This document shows, in pieces, positions 1-64,000 of a DNA stretch of 64,000 nt. Position 1 is the first letter of the stretch, and the number at the start of each line of letters is the position of its first letter. A program made the translations under genes and the position numbers. The stretch is from contig JAYWIR010000009.1 in the NCBI GenBank assembly GCA_036172245.1, positions 3,348,001 through 3,412,000 on the forward strand, written 5' to 3'. The notes under the pieces are model-generated. The model saw nothing but the letters and a program-made list of their open reading frames with translations, did no database searches and had not been told where the DNA came from. The DNA is from Raillietiella orientalis. Taxonomy: Eukaryota.

Positions 1-2
1 CA

Positions 3-722
3 AACCGGAGCTCGACTCCTGCCAAACACCTTTGCCGCGATTACGTCGACACTGTGTCGAACAGTTGGGTGTCTTACCCGCTAACCATCCTTCACTGTTT
101 GCGGATGCTCGCCGACGTGCACGAGAAAACGGATATGTCGATGCACGTGTTGGGGGAGCTGCCCTTCGACTCGACGGAAGAGAGCGCGGTGAAAACGTGG
201 GCGCTGTATTTGTTGAGGAACTTACCCCACACGAAGAAGCTCCGGCTTTTGCTGCTGGAAGCCAATGCTGCCCATTGCGAGCGGAGGCGGAACAGGAGCA
301 CTGGTGAGACGTTCGCGGCCACCACCCGCGACGGACGTTCCGTGGTGTGGGAGTTGCCCGCGGAAAGTTCCTACAAGCAGTGCGTAGACGGGATCTCCCC
401 CTCATCCTCCTCTTACCACGCGAACGTCATCGTCTGGTTCGACTGCGGTTCGTGCAGGAGCATCGACCCACGGTGTAGCCAAAGCTGGGATGAAGCTGTA
501 TCGTGCCTGTTCTGCAATCCGGAAGCAATCGTCATAGTCACTTCCTACCAGAAGAAGTTTCTTATTCGCTTCCTCCGTGTTGCTGCGGAGATCACCAAAA
601 GGGTCCAGGTGCTGCTGATGCCCAGTCGAAATCCCTGCCGAGATCGCTGCCCCGTGCTTTCCTTTCCCGAGTGCACGGTCATGTTTGCAAACCATTATTT
701 TTGTATTTTAAAAACGAGCTGA
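3..722 (+). CDS. 3' part of an MSS51/ZMYND15-like protein (MSS51 C-terminal domain); 5' end outside window
   Basis: Frame is open from nt 3 to TGA at 720-722. Ordered motifs SYPLTI, MHVLG, W..LLRNLP, WFDCG, SW, VTSY, RNP and a terminal N match the MSS51_C domain pattern (S.PLT..hvlGa..W..llP..fN.G..sW..TsY..NPf..N). Confidence 0.6.
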   Translation, partial: NRSSTPAKHLCRDYVDTVSNSWVSYPLTILHCLRMLADVHEKTDMSMHVLGELPFDSTEESAVKTWALYLLRNLPHTKKLRLLLLEANAAHCERRRNRSTGETFAATTRDGRSVVWELPAESSYKQCVDGISPSSSSYHANVIVWFDCGSCRSIDPRCSQSWDEAVSCLFCNPEAIVIVTSYQKKFLIRFLRVAAEITKRVQVLLMPSRNPCRDRCPVLSFPECTVMFANHYFCILKTS

Positions 723-2893
723 TTTCCGTGTCCCTCAGCCATCGCAGAAAATGCACAGGCAAACACTTTCGAAGTGAACACTTTTGCCAATGTTTGATCC
801 TTCTTTCTTGCTTTCCTTTTTTTTTTTTTTTTTTTTTTTGAGACCTTTTTTGAAAGTTTTAGACAAGCTATTCGAAAAGACCGTCACGGCTTGCCATTTT
901 TGAACGTGTTCTCGCAGCGCTGCCTCTGGACCACACTTCCGACCTGTCTTCTGAATCTCTATTTTTGAAGTTTCACAAGAAAGTAATCTTTTACGGCATG
1001 TGACCCTGGAACGGGGAGCTTGATACTTGAGGAACTATTTCGAGGCAATAAATTTCTCCTCCCTGTAGAATGCGAGCGAGTTTTTTTTTTTCTTTCACGC
1101 TTCCTCAATGTTGCATTTTCTTTAGTACAAAGAAAATAAATAAATGTTCGCATGTTGTCGTTTTTCTCTCCACAAAGCATGGCATGTAGTTTCGTTTTTC
1201 TGGTGCATCCCGCGCCGAACTATGAAGTCACAGGAGTTCATCCTGGGGCGTAGGTTCATCATCATCATCATTTTTTTTTTTTTTTTTGCCCTCCTGGCAA
1301 AAACTGCTGCGAGTTACCCGAGGGGTTTTCAGCGCCTCGTTGGACGGCGTTGGAAATGTGAAAATCATTGGTCAAGAGCGGGCCGGCCACTCCGTACAAG
1401 CAGCAGCATTTCTTTCCGGGTTGTATTGGCTCCATCGTGAGTATCTTTCAGTTCCTCGAAGGTTCCCTGCGTGTCGTCAAGGATGTGTTGCCGGTGCTCG
1501 CGTACACGCCTCATCCGCAAAGTTTTTGCCCTCACGTGCTTTAAAAAACAATTGTGAAAGGTCCCAACTGCGGAGTGATGTGGTGGATGCCCATTAGGGT
1601 TTTGGAAGCGGGAAAGTGACCCTTGAGCCGTAGCAAGCAGCTGTGTTGGGGATGCTCCCGAGCGGCGAAGTGCACGGGTGGCAACGTGCACCAGTTTTCC
1701 GCGAACCCTGTTGGGCTTGTTGCTTTTATTGTGGAAGTTCTTGCGCAGCCTTGCTCTTGAGAGGGGGGGTCACAGATTCGTTCGGGAGGTCCTGTGGCCC
1801 GCGGGCATGGAAGCGTGGTGACCGACGCGAGGGCTTCCTCTTCGGAAGGTAGCGTAGTGCCGATGGAGGAACGCACATTTGCTCAGCAGGGAAATGTGAA
1901 GGTCAAGTCTAGTGGTGCGAAAGATCAGCCTGCGGTATGGAGATCGATGCCGGGAGTAACGAGCAAGGGTTCGTTACTCGGGAGGTCTTATGCGAATTCC
2001 GTTTTTCCCTTCAGGGTGGTGCAGTTTCCAGCTGTCCGTCGACAAAGCTCCTGTCCGTATTTCTTGAGGCGTTCGTAAGGAAGAAAGTACACGTTGCCTG
2101 GAAATCGGAAGCAGCGGAAATGTGTAGTTGAGCGTGAAGCGACTCTCTCCAGAGTGTGGGCGAGGAAGGCACGGGGGAGCCTTTCGTTGGTGGCGGGTGA
2201 AAAGGTGAACCTCCGAGCGCATCCTGTAGATGATTCCGCCACGCAGACTGTATCTTGAGGACCGCGGCGCAGTTTTCGAAAGAACGAGGCTTTCGTGCGT
2301 GTCCAGTGAATCAAACGTGGAAGTGTCACCGATGGACAGGGGTGGTTTGGTGTTCAGTAAATTGAGGAGCGGTGTATATGCCTTTCACCATGCGGAAGTA
2401 ATCAGTTGCTGAAGAACGCTGTTACGTCCCGTGCAAACGAGACCTGTTATTATCCGGTGAAATGGAAAGAATAATGAAGATAAAAAAAAAAAAAAAATGA
2501 ACACGGTAGGACAAAATCTTGTAGAGAGGTTTTTGAAGATATCTTCAGAAGGCTCGAGATGACACGATGTCCGCAGTGGAGGAGAGTCGTGGCGCTCGCG
2601 CCGCAGAGCGGCTGTTCCTGTGGGAACGCAAAATTGCGTCATCTTGTGCTTCCATCTCGACGCTGAATCGCCTGGTTCCCGAAACTGTCACATCATTATC
2701 CAGAGCTAGTCCTCCTTTTCGATGGGCCGGTTCCTTGAAGTGCTTTCCAGGGAAGGAGCACAGTGCAGATCGAATTCTCACTGCTCGGATGTGTGATTAC
2801 GTGCACTGGGTTCCAGCTTAATAGAAATGGGGGGTGGGGGTGGGAACAAGAAAAAATGCGAAAATAAGTTTTCGTGTGCCTGTTCAGGAAGTA

Positions 2894-4181
2894 TTACGTT
2901 GGTGCAAAAATGATTGCGGTTTTCATCATTTCAAGTTCTGGCGCCGATTCTTCTAGTTGCAGCTATCTTTTCTTGTAGTCACGTGATGCACCATTGTAAG
3001 CAGTGAAATTGGCACCACTGATTTCAGCTCATGTCCATCGTTTTCATTCTTTAGTACTGTTGGGTATGACCTCTTAAATGAGTCATGGGGGGAGGGGGAC
3101 ACAAATTCGCGCGACCTTGTCGTATGAGTCTTTTCCGATGGGAACGTGAGGCAGCAGAAACTTCTGTAAGTATCAAATTTTTTTTTGGAGAAGAGTCCGT
3201 CAGCGAACGTGCAGCTCAACGCTGGTTCCGGGAATTTCGTGATGGAAACGAAAGCCCTGGGAATGAGGAGAACCGTGGCCGTCCTTCGGCCGCAGACAGA
3301 CAATAACGATTTAAGAGCCATTACTGAAGAGGAATCCACGCTAAAGCAACGCGAGAGGTGGCAGAAAAGGAACTCCGAGCATGCAGTAGTTTGTTCCGAC
3401 ATCTGGAGCCAAATCGGAAACACAGGAAAGCTGGGCCGACGGGTGCACCCATGAGCGAAACGGACATCAGGCAACCCGGCGATGCGAGGTCTGCTCTGCG
3501 CCTCTTTTGAGCAACAAAAAATGGTCCCTTTCTTGATCGCATTGCCACGTGTGATGTAAAGTGTGCTCTCTGCAACGATCGGAAACAGTGGCTGGACCGA
3601 GGAGAAGCACCAAAACAGTTTCCTCAACCCCGAAGTTTCATGAGAAAGCGATTATGGTAGCTGTTTGGTGGTCGGCAAGTGACATCATTCACCACCATCC
3701 TGGTGAAACAACAGCAGCAGAAGAATGTTTCCAGGAAATGGAAAAACATGCATAGGAAGGCTGCGTCGTTTACGGCCAGCATTAATCAGTCGAAGAGGAC
3801 CAATTCTTCTTCATGGCAACGCCCGACCACACGTCTCACAAATGACTTTTAAGAAAATGAAACGAACCGGGTGATGAAACCTCGCCTCGCCCACCTCATT
3901 CTGCGGACTTGTCTCCGGCAGAGTATCATTTTTTCAAGCACTTGAGTAATTGCCTCCTACGAGAGGAGGTCATCAAAGATCAGCTGGAAGAGCTTTCGAT
4001 GTGTTCGTTAATTCCGAGACTACAAAATTCCATCTAGTAGGAATAAACCGACTTGTTTCCCGTTGGGAGAAATGGTGCAGGCCAGTGGTCTTCATTTTGA
4101 TTGATAAATGTAATTTTTAACCCAAATATGCGTCTTTGTACTCGATACGTAAAAACCGCAATTATTTTCTCACCAACCTGA
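2894..4181 (+). mobile_element. Full-length (1288 bp) decayed mariner DNA transposon, Hsmar1/cecropia-like
   Basis: Left TIR ttacgttggtgcaaaaatgattgcggtttt (2894-2923). Right TIR reverse complement tcaggttggtgagaaaataattgcggtttt (4152-4181). TA duplications at 2892-2893 and 4182-4183. Frameshifted transposase motifs WFREFRDG..GRPS, LDRIATCD, VWWSASDIIH, LLHGNARPH and PHSADLSPAEYHFF. Confidence 0.95.
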
Positions 4182-6559
4182 TACTTCCATAAAAAAAAAA
4201 TCAAAAGAATCTACCGCAAATCCAAATTTATTGTTAATAAAGTCACAGAGTAGTTGTAGAGAACCGAATAGAAAAAAAAGGAAAAAAAAGTTCCAAGTAA
4301 TACCCATGGAGGCAACCTTGCACCGGCAAAAATATCTCCATTGCCTTCCGAGCAGCAGCGTAGACCGAACTCTTCTTCCAGCCTTCATCCTACGTGTGCT
4401 GGTAGAGTCAGAAGGCCCTCGTCTAGATCTCGGTCGAGGTTAAGGTCAGCATCCACAATTTTTCGCTTCACAACTTGCAGAGCCTGGAGATGTCTTCAGA
4501 TCCTTTGGGAGCGAACTGTTTCCCTTGCACATGGTCACAATTCTTCGGCGTCCTAACGCCTCCCCTGTAGATTTAAAAGCAGATCAGCATCAGTCGGTGC
4601 TTCCGAATGCAAACGGAGCAGCGTTCCGTGAACTGAACATCTTCACTTCGTAATTCATCGTTTTCAGGTGCCCTTCCGGCATTTGCTTGTTGCTTCTTCT
4701 GTGGGTGGTTCTTCCTCGAAATCGGATTTGCGCCCTCCGAAAGAACGTTTCGTCCGAAGGAGCGATCCTCCGTTTCCGTGGTGCCATTTTCGAAAAAGCG
4801 GCAAAACCCCGAAAGGTACAGACCGAAGGGGCCGCATGTGGAAAAACGCGACGGGAACCCGCCCATCCCGAACGGCGCATGCGCCCGCCCGCGCCAACAG
4901 GTCGGATCCCCCGGCTCGCGCCAAAACACGCGAGCTGTGGACTCTTTGGGGAAAAATTCGCACCGAAGCTGCGGTGCAGCCTTCCTCTCCTCTGTGGTGG
5001 TTGCATGTGCCGCGGGAACACAGGGGATCCTTTCGCCGACGCTAGAGCTGTTGCGCTCCAGACAGTTCCCGTTCACGATTTTTGTTTCCCACTGGGGTTT
5101 TCAGATCGTCATGGGAATCGGGAGGACCCATCACGTGCGTCGCACTGTACGCGGATGCAAATGGTTTCGCCTCCCACCGCTACCGAGCACGCTTTGGCGA
5201 ATGGATCCGCGCCAGGAGTCGGCGATCGAAAAGGAGCCTTCGTGGGGAGCCTCCGAGGAACCCGGAAGTTCCAAACGAACGAAGTCTGTGACCACGAAGC
5301 GGTTCACGGGGCCCGGCACCCGGTTCTTGCGGCGTGATCCGTAGCTGCTGCAGATCAGTTCGAAAGCCACCTTGGCGAGTTCACGGGTTCCCACCATCGG
5401 GCCGTCAACACGCCCCCCCAGCCCTTTGCTGTCGCGAAGGCGCCCCCGTAGGACCGACGAAGAACCTCTTGTCGTCAGTTGCGAAAATGGGAAGCTTCGC
5501 CAAACCGGTGGCGGCTTCGACCCAACTTCAACCAGCCCCACTGCCTCTTTCCGGAGACTGAGATGCACCGCCCTCTTCGGGCATCTTTACCGACTCGTGC
5601 GCCTCTCCAGCCGAGGAGGACCGAATGCTGCATACGAGCCTGGAGGTTTCTTGGTACCACGACTGCCACGCGTCTGCTTGCATCCGGGTTACCTTCTGGA
5701 AGTGGGACCGAATTCTGATCTAACCACGTTGCGGACAGCTACTCTCGCTGCTTAAGTTATCGGTGTTGATTTCGTTTTGGACAGCTCCTGTAACAGCCTG
5801 GGGGTAATTTTCGTCCAATTCCTTAAGACTGTGGTTGCTGTCGACCATCCCGCTTCACGCGCTATAAAAGCTTACAGGCTTACCATTTACACTGCTTCTT
5901 CACCTTTTCTTCTTTGATTCCGTCCTCGAAGTCTTGCTTGGGGGGGGGGGGGGCTTTAGGGGACCATGATGCAGATAAACCTTAGCTATCGACGTGACCC
6001 GCGAACAAGAGACCGCACGTCGGTCTCGTATGCTACCGAGGCTAGAAAAACGGCATACAGCACAGGGCGCTTTTTTATGTTTTATACATAGAGGGAGTAG
6101 ACATCAACGTAACAAGAAAATATCAATGAGTACATGCGTACATTATAGATTCCAATTACCCATATGCACTGTACTATTAAGCAGCGTACTGTCTGCCGTT
6201 ACGCGGCTGACGGCGCAGCCTCTCTCTTTTGACTTTCGTGCCCATGTGTCGAGTGCGTGATGCGTAACTTGATGCCCGCCAGCTCCGGTCCTGGCGCCAA
6301 CTTTGAAGTTTTTCTTAAGCCCCTGCGGGGACCTCGGACGCATCCGATCGGGCGCAAGTGGCTGCATGGGTGCGTTTGACCGTTCCCACAGGGATCGGCG
6401 TTAGCAGACGAACACGCTGTGATTCACGCGTCGCGCGAGCCAATAGCCGCTCCTTAGTGAAGGAATCAGTCAACGAGGAATCATTGCTGCCACATTACTG
6501 CTGATGAGCAGAATCTATGGCAACACGACAGATCGGACGCAGTGCATGGCCGCTGAGTA

Positions 6560-8500
6560 ATGACGTTTCTCGTGTGCTTTCATCGCATGCGTGGCTCGGG
6601 ACTGATGGAGCCTTGCCTTTTGGTGCACAAGCGTATCACCATGGAAATTGCGATGACTTGAATTTTCGTGTCTTTCTTTACGACTGTTGAGAAGGAGCAT
6701 TAAGGGTTGTTTGTGATCGTAGCTGGGATACATCGCCTATGCAGGAAACCATAGCAAACAGCGGGTCACCCATTCCTCCACTGTATGGCGAGGAGGTCGG
6801 TGGTTCACTGATGCTCCTCCTCCTTGTCAGCAAGTTGCGATATGAGGGTACTTGCAGCTCATTATGCCTACTGGTTGGTTCTTCAAGTTCAAGCGAAACT
6901 CGGATCTCTCTCTAATCTTTTATCTTTTTTCCAGACGGTTGCATTTCCTTCACGTGTCTTCACTTCATCCAGCATGCTTCCGTCGGGGTGAGCAAGCAGT
7001 GCTTTAGTGTACCACCAGGAGTGCATGCAGACGAATCGCCAGTGCTCTTCGTCAAGTCGTCCACTGAAGGTGAACGCTGGAAGCGTTTTGTGTTGCATAG
7101 CCTTTGCAGGTGTGACCAGGGGGCGATTGGCAGAAGCTTCAGAACTGCATACGTCCCTTCTCAATCACACAAGTCTGCACAGGTTTGTGGGTAAACGGCG
7201 TTGGCTCCAGCGATGTTTTGCTAAGTGCAAGTGGCGCCGCGACGCTGATGCCCCCCACCCCCCCCTCTTTCAGTATTTGCAACTCGAAATCTTCTTGGTT
7301 GAAAAACTCACTTATCCCAGGAATAGAATTAATTATCTGCGGATCTCCCGGCGGTAACTTTCCTTCTTAGAGAAGTGAAGCCTCGAAAACTTCGCCGTGC
7401 ACGTGGGTGCTTTCAGTCCCGGTACGAGAGGAGTCAGGATAACCAAAACGCACGCGTTCCCTGTGGTGGAGACCAGGATCAGCAACTGTTGATTACATTG
7501 TGCGAATGCGGCACGTGAAAAGAGCTTCTTCACCATTCGGAAAATGCAAATACCGGGCCGGGGGTTAACGGTCGCATTACTTGCAAGGCGATCGCTCAGA
7601 GAGAGGAATCAGATTGCGGTTCCTTTAATTCCTGTCCCAGATAGAAGAGAAACTGAAGACTCGCTTGTGCCTCGTTTTTGATTGGTGCGAAGAATGGGTC
7701 CCAAGTTTTTCCACCCGTCTTCGTTGTGACGTAATCAGGCCATCTCTGAAAAACGGATGCATAGGGGTCCGTGTCGTTGTATAGATCTTCTCCGGAAGCT
7801 CTGGATTGCATTTTAACGATTGACTTCACCCTTGAGAGTAGCATTCCATTTCCCAGAGACGTGATCGGTACATGATGGAGTCTACCCTGAGTTTCTCTAA
7901 ATCGCGTGCCAGCCTGGACAGCCCGTGAATCTGACGCACACCTACTGCTCTGAAGTTTCCAATCATATACAGCTTTGCTCCCGAAATTCGTATCTTCTGT
8001 TTTTGTTTCCTTCGGCGTGGTAACCAATGAACAGACGAGCTGAAGGACACTCGTCAAGCTGCGTAGCTCCTGGTCTCGAGCGTGGCATTTCATGCCAACT
8101 CGGCACACTCTCCTTCCCGACACTTTCACTGCTATCCGTCAGTAAAAAGATCGTAAAAAAGCCAGATGCTTCATTGAGGTTTCCGCTGTTTAGTGGAGCT
8201 CGGTGCTGGTGCTGTCGGGAAGCCTTTTCTTGCCCGTGACACCAACAGCCGACCAGCAACTTGCCTTTGCAAGAGGTTCAGGAAGAGGAAGCCATAGACG
8301 GCTTCGAAGAAGGGATTCCGCGATTTGTTTTGCAGCAGGCACTCCTTGTCCCGGTTGCCCGGGGCAAGGAGTGCCTGGCTTCGTTCCTGCTGTCGGGGCT
8401 TTGAGGACTGCCTTAGACACCGCCCATGTTTGCGAGAGTTGAAGTGCCGCCCGCTTTCGCCGCAAGACTGAATCTCACTGTCTATTTTCTCCATTGCTAA
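6560..8500 (-). mobile_element. Highly decayed hAT (Ac/ZBED-like) transposase remnant
   Basis: Ordered frameshifted motifs on the minus strand: LTDSSESV (~8140, TDNAxN), GKWNATL (~7845, TRWNST), W..FFAPIK (L.PF), TVADPG (LDPR), then dimerisation-domain-like GDPL..YP.L and GDTLVHQKARL (~6570-6770). Many stops; no TIRs identified. Confidence 0.55.
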
Positions 8501-9354
8501 GCATCTAACATGTTAATGGCGCTGGCGAATTTCATGAAGAAATAGTTTATGCATCCCATCGGTTCCATCTAGCTTTCGTCTGCAGCCCCCATTTAAGCAC
8601 CAAGGATAAAAGGTGGGCTGCGATCTCCGGTGATGCAACAGCATCGCAGCATCTGAGAGAAGTAGGACCAGTGCGAGTAGAGATCGTCGAGGGAACTGTT
8701 TTATTTCTGTGTCATACAGTAGGACGTTATGGAACATTGCAGTTTACTAAAGCAGTAGGGATCCTGTATGCTGTTTAGAAAAAAAGTGCGAAAGTAGAAA
8801 AGAAAAAAAAATGGAGTAGAAACAAAAGCATCGAACTTTGCAAATGAAGTGTAATTCTAGCCTTAAATGTGTCATCTTTCGAAATCGAGAACCCCTCAAG
8901 AGTTCGATGTAGATGGAGCAATGCGTAGGCCACACTGTTAGGAAACTGATCTTGCAAGTTGTCTGGAAGAAAAAAAAAAAAAAAAAATGTACTGTACGAA
9001 TCCTTCATTGGGACGAGCGATGGAAAGCAGTAGATCTCAAGGCCCAGCTTCGTCACCGTCTTGCAGCGGCAGAGGAACCAACGAGCACCCCCATTTCGAG
9101 TGGCAGGGTTGCCAACACCTTTCGCCATGTAAGTGGTCATACATATGATGACGGTATGAATGATGTCACTGATTAGAAACAGTACCGTGTCCGAGATACG
9201 GTTGGTTGGTGGTTCATGCAACTTTAAACTGCAGAAAATGTTGGTTCTGTGCTTCTGCACTCCAACGCCTGGATGATTTGCCGCAGTGAAACCTCAGAAG
9301 GAGCTGACAAACGTTGTGAAGAAAGAACAGGCGTTTGCTTTCCATTGCCATCCC

Positions 9355-11046
9355 ATGGGTTCGTTGTCTTCGGTGGAGAACTTGAAGGTGTTGAAGATTT
9401 TGCTGAATGCAAGTCTTTTTTTGTATTCGGTGTGTTTAATGTGTGTCATCATACCAAGGTTGCAAGCCCCGTTTCTGTCCGATAAAAGCTCGTTGTTTTT
9501 GTGGCATCCGTTTCTGATGATTTGCTCAGTAAGTAAAACAACATCAGGTCTGACTACTATGTGTGTGTGTGGTGTTGGAACGTGTTTTCAAGCGGTGACG
9601 GTATGAGGTGTAGGAAATACTGAGTGCCCAGTGTAATTCATGCCACCAGGACAACCTTGCCAAAAGTAGTAATATTTATTGGTTGATAAGTACATAAGAT
9701 TTGGGAATTACCATTTTTGGCCGTGACGATTAATAGTATTCTTCATATTAATAATCCTTGCCCCGGTTAATTCGTGCAGGTAGTTAAGGAAGTAATCAAG
9801 AATGCATACAAGATGTTGCCAAAAGTAAAGTGAGAGGTTTGCAATGCATTCGTAGGAACAGCAGCTTGAATTGTGGGCATCATCAATTTGCATCCACGTT
9901 TAGCACACCTTGAATAAGCAAGTTTGTGTTTTGTGCGAGTATGGCCATGATTGTGAATTGATTCCGTTCTGCAATTCAAGTAGCTGTTTCCAGAAAAGTA
10001 TTGGAAACTTTTTTCAGTTTCCTTTGATCATTGAGTTGCAGCAGGTATAGATTTTGATGTGTTGTATAATGTAAATCACTAAAGCATTATGTTTTTGCCC
10101 ACACGAATTTAGGTATATTGCTGGACTCGACATTATGTCTTTTAATTTGGGTAAGAATGGCATCCGGTTCTTCCCCATTGTTTGCTTTGATATGACTTCT
10201 TCTGGAAAACGGTTATCAATTGCATTCTGTGTAGAGAATTTATTTGTATATTTTGTTGAATGCTTTCTTGTATTGTAGCTATTTTTGTTTTCATGCTCAA
10301 GTATTCATGTTCATGTTTTTCCCTTTGTGTGTATTATTTGTGTGTGTATTTTTTCCAACACATTACTTTAAACAATTAAAACTTCATGCATGTATTAATT
10401 GCAAAATTTTTATGTTTTGAACCAGTAGTTTTTCTCAAAAATTCTGTGTTTTGTTGCCCTAAGAAAGCTATAATCTCTATCATAGAAGTACTGTTTCATT
10501 AAGCCTCAAGTGATTCAAAACTATGCAGTTGTCAAAATATATTTTTCTCATTAGTTTTCCATGATTGTGGAAGGAGCTATGATGTTCTCTCCAATATCCC
10601 TTATTGCAACTGGACCTCATGTTCAAAAATTATTCTGTCACTGGATTTTTCAAGTTACAGGAATGGTTTGTTGCATTTTAGGTTTTGCACTTATCTTTTA
10701 TAACAAAGTCTTGTTTCAAAAACCCCATTTTACCACCTGGCATGGCATTGTAGGAACTTTAGCCTTGTTGGTTTTATTCATTACAACATTTCTGGGTATC
10801 ATTTATAATTATTATGGCTTTTATTTTATGAAGCTGAGCATGAGGATTTACACATATTTGCGAAAACTTCATCAGATATTTGGTTGTTTTGGTGCTCTGA
10901 TGCTCTGTGGCAGTGTGTTTTTAAGTATGTTTTCTAATTGGTGTGTTAGTCACATCAGCAATGTATTATGGGTCTTGGATTTCTTATTTATATCATGCAT
11001 AGCTGCCATCATAGCAGGTTTCCAGATAATCAGAGCATTCAGGTGA
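9355..11046 (+). CDS. CYB561D2: Cytochrome b561 domain-containing protein (CYB561D1/D2-like transmembrane reductase), 2 exons, 221 aa
   Basis: Exon 1 9355-9528 (MGSLSS..LFLWHPFLMICS|gtaagt), exon 2 10555-11046 (ttag|FSMIVEG..). Heme-ligand His motifs WHP, CHW, WHG and LHQ; multiple hydrophobic helices. Confidence 0.9.
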
Positions 11047-14000
11047 AGTAGAGTGAGAACAAGTAGTTTCTTTTTGTGTCCCTTGGAATTTTCGTATTTT
11101 TGCAAATTAAAGTGATTTGAAAACTCGTGGAATCTGCAGTCTGCTGTAAATGTACATCCTTGAAACATTGATAAGGGAAGTACATTACTTGATATGTTGT
11201 GCAATTGTAACTGTGATTGTTGGAATAATAAAAGATCTGGTCCAGTCTCTTGTGTTTTATCTGGTGCGATTTTCTGCTTTTTGCAAACATCCTTCCCGTT
11301 TTGAGGGAGAAATAAAGCTTCCGTCTGAATGATGCTGTGATGCGATAATCCAGAAGACTTATCGTTCACCTTTGCCCAATCTCACAGAAAACTATCGGAT
11401 GCCATTGGAGTATTAACATGCCAGTGCTCAACATAGCACTGTAGAACCACTTGTATGTTTACGAATATTTCTTGATACAAAATGCACGTTTCAAGAAATT
11501 GCTTAAAGCAGCTTTTCTCATAATCTCATGGAAAGTGGGAAGCCACTTGTATGTGTGTGTGTGAATAGCTTAATATTTGGAATGTGGGCATCTTCAAAAA
11601 TGTGGCTTTCCGTTCGATGTAAAAAACCTGGCAATTTTCGAAAAGCGGTTTGTAAAGTTCCCAGGAATGCCGCAAGACATCCTAAAGAGATGGACACCTG
11701 AGGATGGCGGGCGGGGCAAGCAGAAACACATCGTACACAACTTGCCGTGCATGTATTCCAGACCAGTGTTCTACAGATAGCGAAACAGGCCCCCTCCCGA
11801 TGCGAAATCCAAGGGGATTCCAGGGACCCGGGGATGGTTACCCTTGATTTTTGTTTTCTTCGATTACGAGGAGGCCACGAAGACAGAATGCACCGATTGC
11901 CCCCGAGGTCTGTTGTACTCTTCAGGTGTGTCAGGTCCATGAGACTTGTGTTGCTTTGAATAAGAGGAGGGGGAGAGAGAGACTCCCAAACCTTCCTTGT
12001 TTTCGAAAGGAATCGGCAGCGTCGAGTTTCGAGGTTTCTCCAATAGCCCCATATCCCGTGAGTTGTTAAGCGAAAGGATTGTCCGGTCGTTTCGCACACT
12101 GTCGAAAACCTCCAGTGTGTCCCTGTTTTTTTCCCTCGAGACTGACGGACTGGGATCCAGTGCAATCCTTATTTTTTGCCGTGCTTGCACCTGTCGGAAG
12201 CTGACTTCCGCTTAGTTCGGTCAGGCAGTGCACCTATCTGAAGCGATAGAAAAGACCTCAGATGTCCTTGGTCTCTGAGGACATATGGAGCCCTGACAGA
12301 TGGTTCCCCTCTTCCGGATTTCGACTGATGTTTACGATCGTGTCTACGATATCTGAGTCGGGTAAACGGATGCGGCCCGAGGAAATTTTTTATCTAGGTA
12401 AACAGCAGCAGCAGTGCCAGTCAGACCGCATTTGAGTGGTACGTGATATACGCATCTACTCAAATGCAGCTTTGTAATATCTGTTCAACCACCTACTTGC
12501 CTATGCAGTTTCATCTTTTTCGTTATGAAATGCGATACATAATTATCTCCCTCTCAAGGTTGTTATTACATCTATGACAACTTCCTGTGCGCTGTTGGAT
12601 TAATTTCCGCGTAGAGTGTCCACGCGAGAATACTTTAGGGAGGGATCTGTCAGCGAAACGTTGTGTCCGTTTTCAAAGTGCATGCTGCGAGCCTGGCGTA
12701 GTGACGCTGCTGGAGGGCGCTGCAAGAGTTCCCCAGCTCTTTCATCGGGTAAATGCGTCCCGAGCAGAGGGGACACTTAATCGGCACTCAAAGTGGAGTT
12801 CTTTCTTACCCCGAACCACTTAGCACGGGCAGGTCAACCCAGCACAGCCACTCCTGTTTCCACGTTTGTGTTCTGCTGCTAGAGGAATTGTGTCCAGCGT
12901 GGGAAGGGCCCTGCAGATTGTCGACCAGTCTTTCCAGAGCGAGGATTAAGCAGGAAGCGAGTGCTCTGCCAGGCATCTGTTCTCGTTTGCTCCCTGGCCT
13001 CGAAGTGCTGTCAGGAGCGCGAGACATCCCGAGTGATCTCGCGGGAGCAATTCTGGAAACCGAAAAGACGCGAATCGGAGTGGTTCGTTTTTCAGGTGCC
13101 GTTTGATGGACGGACTTCAGGCAGCGGCATAAAAGAGGAACTTGCAATACCAAGTCGGACGTCCCGCTCCCATCTTTTCCTGCGATTTTCGTGCTGTGCT
13201 GTCTCAAACGGAGCGGAGGGTTTGCAAGGCGTTTGCGTGCGTCTGCTCATACGGAGTATCTCTTAGGCACTGGCGTTTCACGCTGAAGAGCCTGTTATGC
13301 CCCTCGTGGCGCAGCTACGTTTCCATCTCGTATCACTTTGTCTTCTGCAATCATGGAGAATGTTGAGTCGCCACTCGACATCAACAACCCAACATTCGAA
13401 GTAGTCTTTTTCTCCGCAATTCAAGCTGGTCCGGTAATCCAGTGCACAGAACGGTTCTCTCTCATTGTGTGAAGCAGTAAAGTACTCGTTCGGAGAGCTT
13501 CGATGGTAAGAATGCAGGGAATGGAGGGGCAGGGAGCTTTTCGGAGAATTCATGCTGCAGAGATGCGGCGCCAGAGAGTTCGATTTCCCAGAGAGCCGAG
13601 CGAGGTCCTTCAGCGAACGTTCCTCTTATGCCAAAGTACTAGGGTGTGCGGAACGCACACCGAAAAGGCACCACCGCCATCGGCACCGGACTCGGATGCC
13701 TCGCAATTTCTCTGAGAGCAAGCGAAGTGCCCTAACCAAAAAGAGGTTGGGGGCCGCAGCCCATAATCTTATTGATGCTTAGTGATCGCTTTTATGTTCG
13801 GCTAGAAGAATGTCCGACCCCATTTTCATGTGACCCTCACGCCGACCTGTTCCTCCTATGCCCTTGCTTGACGTGAAATAGCAATGCTTCACGGTTCCAT
13901 TTTCACAACCGGAGGGGAAACCCCGAAAGGGTGAAAATGGCTCCTTGATTCCTAGAAGGACCCCGGACGGTCGACTCCCAGTCCTGGTCAGCCAGCGGGG

Positions 14001-14117
14001 GATGTTCGGCTTTCACCAGTGCAGCACTCGAAGACCATAAGTTCAACCAACCAGCGTCATCCTGCAGGGGAAACACGAAACCCACGACGACATACCCCAC
14101 GTTCTCGGCGTTGACTC

Positions 14118-14227
14118 TTCCCCTGGCGAGATTCGAACCCGCGACGCCTGGTGCCTTCATGCGCGCAGACTGAAACAAACGACCGCCAACGCGGGCCGGT
14201 GGCCTGATTCCAAGTCACCACCAAAGA
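14118..14227 (-). other. tRNA-like sequence (degenerate tRNA gene or tRNA-derived SINE head)
   Basis: Minus strand has a canonical T-arm GCGGG-TTCGAAT-CTCGC followed by CAGGGGAA, and an A-box-like TGGTGACTTGG about 80 nt upstream. Acceptor, D and anticodon stems pair poorly and the spacing is too long. Confidence 0.3.
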
Positions 14228-14499
14228 GTCTGTGAGCCGTACAGCAGCAACACGTTGTGCCGTGCAAAGGTGAACCGAAAAACAGGCTGTCATCCGCCAA
14301 GAAGCGCGGAGTTCACGCCTCTTCTGCGCCTTTGGTGCTGCTGGTGCGCAACCCGGCACGACGCAGCTCGTGCTGGCTGCTTGTGGAAGGAGCAGCCCTT
14401 GCTTTTTCTCAGTGGGCGCGGCTCTCAACGACTCGCTCTTGAACCTCACAGAGCAGCACCGGACCCGTGTTCGTAGACGTCCACGGCATCCCTCCGGGA

Positions 14500-15415
14500 G
14501 GCAACTAGTCGCAGGAGGGACCTGCAGAGTCCGGCGGAGTCTGGAGGTCTGGAAGCTGCGCGGCGTGGAGCTGCTGTTTCCGGCACCGCCTCTGGCAGGG
14601 TCGACGCGCGTCCAGCCGCTGTTCTCTCTGGGGGTCTTGGGGACGCCCGATGCTCTTCGTGGCCTCCCTGGAGAACAGGGTCATCCTCTGGCTGTCCGTC
14701 AACTATGGGGAGGGCCGCGTCTTCGTCGAGGTGGGCAGGCCCGGAGCTCCGAGGTCTTCACCATCGGCATGTCGCGCGTCTGGTGACCTTCGACCCCGCC
14801 GGGGCGAGGCGGCTCCGGAGCCATGCTGTTCCGCATCTGCAAACCGGACGTCGCTGGAGTACGTGCGGACCCTGATGGTGACCTTTCCGTCGGAGGTCAA
14901 GGTCTGGAGCGAAGGATTTGGCGGGACCTTCCTGCTGGTCTGCAGCGTTGGGGAGATCGGTCCCGAGGGCAGCGCAAAAGCGCCTGCTACGGCTGCTGAT
15001 CAGGGCGGCATTTGGACCGTGCGGGCGCGGTGCTCAAGCACCACGTGCGGGTCTCCTAGGTCTTCCGCATTCGCTTGGATATCTTCCTGGCAGTCGCCAA
15101 CCGCAACGACGATCCTGTGCTGTACCGTCTCGACGGAGGGACCGTGGATCTTACGGGAGAACCAGCGGTTCCGCACGAGCGCCGCCAGCGACTGAAAATG
15201 CTTCGCCCTGGTGTTGCGTGACCACCCGAGTCACTTCCTGGCGGTGGCTAACGAGTACGAGATGGGAGCCGAACGGGGGAAGGACGATCTCCATCATCTA
15301 CCAGCTGTCCCGGGGTTACTTCGTCCCCTTTAAGTACCCGCGGACGCCCGTGAGAGAGGGGCAGCGCTTCCTCCTCGCTCTGGCCGGCCTGGAACTCTTC
15401 GCGTACGACGGCTAG
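14500..15415 (+). pseudogene. Decayed EPTP/EAR-repeat protein (TSPEAR/Closca-like)
   Basis: Repeat motifs VFRIRLDIFLAVAN, QRFRTSAASD*KCF, HFLAVANEY and SIIYQLSRGYFVPF are split across frames. Stops TAG (15057-15059) and TGA (15193-15195) sit where the EAR-repeat Trp is expected. Confidence 0.65.
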
Positions 15416-16066
15416 CATTTCTCCAGGGTGGCGCGCCGCACCCGCCAGTGCACTTATCCTCCGTGCCCCGGGGCGGTGGCACCCTCCTAGCCGTCTCCAG
15501 CAGCGGCGACCCCGAGAGAAAAAAAATAAAACAGCGCAGGGTTGGAGGTTCGGCGCCATGGAGCGACTCATCAGGTCAAGCACGCTTGTGGTCTGGACGA
15601 AGGTCACGGAATCCGGTGCGCACACCTATTTTGCCTCCTGAGCCCTTGGGCCTGTGAGGTGGCGCGCGTTCAGGAAACACGGTAGCGAGTCGGGGGAATT
15701 TTTTTTTCCGTAGTGACCTCCTGCAAAAAGGACGGACCGCTGGCGACGGAGTGGCATCGCAAACAACGGTCCTTCCTGCCGGATGGGAAAAATTATCATC
15801 TCTGCATTTTTCGGCATCCGTTCGCGCCTCGGCTCCTAAAAATACCAGAAAGCCAAGACCTGCTGGAGCGCGTCAGATGCTCGGGAACCAGCGGTCAGCT
15901 TCCCGGACGAAGGAACGTTTTCGCGATCGCGCCTGCTTTCCCGAAATCCCCCGAGCTCGCAAGAAAATCGGTCCTGGACGCGTGCGTTTGAAGTACCCCG
16001 ACGGGTTTTCCGCCTCTGCGCTGCGGCCCTTTGACTCCCGCTTGATCCGAGCCGCTGTTCGGTTTT

Positions 16067-16920
16067 CACCAGGGTAGGCCGGGGCATTTATTTATAAAAT
16101 AAACAAACATTGACCAGATCGGTGGTTGGATCTGTAGTCCAGCCCCGTCCTTTTCGTATATACCTTGCCTCATTACCGGTTCGCAGACCACTGAGGTCCA
16201 CCACGGAAGCAAAGGGGAGGGGGTAAACCAAATAAAAATAAAACAATTTGGGGGGGGTTGCGGGAAGGGATCATTGTCTGCTGGGGGCGGTCCTCTGCAT
16301 CCTATGGATGATGCTCTTGATGTTCTTGCCCAGGTAAGGCCCTTTTGTTGCCATCCTCATGAAGCGGATGGTTAAGTGAATGGCATCCCTATCGCTGGGT
16401 CCTCCTCTAGCGTCTCTCCAGGTCGCTGCGATCCCGCGCAGACAGCATAGGGGGCTGCCGGCCGAAGGGCGTCGCGAACGAGGAGGGGTTTGATGACGTC
16501 CCTGGAGTTACCGCGGGGGTTCCTAGGGCCGCGGCAAAGCGTTGCCAGAAGGGTCGAAGGGCAACACAGTCCCACAAGCAGGTGCGGGAGGGATTCATGC
16601 TCCCCGCACCTGCCACAGTTGGGGTCCACACATCCCCGAATCCAGTGATGCGGCGGGCGTTGCACGGGATGTCCCCCCGTGCAGCAGCATCAACGTCGAC
16701 TCCTGCCACTTCATGGGGAGGGGCGGGTGTTCATGAGCACCGGGGGTCACTGTAGATCTTCAACCGGAAGTTCCAGTAGCTCACCCCAGCGCAAAAGTCC
16801 TCGGGGGAGGGGAAGGGGGCACACGGGGGTCGCAGCGTCCGTGAGCTGGTGCGTCTTCCACTCGCCCAGTCTTCTCCTTCCGGAGATCCGCACAGTAAGC
16901 TCCCATCCAGCCGCGGCTCG
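16067..16920 (-). mobile_element. 5'-truncated non-LTR retrotransposon (L1/Tx1-type) 3' end, copy A
   Basis: ORF2 C-terminal zinc-binding motif DPNCGRCGEHESLPHLL..C. Homologous to 26705-27640 and 51400-52360. Ends in the family 3' motif AATAAA+20 nt..GGTG. Confidence 0.8.
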
Positions 16921-17439
16921 GAAGCAGGATGAAGTTATCTGGCCCGAAACGACGACTCCTGTAAAAAGTTGCCGACAACTTTTCGCGCTCGTGGGGTGCA
17001 CAATTTGCAAGCGAGGGCGGCAGGCGTTTGCAGCTTCGCCGTTTCTCCTCTTGGCCTCTTTTGCCGCTTAGGAAAAAAAAAAAAAAGAAGAAGCAAAAAG
17101 GGGGAGGGCGGGGGTAGCAGTAAGTGTGGGCTGAGCAAGGACGAAGGCAAGACGAAGGCATGTCGTCGTTTTTTTTTTTTTTTTTTGCGTGTGTCTCATC
17201 CCGGCAGACCGAGATGCGGAGATGTCCGAGAGTGGCCACAGTTTTCCCGATGCCCAACGCTTTTTGTCTCTGTGCATCTGAAAAACCTGCGAATGGAAGT
17301 TTCTCATCCCCTCCGGTAAACCACACGCGACACACCCAAGTGGCTCCACTCGGCGTGCCATTTCGCGAGGAACGCAGACACGCGCGTTTGCGAGGAGGAG
17401 TGAAGTGCCGTGTCCCTCCTCCTCCAGACACTCGGATTT

Positions 17440-18600
17440 GTGAGTCATTAGAATTGCGCAGATGCTAACGGCAGAGCTTCGAACCACTTTTTGACATCCG
17501 TCGCGACGACGCTTCGGCGTTGACTGGGAAAATGCCCGAAGGAACATTCCGTCGATATTAATACATAGTACATGAGCACGAAGTGCCCTGGCAATCCGTA
17601 CATAGAAGGACATTCTCGGGGAAGCTGTTTGCCACAATCGTGGGCGCAGTGGAATGTGTTTCCTTGGTGGTGGGTGTGTTCGAGTGCCGTGCTGCACGGC
17701 TCGCATCCATTCTGTGTTGAAATTCCCCTCAACTTCAACGACGCCATTCGACACGCCGAAGAAAATCTCTTTGACGCTATGTGGAGGCGTGCATCGGTTC
17801 CGGTCACACTTTCCGCAGCATCCTTGCGAGCAGACCCACGGGGTCGGCTTCGGCCATATGCCCTACTTGGAAAACCTGCCGTGGAAACCGATCGTCGTGA
17901 AGACGGGGCAATCTCCGTGCTCTCTCCGAACGCGAGCTCGGAACGAGTCCTGCAGCGGTTTGATGTATGTGCCGGGGGGTCCGTCCTCGGTTCAGGCAGT
18001 GGAAAGATTCGTTTCTTCTACTTCGACGGTGGGCGATGAAGGCTGCAGCTTGGCAACAGACCTTCAGATGGGCGCTTCCCGCCTTTGCGGAAAGCGAGGC
18101 AAAGGAGCAGCAGTCCATCAGGAAATCGTCGGTAGACCAGGAGGCCGAAAACGCAATGTGCGCGTTCTTGCACACCAGGGCTTCGGTTGCGGTCGCCGGA
18201 AGCCCCTTCGGCATTGCAGCAACGCCCTGCATACACACCAGAGGCTTCTTCGCCGCCCGCAAGCTTTCTGGCGCCTTTCTTATTGCATAAATAACCAACC
18301 GGGGCGCGTCCTAGCCATCCGACTGGCGGGCTGTTTTCGGCGTAGGTTTCAGAGCTTTCCCCGAACCTTTCCCACGGATCTTTCAGGGCGGAAGGACCGC
18401 AGGCTCCGTACTCCGAAGATGCCAGTTCGTTTTACAGCTTGTCAGCGCCACGCGCCGCGTTTTGATCTATCGGTTCAGGGTGGAGAAATTCCGCGTTCAA
18501 TCTTCCGGCAAAGTACCGTGCTCTCCCGGCACCACGCGCAGTCGTCTCGCAGGATGCTTTCGGAGTCCAGGAAAGCGCTTGGAACCGGTTCCAGCGCTTT
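17440..18600 (+). pseudogene. Decayed GH31 alpha-glucosidase-like fragment
   Basis: Ordered matches to the GH31 N-terminal region: VLHGSHPFC (NLYGSHPFY), EDGAISV..SERVLQRF (GGILDV..PKSVVQQY), QWKDSFLLLRRW (YWGLGFHLCRW), FQSFP (FRDFP) and GKVP.PG (GKVWPG). Frameshifts and stops; no catalytic WIDMNE motif seen. Confidence 0.4.
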
Positions 18601-21600
18601 CCTGGCTGGATCCGAGGCGCTAAGTGCGTTCCTGTAGCTTCTACCACCAGCCCGACGCACGTACGATGACTCTCCACGAAGAGCAGAGCGGATCGATGGT
18701 TCGAGAGGAAGCGCGAACCGACGGCTGGAACCACCCGCATCATTTTTTAAAAGGTTGAAGGCCTTCATACCATTCTCCAAAAATCTCGCACTTTTTTTCC
18801 TCAGTCGGGGAAGATTTCACGGTTGCATAGGGATGGGCAGAAAGCATGCTCACGTATAGCGTATAGTACGTGTTCCCTGACATGTTACCGGAAGAGGTCC
18901 TGATTATCATAATTTCAAGATTCTTAGATAAGCTGAAAAAATACCTGTATTTTTGTATGCTTGCTTCGTTGCCGTTGGTCAGTTTTTTTGTTTTGTTTTT
19001 TGGAAATCAAAAGGACGTGCAGACTGCGAAGAACGGGCGCCGCGAAAGCGAGCAAAGTGCTGTGCCGGCTTGAATGTCGCCTCCCTCAAGGTGAGTGTCT
19101 GTGGTGTGTTTCCAGCGGTCCCTGGGAAAATTTTCAAGCTGCAAACACGAAACAGCCGCAGCAGGACTTCCGAGGGGGTCAGTGGGTGAAAAATGGAAAC
19201 CTCCAGATATTTCCAGGTACAGAATACCTTTATACCTATTCCAGACAGAGCCCAACCATTGCTGCGTAGTTCAAACCTGTTTAAGCCTGTTGGATTCTGT
19301 CCACCTCTGGGGCTGCTTACTGCTTCCACCTTTTCCGGTACACTCGAGTGTTGCTTTGTCGTGTTGTGCCCAGAGTTGACCAGAGTTTGCTCACGCTGAC
19401 TCTGACTGCCATAGTTTGTCTGCACGATCCTGCACTGCTGTGTGCACCTTGGACCGAGTTTTTTTCCCTTTGCATCCCCTGCGTTTGCAAGGATTGGAAT
19501 CTTTCCAGCAGCTGCGTTGGCACTAATCATGTTAAGGCGGCTTCAACAGCCTTACCTAGAACTCGACTAGACTTTGTGCTGCGTTTTTTGCTGCTATGTT
19601 CCGAACAAGTGTTGGCGAAGGTTCCTTTTCGATGGCATCTGAGCACCTCTTCACACTCTCTTACGGACCAAAAAGTTCTTTCTCGTTGAAGTGCACCCAC
19701 GAAACAAAAAGAACCACACGTGGTGACGAGTGTTCGGGAGATGCACGTGTTCTGTTGTTTCCTCTCCGCCCTCCCCGTTTTCCACCCGACAACGGAACAC
19801 TTCCTCATCCGAACCACATCTTCATCACTCTTCCCATTCACTTGTATCTCCTTTGATTTCCCTTCCTTCCCTTCTATCTTCATCCATCTCATCAATCGTA
19901 ATTCTAAAACTGGGAACATTACCATCCCGCTACTGGCTTTTTACGTCTCTTCATGCTTGTCAACCACCATCCTTCTCCAAATGTGCGTGCCACACAAAGA
20001 AAAACGCCTTCCGAAAAACGAAACACTTGTCTGTGCATCCAAGGAATGCCTTGCAGACACGTAAGTCTCCCCGTACGTGGTTTGCGCGGCCGAGGCGCGT
20101 CTTCAGGTTTCAATCAGCCATGTAAGGGATGAATGTCTCTCTCCATGCTCTTTGATCTCCGGTGAGAGGCGAAAGATCTGAGCGGTCCGAGGTTTCGTTT
20201 TTCTGGTTTCCTTGTTGCTACATCAAACGGGGCTGTGTGAACTGCTACTGGAATTCGATTGCCACGGAAAAAAACGAAGCTACTCGCCCATAAAGTGGAC
20301 GTTTAGACTTTTTAACGGTTCATAGGAGGGACTGACGGATGACAAGAAGTAGAAACCCCGCGTTTTCGAATGTGAGACCCCGTGAAATTATCGTGTAAAT
20401 CCCGGTTCTTCGACTTGAACCGTTTGATACCAAAACGAGGATCAATCTACGAAGGTGGTACTTGATTGCTTCTGGTGCTGCAGCAGTAGGGCGTGTGAAT
20501 ACCATTCGACAAGCTATGAATCCTTCTTCAAACTTCTTTCCGGCTTGGTTTCGTATTCCTTGGGATGTTTTTGGACCCCTTTTTCTTGGAGGACAATTGC
20601 ATTTTGTGTTGCAATTCATAATTAGCGACGTATTCGATGACAGCAGAGGTAGCAAGGCCTTTGCCGGGAAGCCATCTATCCGAGGTCTCGTCAAATTACC
20701 TGTTCACATTACTGAGGCTCAAGCAGGGGGATCGCGTAGGTGTGCTTCTCTGCTTGACATGCTATCCGGTCGACTAAAAGAATAGGCATCTCAAGACCGT
20801 CCAGAGACTGGCTATAGGCTTATTTCAAAAAAAAAAAAAAAAATTCAATTCAGTCTCTTAGCACACTTGGAACTTTCGTTTTGTGCGCTACATCAGCTGT
20901 TCCCAGAGTTTTGGCTGAAGACGCAGCAGTGCGAACCACACCGTGGGCTTCGGTCAAGTCCTTCGGCGACTCTGTAACATCGCCGCGCGTTTCCGTTCGG
21001 CATCGTTTCGAGGTTCTTCATGCATTTACGTGAGCAACTGGCAGAAAGCAATGCAACAGCAGCAGTATTTGGTGGAGGGGCTGTGCCTTCGAATGTTCCA
21101 AAATTCCACTGTTATCGAAGCATGAGCTTGGATCCTTTGACTGGAGTCTGCTGCGCTATGAAGATCTTTTCAACTTCCCACCAACCTTGCTGGAAAAAAA
21201 GGGAAAGGAAAAAGCCAAAAGGACGCCGTACTGGGCGCATTTTTTTAAACTGGAATCTGGGAGCAGAGTGCGTCTATAAAGGTCTAAGAACAGAAAAGGA
21301 ATGGAAAGATGAGCGCAGATGAACAAATTCGAAGAGTGCACCTCCTCATACGAGCTACAAAAAAGTGCTCACGGCGTAGACGTGCTGGATTTCCGCATTC
21401 GGCAGCATCCACAGTACGTGATCCAGTAGACCTCCATCATGGTCATCTTTGAAGATATATCTGTACGAGAAGCAACGAGATGGAAGTCGAACTCGGAAGA
21501 AAGGCTTAGCGCTCTCAAGAGATGTTTCGTACCAGTGGTCTGGAAAGAACGGGCACATGGCTACAGGAATCAGCCGGTTCCCCCCAGTGGAACTTGGGGA

Positions 21601-22801
21601 ATTTCGAAGAACGTGAGATTCGTCTCACCCGTGCGGGACACCCTGTGGCGCTCTGCGTGTGCCATCCGCCGCCCTCTGACGCGCCACCCCAGGAACGCGT
21701 CAGAACGAAACGAAAGGCTGCCGAATTTTCGAAAACCCTTTTTCGTTCGGGTGAATTCGGTTGAAGCTGAAGACAAAACCGTGCGATGCCATCCAGCGGG
21801 ACCCATTTTTTTTCAAAGGGCAGCAAAAACATGCGACTCGTGCATGTGTGTGCGTACACCTACCTATTTACCATGTAAATTTTAATTCGCTTTGGAATTC
21901 CAAGAGACAGGTGCTGGGGCGCGCTCAAATTCATCAAACATCGGTCGTGACCCACAACCACAGCAACAGCCCCTGCAATACGAAACTGGAGGAGTCTCCA
22001 CCCCTGACCCCGTGCGCTGGCTTGGTCTCGTTCCACGATGGGTCATCCCGCGGTCGGAGGTTACGCCTTCGGGAGTCTTCCTTCGATCCCGTGTTGACTT
22101 CCGCTTTCAAAGGGAATAATCCGTCCTGATCGGACGCTTGCAACGAAATACTTATAAGGCATCACAGTTGTGTAAAATTTTAATGTAAAATTTCGTTCGA
22201 GCCGGTCGAGCTCCGGAACGATTTCTGGATGCGATGGCTCACGGCTTGTCAAGTCATCGTCGTCTCATTTGCCAACTGGGCATCAGTCCGAAAGTCGAAT
22301 TTTGCTCTGTGCTGGTCAAGGCATGTGGAAGCATGAACCACTTTTCCAATGTTTTCTGGGTGGTTGCGGCAAGCAGTGTGGACGGGATCACCCACAAGTA
22401 CGAAACCAACGAACATCCGCGAGAACAACCTGTGCGGAATATTCATGCACCGAATGGTCCTGCTTTCACAGATAACACAAGGGCATGCTAGAAAGATACT
22501 TGTTATAAAACATATGGCAATTAGAATTTAGGAATTTCAGCACAAAATAGAACTACGAAAACTTAGTGTACACAGAATAAAAACGAATCGTGAACAAAAC
22601 TTTCTATCATCAATGGCTCCACAATAGTTCATGGCTGATGTGGAGTCTGATGCAATTGGCTGGCCAATGGGGAATCACAGAGCACCAGTTGCACATAGAA
22701 CACACATGGCATAAGTGGCAGCACACTAGAGAGTATTCCTATTTATACTTTGCAATTTCAGATATGCAAATGAGTCAAATTTTTCAAGTACAGGCAGGGG
22801 A

Positions 22802-24797
22802 TCAGCAGGACTGGGTAGTGATGCACATCAATTTCTTGTGATTAGATAAATTACTCAGCTTGAACATATCAGCGGGTAAATCCATCTTTTTCCTCAGTGG
22901 GGATGAAAAGCTTGGTATTCTGGCATCCTACAAACATTAAAATAGACAAACAAACAAAACGGGCAACTACATGGATTGCGAACCGGTTCTGATACTGGTG
23001 TGCTGTGATCCGATGCAGATGGCACTGTATGGTAACATATGTCTCCTTGGCCGACGTGTACCGTTGAAGCCATGGTGACCAAGTCTGGCAAACTAAGTGC
23101 CTGCCTATTACGAGACGCTAGCTGATAAATACGATTCCACGCTTCCTCCCGTTTTTTGGTCAACTCTTCCTCTCTGCACAACTGAACCAACATCCAAAAA
23201 GCAGTGCACTCACCGTTGCCGTTGGGCCTCATACTGTTGTGTGCATTCATCAAAAAGTCTTTGATCCATCTCCATGAAGAGTTTGAGAGCATTGTAAATG
23301 AGTCCGTGGATGGTCTTGTTCCAGTGGGAATGGGAGGCAGCCAGCAGGGCAGGCAACAGCATAGGAACAATGACTGCTGCATTATCAGCCATCAGTGACA
23401 TGATGTACTCATTATTCCAATAATACAGAGAACGTTCAGCCACCTGGAAATGTGGGCTGGCAACTGAACGCGCTAGCTGCCGACACAGTGGCACCATCAC
23501 TTTCACAAACTCGGCCATTTCCATCACATCAAGGATTTCCTCCAGTTCATTCAAATACATCACCTGCAATGTGTATTTAGCTTGGGATTGCTTTGTGCCA
23601 GCTGCAGCTCACCTCCTTGGGACTGTGCATCTTGGGCCAGAATTTGAGAAGATTCAATACCACTGGCTCTGTTAAGCTGGCATCTTTTTCCAGAAATTGA
23701 ACCACACAGTATGCTAGCTGTGGATGGTACACAGATAATGATTTGACTTTGTGAAGAGGTAGTAAAACACGAAGCAAGAAAGTCTTGTGTTCTTGTTTGA
23801 GTGGAAGAGCAAAACCATTAATAATGCTGCCAAGGATCTCAAGCAGCTCTGCTACTCCATTATGCCTTTCAGTTTCATAAATGAACCTGTAGAATATGTG
23901 GCTGAGTTGCTTGCGGATGTATGCACGTAAAGGCAGAAGTTTCCCATATAAACGGTGCAGAATAGTTTTAAGGAAGTCACGCTCCCTTGGATCCTCGGAA
24001 TCAAATAAGTCTAACAGTTGCAACACAAACTGCTGGTCCAGGTATGGCTGCACTAGCTGCACATTTAGGTCAGGTGCTTCCAGGAAACGGAGAAACAACT
24101 CATAGATGAGTTGTAAATGAGGCCAAGCAGCTTCCAGGTTGGGTTCATCTTCTTCTGGATCAAATTCTGCTCCCGTGGGGTTGGATGATGGTGGCAACAC
24201 ACGGAACACATTGGCTGCAAACTGAGACCTTCCCTGCATGCTAGTTGATGATACCACTGGTAGCTCACCATCTTAGCCATTTCAGGGTACACTGACTCAG
24301 GAAGCAAACGATTCTTACTACCCATATATTCAATCATTTCAGCTAGAGTGGTACGCTTGATCTCTTTCCCTGTGAGATCACTCAAGGGATCGACAACAAA
24401 ATCAAAAGAGACACAGCATTGTCTTAGCTTCTGAATGAATAGGGATTCAAGCTCAGCTGGTGACGCTTCTAAAGTGAGAACAATACCAATAAAACACCAT
24501 GCTGATGACATTGGGGAGGAAAAGACAAGCAAAAAAGAAAAATGCATGCACTTGCATCTTTTTGGAGTTATAATCAAGTCTTATTATAGGCATTATGTTT
24601 TTGCACATTAGTAAAATGCAATTCCAGTTTTTACCCAGCAAACTCGGAATCCTCTGCAGTTCTGTTGCTTTTTCCGGAGATAACTCCGGGTCACAGATGT
24701 CATTTATTTGTTCTTTTCCAAAGGACTCGGGCACAGTAAAATCTCCAACGCCACCCACATTCCCCTGATCAGATGGCATTCCATCTTCCGTTTGCAT
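22802..24797 (-). CDS. PPP2R5: Serine/threonine protein phosphatase 2A B56 (B') regulatory subunit, gamma/delta-type
   Basis: Phase-consistent exons 24797-24635, 24468-24269, 24221-23613, 23563-23214, 23173-22984 and 22927-22802 with GT-AG introns. Hallmarks [50 protein letters not shown] and C-terminal LRKKMDLP (LRRKSELP-like). Confidence 0.96.
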
Positions 24798-25749
24798 CTA
24801 CCATAACGACAACAGCACATTTTCACACAAACTGCACAGTGGAAACTCACCATCTAAAGTGTCATAATGGAATGGATAAGTAAGCACAAAAAGTAGGGGA
24901 AAGCTCTCACCAAATCACAACCTCATTCTTGATCAATCTGAAAACAAACCAGGAAACTTTCAATACTTCCACAGATTTGCAAGAGCGTGTTTGAACTAAC
25001 GATTCAACGATTCGGACTTTCTACGGTGTTGTGAATATGGGCCAAACATGGGTGGGGGATTTCTGCTATTTACATAAGCAGTCACTTGCCATGTAAATCC
25101 CAAATCGAAAGCACATTTACGGTTAACGAAAAAAAAAGAAAAAAAAGAAAAAAAAAAAAAAGGTAAAAAAGATCGGCGGCGTTCGCACGAAACTGGTGGC
25201 CACTTTTGGTGCTGAGGGCTAATCGGTAATCAAGGCAAGGCACGTATGATCTGGCTGCAAAATTTTACTATGGATACAACAACACGAACACTACAACAGG
25301 CGTCGGTGCTTTCATGGCACAAACGTGTGCTCGACGGCTCGCTCCTGCCCGAGAACCAAAACGAACCCGTCGCGGATCCTGAGGAAAGGAGAAGGGGGGG
25401 GAGAAAAGAAGAAGAAAAAAAAAAAAATCACACGACACCCCCAGCAGGAGAGGGGGGAGGGGGGCTGGCACGTGGGGGTCAGGTGCTGCTGCTGCTGCTG
25501 CTGTTCGAAGGGCCGGAATAGGGGCGGGGGTGGAGGGCCCGCTCTGCCTGGCCACCCAGGACCCTGCACGTTCGAAAGGAATGCCCGCGCGGAACTCCTC
25601 CCGATGGGGAGCTGCAGCAGCACATGGGAAAAAAGCAACTTTCTGCCACTTTCCTCCTCCTCCTCCGCGTACGGAACCGCCGTCGTCGTTTCCAACCCAC
25701 TTTCACTGCCCTCTCAACTGTGTTCCTCCTCCCTCCTTTCCTTTCTGCG

Positions 25750-25945
25750 AGTGTGTGTGTGTGTGTGTGTGTGCCTGTGTGGCTTCTGGATCATCGGCAC
25801 CCGACAACGTGTTCACCCTTCTGCTATCTGTAACGCGACGAACTAACTTAATGGACGCACACACCGCCGAGCGGTTTTCAATTACCTTCCTTTTTTTTTC
25901 TCTCTCTCTCTCTCTTTTTTTTTTTCCTTTTTTTTTTTTTTTTGC
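25750..25945. repeat. (GT)n microsatellite and CT/poly-T low-complexity tracts upstream of the B56 gene
   Basis: gtgtgtgt run at about 25751-25773; ct and t runs at about 25890-25942. Confidence 0.8.
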
Positions 25946-26704
25946 TTTCTTGGAACCCCGGATCACTTATCAGACGTGCAAGAGTACGATTTGCCCAGGT
26001 CGGCTTGCCAGAGACTTGCTGGACCCCACCGCGGTGGTGGTGGTGGCACCCTTTCACGAGAGGGTCTCTTCCGCCGGCGCCCTCTCCGTGCGCATGCAGG
26101 CCGCTGCTTCCAAGGAGTTGGTCCATTAATCTTGCTGGAAGACGTCGAGCCCCCCCCCCCTGCTCAAGTGGTGTTCACGGTGGGGAAGAATTCGGTTTGA
26201 TACACACCAGTTTTCTTTCTTTTTTTTTTTTTCTTTTCTTTTTTCTTCCCCCCCCCCCGTCGGAACGTTCCCTTTTTTTTTTTCCCTACTCCCATCCACG
26301 GAAATGGGCACAGGTTTTTATGCGTTCAAAATGCACAGCAGAGGATGCATAAAGCTGCCTAAATGCAAGTGGACCACTACGTACAGAACGGGTTGAAGCA
26401 ATTCGTGTTCTCTACACGTCGCATTTTCTTTCTTTCTTTCCTTCTTTTTTTTTTTTTTTTTTAATCTTAGACATGTCCACGATTTGATAAGACACACACT
26501 GAGAAGATAAACTTGGATTATCGTTCTTTTTAAAACGATCGAATGGAAGATGTTGCAAGAACGCACGAGTGCATGTCATTTCAAGCTTTATGATGAAGAA
26601 ACAGATGGCTTTAAAATTCCCAAGCTGAAAATGTGAAAAGACGTCTCGTGAAAAGGATGTTAAGGTTGGTTACTTGTGGAATGGTTGGGAACGAAATGCT
26701 TTAT

Positions 26705-27640
26705 CACCCGAGTGCACCGGGACGTTTATCATAAAAATAAACATACAAAGTGTGGGGCCATCGGCCCTACAAGGTCCTAGAGAGTTCGCAACCTGCCGAG
26801 TAACCGGCACGCAGGCCAGCGAGGTTCGCCTCGTCAGCGCAGGGAGAGGGGGACAGACAAATAAGAAAATCAAAAGCATCATTTACACGCAAAAAAGTGG
26901 GAGGCTTAGGGAAGGGATCACTATCCGCTCGAGGGAGTCCTCTGCATCCTTTCCAGGCAATTTCCATCCAGATGGGGTCATCTTGCTGCCGTCCTCAGGA
27001 AGCGCGGGGAGAAGGGCAGATGGGCGCCGTCCTCCTCTCGCGTGGCTCCAGACCGCCACAATCCCACGTAGGCAGAGGCAAAGAGCTGCTGCGGCAGGCA
27101 AAAGGGCTTCGCGCACGAAGAGACGCTTGAACACGTCGGTGCACCCCAAGGGCCGTTGCGTAACGCAACCGCAGGGGCCGGAGGGCAACACAGTCTACGA
27201 GAAGGGGCGGGAGTTGGGAATTCCCGTTCCCCGCACCCGCAGCAGCCCGGGTCCAGTGGGACCGGCGGGAGTTGCACGGGAGACCCCAGTGCAACAGCAG
27301 AAGTGCCAACTCCTACCAGTTCAGGGGGAGGGCCCGTTTGTTCTTCAGCTCTGGGGGGGGGGGAGGGGGCGCTCGAGGTCTTCCTGCGGGATTCCCAGCA
27401 GCTCGCCCCAACGCAACAGTCCCTTCGGTGGGGCACTTGGGGTCGCGGAGTTTGTCAGCTGGCCCGTGGGCCAACCACCTAACTCCTTCGGTGTTCCACC
27501 GATCTCGCAACGGACCACCCATTTGGCCGGCTGGCTGGTGCTCCCAGGTGATCCCCGTGGGAAGGCAGTGCCGCGGCTAGGGAGGTTCTATCAGCCCACG
27601 CACGCGAAGCGGTGGAGGAAGAACATGGTGGTACGTAAAG
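26705..27640 (-). mobile_element. 5'-truncated L1/Tx1-type retrotransposon 3' end, copy B
   Basis: LLLLHWGLPCNSRRSHWTR and C..C..H zinc-binding region homologous to copy D. Terminal GATAAA+CGTCCCGGTGCACTCGGGTG. Confidence 0.8.
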
Positions 27641-27799
27641 AGAACACAAGGTTCCAGAAACACTGAACAGAGCTCTTCCGGAGATCGACATACATACATA
27701 GCTTATTTCTACACCTCTAAGAATAATGAAGATTGTTCTAGTAGGTATTGCTGATTGCGGCGTCTGGGAGAAAAGTAATAAGAGCTCGGGGAAATCATG

Positions 27800-29320
27800 C
27801 TGAAACAGCGGAATGGAAACCCAGCTGATGGCTCAAGCAAGTGAGATCCTTCCGGGGTGCCATCCTGCTGGACCCACTGGAAGCCAGGAAAAAGTATCTA
27901 TCCGAGTAAGTACGAAGGATAAAATGGAAAGCCAAGCACAGAAGAGTCCGCTCGGACTGAGCTCCAGCTTTTCATCGTTTGAAGAATCTGTTTCCTCTGC
28001 ATCGTACTAGGATGAGGATGCATCCATTTCCAAGACCACGCTAGAATTCTTCGATGCCCACGTGTCCAGGAATGCACGCCCCTCGAAGAACACAAAAAAT
28101 ACATTAACACTGTAATGTGAACGAAAAAAATCGCACCCATGTGAAATGGAGTAAGAAAGATAAAACTGAAAGTGTTTCACTTCTTGAATTGGATAATAAA
28201 GGCGAGCGAAATTCAACATTCGGGCACTTTACGAACCACCAGATGTTCCAAGTGCGACGTGAAAAGGAAGTCGAAGCCTTGAAGAGATCGCCGTCTGCCG
28301 TGCCTTTCGAGGAAGAGATGCAATAGCCAGTGGTTCCAAGTAGGGCAACGGCATTTCCCGGCTTCGTAGGCAAAATGCAGCTCGCACAGCTTGTTGACAG
28401 AGCATCTGTGCGAAGGGCACACGCAAGTGTACTTGAGTTTGCGTTGTACAGGCTGGCAAGTAGAGATCTCAAGGGGAAAAGGAATAACAAAAGGAAATGC
28501 GTTTGCCGGTTACCAGGGAGTGATCTGCATGCTGAGGTCCTGTGAAGCCCGCAGGAGAGCTCTGATTGCCATGCAGATGACGCAGCAGCCGTGCTCGCGG
28601 TCACCTACCTCAATCCTTTCCTAAATTGGGGCTAAGAATCCGATCGGCTGTTCTGCCCACGATGGCCGAGATGGGTTGGTTGGTCGTGCGCAGGACGGAC
28701 GAAACTTTGCATTCTGTTTTCCTCGAGTCGAACCCTCGAAGACCCTTCGGTAGAACCCACTGCAGCGAAAGCACAACGGGACCCTTCTTTTGGGCTCACG
28801 GATCACGAAAAGGGTTCCGTGACCTGGAGGGAGGAACTGAGATTTCCCTTTTGCTTGCGCTCGGTCGTTCTTGCATGGGTTCGGAAGAACCGAATCCGTG
28901 GATTACCACCGAAAAACAGGAGGTCAAGCGCACAGGTTGCTTGCCAGCTAGCCCTTCGGGAAAATGGACATCAAGAGTTGATCCGCAGGGGAGGAAGGAG
29001 ACAAACACCACGTTTCCCGGGACTGGAGCGAAAACAGGGAGCAGCTGCAAGTGAAGCGCTGCGATCCATCAAGTGGTTTGGACACGTGACGGCTGCGAGG
29101 AAGACGGAGAGGAAGCGAACGTGGACCATCAAGGCAGAATCGGGATCTCTTCATCGAAAGCACGCCCGGGGCTGCGGCAAGGTGGACGATCCCGGGGAAA
29201 GCAAAAGTCCCGGCGTTGGATGCTGCCTTTTGCACGGCTTCACCTGCCGCGAGGAAACGGACCGCGGGAAGACGGACAATTTGATCAGCAACGCGCACGC
29301 ATGCAACCGCAAAACCGGGA
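27800..29320 (+). mobile_element. Second decayed hAT transposase remnant
   Basis: Ordered degenerate motifs DEDASI (TDNAAN), FDAHV (CxAHxL), LKRSPSA..EEMQ (FKxS), AKCSSHSLLTEHLCE (TRWNST..MLERLLE), YLNPF, SAVLP and a dimerisation-like W..SL..HAR segment. Frequent stops. Confidence 0.4.
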
Positions 29321-31199
29321 GCACTCGCAAAAAGAAAGGGAGGACAAAAAGGGGAACGGAGTTTCGTTAGCGGGGTTTATTGCAGTGTGATCTGTGTGCT
29401 CCGCGGCAACAAGATGGCGTCCATTTTTCATACTCGCGTGCACGCCTCGCGCACCTCAACCACCGGAGCGCGCCCGTGCGTCCGCCGAAACCGAGTGGTT
29501 TGGGAACGCCGAGGCAGAAGCGAGGAGACGCAGACACGAGGAAACAGCAGCAGCAGCAGCAGCACCGCTCGGGGATGACTCCTGGAGCGGCGCGTTCTCT
29601 CGTTTCAAGGTCACGCCGGAAGTCGGACACGGGCAGCACGTCCCGGAAGACCTTGCTCGCGTCGGCCGAGGCAAAAGGTGCGCTGCACGTTTCGTGTGTG
29701 TGTGTGAGTGTTGAAAGCTGCCCGGTTCGGTGCGTGCGTGCGTGTGTTTTCCTCCTCCTCCACCTCTCCCCGCTCCCGTTGCGTCCGGGACCTCGTTATT
29801 TTCCGGACCAAGATGGGAGGGGCGCACCGTGGAAGTACGGGAGATCGAGACTGCATTGCACAAGTGGAGGACCACGAAGGGTGGCCACGCACCGAAGCCA
29901 GGCAACGGAACGGAGCGTGCGCGGACGAGGCTGTTTGCCATGGGGGATGGATGGGCTCCGAAGGCTCGCAGAAGAAGAGGGCGCGTCTTCGCCACCCGGC
30001 GGTGGCCGCCCGCGCTGCCACCTGCGTGTGGGGCTCGCCCAACGTCGTCTCCGAGCCGCGTCGCGGCCGTGAGGTCGGGCTGGGAATCTTTCGGATGGGC
30101 CGTCAGCGCGGAGTGGCGAGAACGAGCCCTTCGCTGACTTCCATTACGTGACCCGGGTTTCACCCAAGCGCGCGTGCGATTTGGGAGTCCGCGTCCAGCC
30201 TTGCCTTGTGGCTCGCATTTGAAATGGAAATCCCACCCTGACGGGATCCATCTGTCCGTTCCACTCCACACAACCTGGTGCAGCGGACTGACTCGGGGTG
30301 GCACGGCCAAAGTACCACCAACCCACCCACCCACCCAAAAAAAAAAAAATAAAATAAAAATACTCCTCATAAGTGACCTTTTAAGGAGCGTTGTAACGTA
30401 GTGTAGTGCAACGAGTAACGCGTAACTGGATTCGTAACTAGATTTGAAGGAAGACGGACTTCAAGGTACAAGAAATCAATGGAAATTGCTTATGCGTGGG
30501 GCATTTGGTAATCTTGGAGCAACCTGTTTTGTTTTTTGGTTTTTTCTTTTAACGGAAACCAATTTCCCGCTTGCCATTCTAAAAGTCACCAGAAGAAAAG
30601 TGCGACGAAACCGGAAAAAGGAGGGGGGGGGGGGCAGAAAAAAAGCAGCAGCAAAGTGCGTGGAACTGTGAAAGATAGTAGGAGATTGTGTTCAGCAGAG
30701 TTGCCAAGTCGTTCCGGCGACTAACAGCGTGAAGTTCATTCTAGGCGACGAAGCTGGACAGATCGAAGAGAAAGTGCGTATATGCTTTATTCCCTTGAGG
30801 ACAAGAAAAAAAAAAAAAAAAAAAAAAGAAGCAACCCTCAGTCTTCCGTGTCCAGAAGATGAACCTTTGAATCCAACTGCACGGAAACATCAAAGAAGCG
30901 TGGACTTCCTGTCTCGTTCCGGTGTGACTGTGAGTTGGAAGCATCCAATCATGGACCATCACCTTCCTGTCCAGGGAGGGGGGAGGCCGAGCTCCCTGAA
31001 GGCAGGCCGAAAGGGAAGTTCACTCCTCTGCTGCTTCAGGTGTTGGTGACTTCGAGAAAGAAACAGCCCTGCAGTGGTAGGGATGCCATGGGAACACTGA
31101 TTCGTTTTTGCTGCTTTCCAAGTCCTTCCATTTTTTTTCTTTTTTTGTTTTTGACGGAAACAACTTGCCGCTTGCTTGACCCCGCTAGGGAGGTCGGAG

Positions 31200-33000
31200 T
31201 CACTCCGTCTCCTACTCGGAGTGCTCGCAAGGTCCTCTTCCACTTCCCGCTTCCGACGGAAGTACGCGCGTGAAGCGGGGAGGGAAGGAGTTGGATGGAC
31301 GACGACCACTGCTGCCGCTAGCCAACGAAGCATCCAGCCACGGGAGCGAGCCCGCGCGCCATCTCGCGGCGGGACTCTGAACCCGTGCCGCGTCCAGCTC
31401 GGCGTGGATCCTCCACGCGAGGTGCTGCTGCTGTTGCTGCTGCGCGCGCAGCGCGGCCGCGGAGGGCTGCCAGAGCAGGCAAACGGTGCGGAGAATCTCC
31501 CCTCCCTCCCTCTCTCGCGGTGCCCGTTCCACGCGGCGCTGCCTGAGACGGAGCCAATCGGGCGAGGCTGCGCCTTTCCCGACTCGCTCGCCCCCTCCTT
31601 CGGTTTCTGCCCCGCGCAAGTTCCTCGACGGCCCGGAGCCCGAAGGGGAGTGACCTCGTGGGGCGCAGTCTGCGGTGCGAGCCGGCGCATCCCGTCGGTC
31701 GGACTTCCTGGAAGGAGACTCAGAGCCGACTGGCGTCCCGACTTCGAGTTTCTCGGGACCGCACGCTCGGATCTGGCGTCGGGAGCGTCGCGTCCTCCGT
31801 GGCACCATTCCCAGGGATCTTCTTTGACGGGGCGCGGCTCTCGCCTTGTCGCCGGCGGCCTGCGGCGCCAAAGCCGCCCCGCGAGGCTCGTCGCCAAGGG
31901 GACGACGACGGCGGGCGGCCTTGGCTGGCGTCGCGTAGGGCGGCTCGGTCGCGTGGGCTCCTCGCTTAGGTCGAAACCCCCGATTCGAGGGCCCCGCGGC
32001 AGGAAACGGCGCTGCCGGGTCGAAGGGGAGGGAAGGGAGGGGCGTGAAAGGTTCTCGGCCTGCGGCACCTCCGGGGCGCGCGCGGCGTCCCGTGACATGA
32101 TCATCCCATCGGTTCCGGATGCATCATGCCGGGTGACCTTCGTCCCCCCCCCCTTTTCCTTCCATGCCCGAAAGCAAGCTGTGCTTCCCTCGTTTCTCCC
32201 GCGCAACCTTGCCCCGAGGCTGTTTCTTGCGAGCTGCTTCGGGAAATTTCCCGCCCGCCTGCGCCTTCGTAGAGACGGCGGCTCTGTGGGCTTCGCGCCG
32301 CCGTCCTCTTCGTGCTTGCCCTCGGGCGCTGACCTCCTGGCTTGGACAGCGGGTGTGCATCGTGCAGATCGAGGCTGTGCGCTTCCGGTGCCCGGGTCGC
32401 GCTCCCGCGCCGCGTCCGACGCAGCGCGTGACTCCCCTGTGCGCGCAGGAAGTGACCAAGGCCTCGCCGTCTGCTTGGTCCCGGGCCATATCTGCCCTCC
32501 GGGGGTCTGCCGCCGCGGGGGCCGCAGGTTCGTGCAGCTCCGCTTCTGCAGTCCGGCGCCCCGGAGTGAGTCGCTTCAGGGTGTGGCTCCGTCTAACCCG
32601 GGCGCTCTGCCAGCCTAGCCCCTGGCGTGCGCGCGCACCGACCTCTCCTTCGCGTCAGCGCATCTCCGGCTGCCGCCAGCGGTCCCTCTGCACCCATCTC
32701 TTTCGCTTCCGGAATGTTCCGCGCACGGCTCCGGAATGTACGGGACGTACATCCCAGTGGGCGTACGGTGTCCGCCGCCCTCATGGAGCCAAGAACGCGC
32801 CAGCGCGGGGAGCTCGAGAAGCCGAGGGTTTCTCGTGGTGCCATGTGCGAAGGTGCGTCAGCCCGCCCGGACCCTCGTGGGCGCCACGACCTGACGGACC
32901 CGGCGTCCCGGAGGAAACCTCCTCAGGGCGTCCAGGAATCCATGGGCAGGAACCACCGCCGCTAGGCCGAAGGAACCGAAGGTCCCGGCGGCCAGGCGAC
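31200..33000. mobile_element. GC/CpG-rich degraded repeat, probably 5'/ORF1-side debris of the non-LTR family
   Basis: Short similarities to 38430-38560 and, inverted, to about 41230. No recognisable protein; overlapping low-complexity R/P/G-rich ORFs on both strands. Confidence 0.3.
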
Positions 33001-33442
33001 AGGCGGGAGCGGGGCTATCCAAGGGCGCGGAATTCCTCCTCCCCCCAGGTTAGACCCTGCCCGCGCGACTTCCGCTTCCGTCAACCAGCGCGCCTCGTCG
33101 GTCGCGAGCTGCCCGCGAGACTGTACGATTCTGGACGTCTCGAGATGGAGGGGCGGGTCGGCACGCAGAGTGGCCGCCGTCGCTCCTGTCATTTTTCGGA
33201 ATTTCACTTCCCCCCCCGCTCCCCGCGTGTCCGCACGCGCGTGATTGCTGTTGCCGCGAAGGACGTGAAAAGACTCCTCCCGCCCGTCGCCTCGGCTGCG
33301 GCCTTCCAACCCCCTCCTTCCCCTCTCCCCCCTCCCCTCCTCCCGTTAACGAGACGATCCTTGCGCGCGCTCAAACGTGCTCTGCGGCCGCCTACTCGGC
33401 TACTGGACCACTGGGCCGTTTGTTGAAAATCAATAAAAGGGA

Positions 33443-33856
33443 AAACGCCGTCGGAGACGGACGTGTGGCGACCCGCACCCTGCGGGGACGGCCCTCGGGG
33501 GGGTCAGAAACAGGGACGAGTGAAGGGAGAGAGGGAGAGCAGATAAAAAAACAAGCAGATGGAGAGAGGGACGCATCCTCCCCGCGGCATTCGGCATGCT
33601 TCCCGGTGCTGGGCGAAGAGGCCGCAGCAGCCGCAAGACCGCCAGCGCGGGCAAGTCGGCCCCTTTCATTCCCGCCCCATCCAGTGCGGACCCTCAGGAA
33701 CGACGCCGAATTCCGCAGGACTGATCCGTCCCTCTCCCCATTTGCTTGTTTGTCTATCTGCTCTCCCTCCCTTCTTCCTGCTCGTCCCCGGTTCTGCCTC
33801 CCTACGGACCGTCCCCGAGGGCTCGGATCGCCGCATGTCGGTCTCCGTCAGCATTT
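33443..33856. repeat. Long imperfect inverted repeat (fold-back), arms of about 165 bp
   Basis: 33443-33605 matches the reverse complement of 33693-33856, e.g. gagggagagcagataaaaaaacaagcagatggagagagggacgcatc vs gagggagagcagatagacaaacaagcaaatggggagagggacggatc. Confidence 0.85.
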
Positions 33857-34071
33857 GGGAGAACCGAATCGTGGGTCCATGGTCCAGCGACCTAGTTGTT
33901 TCTTCCTGTCCTCAATCTTCCAGGAAGTCTTCCAGCCCGCCGGTAGGGCGGGTTCGAATTCCGCCCCAGGGGGGGAGCGCCGACGCCGAGAAACGGATGC
34001 CTTCGTCGTGGGTTTCGAGTTACTCCCGCAAGGTGATTCTGGTTGGCCTCTTCGGATACGGCACGGGTTGG

Positions 34072-34700
34072 CACCTGGTCACTCCTGGACATTTATTTAT
34101 AAAATAAACATACATGTCTGTGGCAGGACGTTCGATCCTGCCACGTTACTTATAAATACGGGAAGGAACCTTCCGAGAACTGACACTCAGGCCAGTGATG
34201 TCTCCTCAGCAGCACAGGGCAGGGGAAAACAAACAAAAAGAAAAAGATAAAACGAAAAACATAAGTCAAAAATATGGGGGGGTTCCGGAAGGGATCACTG
34301 TGTGTTGGAGGGCGTCCTCTGCATCCTTGTAAGGATGGCGGCAGGTTCCTGTTTTATGGGGCCACCCAGATGGGGCCACCTTGACGCTGTCCTCATGAAC
34401 ATCAGAATGAACATGAAAATACATGGCATCCCTGTCGTCGTGGCCTCCTCTGGCGTTGCTCCATGCAGCCACGGTCCTGCCACGTGGGAAGCACAGTGCT
34501 GCTGGAGATGCGGCCGGCGTGAGGGGGTCGCGCAGGAAGAGGCGCTTTCAAACGTCTCTGGCGTTGCCGCCGGGGGTTCCAAGGGTTGAGGCAAAGCGTC
34601 CCCAAAGGGGCCAGAGGGCAACACAGTCCACTAGGAGGTGCGAGAGGGATTCCCGCTTCCCGCACCTGGCACAGTTTGCATCCACACCCCCTCTAGTGGA
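34072..34700 (-). mobile_element. 5'-truncated L1/Tx1-type 3' end, copy C (more diverged)
   Basis: Homologous to the ORF2 end and 3' UTR of copies A, B and D. Terminal AATAAA+TGTCCAGGAGTGACCAGGTG. Confidence 0.75.
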
Positions 34701-35769
34701 AACCGGTAACCTCCGGATGCCCTCGTTGACTGACTCACTTCCGGGATTGGGATTCGACCCCCGGAGTCCCTCTAGGGATCAAGGAGTCCGTTCCCTTCGG
34801 TGTTGCCCTCTGGTGTGGAAAGGGAGCCGTCCCGTCCCCTCAGTCTGGAGCTTCCATAGCGCACCATGGAGCTGGTTGATATCCCCCTCGGGAGAGCCGC
34901 TCCTCCAGAGAATCAGGAGCGCATTCGGAAACGCCCCTTGGGGATTCTCTTCGAAGGAGGGAGAAAAGAGGAGCGGCTCCTTTGCGGAGGTCTCTTTGCA
35001 GAAAAAATTTGACGAGCGCATCTTTCCGGGTTCCCTCCGGACAAGAGACAAGGAGCAGCTCCTTCCAGGGAGCTCCTCCGGAGGGAACAAGGAAGAGGTT
35101 CCCTCAGGGGTCCCTTTGGAGACGACTAGGGCGTGGACTATCTCCGGGACTGCCCCCCAAGAGTCAGAGAAGAACGGGCTCTTCCTCCAGGGTCTTCCTG
35201 GATTCACAGGACGGTCTCTCCGGGGTTATCCCCTGTCCTGAAGAGTCATGTGCACCACCGGGTGGCATGGACAGAGTCCAAAGCCGGAAGAAAAGCAGCG
35301 GAAGAACCCCGAACGACGGCCTTGCCGGCGTTCCCTAGCGTCTCCGACCGGGCCTCTTGGTCTTCCTTCGCGCCTCAGTCTTGGCGACCGCGCATGGCCC
35401 TCCTCCCGGCGGCGACGGGGAGAGGGAGCAAGGCCCGAGTGCTCCAGACCACGGCTGTCCGAAGTCTGAGGGGGGTCTCCGGCGAGATGCTAGAGTGATG
35501 TGAAGCTGCGCTTCCGGAGCGTCCCTCGCGTTGCTTGGCAGCAAGAGCCGGGCCAGGTCCGCGGCCCGGAGCTGCGCTTCGGGTAGCCCGCAGGGCGAGA
35601 CGAAGCGGCGGAAATTCCCCTGGAGGGCCCGATGCAGCCCGTGGCGCTCCCGCACCGTCCCCCCGACTCCCCTTCTCAAGCGGGCGGGAGTCGGATCTTC
35701 CGCCGCTGCACCGGAGCCCCCCGTGCGACGCTCCCCCCTCCCGCATCTGCCCGCGAATCGTGCTGCTGT

Positions 35770-36230
35770 TGTTGCCCTCCTGCCCCTACGGAAGCGTCTT
35801 GCGACGGCCCTCCCGGTCACGGCTTGCGACTTCGGGGACGCCTATTCGTTAGGGGTGCGCTGCCGCCTCAGGACAGTCGCGGCGGACTGGAGCGTCGTCG
35901 AAGAGGCGAGGGTGACGGCAAGATGGCGCCACCTGCGACCTATACGGCAGGAACTTGCCGGCAACCTTCAGCGGAGGCAGAGGACGCTAGTCCTCAGTTC
36001 TTCCCGGTCCCCCCACCCCAACTCTAACCGACCGATTTCGTATGCGCTCGTTTCTTTTTACTCTTTTTTTATTTACTTTTCGCTCGCGCCTCCCCTCCCC
36101 CCCCCTGCTGCCGGAGTGGCCCCGTCCGGCCTGCGTGCCGGCACCTCGGCAGGTTCCTCGCCCGCCACGCTCGCGCAGGATTCTCGAAGCGAGCTCTCCG
36201 GAGCCGCGGTCTTTGCCAGCGGCTTCGCCG
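35770..36230 (+). mobile_element. L1/Tx1-type ORF2 end and 3' UTR fragment, copy F
   Basis: caagatggcgccacctgcgacc..caggaacttgccggca..cagaggac, a T-rich tract and ggcctgcgtgccggcacctcggcaggtt match 52645-52850 and the copy B/D 3' UTR. Confidence 0.65.
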
Positions 36231-37129
36231 GAGGGAGGGAGGAGCGCGCATTCCCTGCCCGGGAAGTACTCTGAGACGCGTCTCCTGTTCTTGTGCGGCG
36301 GCCGCGGCCTCGCGCGTCTGGGATCGACCTGGGACGCGCGGCACCCGGACGCGCCGTGGACGGGGGAGCGTCGAGAAAGACGGCCGACCGAGCCCCGCCG
36401 ATGCCGCCACGCCCGAATGCAGGAGGAGTGGATTTTCCATTCTCCTCGTTCGGGTGCGGCGTGAGCTCCCTCCCGGTCGCGAGGGAGCGCGCGTGCGTCC
36501 CTCCGTGAGAGGAGAAAGAAGAAAAATCGACACAGAAAGGTGGGAGCACTCATCCCAGGGTCGGCAACAGGAAGTCAGTGGCGAGCAGCTGCCGACGCGC
36601 TGGTCCACGGAAGAAGTCCGTAGAGGGATGGCGGGAACAGTGGGACATTCGCGTTCAGGGCCAGCGCTATCTCTTCCTGAAAAGAGGGCCACCTCGCCGT
36701 AGTCTCCCTTGTATGGACGGCTGCCGTGCTGACGACCTCCCTTCCGAGACTTCAGCGCGCGGCGGCCCGTCATGATGGCTCCAAGGTCTCCATCAGCGGC
36801 GCCGCAAGAGAGTCTGCCGAGGCACGAGTCGTGGCGACGGCGGCGTCCTTGGGGTGGCTGAGTGCCGATGATGTCCTCCGCTGCAGAACACCGCAGTCCG
36901 GCAACAACGGGTGCGGGAACGGCTCGGTCGTCCCGCGCCGGGAACAGTTCGGCGGTACCGGTTTTTCGGGAACGAGACATCGTCGCCGGTCACCTTTCAG
37001 GAATAGCACCACCTGATGTGCACACTTCAAGGGCAGCACTGAGGCGTCTACGCACAGAGGGGCGACCACACGTTCTTCAGGAAGAGATTCGCACCTTCAA
37101 TGAAGACTCCCCTCCGCTCAGGAACGAGG

Positions 37130-37900
37130 GGTGGTGGCGTACGCCACCTCTCCTGTCGTCCAGCTGCTGCAATGGCGCAGGGGAAGCCTACTCCGCCACC
37201 GGCTGGCGACCGCCCTTGGTGGCCCTCAGGGTAGGCAGCACCGGGGCAAGGGGTGTGGCAGCCAGACGGCGCCGCTTCTTCCGGTGCGGCAGGATATTTC
37301 CAAGGGGGGTGTTCCCGACGAGTCGCAAAGGACGATGTCCACTGTAGGAGAGCTCTTAAAGTGGACGCCCAGCTTGCCGAAGTCCCCTGCCGCTTCGCGT
37401 CGAGGTTCCGTTTGTGGCAGGAGATGGCGCTTCAGCAAGGAGGTCACGCGCCCCAAAGGATGTCCGTACCCTGAATCCTTTCGCGGTCGCGCGGTAGCAC
37501 AGAGGGAGGTGCTTTGCAACCGATGCACCGTCGCAGGATGAGGCGGCACATGCGGGCGCACACCTCGAGGTGGTCTGCCGCGACGCTCCAGGCTTCGGGG
37601 CTGCACCCGCAGCTCCCATCTTCTGTGGGCCGAGGATGCTTGTTCTTTCAGGAGGACTCACCACCCGACGGTCCCGCTGGCCTCTCCCCAGAGGGCTCTG
37701 ACCGTCGCAGCGTGAGAGGGGAAGCCAAAGAAGTCAGAAGAGTCTTCAGCGTCCGCTTATGCCTTCCAGTGATCTTCCGGAGAATGCCGCTGGCCCTCTG
37801 CTCTCGAGTCCTCGCCGCCCGAGTTGCCTGGCGACGCCGTAGCGAGACAGCACTCTCGGCGCGACTCTCGCCGGTTCCCAGACGGAGAGCGCCCAAGTCC
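37130..37900 (-). mobile_element. Decayed AP-endonuclease region of an L1/Tx1-type ORF2
   Basis: Minus-strand motifs in order KDSGYGHP (LxDxW..hP), GKLGVHF (SRLDYIF), SGHRPL (SDHxP) and PPWKYP (WKLN). Distantly homologous to 53650-54350. Confidence 0.55.
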
Positions 37901-40900
37901 CAGGCCTTGCTGATCCGCGTCCTCCTCTCCCGACACCATCCCGACATCAACCCTTCCGGCGCCCGGGGGTTCCCCGTCCACAAAGGCGCCGCCGCGCATC
38001 CCATCCCCGGGGGGGGAACGCGCGCGCCGCTGAGCCGTCGGAACTCCTGAGCGCGCTCCTGGTATGTCTGATGACTCTGCCTCCTCGAGGGACACGCCCT
38101 TCGGGGTCGCCCCCCTTCGGCCCTACCGGAGGTAATCCACGAGATGGGCAGAGGGCAGGGTTACCGCTCCTTCCGCCGCCTCCCTTTCAATCCATCGCTG
38201 CCGGAACTGTGCAGTGGTGTGGCAGAGTCCCGCACTCCTTGCTCCTTCCCGACGCGGGACCTGAGAATTGCCACCGCGTGGCCAGTCCGTCCCTACCATC
38301 TACGCGTGGGCCCCTCCTTCCCATTTGTGACCCTGCGAGGCGCTCTGGCCCCTTCGTTCCGGGACGACTGAAGATGCCTGGAACCTTTTTTTTTAACTCG
38401 CATTTTTCGACTGCGCGTCCATGACAGCCCGGAATGAGAAGTGTTCGGGACTTCCGCCGCGGGATTCTATCCGTGGGACTCCGCGCACGGAGTGTCTGAT
38501 GCACGGCGGGGGGCAGGAAGGGTCAGGAAACGGCGGCTAGGATGCAATCGCAGCAGTGAAGACGAGGCGAAGGCGAACCTCAGCGCGCAGAGCCGCGGGT
38601 AGGTCCCAGCGGAAGCGGAGCGGCCGGAAAGATGGGAGGGCAGAGAGCACCGGCAGAGAAACATCTCTGCGGTGCCCGGTCGAGGGTTCCCCGTGCGAAG
38701 CTCCAGGGTCTGGGACGCCGGAGGCTACGGGACACCCTCGCGAAAGCCCCGCCGAGCTCTGTGGGGGGGTTTCGCCCGGTGGTGTAGCGAAACGCGCAAA
38801 GTGTCTCTTCCAGGAGCCTCGGAGGGTAAGGCGCTCCCATCCGATTTCGTCTCGACGGTCCCTGAGGACCCGAGATGAGCGGTTTTGACGGTCGGGTGCG
38901 CGCGCTCTGCGGCTGTGACGTCACGCCGGAAAACGTGACGAAAGGCGACTTTGGTTTGTCCTCCTCCTCCCGAGAGATTTGCTTCCGGTTCTTCTGCACG
39001 GGTCACGTCAGGATGGAAGCCATCGATGCGAGTCCATCTGTCCGATTTCAGTGGGGGCATTCAGGTCGACTCTCCCGTCAGAAATGAGGGTCTCCCCGCT
39101 AATGTTGCAATGTGGGGTGCCATGGGGAGACATTGCCATGGAGAGACGCGGATCTGCTCGCTGGTTCATTGTCTGATGTGATTGCTGCGTAGGTGACCTC
39201 ATCCCCGTCTCTTTGCTCTCTTTGTCTCCCGCGATGCGTTGCCATGGATGTGCGTCAAAGACGACTGTTAATGGCACGCATTCCCATTGGCGGGGCTTCA
39301 AGGTTTTCTTTCTACGCTTTCTTTCTACGTGCGCTCACGAGCGTGCACTTCTTCTTCGGAGGGGAAGGGAGTTCAATGCGGCGCCATCCTCTTCTGCCTT
39401 CTCTTTGTCCCATTTTCAGAGCACCGTCTTCCGTCGGGCAAACTAGGAACCTACGAGCGAGCCAATACGAGCGAGTTCTTCAAGGTGCATTCTTGCCTAC
39501 TTTGTTCCTAGACTCTGGCGCCAATCTTGCCTTCCTTGTGTCGAAACTGGCTCAAATCTTGCTACCCGTGTGCCGAGATCCTGGATCCGTTTGTTTATTT
39601 GCGATTTTTTTTTTTTTTCTCCAAGTCGTGGCTCCTGGCGTGGAGCCTGGAAGCCAGTTGGGACTTCTGGTTCGAATGATAGTGCACCACCCGAGGCAGA
39701 GTTGCAGACTCTTTCCTGCAGCCGCCGGGATCTCTTTGTTTCCCGAGGGATCTCTGAGCAACTGCCCTTGTTGCCAGTTTTTTCTCGGACCGATTCCCTC
39801 AGGCAGCACTTCTTGGACGCTCCTTTACCAGCTGTGGACCAGCCATTGCAAGGAGTGAGCATGAGAGGCGAGGCGCTGGATCATTTCCACAAAGCTGTGT
39901 CGTGCTTTCGGCTGCAGATCCTCCTTTTTTTTTCGTCCAGTTTCCAGTGACGGCGTCCAGCTGCTGGGCTGAGCGATCCGTGCAGAAAACTGCTTATCCC
40001 CTCCCCCTCCCCTCCCACCTTTCCAGCGCTGACCTTCCGGAGTCGGCGTCCCATCGGCGAGACTGCGTCCGCCTCCGCATCAGCAGGAAGGCGGGAGCGT
40101 CTCCCAAGGGCGTAAGGAATGGAGTCGGAGTTGCCCGTTACGAATGCCCTTTCCCTCGAGAGGAGTCCTCACCCCACCTCAAGCATGCGCCATCAGGCGC
40201 GGCGCCGTCTCCTCTTTCACTGCTTCGGGGGGTGCAGTTGGCTTTCTGACCTTGTCAATGAGGAAAGGATCCCCTCCCGAGGTGGTCTGTTCTGGTGGTC
40301 GGTTCTGCGACGGCAGTGTGGGTGCGGAGGATGCAGCCTCCTTGCATGAGCTCACTGCAGCGCCCAACGTGACGATGTGCCATGTTGGACCCGAGGCTCC
40401 GCCTTTTCTCCCCTCCTTCGGTTTCGCCTGCTCCCCGGTCCCCCCTCCCTTCTCACGAATGCCGATAGTCCCAAGGAGCAGGGAGAACGGAAGACAGGGC
40501 GGTCCAATATAGAGAATTTCCCCGGCAACCGCCGACGGACGGCGTTTGCCGGGGAAATCGCTCGCAGAGCCGGTTCCTACTTGAGAGCGGCCGCGCCCCC
40601 CGCACGTGTCAGGCCGCCATCTTCTGCGGGCACGCACGCCACCGCACTAGACGCCCTCCAGAGTCTCGACTTGAGGTCCAGCCGCCAGCACCATACCGGC
40701 CTATTCTCCAGGGGTCTTCCCCACGCCCCCAAGAAACGCGGTCGAGGGCTGAGCTGCTTCTGCCAACGGCCAGTGGCAACCCGCCGGCTCTTCTAGAGCA
40801 GGCCACCCCCTCCTTTCTCTTCTCTTCCTCCTCCTCCCAACTCCATCTTCCGGAGAGTCTGCGCCCACCAGAGAGGCGACAGCCGCCCGCCCGTGAGACC

Positions 40901-42079
40901 CCATCTCTTGACTCCTGCCGCTGCTGCCAGGGTTCCATTACCCTCCTCCCCCTCTTGCTGCTGCTAAAAGTCTGAGAAATGATGGAAGCAAGGAGGCTGA
41001 AGGAAGAGGATCCGGTCATCTCCTCCAACCAGTCCCCTTCTTACCGCATGGAAACTTCCCCACTCTCCGGCTCGCGTCACTCACTGGGAACATCCTCTTC
41101 GCGTTCCTGGGGGACGTTCCTCTCTTAACCCTCCCTTGATCTCAGGTCACTCGCAGGTCATCTCCTTTTTCGGCTTCCTTCCATCCGGCGGTACTTTCAT
41201 CCGAGCTACGCAGCTTTTGAGATGGGCGGGTTCCGGGCAGCGGCGGTTTCCCTCGTCTGGAGACGAGACCTTGCCCGGCGCCACGTCCAGAAGAGGGGCA
41301 GCAAAAGCGGGGCGACCCCAGGAGACGATGGAGAAAGCGAAAGTGGTCCGAAGCAAGGAGACCCTGTGGTCAGAGATCGCCAAGAAGGCGCGGTCAAGGG
41401 CAATGATGAGGAAAAACACGTGGCTTTCCAAGTTTTCGGCGATGAGGTCACTGGGCAAAGCCAAGAGTTAAAGAGGACAGCAGCGCCGTCGAAACTACGG
41501 AGTAGGTGGACGTGTTCGAGGATACGGAGGAAAGGAGGATGAGGATGAAGAGGAAGAGAAGGGGAGAGGAGGAGGAGGAAGGAAGGAGAAGGCGGGCAGC
41601 GTCTCTAAGATGACGATCGCAGCTTCCGGAGAGGTCAGGCGTCTGGCAAGAGCGACGGAGCTAAGGTCGCGGTCGTCGAAGAGGCAGCCACCGAGGGCGT
41701 GGCGTGAATCACAGGATGCCAGGACCCCATCGGAGGCTCTCGGCAGCTGCTGGAGTTAGCGGGGATCGCGCCGGCAGCGGCTCCGCTTCTGCCGCTGCTG
41801 GGGAACCCTCCACTCTCCGCAGGCTCCTTGGAGGTTCTCCCAAAATGAGAGCTGCGGGGGTTTCTGCGGTGCTGTCTCTCTCGCGCAGGTCGGCCGGGAT
41901 CACGCGAGGAAGGAATAGGCTACCACTCTGGTCCGCAGAGGATTTCGTCCTGCAGACGTCCTGGGATGCGAGGCTTCCCAGTCGGTTGCTCGTGGGCGGC
42001 ACCCTGCGACCCGAGCGCCCTCTTCGTGGCTTCAAATAGGGTTCTATCCTCGAGAAGGCGACCGGTGCCTCGGACCGTG

Positions 42080-43330
42080 CGCCAGAACTGCTCAACGTGA
42101 TGCGACCGACACGCGCACGTGGTGATCACGGAGATGCTTTGTGACGGGGAGAGCGTGCTGAGGACAGCGGACCCGTTCCGTGCGATCCAAGAGAGCGCCA
42201 GCTGCTACCCTGGTGAGGAAGGAAGGGAGGAACGCACGCGGCAGCCTGAAGGAGTGCTTGCAAAGCGCCTTCCTCCTCTCGGACCGCTCTCTGCGCCTGC
42301 CAGACTTCCGCTTGCTGCCGCCTACGTACCCTGGTCACACGAAGGATCTTCCAAGGGCTGCTTGGATGCCGGTTCTGACGGGAACTCCTCGCCTCGCGGT
42401 TGATCCTCAATGCTTGAAGCGTGGGCAAGCAAAGGTGGCCGTTCCAGGAACTTCCTCGAGTGACCTTGCTGCCGGAAACGCTCTCGGGGAGTGGTTCGCA
42501 TTCCCAGAAGTTCCGAATGGAAGCTCTTTGCCTGCCTGGCCGGAGGTTCCGGACTCCGCTGACCCCAAGCCCTGGAGCTACCCTGCGCCCCGGAAACACT
42601 GCTCCACTGGAACACACCAGAGGACGCCTCGACGGGCCGAGAGCGCCGGACCTGACCTGCAGCCTAGCGCATGAGGCGAAATACGCTCGGAGACAACCGT
42701 GCCGCCGGGGTCCGCGCGTGCGCGAGGCGTACGACGGCGACCGCGGCCGGGGAGAGTGGGGAGTGGGTTTCCCCCCCTCCATCCTGTGCCTACTTCATGG
42801 AGTAGAGTGCTGGAGAGGAGCAGGACGCCTCAGGGCAAGCTAGAGATAGGCTGCCGCGCTCATTTCCAGGAGGAGAAGAGGCCGGCTGCTACCTCCTGGC
42901 TCACCGCCCTTCCGCAAGGGGGCGGCTCAAGGATGCCCACTAACCCCGAAGACCAGGGAAATGCCCGTTCGAGGGTCCAGCTGCAGCACTGGGTCTGGGA
43001 GAGAACCCTCTTGCGTCTGCCATTCCCTGATGCGACCCTCGGCCGCGCAGCCTCAAAGGTAGCCGTTGCAAAGAACCGCGGGCGCCAAACCATGCACGTA
43101 GCAACCGCTAGAACGTGCTTCCGCTCACTGGAGACCGGGATGGCAGCGCACGGCGCCGTGCGGATCACAGGGGGAGCCGAAACGTGGCCGCAGATCGCCT
43201 TCCTTCCGTGTCATTGGGCGCCACTCCGAGAGAATCCCCAACGTCATCTCCGCTACCCCTCTCGGAGATGTGCCCACAGCAGGAGCGGAGAGAAGGATCA
43301 GGGTGAAGGGGGTCCTCGGCAAACAGCGGC
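42080..43330 (+). mobile_element. Decayed AP-endonuclease/N-terminal ORF2 of an L1/Tx1-type element (ORF1-like debris upstream, about 40.2-42.0 kb)
   Basis: Ordered motifs LLNV, DPFRAIQES (DxxxLQET), EGVL, AAAYVP (NVYAP), LA.D/LN with a frameshift (GDFN), GRLD (SRLD) and W..FPPSIL. Confidence 0.6.
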
Positions 43331-43459
43331 TGGGATTCAGAGCTTCAGAGCGGAAGGATTCAGCGGAACCAGGGGTAATTTGGGAGTAGCATCGCGGTAA
43401 GGGAATAACCGTCTCCTTCTCGCTCAAGGGGTCGATCCCTCTCTCTGGACATTCCAAGA

Positions 43460-43620
43460 TCTGTCTTCCTCCTGCTTCATTGCTCTTCCTCTCTCTTTCA
43501 CCTCTTCCTCTTTTCACCCTCTCCTCTTCCTTCCTCTTTCTTCTTCTTCCCCTTCTTTTTTCCCTCTCCTCCTCATCTCTTCCTCCTCCTTTCTCTTCCT
43601 TCCTCCCCCTCCTCCTCAGC
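43460..43620. repeat. Polypyrimidine (TC/TCC) low-complexity tract
   Basis: About 160 nt almost exclusively C and T on the + strand. Confidence 0.85.
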
Positions 43621-43700
43621 TCGGTCTCCAAACCGGGAGATGCAAGCGATCCTACGCAATCAGAGTGAAACGCAGAAAAGCAGCGGGCGAAGCTCCCTGC

Positions 43701-46372
43701 CTTCTCCCGGCTGTTATCGTTTCCTCTCTATGCCGGCTGGGGTCCCTCCCTGTTCCGTCTTTCCCCCTTTTCCTCCCTTCCCTTCCTGTCTCTCTCCCTC
43801 GCTTCCGACTTCTCGCTCAAGGAACTCTGGGAGCGGTGCGCGCGCCTAGCCCGCCGCGTTTGGACCCGTCGCACGGTGGCGCCCTCAGTGTACGACCGCT
43901 GCAGGGACAGTACGGTGCTCTCTTGGAAAGGAGGCCAGTGTCGCGTCCGAAAGACTACAGGCTGCCGCGCCCTCGGCGTTCCAGCGACGCCGCCCCTCAT
44001 TGCCGACGGGGTCGAGGAAGAGGAACCGGCGCCGGCCGCTCGTCCTCTGCGTACTGGTGATGCTGTGCGCTGTCCCGTGCCACCCCCTCCGCCCCTGCGC
44101 GAGCACGGTCGAAGCTGTGAGGCGGGCGGTGTTCCATGCCCTCTCCTCTCACAAGCGGTGGCGCCTGGACTGTCTGTCGTTCGCGAGCGCCATAGCCGTC
44201 ACGCCGGTCGCACCGGAGGGAGGCTGCGACTACCGAAAGCTGGGCGACGTCCACAACGGTGCGTACAGCTTTCTCGTCCGCGACGAGGCGACGGCTGGCG
44301 TGGATCTCCCGGAGACCGTCGGCGACCCCGTGCCCGTATTCCCTTGGACCGACCTCGGAGTGCCCTCGGACGTTGAGAGAGCCCACGAGCTATCCGGGCA
44401 GAAGTTGGACGTCTGCGCGGTCATCAATCCCCCATACGTGTACCTCACCGAAAGGGGTCCGGACGGCATCGAATATCAGGTGCTCTCCCTCTTGGCGGGG
44501 CGGCTGAAATTCACATACGAGATAAACTTCCTGAACTCGTCCTCCAGCTACGCCCCATGGGACAGCTGCATTGGGGACCTCGACAGAGGCAGGTACGACC
44601 TCGCCATGGGCGGTTACTATTCGAAATACCCGAACTACGACAGCACAATGGAGTTCCTGGTCAGTCGCGTGCTAATCCTCACCAACTACTACTCCTCGGC
44701 GTCCTGCTACGTCCTGATCCTGAAATCCTTCGAGGTGGAAACGTGGATCGCATTGTACGGGATGTGCGTCCTGGTGTGCGCTCTGGGGGTGGCCTCGCTG
44801 ACCTTGCGGTGTCGGCAGCGGAGATTACGCCTCACCGTCGGCTTGGTGGAGGACGTGGCTTTCGACGTGTTCAGCGCCGCGGTGCTGCAGGCGGAGAAAG
44901 AGAGGCCGTGGTGCCCTTCCTACGGAGTACTCCTGCTCTCCTGGAAGATCTGCATGTTCACCGTGTGCTGCGCCTTCCAGGCTTCGATCCTCTCCCTTCT
45001 GGTGAACAGCTGCGTGAAGACCATCGACACAAAGGAGGAGCTCAACAGCTCCATGCTGAAGCTGGCATGGAAACCGTTCTACATCTTCCCGAAGAGCCTG
45101 CATCTGAAGAACGAGCTCGAGTTGCGCTTCGCAACCATCGAGGACGCCCTCCAGGAGATGAGGGACCAGGAGAACAAGTTTGCCGTCCTCACGGACTATG
45201 AAAGTCTGCGGTCTGCATCCGCGAGCATCCAGAAACTCCAGAGAGAAGGGCACTTCTACTTCAGCAAGAAATTCGTGACAGAGAACTCCATCGTCATCTA
45301 CCTGAGCAAGATGAGACGCCTCCGGGACCCCATGAACCTCATCATGCTGCGACTTCTCGAGACGGGGGTCCTGCAGTACCTCATCGTCTTCTTCGGAATG
45401 GACACGTCGTTTGTCAGCCATATGGACGTCCCCGAGAAGAGGATCGAGTTCCTCCAGATAAGCAGCGTGTATTTCATGTTCTGCTTCTTGATCTTCATCT
45501 CCTGCGCGTCGTTCCTGCTCGAGCTGATGCACAGCAGGACCGCCGGAAGTGACAGCAGCGGCGCTGCTCGAGCACGCGGTCGAGCAGAGTGAGAGCGCGC
45601 AAAAGGACGCGCGCGGTGCCCATTTCCCCCGCATCGGATTCTCCGCGGAGGGACGCAGCCACGCATCCCACTGGCGTCGCTCGTTAGCTGGTCTCTACCT
45701 CGGTGTGGTCAATAAACGCTGGAATTTCTTCTGTCACATCGACCACGTCAACGGCATGCCTTTTGGCAATTTTTGCCCTCATCCTCGTTCAGGCGAACTG
45801 GAAAGCGTCCAGAGATCGAAGGTGGTCCCGCATCACCTTGGAAGCTGATGCTTCTCTCCTCTCTTTTCTTCTCTTCTCTCCTCTTCTCTTCCTCACTCGG
45901 CGGTGGTGTCCATCGAATGTCCCACCTTCTCGGGAATAGGATGGCTCCCGCTGCATCCTCGTGACGCCAACCGGACCGGGTCTAGCGGCTCCGGGTTCCA
46001 CGACTCTCTCCGTGTTCTCCAGCGAGATCCCAGATCTCCGCCGCAAGGGAAACGCTGCTGCCTCCTACCTTCACGGTTCAGATGCGCTGGCGGATGGTGG
46101 CTCCATGTGGCGGTGGTGTTGCATCTTCCGGGATAGGCAGGGCGAGGACACGATGACGGCGATGGCGATCGCCCGGTAGGTTCCGCACACCACGCCACCC
46201 TCCGGCGGCGACTGGACGGATGGATTTGCAGTCCTGTGTGAGCTGCAGAGTGGCTTCAGCAGTCCCCTGAGCATCGGAAAGGGGAGAGTTCTGGAGCGGG
46301 AAAATGTTGGAGAACCCTGAGGAGCGACAGCGATGGTGCAGTGCAAGTCAGCCAGCCAGCATGTATGCTAAC
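43701..46372 (+). repeat. Direct segmental duplication, copy 1 (2672 bp; copy 2 at 55631-58302)
   Basis: Starts cttctcccggctgttatcgt and ends gcatgtatgctaac in both copies, with a constant offset of 11930 nt and no indels seen. Confidence 0.97.
44000..45592 (+). CDS. Intronless divergent ionotropic receptor (IR / iGluR-like ligand-gated channel), copy 1; first in-frame ATG at 44060
   Basis: S1 lobe (PPYVY..DGIEYQVLSLLAGRLKFTY..WDSCIGDL..DLAMGG), pre-M1 KSFEVETW, M1, M3 AFQASILSLL (diverged SYTANLAAF), S2 MNLIMLRLLETGVL and M4. Strong GC3 codon bias. Confidence 0.88.
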   Translation: MPTGSRKRNRRRPLVLCVLVMLCAVPCHPLRPCASTVEAVRRAVFHALSSHKRWRLDCLSFASAIAVTPVAPEGGCDYRKLGDVHNGAYSFLVRDEATAGVDLPETVGDPVPVFPWTDLGVPSDVERAHELSGQKLDVCAVINPPYVYLTERGPDGIEYQVLSLLAGRLKFTYEINFLNSSSSYAPWDSCIGDLDRGRYDLAMGGYYSKYPNYDSTMEFLVSRVLILTNYYSSASCYVLILKSFEVETWIALYGMCVLVCALGVASLTLRCRQRRLRLTVGLVEDVAFDVFSAAVLQAEKERPWCPSYGVLLLSWKICMFTVCCAFQASILSLLVNSCVKTIDTKEELNSSMLKLAWKPFYIFPKSLHLKNELELRFATIEDALQEMRDQENKFAVLTDYESLRSASASIQKLQREGHFYFSKKFVTENSIVIYLSKMRRLRDPMNLIMLRLLETGVLQYLIVFFGMDTSFVSHMDVPEKRIEFLQISSVYFMFCFLIFISCASFLLELMHSRTAGSDSSGAARARGRAE

Positions 46373-46399
46373 AAATGTCTTGGAGGAAGAAGTGGACCG

Positions 46400-47760
46400 T
46401 GCGTGCATCTTTTCTGTTCCTTCCTGCCGGGTGCCATTTTCTGCACCTCCATCCGCATAATGAATCGCCGCTGTCCCACTACTGTCATTGTCATCAGTTT
46501 CGGGTCATTTGTCCCAGATGATCTGCAGGCTCTGTGCTTGCGAGAAACATCCAGAAGTTTGCAAAGGATCCGCAGAAGGTCAAAGGAATCCAGGAGCGTA
46601 AATTGGATGTAACTCATCATCGCTTAAGAAAAAGATGGGAATTTGTCATTATGGATACGATTTGAGGAGAGAGCCTTCTGCTATGTCATCGAAAACAACC
46701 GATTTAATTGCATTCTGCCTCATTGGACTCGAGGTGTTTGTCTCCGTATTCCGGTCCATTAAGCGCATTGGCAACAGCAGCATGCGGAAAGTAGCAAAGA
46801 AGGGATGCTGGCCAGCATTTTGTCGAAGCTCACAGCAGCGAGCACGGAGCTCCAGGAATCCATCTGGCCACGGCTCGATCGAATGCATGCAACTTTTCCG
46901 CCCACGTGCTGTCAACCACAAGAAATCCACAAGTGGCGCTTCCGCAGCTGTGCGACCCGGCACGACCCACGAAGAACTGCCCGCCCTGTGGCCTCAAAGA
47001 AAACCTGCAGGTGCCCTTGAGTTTCTTCGGGTAACGACGTTGGTGCCCGGAAAAGAGAAATGGACCCTTTCCTGCCCTCTTGATTTCACACCCTCTGGAG
47101 ACTACCAGGGGGATGCGGATGCCATTCCCAGCACAAGTTCAGCAATGCCCGAACGTTGTCCGCGCCTGTGACCCCTCAGGGTGACAGTGGATGGGAATTG
47201 GCCGTCGTAAAAGATGATAGCGGACCCATGAAGAGGATGCTTGCAGTCTGATTTGATGTCCCGCCCTCAGATGTCTTCTCCCGGTCAGCAAGCATTCTGT
47301 GGTCATGTGTGAATGGCCGTAGAAAGGGCTTCCTGGATTTTCTGGATTTCCATCCAGACACCGAAAGCACGACGGAGGTCGACAGCATTTCAATGCAGTG
47401 CAGATGCAGGCAAATGGTTAATGCAGGATGAGCGAATTGCAACGAATCTCCTGGAGCTTGTGGCCATATGGCAGGTAGCATTGGCAGAATCTTGGCCAGC
47501 ATTTTCCGCTCGCTTGACGATCAGCTGCAAGAAGCACCGTCTCACATCTGATGCTTCAGCACATCTGTTGCGCATCAAACCTCATCTTGCAAGTGGATGC
47601 AGGACATTTTTTCTCGTTGATTCTCTTTGCCTCTCTGTACGCAGACCACGACTTTTGCAGTTTTGCAATTCCTCTATGTATGAAAATGCCAAACGATTCC
47701 TTCAGCAGCTGCAAACAACAGGATCTCGGTATTCCTTCTTCCTTGCACACTGTGGCTATG
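46400..47760 (-). mobile_element. Possible decayed EnSpm/CACTA-like DNA transposon fragment
   Basis: C2H2-like remnants (KCPASTCKMRF) followed by DDIAEGSLLKSYP and IFFLSDDELHP, resembling the DIxDG / LYxDE motifs. Many stops. Confidence 0.25.
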
Positions 47761-48330
47761 AGGTGATGTCTTCGGATCTAAGTGGACGAGGGTAGCACTC
47801 TCGTGGACAAGTTCCCTCGACGGATGCTGTTTCTCTGATCGAACATCTCCTACATTGCTCTCATGGGCGAAGGACTAACCTTCCCTAACCCCCCTACCTA
47901 CTTGCCCTTCTCATACAGAGAGGAATTGCGGCTGCAGAGATCTGATCGCACGTGGGGTCTCGCTGCTTCTTGCAGCCAAAGAATTTACCAACATTGATGA
48001 ATGCTACCATATGACCTCTTACAACAGGTGTTGCCATCACCAACGAAGCTAATCTCAATCTCGGTAGCTCATCTGTTCTGCGAGTTATCAACTATACGCA
48101 GAGCCGAAACGGACTAGGGAAGTACGAAGGGCAGAAACCCCCGACTACCCTTAAAAAAGCAATCTGAGTAAATCGAACCGTTTCCCATAGGCAAAGAGGG
48201 CATTTATTTCATTGAAGTTCTTGGGCACTGCAAGTTCCATTCGCGGCCATCACCGTTCGAATAGGAGAATTTGATGGCCTTTACCGTCAGTTGATGCCCT
48301 CTGGACAGTGGCCTGTGCTGCGAACGTTCA

Positions 48331-50088
48331 TTACTGTTGTAAACAAAAGGAAACCTCTGGACAAGAACATGCCTTCCGTGGAAGACTATCCTGCAGTGGG
48401 TGCGAGTGAACGGCTCGGGACTGGAGCCTTTCTTTTGAGATCTTAAACCTTCTGATGTACGCACTGCGTAAGGTGCTCACTGTCTCCAAAAAAAACACCA
48501 AAATGGAGATCATGGAAGCAAAGACAGCTATGCACTGGAGCTGCAGTGACTTCAGTGAGTAAAATTGATTCTTGAAATGCATCACTTTCTCCTGGAAAAG
48601 GATTGCGTTCTCTTCTCGTCTTTCGGAAGAGACGTGATAATCGATAAATCCCGACTCGAGCATCTGTGTCAGCACAGGGTCGAAAGCTTCTTTCAGATGC
48701 TTCCGGGTGCTCGTGTAAATGCCCGCCTGTGCTACCAGGAAGGCCCTCTTGGCTAGATAGAAAGACTGGGCACTTTCCACGCTATCCTCCATGAGTCTAA
48801 GCGTTAGCAGGAAAAAGTCTCTTGACACCACTAGCGCAAACCGGTCCTTTTCGGTCTTCATTTTTTGCAATGCGCCCGCAAGGGTCAAGTTTCTATCGCT
48901 CAGTCGATAACCCATGAGACGCAAATGTTCCCTATACCTAGGAGGAACAAACAGAACCTCGAGATTGCCTTTTTTGATATCTCTGATGTCGTCAACAAAT
49001 CGGAAACAATTCTCTTTTAACATGATAGGTGACAAGTATGCTGTAGATAAGGAAGAAATAACAAGGAGGTACCATGCGGAAGCGAGCAATGCAAATTTGT
49101 AGGTTCGCCGCGTCCTCCGCTTTCGATCTTCTTGGCTCGGTGGCGCGAGAAGAAGATGGAATATCCAGAGATGTGGTCTGTTGCTGCGCTTGCCAGGGAG
49201 TCTCGAAGAAGCTCGCAGAGAAATCCACAATAACAAGACAACCCCACCCATCCCCAACCACACGGAGGTGTCGAAACTCTCGATGAAAGAGTAAAGGGAC
49301 ACTTCGCAGGTGTCGTTCCACGTGGGAGCCGTGATGATGTCCACGTACTGGACATACGCAACCTTCAACAGCTGCACTTCGGGACTGAGCAAACGTGCCC
49401 GACGTGCCCAAAGTCCTCCTATAGCAATGTCTGATGCTTTTTGTTGCAGAGGTAATATGCAGAGTTCCCAAGAGTAAATGTCGTACACGTTGGTTTGCAC
49501 GACCACCGTGTAAGTGAAATTGAGCCTTTCGGCTAAGAATTCTATGATTTTCATGTCGATGCCACAGAATTTGCCTTCTTCAGTGATGAAAAAGTAAGGT
49601 TTGAGGAGCAGTGCGCATATGTGGAATTTCTGTCCCTGAAAATTTTGGAATCTTCCCATCGCCGCAGGGCGGGTCAGCGTCTTCGGATCCGATTGAGGTG
49701 GGAGGTCGGCTGTGTTCCCTCGACTGCCAGTCTTGAGCAAGCCGTGCGTCGACCAGAGCGCCTGGTGCCGTTGCGGACGCTGTGCAGATGGCTGGTCCGT
49801 GAGTTCATTGGCGAAGATGGCGTAAAGCGATTTCATCTCTGTGGACTTGGGGAAGCCCTCGAAGTTACATCCTACTGAGCTGAAGTGTTCGAACTCTGGA
49901 AGGACGTCGGTGTTGTTCGCGAACAAACACTTCAGGGACGAGAACACGGTTCTGCTGCTGTTTCTGACAGCTGCAGCGATCTGACGGTAGGTGTGATCGT
50001 GACCCTTCTTGCACACAAGGAATTCACCAACACTGCACAAAAGCACCAAACGCAGGGATGCAACAGGGATGCCCAGTTTCTGATGCAT
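48331..50088 (-). CDS. Intronless divergent ionotropic receptor (585 aa from ATG 50088)
   Basis: Signal-like MHQKLGIPVASLRLVLLCSVG. S1 KPYF..CGIDMKIIEFLAERLNFTY..SDIAIGG, ESFDTSVW, M1/M3 helices, S2 FDPVLTQMLESGFI and M4. Confidence 0.88.
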   Translation of the reverse strand: MHQKLGIPVASLRLVLLCSVGEFLVCKKGHDHTYRQIAAAVRNSSRTVFSSLKCLFANNTDVLPEFEHFSSVGCNFEGFPKSTEMKSLYAIFANELTDQPSAQRPQRHQALWSTHGLLKTGSRGNTADLPPQSDPKTLTRPAAMGRFQNFQGQKFHICALLLKPYFFITEEGKFCGIDMKIIEFLAERLNFTYTVVVQTNVYDIYSWELCILPLQQKASDIAIGGLWARRARLLSPEVQLLKVAYVQYVDIITAPTWNDTCEVSLYSFIESFDTSVWLGMGGVVLLLWISLRASSRLPGKRSNRPHLWIFHLLLAPPSQEDRKRRTRRTYKFALLASAWYLLVISSLSTAYLSPIMLKENCFRFVDDIRDIKKGNLEVLFVPPRYREHLRLMGYRLSDRNLTLAGALQKMKTEKDRFALVVSRDFFLLTLRLMEDSVESAQSFYLAKRAFLVAQAGIYTSTRKHLKEAFDPVLTQMLESGFIDYHVSSERREENAILFQEKVMHFKNQFYSLKSLQLQCIAVFASMISILVFFLETVSTLRSAYIRRFKISKERLQSRAVHSHPLQDSLPRKACSCPEVSFCLQQ

Positions 50089-51029
50089 CGAGGAGATCAC
50101 CGATTCCACTCGTTCGAATCCGCCCCCTGAGCGAGCACCAGGGTGCAGCCTCGTCTTGCGAGGTGTCTTTCCTGAGTATTCAGTGCGCAAGCGCTGCTGG
50201 CACAACTGGCGAGTGCCTCCTGCGCTGCAGGTGCGCGAATCGCAAACGATGGCGCTCAATTATTAACACGAAGGATATGCCTGCGCCTATAAAATATGCA
50301 AACTACGGCCGTTCCTTCTGCGGGAAGTACGTCCGGCGAGTGGCGCTCCCATCGGCGGCGCGACGGCATTCGATGCACGTCCTGATTTACGGCTGCGTTT
50401 CATAATTCAAAAGGCATCATCTTCGGGCGTTCCCAATTACAAATTTCCCTGGGCAGCCTCACAATCCAAGCAACCTTTGAGATTTATTTGGTCAAGGAAT
50501 GAAGGACGTGAATTATTCAGGCTCCGAGACATCGGCACCCACGATCGCTCGCGGGCTGCCGTTCTCGGGCGCGCGCCGAGGGCAGCAGCATCCCCGCGGC
50601 TGGCCTCCGAGAGGCACCCCTCCTTCGAGACGTTCCCGTTTGCTGTCCCTTGCCGGCGTCTCCCTTTTCAGCATCCACCGTCCCCGCCGCGTGCGCCGTA
50701 AGACTCTTCCGCCACCACGTCTTGCTCGCGACGCGGGGCCTTCCGCCGCCGAGGGCGGAGAACAAACTTCCGGAACGATCGATCTCGGATTCTCCGGGGG
50801 TCATCGGGATTTTCCTCAGCCCTCCTCGTGCCCTCCGGAGGAGAACGCGGGACGCGCAGCCGCGCGCGTCATTCGTTCTACGCAGCGTCCCCGCTTTCCT
50901 GTTCCCAGAGTTGCAGCTAGGAAGAAGGGAAACCGAAAGTGAAAGAATCAAGAATGGAATGAGAGGCCGAGGATGGAAGAGAGGTGAACGAATCGGAATT
51001 CGTCCTCCTCTCCTTCCACCTTCTGCGGT

Positions 51030-51263
51030 CTGCTGGAGAAGCCACTTGGGACTGGCATGCAATCTGGCTGTCCCGTCCTTTATCCCAGTCCTGCGTCGCG
51101 CATCCCACTCTCGTGAGACTTCTCTAGGGCATTGGCACAGAGGTAACACTGTGCGTTCACCCCGCCGTACGTGCGGCAGTTGCTGAATGTCCTTAAGATG
51201 TCGGCACACATCTCCTCTTTGCAGGCTGTTGGCTACGCTCACCAGGACCAACAGGTGGATCAT
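51030..51263 (-). pseudogene. Possible truncated 5' fragment of a further IR paralogue
   Basis: MIHLLVLVSVANSLQ signal-like start. VRRGERTVLPLCQC aligns with VRNSSRTVFSSLKC of the neighbouring IR. No S1 domain follows. Confidence 0.25.
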
Positions 51264-51399
51264 GTGCCTCGCTGCCAATGGCAGTGCTTGGTTGCAGGAA
51301 ACCGTCCGAAATAGTAATGCTTGATAGGGAGAAGACCTACGAACCACGCTAGGAACAGGCGCAGCGCTAACTGCACTGCTTTTGCAACTACTCGCTCCG

Positions 51400-52360
51400 A
51401 AAGCTCCTGAAACACCCCATGAAGAGTGCCGTATGCAAGAAAAACCTCCCTTGCCGCAGGGCTGCCTCCCCGAGGGAACATACGGGAAGCAGCCTCCTAG
51501 CTAGATGGTATGGAAAGCTTCTCCAGGAGAAGAGGACTGGGTAATTGGACGACTGTCAAGCTTACAGACGCTGAGATGACGATTGACCCACCTCGAGGAC
51601 TCTTGCGCTGGGCCGGGCTACTGGATATTCCGGAGGAAGACCTCCAGTGGTCACCAGTGCTTTTGGGCAGACGCATCCTCCGTTTGGATTGGCAGGAGTC
51701 TGCGTTGATGCTGCTGCACTGGGACCTCCCATGCAACGCTCGCCGGTCTCACTGGACCCGGGGAGCTGTGGACCCCAACTGTTGCAGGTGCAGAGAACAG
51801 GTATCGCCCCCGCACCTGCTAGCAGACAGCGTTGTCCTCCGGTCCCTGTGGTTGCTTTATGCAACGGCCCTTCGTGCACCGAGAGACAATCCCAGGCACA
51901 TGACAAAGCGCCTCTTCGAGCGCGATGCCCTTTCGCATGCGGCATCCCCAGAGGCTCTTTGCTGCTGCCCACGCGGGACTGTGGAGTCCTGGAGCTAGGC
52001 GAGAGGCTGACGGCGCCATTGGGATGCCATCTGCTTCGCCCTCAGCTCCATGAAGACGGCAGCTAGGTGACCCCACCTGGGACATACTAAGAAGGAACTT
52101 GACGGCATCCTGGAAAGGATGCAGAGGATGCCCTCCAGCGGAATGTGATCTCTTCCCTAACTTCTCCAATTTTTGTATATACTTTTCTTTTAATTTTTTT
52201 TTTTTGTTTGCCCCTTCCCCCTCCGCTGCCGAGGAGGACCTCGCAGGCCGATGTGCTGGTTAGTCGGCAGGTTCCGAGCATTTTCGAGCAATGTAGGGCC
52301 GATGAACCCACGCATGTATGCTTATTTTTTATAATAAACGCCCCGTCGTGACCGGGTGAT
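51400..52360 (+). mobile_element. 5'-truncated L1/Tx1-type 3' end, copy D
   Basis: ORF 51510-51998 encodes LHWDLPCN..DPNCCRCREQVSPPHLL..LW (zf-RVT-like). T-rich 3' UTR; terminal AATAAA+CGCCCCGTCGTGACCGGGTG. Confidence 0.85.
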
Positions 52361-52459
52361 AAAGAACTGTGCCAGGTGCGGCGAGCTGGAATCCCTACCG
52401 CACTTGCTTGTGGATTGCGTTGCTGTCCGGCTCCTCTGGGAACGCTTTGCCGTGACCCT

Positions 52460-52950
52460 AGGAACCCCCTGAGGAACTCCAGGCATGCTTTACAACCCCT
52501 ACTCTTCCTACGCGACGCTCTTCGGTAGGCAGCCTCGTTGGCAGCCCTCTTCTGCTTATGCGGGATTGCGTCGCCATGCAGGGATGCAAGCGGAGGACCG
52601 AGCAACAGGGGTGCCACACCCACTTTGCCGTCTGATTCATAAGGATGGCAACAAGATGGCCCCACCTGGAAACCAAATCCAGCAAGAATTGCCGGCATCC
52701 TCGAAACGACGCGGAGGACCTCCCCAGCAGGACGTCACCCCTTCTCGCACCCCCACCCCTTCCTCCCAAGTTTATTTATTTTAGCTTTGCTTACTCTGCC
52801 GCCGAGGTGGACCTCACCGGTCTGCCTACCAGCAGCCTGGCAGGCTCCCGTTAAACTGCACTCGGCTGGACCAGGTCGGTCCAGCCACAGAGATTGTGAA
52901 AGTGTCTTTTTTATTTGTGGAATAAACGCCCTGTGGCACCCAGGTGATAA
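52460..52950 (+). mobile_element. L1/Tx1-type 3' end, copy E (diverged subfamily)
   Basis: ORF2-end and 3' UTR homology to copies A and F. Terminal AATAAA+CGCCCTGTGGCACCCAGGTG. Confidence 0.75.
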
Positions 52951-53649
52951 TTAGGACGTCGGCAGGGAACGATCTCTAATCAACGTGGCTGCTCAGCCGT
53001 CCCACCACTGAGCAGACATCCGTGGGATGCTTGGCGAGATGGTGGTAATCGAGAGCCAAGTGCTTGACCGCAGGTTCCGGGAACAGCCTGAACCTGATCC
53101 GAGATGCATTTCGGGATCTGCCTCGGGTGGACCGATTCGGTGGCTCCGTTCAGGTTCTTCGATTGACCGGTGGTCCTTTGCGAAGTCTTGAATCCTTGAT
53201 CCCAGGAATGCTTCCGATGGGGATCTCGTCGGCACCCTCCTTGAAGCACGGATGCACTTTCCCTGTTTCGGTATGCTCCCTCCATCCACCTCCTTCGTCC
53301 CTTGAGATCTTCCTGCAGTCTCAACAGTGCTCACGAGTTTGTGCGGTCTCTCGGTGAGGGTTCCAGACAGGCTGCAGAGGCTGAGCAGTGCCGAAGATCA
53401 AGAGGAATTTGAGAGGAATGCTGGAGGAGAGAACGAGAAGCAGGAGGAAGGTCGATTGCCGCCGTTGCTGGCAGCTTTCCGCGTGGGCGAAACAGAGGAA
53501 GAGTCGCAGCTCGCGTCCAGCAGGTGTGGGCGGAGGCCTCGCGCCGAACGAGCGAATGGACCGATCAAGCAGCGCGAATGCTACGATGCGGAAGGATTCG
53601 AGGCATGCCCAGCATCGCGGGGATCGGTCGCGCCAGTAACCAGGCAAAT

Positions 53650-55630
53650 CTGATCATCCTCCAGCGCCCTGGGCAACCTTCCTCCAGCGTCCAGGCGGAG
53701 TAGTGACCTCAGGTCGCACCAGCGTGCGCATTCGCCGGATGTGGAGGGGCAGCTTCTCTCAGGGAGGACAGCTGCAACGCGCAAGGACTCCCTGGGAAAA
53801 GGTCAGCGCTATCCGGCGCCCCCAAGTCCCGCCGGGCTCGATACTAGAGGAGCCTCCGACACGGAAGGGACGCTGCCCTCTGGACGGGCGCATTTCGACG
53901 AAGGCGGAGACCGCGCCGCGTTCCCTCGGTTGCCTTGTTGATCAAGAGACGGCTCGGAGGACGGTTGCAGCACTCCGGGAACGGGAAGCCCAGAGGCCCA
54001 GGTGTGCGCATCCAAGGGAGTCAACGAGGGCGGGGTCATGGGGGAGGAGGGGGTCCGTGCCAGCGAACACGTCGGACCGTGGCCGCAGGGCGCCCATGCG
54101 GTGCGGCCAGAGGGGTCGTCACGCACACGCACCCCGAAAGAAGTCACAATGCCCGAAGCGTCGGCCGAACTTCCGGCTGCGCGAAGACGACACACGTATC
54201 TGTGGTCCGCCCTCTCCCCTCGCGTGCGCTTTTCAGAAGCGGACCCGTCTCTTTCCACGGCAACGCGACGCGCGCCCTGCCCCCATTCCGGGAACTCCGC
54301 CCTCCCGCCTGTCTATTCCCCCCTTTCGCCTCCCGTCGTTGGCGCCACCGCGTCTCCAGCCCTTGCTGCTCGCGTGACGTCACGGGATCGCTCCGACGCG
54401 CCGGCGGCGGCGCTCGCGGGCGTGCAGCCTCCGGGCGTTGCCGAGCGTTGCAAAGTTCGGAAGGATCGTCTGAAATAAGACGCGGGGCACCACGGGCACC
54501 CACGCGGGAGGCCCGCAGGCCGACGTGCCGCCATTGCCTTTCCTCCGGCGCAACCGCACCGAACACGCGCGAGAAGGTCTCTCCCTGTTTATACAAAGGA
54601 GGGGATGAGACGGCACCCGTCTGCCCCCTGCGCCGCCCCGCGGACTTGGCTCTTCCCGAGCGGAGGCGCCTCGCTCGGACCTCCCTGCACTCGCAGAGCC
54701 GCGAGCGGCGCGACCCGAAGGTGCGGAGGAGGCGGTGAGCAGGAAGGGAAACGCCCTGCTCGGTCCATCGCCGGCCCCACTCTGGGACTCCGGCCGTGGC
54801 CCAGAAGGCATCATCGGTGGTGCGGCGGCTGCGGAGGGCCTTCCGACGAGTCCGGTCGAGGATGCCGCGACCCGCGTTGACCTCCGACCTGCACGCTTCT
54901 CGCTCCGGGGCTCACTGGGGAGAGGGACACGCATTTCGGACGATCTGTCTCGAAGAGGAGCATGTTTCTGGCGGGGAGTCCCTCCGAGCGGACCCTGGCT
55001 CCGACCCGGAGCGTCCTCGGGCACGCAGGGGGACACCCCTGCCGGGGGCGAGGTTCCCGCCTGGGGACCTCAAAAGTGGGGCGGGTGCGTGGGCCGGGGC
55101 GCAGGCGCGGGGAGGAGGTCGTCCTGCCCGGGAGGAGCCCGTGGTCGCTGTCGCCTCTTCTTCTCCTCCCATCCGGGTCCGGAGCGTGGCTGATGACCTC
55201 CCTCTCTCGGGGGGTTCGCCCGTCCCGGCGACGGGCGGCCCTCAGGAGCGATGGGAGGATCCGGGAGGAGCGCCTCCTCTGGCACGGCAGACCACTGCCG
55301 CAAGAAACAACCGGTCCCGCCCTGGACAAGGACGTTGTCCCGACACCGAACTGCCACCTTCATGGTCACGGGAGCTTCGGAAACCGTCCCTGACCCCCAG
55401 GGTGCCGTTCTCGATCGCATCTCCCTGGCGACGCTGGGAGCGATTCGCGGCTTCTTCGGGACCCGCCAGTCCGCGGGCCCTCCTTGCAGTCGGCCCTTGC
55501 CTCTTCCTGGTTAGTAACCAAGCCGGTTCTCTCGCAGCCTGTCGCAAGGGGATAGGTGGATGCCCCCTCCAACATGCCGACTTGGGGCGCCGGAGGGGAA
55601 CCGCCACAGCAGCGGGCCATCGCCCACTAG
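53650..55630 (-). mobile_element. Decayed L1/Tx1-type element: AP-endonuclease remnant (about 53650-54350) plus probable ORF1/5' region
   Basis: Minus-strand PLDAHTW, VSEAPLV (SDHxPV) and RWCDLRSLLR. Nucleotide similarity to 37130-37600. Confidence 0.45.
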
Positions 55631-58302
55631 CTTCTCCCGGCTGTTATCGTTTTCTTTCTATGCCGGCTGGGGTCCCTCCCTGTTCCATCTTTCCCCCTTT
55701 TCCTCCCTTCCCTTCCTGTCTCTCTCCCTCGCTTCCGACTTCTCGCTCAAGGAACTCTGGGAGCGGTGCGCGCGCCTAGCCCGCCGCGTTTGGACCCGTC
55801 GCACGGTGGCGCCCTCAGTGTACGACCGCTGCAGGGACAGTACGGTGCTCTCTTGGAAAGGAGGCCAGTGTCGCGTCCGAAAGACTACAGGCTGCCGCGC
55901 CCTCGGCGTTCCAGCGACGCCGCCCCTCATTGCCGACGGGGTCGAGGAAGAGGAACCGGCGCCGGCCGCTCGTCCTCTGCGTACTGGTGATGCTGTGCGC
56001 TGTCCCGTGCCACCCCCTCCGCCCCTGCGCGAGCACGGTCGGAACCGTGAGGCGGGCGGTGTTCCATGCCCTCTCCTCTCACAAGCGGAGGCGCCTGGAC
56101 TGTCTGTCGTTCGCGAGCGCCATAGCCGTCACGCCGGTCGCACCGGAGGGAGGCTGCGACTACCGAAAGCTGGGCGACGTCCACAACGGTGCGTACGGCT
56201 TTCTCGTCCGCGACGAGGCGGCGGCTGGCGTGGATCTCCCGGAGACCGTCGGCGACCCCGTGCCCGTATTCCCTTGGACCGACCTCGGAGTGCCCTCGGA
56301 CGTTGAGAGAGCGCGCGCGCTATCAGGGCAGAAGCTGGACGTCTGCGCGGTCATGTACTCCCCATACGTGTACTTCTCCGAAAGAGGTCTGGACGGCATC
56401 GAATATCAGGTGCTCTCCCTCTTGGCGGGGCGGCTGAAATTCACATACGAGATAAACTTCCTGAACTCGTCCTCCAGCTACGCCCCATGGGACAGCTGCA
56501 TTGGGGACCTCGACAGAGGCAGGTACGACCTCGCCATGGGCGGTTACTACTCGAGATCCCGAAACTACGACAGCACAATGGAGCTCCTGGTCAGTCGCGT
56601 GCTAATCCTCACCAACTACTACTCCTCGGCGTCCTGCTACGTCCTGATCCTGAAATCCTTCGAGGTGGAAACGTGGATCGCATTGTACGGGATGTGCGTC
56701 CTGGTGTGCGCTCTGGGGGTGGCCTCGCTGACCTTGCGGTGTCGGCAGCGGAGATTACGCCTCACCGTCGGCTTGGTGGAGGACGTGGCTTTCGACGTGT
56801 TCAGCGCCGCGGTGCTGCAGGCGGAGAAAGAGAGGCCGTGGTGCCCTTCCTACGGAGTACTCCTGCTCTCCTGGAAGATCTGCATGTTCACCGTGTGCTG
56901 CGCCTTCCAGGCTTCGATCCTCTCCCTTCTGGTGAACAGCTGCGTGGAGACCATCGACACAAAGGAGGAGCTCAACAGCTCCATGCTGAAGCTGGCCTGG
57001 AAACCGTTCTACATCTTCCCGAAGAGCCTGCATCTGAAGAACGAGCTCGAGTTGCGCTTCGCAACCATCGAGGACGCCCTCCAGGAGATGAGGGACCAGG
57101 AGAACAAGTTTGCCGTCCTCACGGACTATGAAAGTCTGCGGTCTGCATCCGCGAGCATCCAGAAACTCCAGAGAGAAGGGCACTTCTACTTCAGCAAGAA
57201 ATTCGTGACAGAGAACTCCATCGTCATCTACCTGAGCAAGATGAGACGCCTCCGGGACCCCATGAACCTCATCATGCTGCGACTTCTCGAGACGGGGGTC
57301 CTGCAGTACCTCATCGTCTTCTTCGGAATGGACACGTCGTTTGTCAGCCATATGGACGTCCCCGAGAAGAGGATCGAGTTCCTCCAGATAAGCAGCGTGT
57401 ATTTCATGTTCTGCTTCTTGATCTTCATCTCCTGCGCGTCGTTCCTGCTCGAGCTGATGCACAGCAGGACCGCCGGAAGTGACCGCAGCGGCGCTGCTCG
57501 AGCACGCGGTCGAGCAGAGTGAGAGCGCGCAAAAGGACGCGCGCGGTGCCCATTTCCCCCGCATCGGATTCTCCGCGGAGGGACGCAGCCACGCATCCCA
57601 CTGGCGTCGCTCGTTAGCTGGTCTCTACCTCGGTGTGGTCAATAAACGCTGGAATTTCTTCTGTCACATCGACCACGTCAACGGCATGCCTTTTGGCAAT
57701 TTTTGCCCTCATCCTCGTTCAGGCGAACTGGAAAGCGTCCAGAGATCGAAGGTGGTCCCGCATCACCTTGGAAGCTGATGCTTCTCTCCTCTCTTTTCTT
57801 CTCTTCTCTCCTCTTCTCTTCCTCACTCGGCGGTGGTGTCCATCGAATGTCCCACCTTCTCGGGAATAGGATGGCTCCCGCTGCATCCTCGTGACGCCAA
57901 CCGGACCGGGTCTAGCGGCTCCGGGTTCCACGACTCTCTCCGTGTTCTCCAGCGAGATCCCAGATCTCCGCCGCAAGGGAAACGCTGCTGCCTCCTACCT
58001 TCACGGTTCAGATGCGCTGGCGGATGGTGGCTCCATGTGGCGGTGGTGTTGCATCTTCCGGGATAGGCAGGGCGAGGACACGATGACGGCGATGGCGATC
58101 GCCCGGTAGGTTCCGCACACCACGCCACCCTCCGGCGGCGACTGGACGGATGGATTTGCAGTCCTGTGTGAGCTGCAGAGTGGCTTCAGCAGTCCCCTGA
58201 GCATCGGAAAGGGGAGAGTCCTGGAGCGGGAAAATGTTGGAGAACCCTGAGGAGCGACGGCGATGGTGCAGTGCAAGTCAGCCAGCCAGCATGTATGCTA
58301 AC
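55631..58302 (+). repeat. Direct segmental duplication, copy 2
   Basis: Near-identical to 43701-46372. Confidence 0.97.
55930..57522 (+). CDS. Intronless divergent ionotropic receptor, copy 2; first in-frame ATG at 55990
   Basis: Same architecture as 44000-45592, with 19 amino-acid differences by my count. Confidence 0.88.
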   Translation: MPTGSRKRNRRRPLVLCVLVMLCAVPCHPLRPCASTVGTVRRAVFHALSSHKRRRLDCLSFASAIAVTPVAPEGGCDYRKLGDVHNGAYGFLVRDEAAAGVDLPETVGDPVPVFPWTDLGVPSDVERARALSGQKLDVCAVMYSPYVYFSERGLDGIEYQVLSLLAGRLKFTYEINFLNSSSSYAPWDSCIGDLDRGRYDLAMGGYYSRSRNYDSTMELLVSRVLILTNYYSSASCYVLILKSFEVETWIALYGMCVLVCALGVASLTLRCRQRRLRLTVGLVEDVAFDVFSAAVLQAEKERPWCPSYGVLLLSWKICMFTVCCAFQASILSLLVNSCVETIDTKEELNSSMLKLAWKPFYIFPKSLHLKNELELRFATIEDALQEMRDQENKFAVLTDYESLRSASASIQKLQREGHFYFSKKFVTENSIVIYLSKMRRLRDPMNLIMLRLLETGVLQYLIVFFGMDTSFVSHMDVPEKRIEFLQISSVYFMFCFLIFISCASFLLELMHSRTAGSDRSGAARARGRAE

Positions 58303-59378
58303 TGTTGTACTGGGATCACTTCTGTACGTGGAACCTCCATTTGCATCATGAGGAATCATAGCTTTTTGAATCATAGCTTTCGCTAGTGAGAACGAGGGCG
58401 TGCAAGGAGAGGAGCTCCTTTTGATGATGATTCGGAGTCGAAGCGAATACGTATGTATAAGAGAATTCACCGTCAGCAATGTGCTGCTGCTGATGGTTGC
58501 TATGACGTTGTGAGGACGATCCAAGCAATTGGGAGATGCCTGTCTACAGAAACGGCTGATGCCTTCGTGGTTGCACATTTTTTGGAAGACCCCTTTGGAT
58601 TCTGACAGGACTTGTTTCTCCCGGTTTGTTTGAGAGCCCCAGCCGAGACTTGCTCCTTGAAGAAATGAAAGCTAATTTAAAATGGGCCTTCGACTACTTC
58701 ACGCGATCACGAGAAGGAGAGTCAGCAAAGCTGTCTCAACACTTTTGAGGGGTGAAAGGGGAACGAACACTACATGTGAGGAATTCACATTTATCGCTCA
58801 TGCCACACCGAGAAGTCATAGTTGGATGGTTTTTTTCTTCCTTTCCTGCATTAATGGCGTTCTATAATTTAACAACGGAGATCAGTGAGAAATTTGATCG
58901 ACAAGGAATTGTATGCAAATTTGAGTACTATTTGTATCTGTCGCTGAAGGCTTGCAAATGGTATTCATTGCGATAATGAATTCTATTGATTTCAAGAAGA
59001 CGATGCCATTGGGTTTTGTTTGTAGAATTCGAAAAACATCACGTGCGAAAGCAATGTATTTAAAAATAGGCGCGAGGTCAGATAGATTTTCCCTTGACGT
59101 TCCCTTTTTCACACAAGCGGCGGGAAATTAATATGTACTTATTGGAATTCTGCACGAATTTGCGCCGCTGAGCAGAACTTCCTGATTTCGGACCGAAGAT
59201 GCAGCCGTCAAGATATTTTTAAGAATAGAGAAAAATAAAAAGGAAAAAGAAAATTGGAAAAAAAGGAGAAGCGGGTTCAAGAAGTCATTTGTAATTTCAG
59301 GTCCTTTGTGATTGCAATTTTTTTTTTTTTCTTTCTTCCAACTGTTTTGGGCATGGCTGCGCCGTCATGATAGGAGTG

Positions 59379-59399
59379 GTTGCCATGGTTACCGGTAAC
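59379..59399. promoter_or_regulatory. RFX X-box upstream of DNAL1
   Basis: GTTGCCATGGTTAC (59379-59392) resembles GTTRCCATGGYAAC and overlaps the palindrome GTTACCGGTAAC (59388-59399). It lies about 540 nt upstream of a ciliary gene ATG. Confidence 0.65.
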
Positions 59400-59933
59400 G
59401 AGTCCGCGAAAATGCGGCGAGGCCGCAGTGAAGTTGACATATGAGTTCAGAGAAAGGATGGTGATAATTATAGAATAGAAATTCGCGGTTTTCCTTGTGA
59501 GCTGCTTTTCACAAACGGTTGGGTTCGAGAAACGAATTTCCGTTCCTTCCCGCAGATCGTCTTCTTCCCCTGCCGTGCTCCTCCCTCGGTCCCGTCTCGT
59601 TCGGGATGCTCGAAAAGATAACGCGATGCAGCCGGCCGCCGGTACGAAATCTCCGTGAAACCCTTCTTCCTCGAGAAACCCCGGAAAACCATCCGATCGA
59701 GCCTTAAGGCAAAGCAAAATTAGCCGATATTTCGAAGAAGCATTCTCGGAGCACTTGCGGCGCTCTTGGGAAATTAATCTTTTTGGGCAGGTCGACACCG
59801 CGTTTTCGAAAATCACTTTGCAATAGTTAATCGTTTATTCGTGTGGAACTGAACCACCAACAGCAGCATTTAACAGCTCGGCAAAGAGGACATGGAAATT
59901 CGGAGATCGTTATAGCAGATTTCCCATCGCTGC

Positions 59934-61003
59934 ATGGTAAGAAATGAGATTCATTTTCCTTGCACCTCCTCTCCCCCCCCCCCCCCTCGGTGTTGCGTTA
60001 AAAGATACTTTCAGGGATTGAATAATAATTGATCCGCACCACTCCAACGAACCTTTTCAGGATACTCGTCGTATGCACGTTTAGCGGCGATGTACATCCG
60101 CAATCGAAACTGTACGCTTGCGAAGGGCGTTGTGAGAGTACGCTTGAAATTAGGGCACGCGCACGCGTAATCGAAAATGCTCGTGCGTTACGACTTGTTT
60201 GTACACGTACGGTGGTGTACATCCCGTTGCGCTGGTACGAGACTCGCTGCCGCTATGCCACGGGGGAGAAGCATCCGTTCGGACTGCCGCGGTCGGTCGT
60301 TCCGATACCCTCTGCACGTTCCCGCAGGCTACGAAGGCCTTCCCGGTCACGAGTTTGCGTGACGCCATCCGCCAGTGGGAAGAGAGGGAGCAGAAAAGGG
60401 TCTCCGACGCCGCCGAGATACGCCTGTGCGGCGTCTACCCCCCCCTGGAAAAGCTGGATGCGTCCCTGCATCAATTAGCACACTGCACGTAAGGAGATTA
60501 GAGAGAGGCCCTCCCGTTACTTCGCTTAATGCCGTCGCAGGAAGCTGTCATTATCGACGAATGCTATCGAGAAGATAAGCAACCTTAATGGATTCAGTAA
60601 GTCGCAATCCGTTGCAGTGGGGGCCCACGATGATTTAGAGAATCTCCGGACGCTGAGCCTCGGCCGGAACGGCATCAAGTCATTCGCCGGGATCGAAGCG
60701 GTGGGCGACACCCTCGAGGAACTGTGGATCTCCTACAACCTCATAGAACGCACCAAAGGGGTTGGGGCACTGAGGCACCTACGCGTGCTCTACATGTCCA
60801 ACAACCTGGTTCGCGAATGGGCCGAGTTCAATCGGCTGGCGGAGCTGACCCACCTCGAAGATCTCGTCTTCGTGGGCAACCCGCTGGAGGAGCGCGCCTC
60901 GGGCGAGGGCACGTGGCGACAGGATGTTGCACGGAGGCTACGCGGACTGACAAAACTTGATGGTGTAACCGTGGTTCGAGAAGATGAAGAAACGAACGTG
61001 TAA
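59934..61003 (+). CDS. DNAL1: Dynein axonemal light chain 1 (LRR protein), 4 coding exons, 194 aa
   Basis: Exons 59934-59936 (ATG|gtaag), 60328-60488, 60541-60596 and 60639-61003 are phase-consistent. Motifs [39 protein letters not shown] and [10 protein letters not shown]. Confidence 0.95.
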
Positions 61004-61331
61004 GACGGGGCCTTTATTTCGACACAGGCTCTCACACAAAAATATAAGTTATCTGTTTGGCCACATCCATAAATTAACAACAGTAGAACAACAACAGGAA
61101 CAACCACTCGAGGTGGTCGGTTCCATCAACGCACATAATGGGCGAGTCGCGGAATGCCCGGGCAGCCGACTGCTGCTATTGCTTTGGCACAGGCGAAAGT
61201 GAGATCTGCCCTGGAGGCACTTCGTGGCCCGACGAATACAGTGGGGCAGGTGCAGCTATCACAGAGTTCGGACGACGACGCCAGCAAACCACGACATCCA
61301 TGGAAAGAGACGGACTGAGAACACCGAAAAT

Positions 61332-64000
61332 TTAATTGCTGCAGGGGCGAAACAAGGATCCATTGCTCACTGGTCCCACCATCTCCAGGTCAACTGATGT
61401 GTGTCGACTCTTTTTTGTTTCAGCATCAGGTGGTCTGTGCGTTTTCATATGAGCACTGCGGCTTTTGACCTTGGGAAAAACTCTAAACCGCGTATATGTA
61501 ATTGGCAACCAATTCCAGCGTACTTGCCACAAATTTTGCATGGAAATTCTTCGAAACTTTCAGATACCAAACAGCGAGGAGGCGTGCTTGCATATGGGCG
61601 GTTGTGAAGCATTAAGGCCTGCTGGCTTGGAAAACACTGCAAAAAAGTGTTGCCACTGCACTTGAGGGGCAGGCGTACATACTGAGAAACAGTCGGGAGA
61701 ATCACACCAATTCAAGTGCATCTCTCCATTCTGGTGTTCAGTCTTATGACAATTATATGAAACGAAATTGGCACTATTATGCCCAGAGTGGCACTCTGTG
61801 TCCAGACCAAGGGCTACCATTCGTAAACGCAAGCCATAAAGGTGATCAGCCTCATGGCGACAACGCATTGTTCTCATGCGCTGATGTTCATCACAACAAG
61901 TTTTCTTCCACAGATAATAAAACTGTATGCAATGGGCTCTTGTCTTGGTACCCAAATGCTGGGATATGGCAGCAAAGTCTTTACTATAACGTGCTAATGC
62001 TGACTGAAAACCATCAAGCTCTTCTTGTTGCCATACATCAGTATGTGGATATTCCATATCTGATAAGGGATGGCAAGATGAGGATGCACTTAGCAGTTCC
62101 AGCATGGCAGCCTAATGACCGGGAGAAGTACAATGTCTCAAGCAATCCTGCCTCTTACCTGAATGTTTCCTGAGCATAAGTACAACACATTCAAGGCATA
62201 CTCAATGTTACGTCCTCCAGCTGGTAAAGCAGCACAGCACATCAAATCCAAGTAATTTTGTACTAATCCATAATATGTGACACTGCAATCAACATGCAAC
62301 TCACCTTCATCTTCCTGAAGATCAGTCACACAGAGAGGATCCCAAAGTAAAGTAGCATGATCTGCATCTGTACAACGTGCTGACTGCCATGCTGGAATAT
62401 CACACTGATGCTCGACTCCTACATTGATGTGGGGCAAATCTGAATTTACAGGAGCGTCAGGTACATGGACAGCTGCTCCAGTTTCGTAACTAATTGTTCA
62501 CCTCCAGCAAATTCAGACTTACCATTTGGACTGTTAGGGTGGTGGGAGCAATAGGCAAGCAAAACTTGCCAGTACAAACCACTTCCCCAACGTAATGGAT
62601 TCAGTAAAGGTGGAGCAATATAAGGAAGAGATTCTTGAGATTTTTCCACACAAATTGCATGCAAATACGAATGAAAGGGAGTAATGGAATTTCTTCCCAA
62701 ACAACACCAGGAATGAGGAGGATGTTTTTTTCTCAAAGTCTTAAAAGCACTATGATGGAAGAGCAATTTTAGTTCTCAGAACACAACAAAAGGAATAATT
62801 ACCTTATTTGAGTGAAGAAGACATCATCTTCAACTTCATCTTTCTCAGACAGTGCAGAAACATGAGCACAATTAGGATGGGATGATGAATTTTCTGACAA
62901 ACAAGAACCGATGCTTACATTTCTTTCTGTGACCAAACCAGACAAATGTTTGTTTGCAAGAGCAGGCACAGCAAGATTGTGGAGTGATGTATCTTCCATT
63001 TTTAAATAATTTGAAGATTCTGATGACAATGCAGTAAACTGTTTGTCTGCAACCACACAAACTGATTCCATAAGAGAAAAATTCGTTGAAGAATAGGGAA
63101 TAGGAAGATGATCTGGTGGGGGGAACTGCATGACCATGCTAGGTGAATACGGTGTTTCATGAAACTGATACATATCAGTATTGTTTTCATGTGGTTGTTG
63201 AAGAGCAGAGTGCACAGAAGTTTTTGATTTGTTAAAAGCACCAATAACATCAACTTCTGATGTCATCAATGGGGACAGATATGCACCATGGCCATTTTCT
63301 AAGGGGGAATGAATAGGAGATGACAATGATGTCTGTGACTGAGTTTGCAGAAGATTCTCTTGAATGGAAGCCGCCGAAAATTCTTGTAAACTTTGGTTAT
63401 CTGCAAAAGCAAGCTCTGAGAAAGAGCTCAATGCCTGACTTTCCTCTAATTTTTGCAAGGCCTTAGCAGCTTGAATAAGTTCCTGGATGTGTTCCTGATT
63501 TGGCAGATCATTCACATGAATCCCTTCAGCATTCAACATTGCTTTGGGATCTTCCATAAAACCATTTTCATCGATCTGGGAGAGTTCATGAGGGGGAGTG
63601 GTTTCCAGCATGGGCACATAATCAGGAGAATAAAAACCATCTGAAGCACTACCAACAGACTCTAAAAACCGACCAGATTCTGAGCCAAGTACAAAGTTTT
63701 CTGAGCCAAAATTGTAACAATCAAGTGGAGTTGGCGCCTCAGAATTCTTTAATGATCTCACACTATTTCCAATTTCACCTAGCATCATCATCGAATCGGG
63801 AGAAGAGGAAGGCAAACCCAGCACCTCCAGATTATCTAGATCTGTATCTTTATCATCACGATTCTTTAGTAATTCATTCAACTGAAAAGCATCTTCCTGT
63901 TTGAAACTGTTCACATCCATTTCTTGGCACACTGATAATTTGAGAGGGTCATAAACTGAAGCAGCTTCACATGCAGTATTGGTGTTACTGACAAGAACAT
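61332..64000 (-). CDS. TRERF1: TRERF1/ZNF541/MIDEAS-family ELM2-SANT C2H2 zinc-finger transcriptional regulator (3' part)
   Basis: Exons >64000-62803, 62749-62502, 62439-62305, 62262-62159, 62111-61683, 61636-61524 and 61482-61332 are phase-consistent. Motifs PYIAPPLLNPLRWGSGL, ELM2 INVGVEHQ, SANT W..E..F..KDF..IQFYYLWKK and [23 protein letters not shown]. Confidence 0.9.

Follow-up and report, generated by a model that had tools for sequence, protein, structure and literature searches.

Why should two genes that lie 12 kb apart in direct orientation, and that are otherwise almost identical, concentrate their differences in a few short segments of the ligand-binding domain (LBD) they are predicted to encode? 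This question is raised by a stretch of 64,000 nt from the genome of Raillietiella orientalis (the window), in which a first-pass annotation had noticed a pair of ionotropic receptor (IR)-like genes and had suggested that their ligand specificity was being rewritten either by strong diversifying selection or by short gene-conversion tracts. Our analysis favours, at a probability that we put at roughly two in three, a joint reading in which the twins are two real tandem single-exon paralogues encoding a lineage-specific ionotropic-receptor-like (variant iGluR) subunit, and their differences are a mosaic of two histories left as the footprint of non-allelic (interlocus) gene conversion. The first of these histories would be a young background, with about 0.15-0.6% divergence in coding and non-coding sequence alike, and the second a group of short segments that are much older, their synonymous divergence being about 0.3. 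A young background carrying old patches points to gene conversion and not to positive selection on new point mutations.

Table 1. Positions of the duplicated block, its genes and the segments in which the copies differ (window coordinates).
Feature	Positions	Strand	Remarks
Copy A of the 2.7-kb repeat	43679..46372	+	about 380 nt 5', CDS and 780 nt 3'; blastn self-match
Copy B of the 2.7-kb repeat	55608..58302	+	CDS 55990-57522; patch 1 56313-56390; patch 2 56550-56584
Copy A CDS	44060..45592	+	first ATG to stop, 510 aa, single exon
N-terminal scatter	44112..44291	+	6 differences: E18G, A19T, W34R, S70G, T78A; no confident model
Patch 1	44383..44460	+	13 differences in 78 nt: H109R, E110A, I122M, N123Y, P124S, L129F, T130S, P134L and 4 silent codons
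Identical stretch	44461..44619	+	159 nt; conserved S1 core, includes invariant Gly136
Patch 2	44620..44654	+	6 differences in 35 nt: K189R, Y190S, P191R, F199L and 1 silent codon
Third IR-like gene	48331..50088	-	single exon, very divergent, 585 aa from first ATG; between the twins

When the window was compared with itself by blastn, the two copies aligned at 98.55% identity over 2696 columns, with 36 mismatches and 3 gap openings, and the duplicated unit exceeded the span that had been recognised at first (44000-45592 and 55930-57522). Clear homology of copy A begins at 43701, and both ends of the repeat are sharp, identity falling to background within a few bases. The 9.2 kb between the copies is unique sequence that contains a different gene on the opposite strand, and no homology was found past the block edges within 3 kb on either side of each copy; the block is therefore a unit duplicated on its own rather than part of a duplicated haplotype. 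Its 3' edge is devoid of poly(A), with a single AATAAA at 45711, and a retrocopy origin was rejected on this ground. The edges differ more than the interior (3 differences in 1989 nt), with 3 differences in 57 nt at the 5' edge (P=1e-4) and 2 in 83 nt at the 3' edge (P=0.007), both zones having been chosen post hoc, and the outermost nucleotides are identical (22 nt on the 5' side, 43 nt on the 3' side). The GC content is 0.60 in the 3' flank of the block and 0.52 and 0.43 in the sequence just outside. Rfam gave no match at gathering thresholds. The window also holds a B56 exon, at most 84% identical to any protein among the matches listed, of which the top ones include those from a brachiopod, an ostracod and a tick, with vertebrates too at 82-83%.

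That the twins are iGluR/IR-like, as had been proposed from the sequence, is borne out by their predicted fold and by distant homologues. A phmmer search of 1.84 billion representative proteins retrieved 15 matches at E<=1e-3 (best 4.7e-6), 14 of which carry PF00060 (Lig_chan) at E<=0.01, nine of these above the gathering score; the best relative in this library is at most 24% identical among full-length matches, and the nearest clusters in the ESM Atlas are arthropod Lig_chan clusters (0.97). The word-indexed homologue search with copy A gave no match at E<=1e-3, the search with profile A1 returned three proteins, all distant, and none of 151 pattern matches among metagenome contigs was confirmed by tblastn. 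Pfam scores of the twins themselves are all sub-threshold (SBP_bac_3, 20.2 bits with a cut-off of 26.4; Lig_chan, 12.5 with a cut-off of 30.8; and, in copy B only, Lig_chan-Glu_bd, 12.9 with a cut-off of 30). A single-sequence AF2 model proved unusable (pLDDT 36) and was replaced by a model on alignment A2, which predicts an LBD and four membrane helices (residues 226-253, 260-275, 286-315 and 464-495) with a pLDDT of 70-90 over most of residues 110-495 and below 50 for residues 1-108. As modelled, a bilobed S1/S2 LBD is interrupted by the channel helices and a final transmembrane helix follows S2. Foldseek matched this model to full LBD-TMD iGluR chains (E 1.7e-17, 416-452 columns among the matches listed), and VIA-align matched its residues 106-454 to iGluR LBD crystal structures with Z 20.4-21.8 among the matches listed. 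The model shares the bilobed fold with the cores of GluN2B, GluK2, GluA2 and GluR0 (Z 20-22, rmsd 2.5-3.0 A and 207-228 residues for the LBD crystal structures among the best 50 matches). Homologues and model together identify the proteins as distant members of the iGluR/IR family. Unlike those iGluR cores, the twins lack an amino-terminal domain, the approximately 108 residues before S1 (counted from the first ATG) having neither a Pfam match nor a confident fold; Lys takes the position of the canonical S1 arginine in copy A, and a 3-residue deletion relative to iGluRs adjoins that column. In S2, an iGluR-like homologue has AIIAE where the twins have AVLTD, the acidic residue being apparently kept, and no threonine column could be aligned; in M3, the twins show CAFQASILSL versus SYTANLAS in iGluR-like homologues. 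Reading frames are intact over 580 codons in both copies, and that of copy A is open upstream to 43850 through a stretch with no ATG, its start codon being uncertain. The third gene aligns with copy A at 22.8% identity over 386 columns (tblastn, E 1.4e-21), carries Arg at the canonical S1 arginine position and shows a GC3 of 0.59 versus 0.83 in the twins. At 23% identity it was rejected as a donor or outgroup, being too divergent to be of use at any site other than that arginine.

The differences between the twins were recounted, and the numbers of the first-pass annotation held. Ungapped comparison of the two spans that it had used gives exactly 28 mismatches, 25 of them in 44112-44654 and the others at 45017, 45067 and 45554; the codon table again yields 19 amino-acid changes and 6 codons with silent differences only, Nei-Gojobori counting scores the differences as 19 nonsynonymous and 9 synonymous, both quoted peptide pairs match the sequence as printed, and the invariant stretch said to separate the two patches is recovered as 159 identical nucleotides. 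The 3' flank (45593-46372) is near-identical as stated, at 2 differences in 780 nt, and with a further 3 in 359 nt the non-coding sequence of the block matches the similarity of the background. Divergence reaches 17% over the 78 nt and over the 35 nt of the patches, which comprise 27 and 13 codons with 52 codons between them, and the N-terminal scatter also stands out (6 differences in 180 nt versus 3 in 1989 nt of interior background, P=4e-7). When the 33 differences were permuted over 2672 ungapped nucleotides, none of 100,000 permutations matched 13 differences in 78 nt, 19 in 272 nt or 25 in 546 nt, and one matched 7 in 35 nt; clumping persists within 44112-44654 alone (P=1.1e-4 for 13 in 78 nt and P=0.007 for the 159-nt identical run). 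The clustering is not due to chance. The clusters to which the word hypervariable had been applied are thus real, but the word itself draws on two sequences only, compared with no outgroup to polarise the changes.

Silent sites carry most weight for the origin of these clusters. Patch limits, like the edge zones above, were set after the data had been seen and the counts are small; within those limits the patches hold 7 synonymous differences in 27.2 sites (dS 0.32) and the rest of the CDS 2 in 331.7 sites (dS 0.006; Fisher P=2e-7), with none in the 35 sites between the patches (P=0.0018 versus 7/27). Two further tests are independent of the patch limits: of the six codons with silent changes, a single window of 27 codons takes in four (P=0.006), and four are no more than 2 codons away from a replacement (P=0.003). 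The clustering of synonymous changes, which had been read as a sign of sequence exchange, is hence confirmed as a silent excess in the patches. Neither in the patches (omega 0.45) nor in the whole CDS (0.64, P=0.27 versus neutral) did dN/dS exceed 1; omega was 1.08 in the rest of the CDS, from 7 and 2 differences, and no value was significantly above neutral. Silent sites being as divergent as protein-changing ones in the patches, the pattern points to an exchange of DNA between gene copies, and the block is indeed divided into segments of significantly different divergence, silent sites included, which is what interlocus gene conversion predicts.

The changed residues were placed on the LBD by alignment and not by model distances, in the light of GluA2 residue roles. 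The arginine that binds the ligand in iGluRs had been assigned to the second patch, and two aligners agree in placing the canonical S1 arginine column there, at residue 189, which is Lys in copy A and Arg in copy B. Patch 1 spans the pre-beta1 linker, strand beta1 and the next loop of S1, with replacements also adjoining the conserved Pro-Pro turn that follows beta1. The statement that the copies differ almost only in ligand-binding patches was right in that the two S1 patches dominate, but too strong, as five of the 19 replacements lie in the unmodelled N-terminus, two before strand beta1, one after M3 and one in the C-terminal tail. Across the family, variability is slightly higher in the S1 columns that changed than in the others (mean entropy 2.80 versus 2.45 bits, one-sided P=0.04).

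Among the explanations that dispense with conversion, we consider it improbable that the clusters are untemplated mutations, produced by error-prone replicative duplication (break-induced or template-switching repair) or by later clustered mutagenesis, their location in the LBD being a coincidence. Error-prone synthesis raises differences at junctions, and the raised differences at both edges of the block are in keeping with it, as are the perfect (GC)5 palindrome of copy B (56311-56320), created by three changes, and an omega of about 0.5-1 that requires no selection. Moreover, three patch 2 substitutions are equally readable as a -1/+1 indel pair, a compensated frameshift, and on that reading they would have come about by mutation and not by conversion. 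On the other hand, the patches, at their level of divergence and with a 159-nt identical gap, are crowded for mutation without a template; apart from the (GC)5 run, a search for local templates of at least 9 bases, direct or inverted, accounted for none of the clusters; the spectrum is an ordinary one (17:11 transitions to transversions, counted from the difference list); and the canonical arginine column is hit, as is the conserved Pro-Pro turn. An assembly or polishing artefact, with two alleles assembled as tandem copies or one consensus contaminated by reads from further paralogues, is distinctly unlikely: near-identical 2.7-kb repeats are hard to polish, but the window is free of any N, both frames are intact, the spacer is unique and carries a different gene on the other strand, and a tandem haplotig would have duplicated the flanks too, whereas these are unrelated.

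It is a matter of population-genetic theory that linked selection leaves the neutral substitution rate unraised. A scenario in which the gene duplicated recently and its agonist pocket then took up new point mutations under strong diversifying selection, one of the two sources first proposed, would fit the preponderance of replacement over silent codons, their position at the arginine column and the Pro-Pro turn and the higher variability of the changed columns, but we hold it to be highly improbable, since it finds no dN/dS excess and cannot lift silent divergence about 50-fold in stretches of 27 and 13 codons. An excess of replacements in a binding site is by itself no evidence for selection, and here the silent sites overturn that reading.

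Returning to gene conversion, the mosaic could have arisen by two routes, the first of which we slightly favour. The twins may keep homogenising each other by conversion while selection removes those tracts that overwrite a few putative pocket-lining residues, among them those at the canonical S1 arginine column and at the cleft lip that follows strand beta1, so that divergence, including that of silent neighbours, would pile up only at the patches. The more divergent edges of the block agree with this, as do its GC content and GC3 above those of the neighbours, which GC-biased conversion would yield; there is no strong/weak bias in the patch differences themselves, 8 sites having the strong base in copy B and 6 in copy A. 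Perfect identity up to the very ends of the block and the narrowness of the islands speak against it, both being easier to reconcile with a young duplication. Alternatively, a recent 2.7-kb duplication may have been followed by the import of short tracts (about 35-80 nt) from unseen paralogues, a scheme in which several separate tracts would have had to arrive in a very brief period, every one of them in the 5' 550 nt. No k-mer of at least 12 bases from either version of the patches occurs elsewhere in the 64 kb, and three 11-mers found far away in the window were taken as chance matches. By extension, it is tempting to speculate, if with little probability, that the twins belong to a larger IR subfamily in which micro-conversion circulates the short tracts that encode the pocket, namely the arginine loop and the lip behind beta1, as cassettes while the rest stays uniform. 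If so, ligand specificities would be recombined like MHC or immunoglobulin V segments, and this would constitute a germ-line mechanism of chemoreceptor diversification.

Conversion mosaics as such are an already known kind of phenomenon. Micro-conversion of MHC class I and II genes and conversion among clustered vertebrate olfactory receptors transfer tracts of tens of nucleotides into ligand-contacting parts and give joint clusters of replacement and silent changes. Their logic is that of tract import after duplication, although donors are known there and none is known for the twins. A parallel to continued homogenisation is provided by the tandem ATP1A1 genes of Leptodactylus, in which ongoing conversion reportedly homogenises the copies while a dozen substitutions around the toxin-binding site are kept apart by selection (Mohammadi et al. 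2020, 10.1101/2020.08.04.234435). The logic is the same, but that case draws on multi-species data and protein engineering, whereas the twins provide two sequences from one assembly and any selection on their patches is inferred. As to IRs, the passages found of Croset et al. (2010, PMC2924276) define them by a short N-terminus devoid of the iGluR amino-terminal domain, an LBD missing at least one glutamate-contacting residue, occurrence in protostomes and chemosensory expression with reliance on a co-receptor (IR25a, IR8a or IR76b), and describe the species-specific 'divergent' IRs of Drosophila as single-exon genes in tandem arrays with divergent LBDs; these passages make no mention of gene conversion. 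The twins resemble such IRs in being single-exon and tandem, with a short N-terminus and a predicted LBD-channel-LBD architecture, and differ from them in their identity of at most 24% to any library protein over the full length. GENECONV did find interlocus conversion in Drosophila IR orthogroups, mostly among divergent IRs, in the passages found of Almeida et al. (2014, PMC4122928), where tracts make paralogues more alike and LBD-confined islands of divergence are not described. Among the titles and abstract openings listed, none describes LBD-restricted divergence between near-identical IR paralogues.

With no relative above 24% identity in the library of 1.84 billion proteins, the gene lineage adds a branch of IR-like receptors that is new and had not been sampled. 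Should the patches be kept distinct in the face of homogenisation, the twins would offer a natural minimal set of residues for the tuning of IR ligand responses: eleven S1 replacements, including K189R at the arginine column, on an otherwise identical scaffold.

Self-BLAST placed the two near-identical IR-like genes of the window (copy A and copy B, together the twins) in a 2.7-kb duplicated block whose copies align over 2696 columns at 98.55% identity (36 mismatches, 3 gap openings) and whose edges are sharp, background-level identity being reached a few bases past either end. No shared sequence was found in the 3 kb flanking each side of the two block copies; a CT-rich low-complexity tract abuts the upstream edge of the copy A block, with none upstream of copy B. 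Ungapped comparison of 44000-45592 with 55930-57522 returned the same 28 substitutions as the first-pass annotation, 25 of them within 44112-44654 and the remaining three at 45017, 45067 and 45554. These are spread over 25 codons of the frame 43850-45592, and our codon table and translations likewise reproduced the 19 amino acid-changing and 6 silent codons reported there, together with the peptide pairs it had quoted for both copies. The clustering of these differences is real and beyond chance. The ungapped part of the block carries 33 differences in 2672 bases, and none of 100,000 random placements packed as many as 13 into 78 nt, 19 into 272 nt or 25 into 546 nt, a single one matching the observed 7 within 35 nt. 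Clumping persists inside 44112-44654, both for the 13 differences in 78 nt (P=1.1e-4) and for a 159-nt identical run (P=0.007).

Features of the window that bear on the twins or accompany them
Feature	Position	Strand	Basis
Duplicated block, copy A / copy B	43679-46372 / 55608-58302	+	self-BLAST
Open codons upstream of first ATG, A / B	43850-44060 / 55780-55990	+	
First ATG, A / B	44060 / 55990	+	ORF
Patch 1, A / B	44383-44460 / 56313-56390	+	
Patch 2, A / B	44620-44654 / 56550-56584	+	
CT-rich low-complexity tract	43400-43660		
Third IR-like gene, single-exon, between the twins	48331-50088	-	tblastn E 1.4e-21, 22.8% identity to twins
PP2A B56 regulatory subunit, large exon	23580-24272	-	Pfam B56, E 3e-95
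Open frame with Myb/SANT-like DNA-binding domain	61563-62111	-	PF00249, E 5.7e-8
Interspersed repeat copies	16453-16806, 26699-26957, 34165-34687, 51591-52534	both	74-80% identity
Close inverted pair of repeat copies	33452-33595 / 33705-33847	inverted	

Nei-Gojobori counting revealed no dN/dS excess, leaving unsupported the strong diversifying selection suggested earlier for the two patches: omega is 0.64 for the whole CDS (9 synonymous differences in 358.8 sites, 19 nonsynonymous in 1171.2; P=0.27, no difference from neutral), 0.45 for the patches (ORF codons 178-204 and 257-269; 7/27.2, dS 0.32, and 12/92.8, dN 0.14) and 1.08 for the CDS outside them (2/331.7, dS 0.006, and 7/1078.3). Silent divergence sets the patches apart from the remaining CDS (Fisher P=2e-7) and from the 52 intervening codons (0 in 35 sites, P=0.0018). 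Because the patch limits were chosen post hoc, limit-free tests were added, in which 4 of the 6 silent codon changes fell inside one 27-codon window (P=0.006) and 4 of 6 lay no more than two codons from a replacement (P=0.003). The non-coding parts of the block resemble the coding background, with 3 differences across the 359 upstream nt and 2 across the 780 nt on the downstream side. Silent substitution is not accelerated locally by selection acting on new amino acid changes, so the patches have a history that differs from, and is much older than, that of the rest of the block. Old patches in a young block are the product expected of non-allelic gene conversion, and we therefore propose, with a probability of about two in three, that the twins are a mosaic generated by such conversion; this alternative of the first-pass annotation survives the silent-site tests and is likely, its direction being ambiguous.

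Two directions can be envisaged. In the first, the twins would homogenise each other and the patches would escape, their overwriting being selected against; a donor outside the twins is then unnecessary, and as direct repeats with a spacing of 12 kb the copies are well placed to convert each other. In favour of this direction, both block edges exceed the interior (3/1989 nt) in divergence, with 3 differences in 57 nt at the 5' edge (P=1e-4) and 2 in 83 nt at the 3' edge (P=0.007), these zones being defined post hoc. Moreover, GC3 is 0.83 in the twins (44060-45589) against 0.59 in the third paralogue (48331-50259), and GC is 0.60 in the 3' flank of the block against 0.52 and 0.43 immediately outside, contrasts that may reflect GC-biased gene conversion. 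The tandem ATP1A1 pair of Leptodactylus frogs is a documented case of the same logic, as far as the accessible part of that account goes. In the second direction, the young duplicate would have taken in short tracts from other paralogues, as favoured by the perfect identity out to each block end, the very low non-coding divergence and the very narrow islands; a search of the 64-kb window for a patch donor found no k-mer of at least 12 bases of either patch version elsewhere. The two are inseparable on present evidence, the former being slightly ahead.

A less likely origin of the patches is clustered mutation without a template. Three patch 1 changes yield a perfect self-complementary (GC)5 run in copy B (56311-56320; GCCCACGAGC in copy A), and three patch 2 changes (44628-44632 / 56558-56562) amount to a -1/+1 indel pair converting TAC CCG into TCC CGA (YP versus SR), for which a compensated frameshift over two codons, one A being lost and another gained five bases further, fits equally; error-prone duplication, in addition, could yield differences near junctions. 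Against this, two short stretches that diverge by 17% on either side of an identical 159 nt are dense in changes for such a process, and no local template of at least 9 bases was found apart from the (GC)5 run. The copies may also, though less probably, be polishing chimeras. Alleles falsely assembled in tandem are unlikely because the block flanks have nothing in common; besides, the window contains no N and the copies lie 9.2 kb apart, separated by unique sequence with another gene. A retrocopy origin of the block is unsupported, poly(A) being absent.

In each twin a single frame stays open for 580 codons between stops, and the product counted from the first ATG has 510 residues. The 70 open codons preceding this ATG are identical in sequence between the copies, a hydrophobic signal-peptide-like stretch, PLVLCVLVMLCAVPC, spans it, and there is no earlier in-frame ATG; the true start may lie in an upstream exon or be a non-ATG codon. 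Pfam matches to SBP_bac_3, Lig_chan and Lig_chan-Glu_bd were all sub-threshold and a word-indexed homologue search gave no match. A phmmer search against 1.84 billion representatives retrieved 15 proteins at E<=1e-3 (top E 4.7e-6), 14 of them with Lig_chan; full-length matches share 21-24% identity and those with names are insect and nematode proteins, the ESM Atlas neighbours being arthropod Lig_chan clusters. AlphaFold was uninformative from the single sequence (pLDDT 36), and the model used, built on a 23-row alignment, reaches pLDDT 70-90 across most of residues 110-495 and predicts a bilobed domain into which three helices are inserted, a fourth following at the end. It matches iGluR LBD-TMD chains in Foldseek (E 1.7e-17) and the iGluR ligand-binding-core crystal structures among the matches listed by VIA-align (Z 20.4-21.8, rmsd 2.5-3.0 A, 207-228 residues). 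Residues 1-108 are without confident fold, the amino-terminal domain is absent and the M3 segment reads CAFQASILSL, the equivalent in iGluR-like homologues being SYTANLAS. The IR identity initially assigned to the twins holds, and they fit the short N-terminus, single exon and tandem arrays of 'divergent' IRs as described in the accessible part of Croset et al. (2010).

The third paralogue comprises 585 aa counted from its ATG and its N-terminus resembles a signal peptide. One set of the interspersed repeats, which are probably decayed transposable elements, sits between this gene and copy B. The Myb/SANT-like frame is probably an exon of another gene. Identity of the B56 exon is at most 84% to any protein among the matches listed, so the host, a metazoan, has nothing closely related among the proteins of the collection.

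Numbered from the first Met and given from copy A to copy B, the 19 replacements map to the unmodelled N-terminus (E18G, A19T, W34R, S70G, T78A), ahead of strand beta1 (H109R, E110A), the end of beta1 adjoining the nearly invariant Pro125 (I122M, N123Y, P124S), the next strand and loop (L129F, T130S, P134L), the loop following the conserved D-L-A-M-G-G strand (K189R, Y190S, P191R, F199L), directly after M3 (K320E) and the C-terminal tail (S499R). HMMER pairwise alignment of both copies to GluN2B and the MAFFT family alignment agree in assigning residue 189 to the column of the S1 arginine in the E-R-S-E-V-V-D motif, a placement that is good but not certain given an adjoining 3-residue gap; this column holds Lys in copy A, and Arg in copy B and the third paralogue. 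In iGluRs this arginine (Arg485 in GluA2) is the residue to which the alpha-carboxylate of the agonist binds, and residue 123 would be equivalent to GluA2 Glu402, at the cleft lip. The proposal that the patches border the agonist pocket thus stands for patch 2, through the arginine column, and only in part for patch 1; judged from these alignments, at most about seven of the 19 changes would occupy recognised pocket or cleft positions.

Islands of binding-site divergence in homogenised duplicates also occur in MHC, opsin and olfactory receptor genes. From what is accessible of the published accounts, such islands are known outside IRs in Leptodactylus ATP1A1, the expansion of tandem single-exon IRs through non-allelic recombination was already recognised (Croset 2010) and GENECONV signals occur in Drosophila IR orthogroups (Almeida 2014); a literature search at listing level found no description of such islands in IR ligand-binding domains. 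The twins are a very divergent IR lineage with a textbook mosaic, one more case of a known phenomenon, and offer the practical bonus of differing at very few S1 residues, the arginine column among them.
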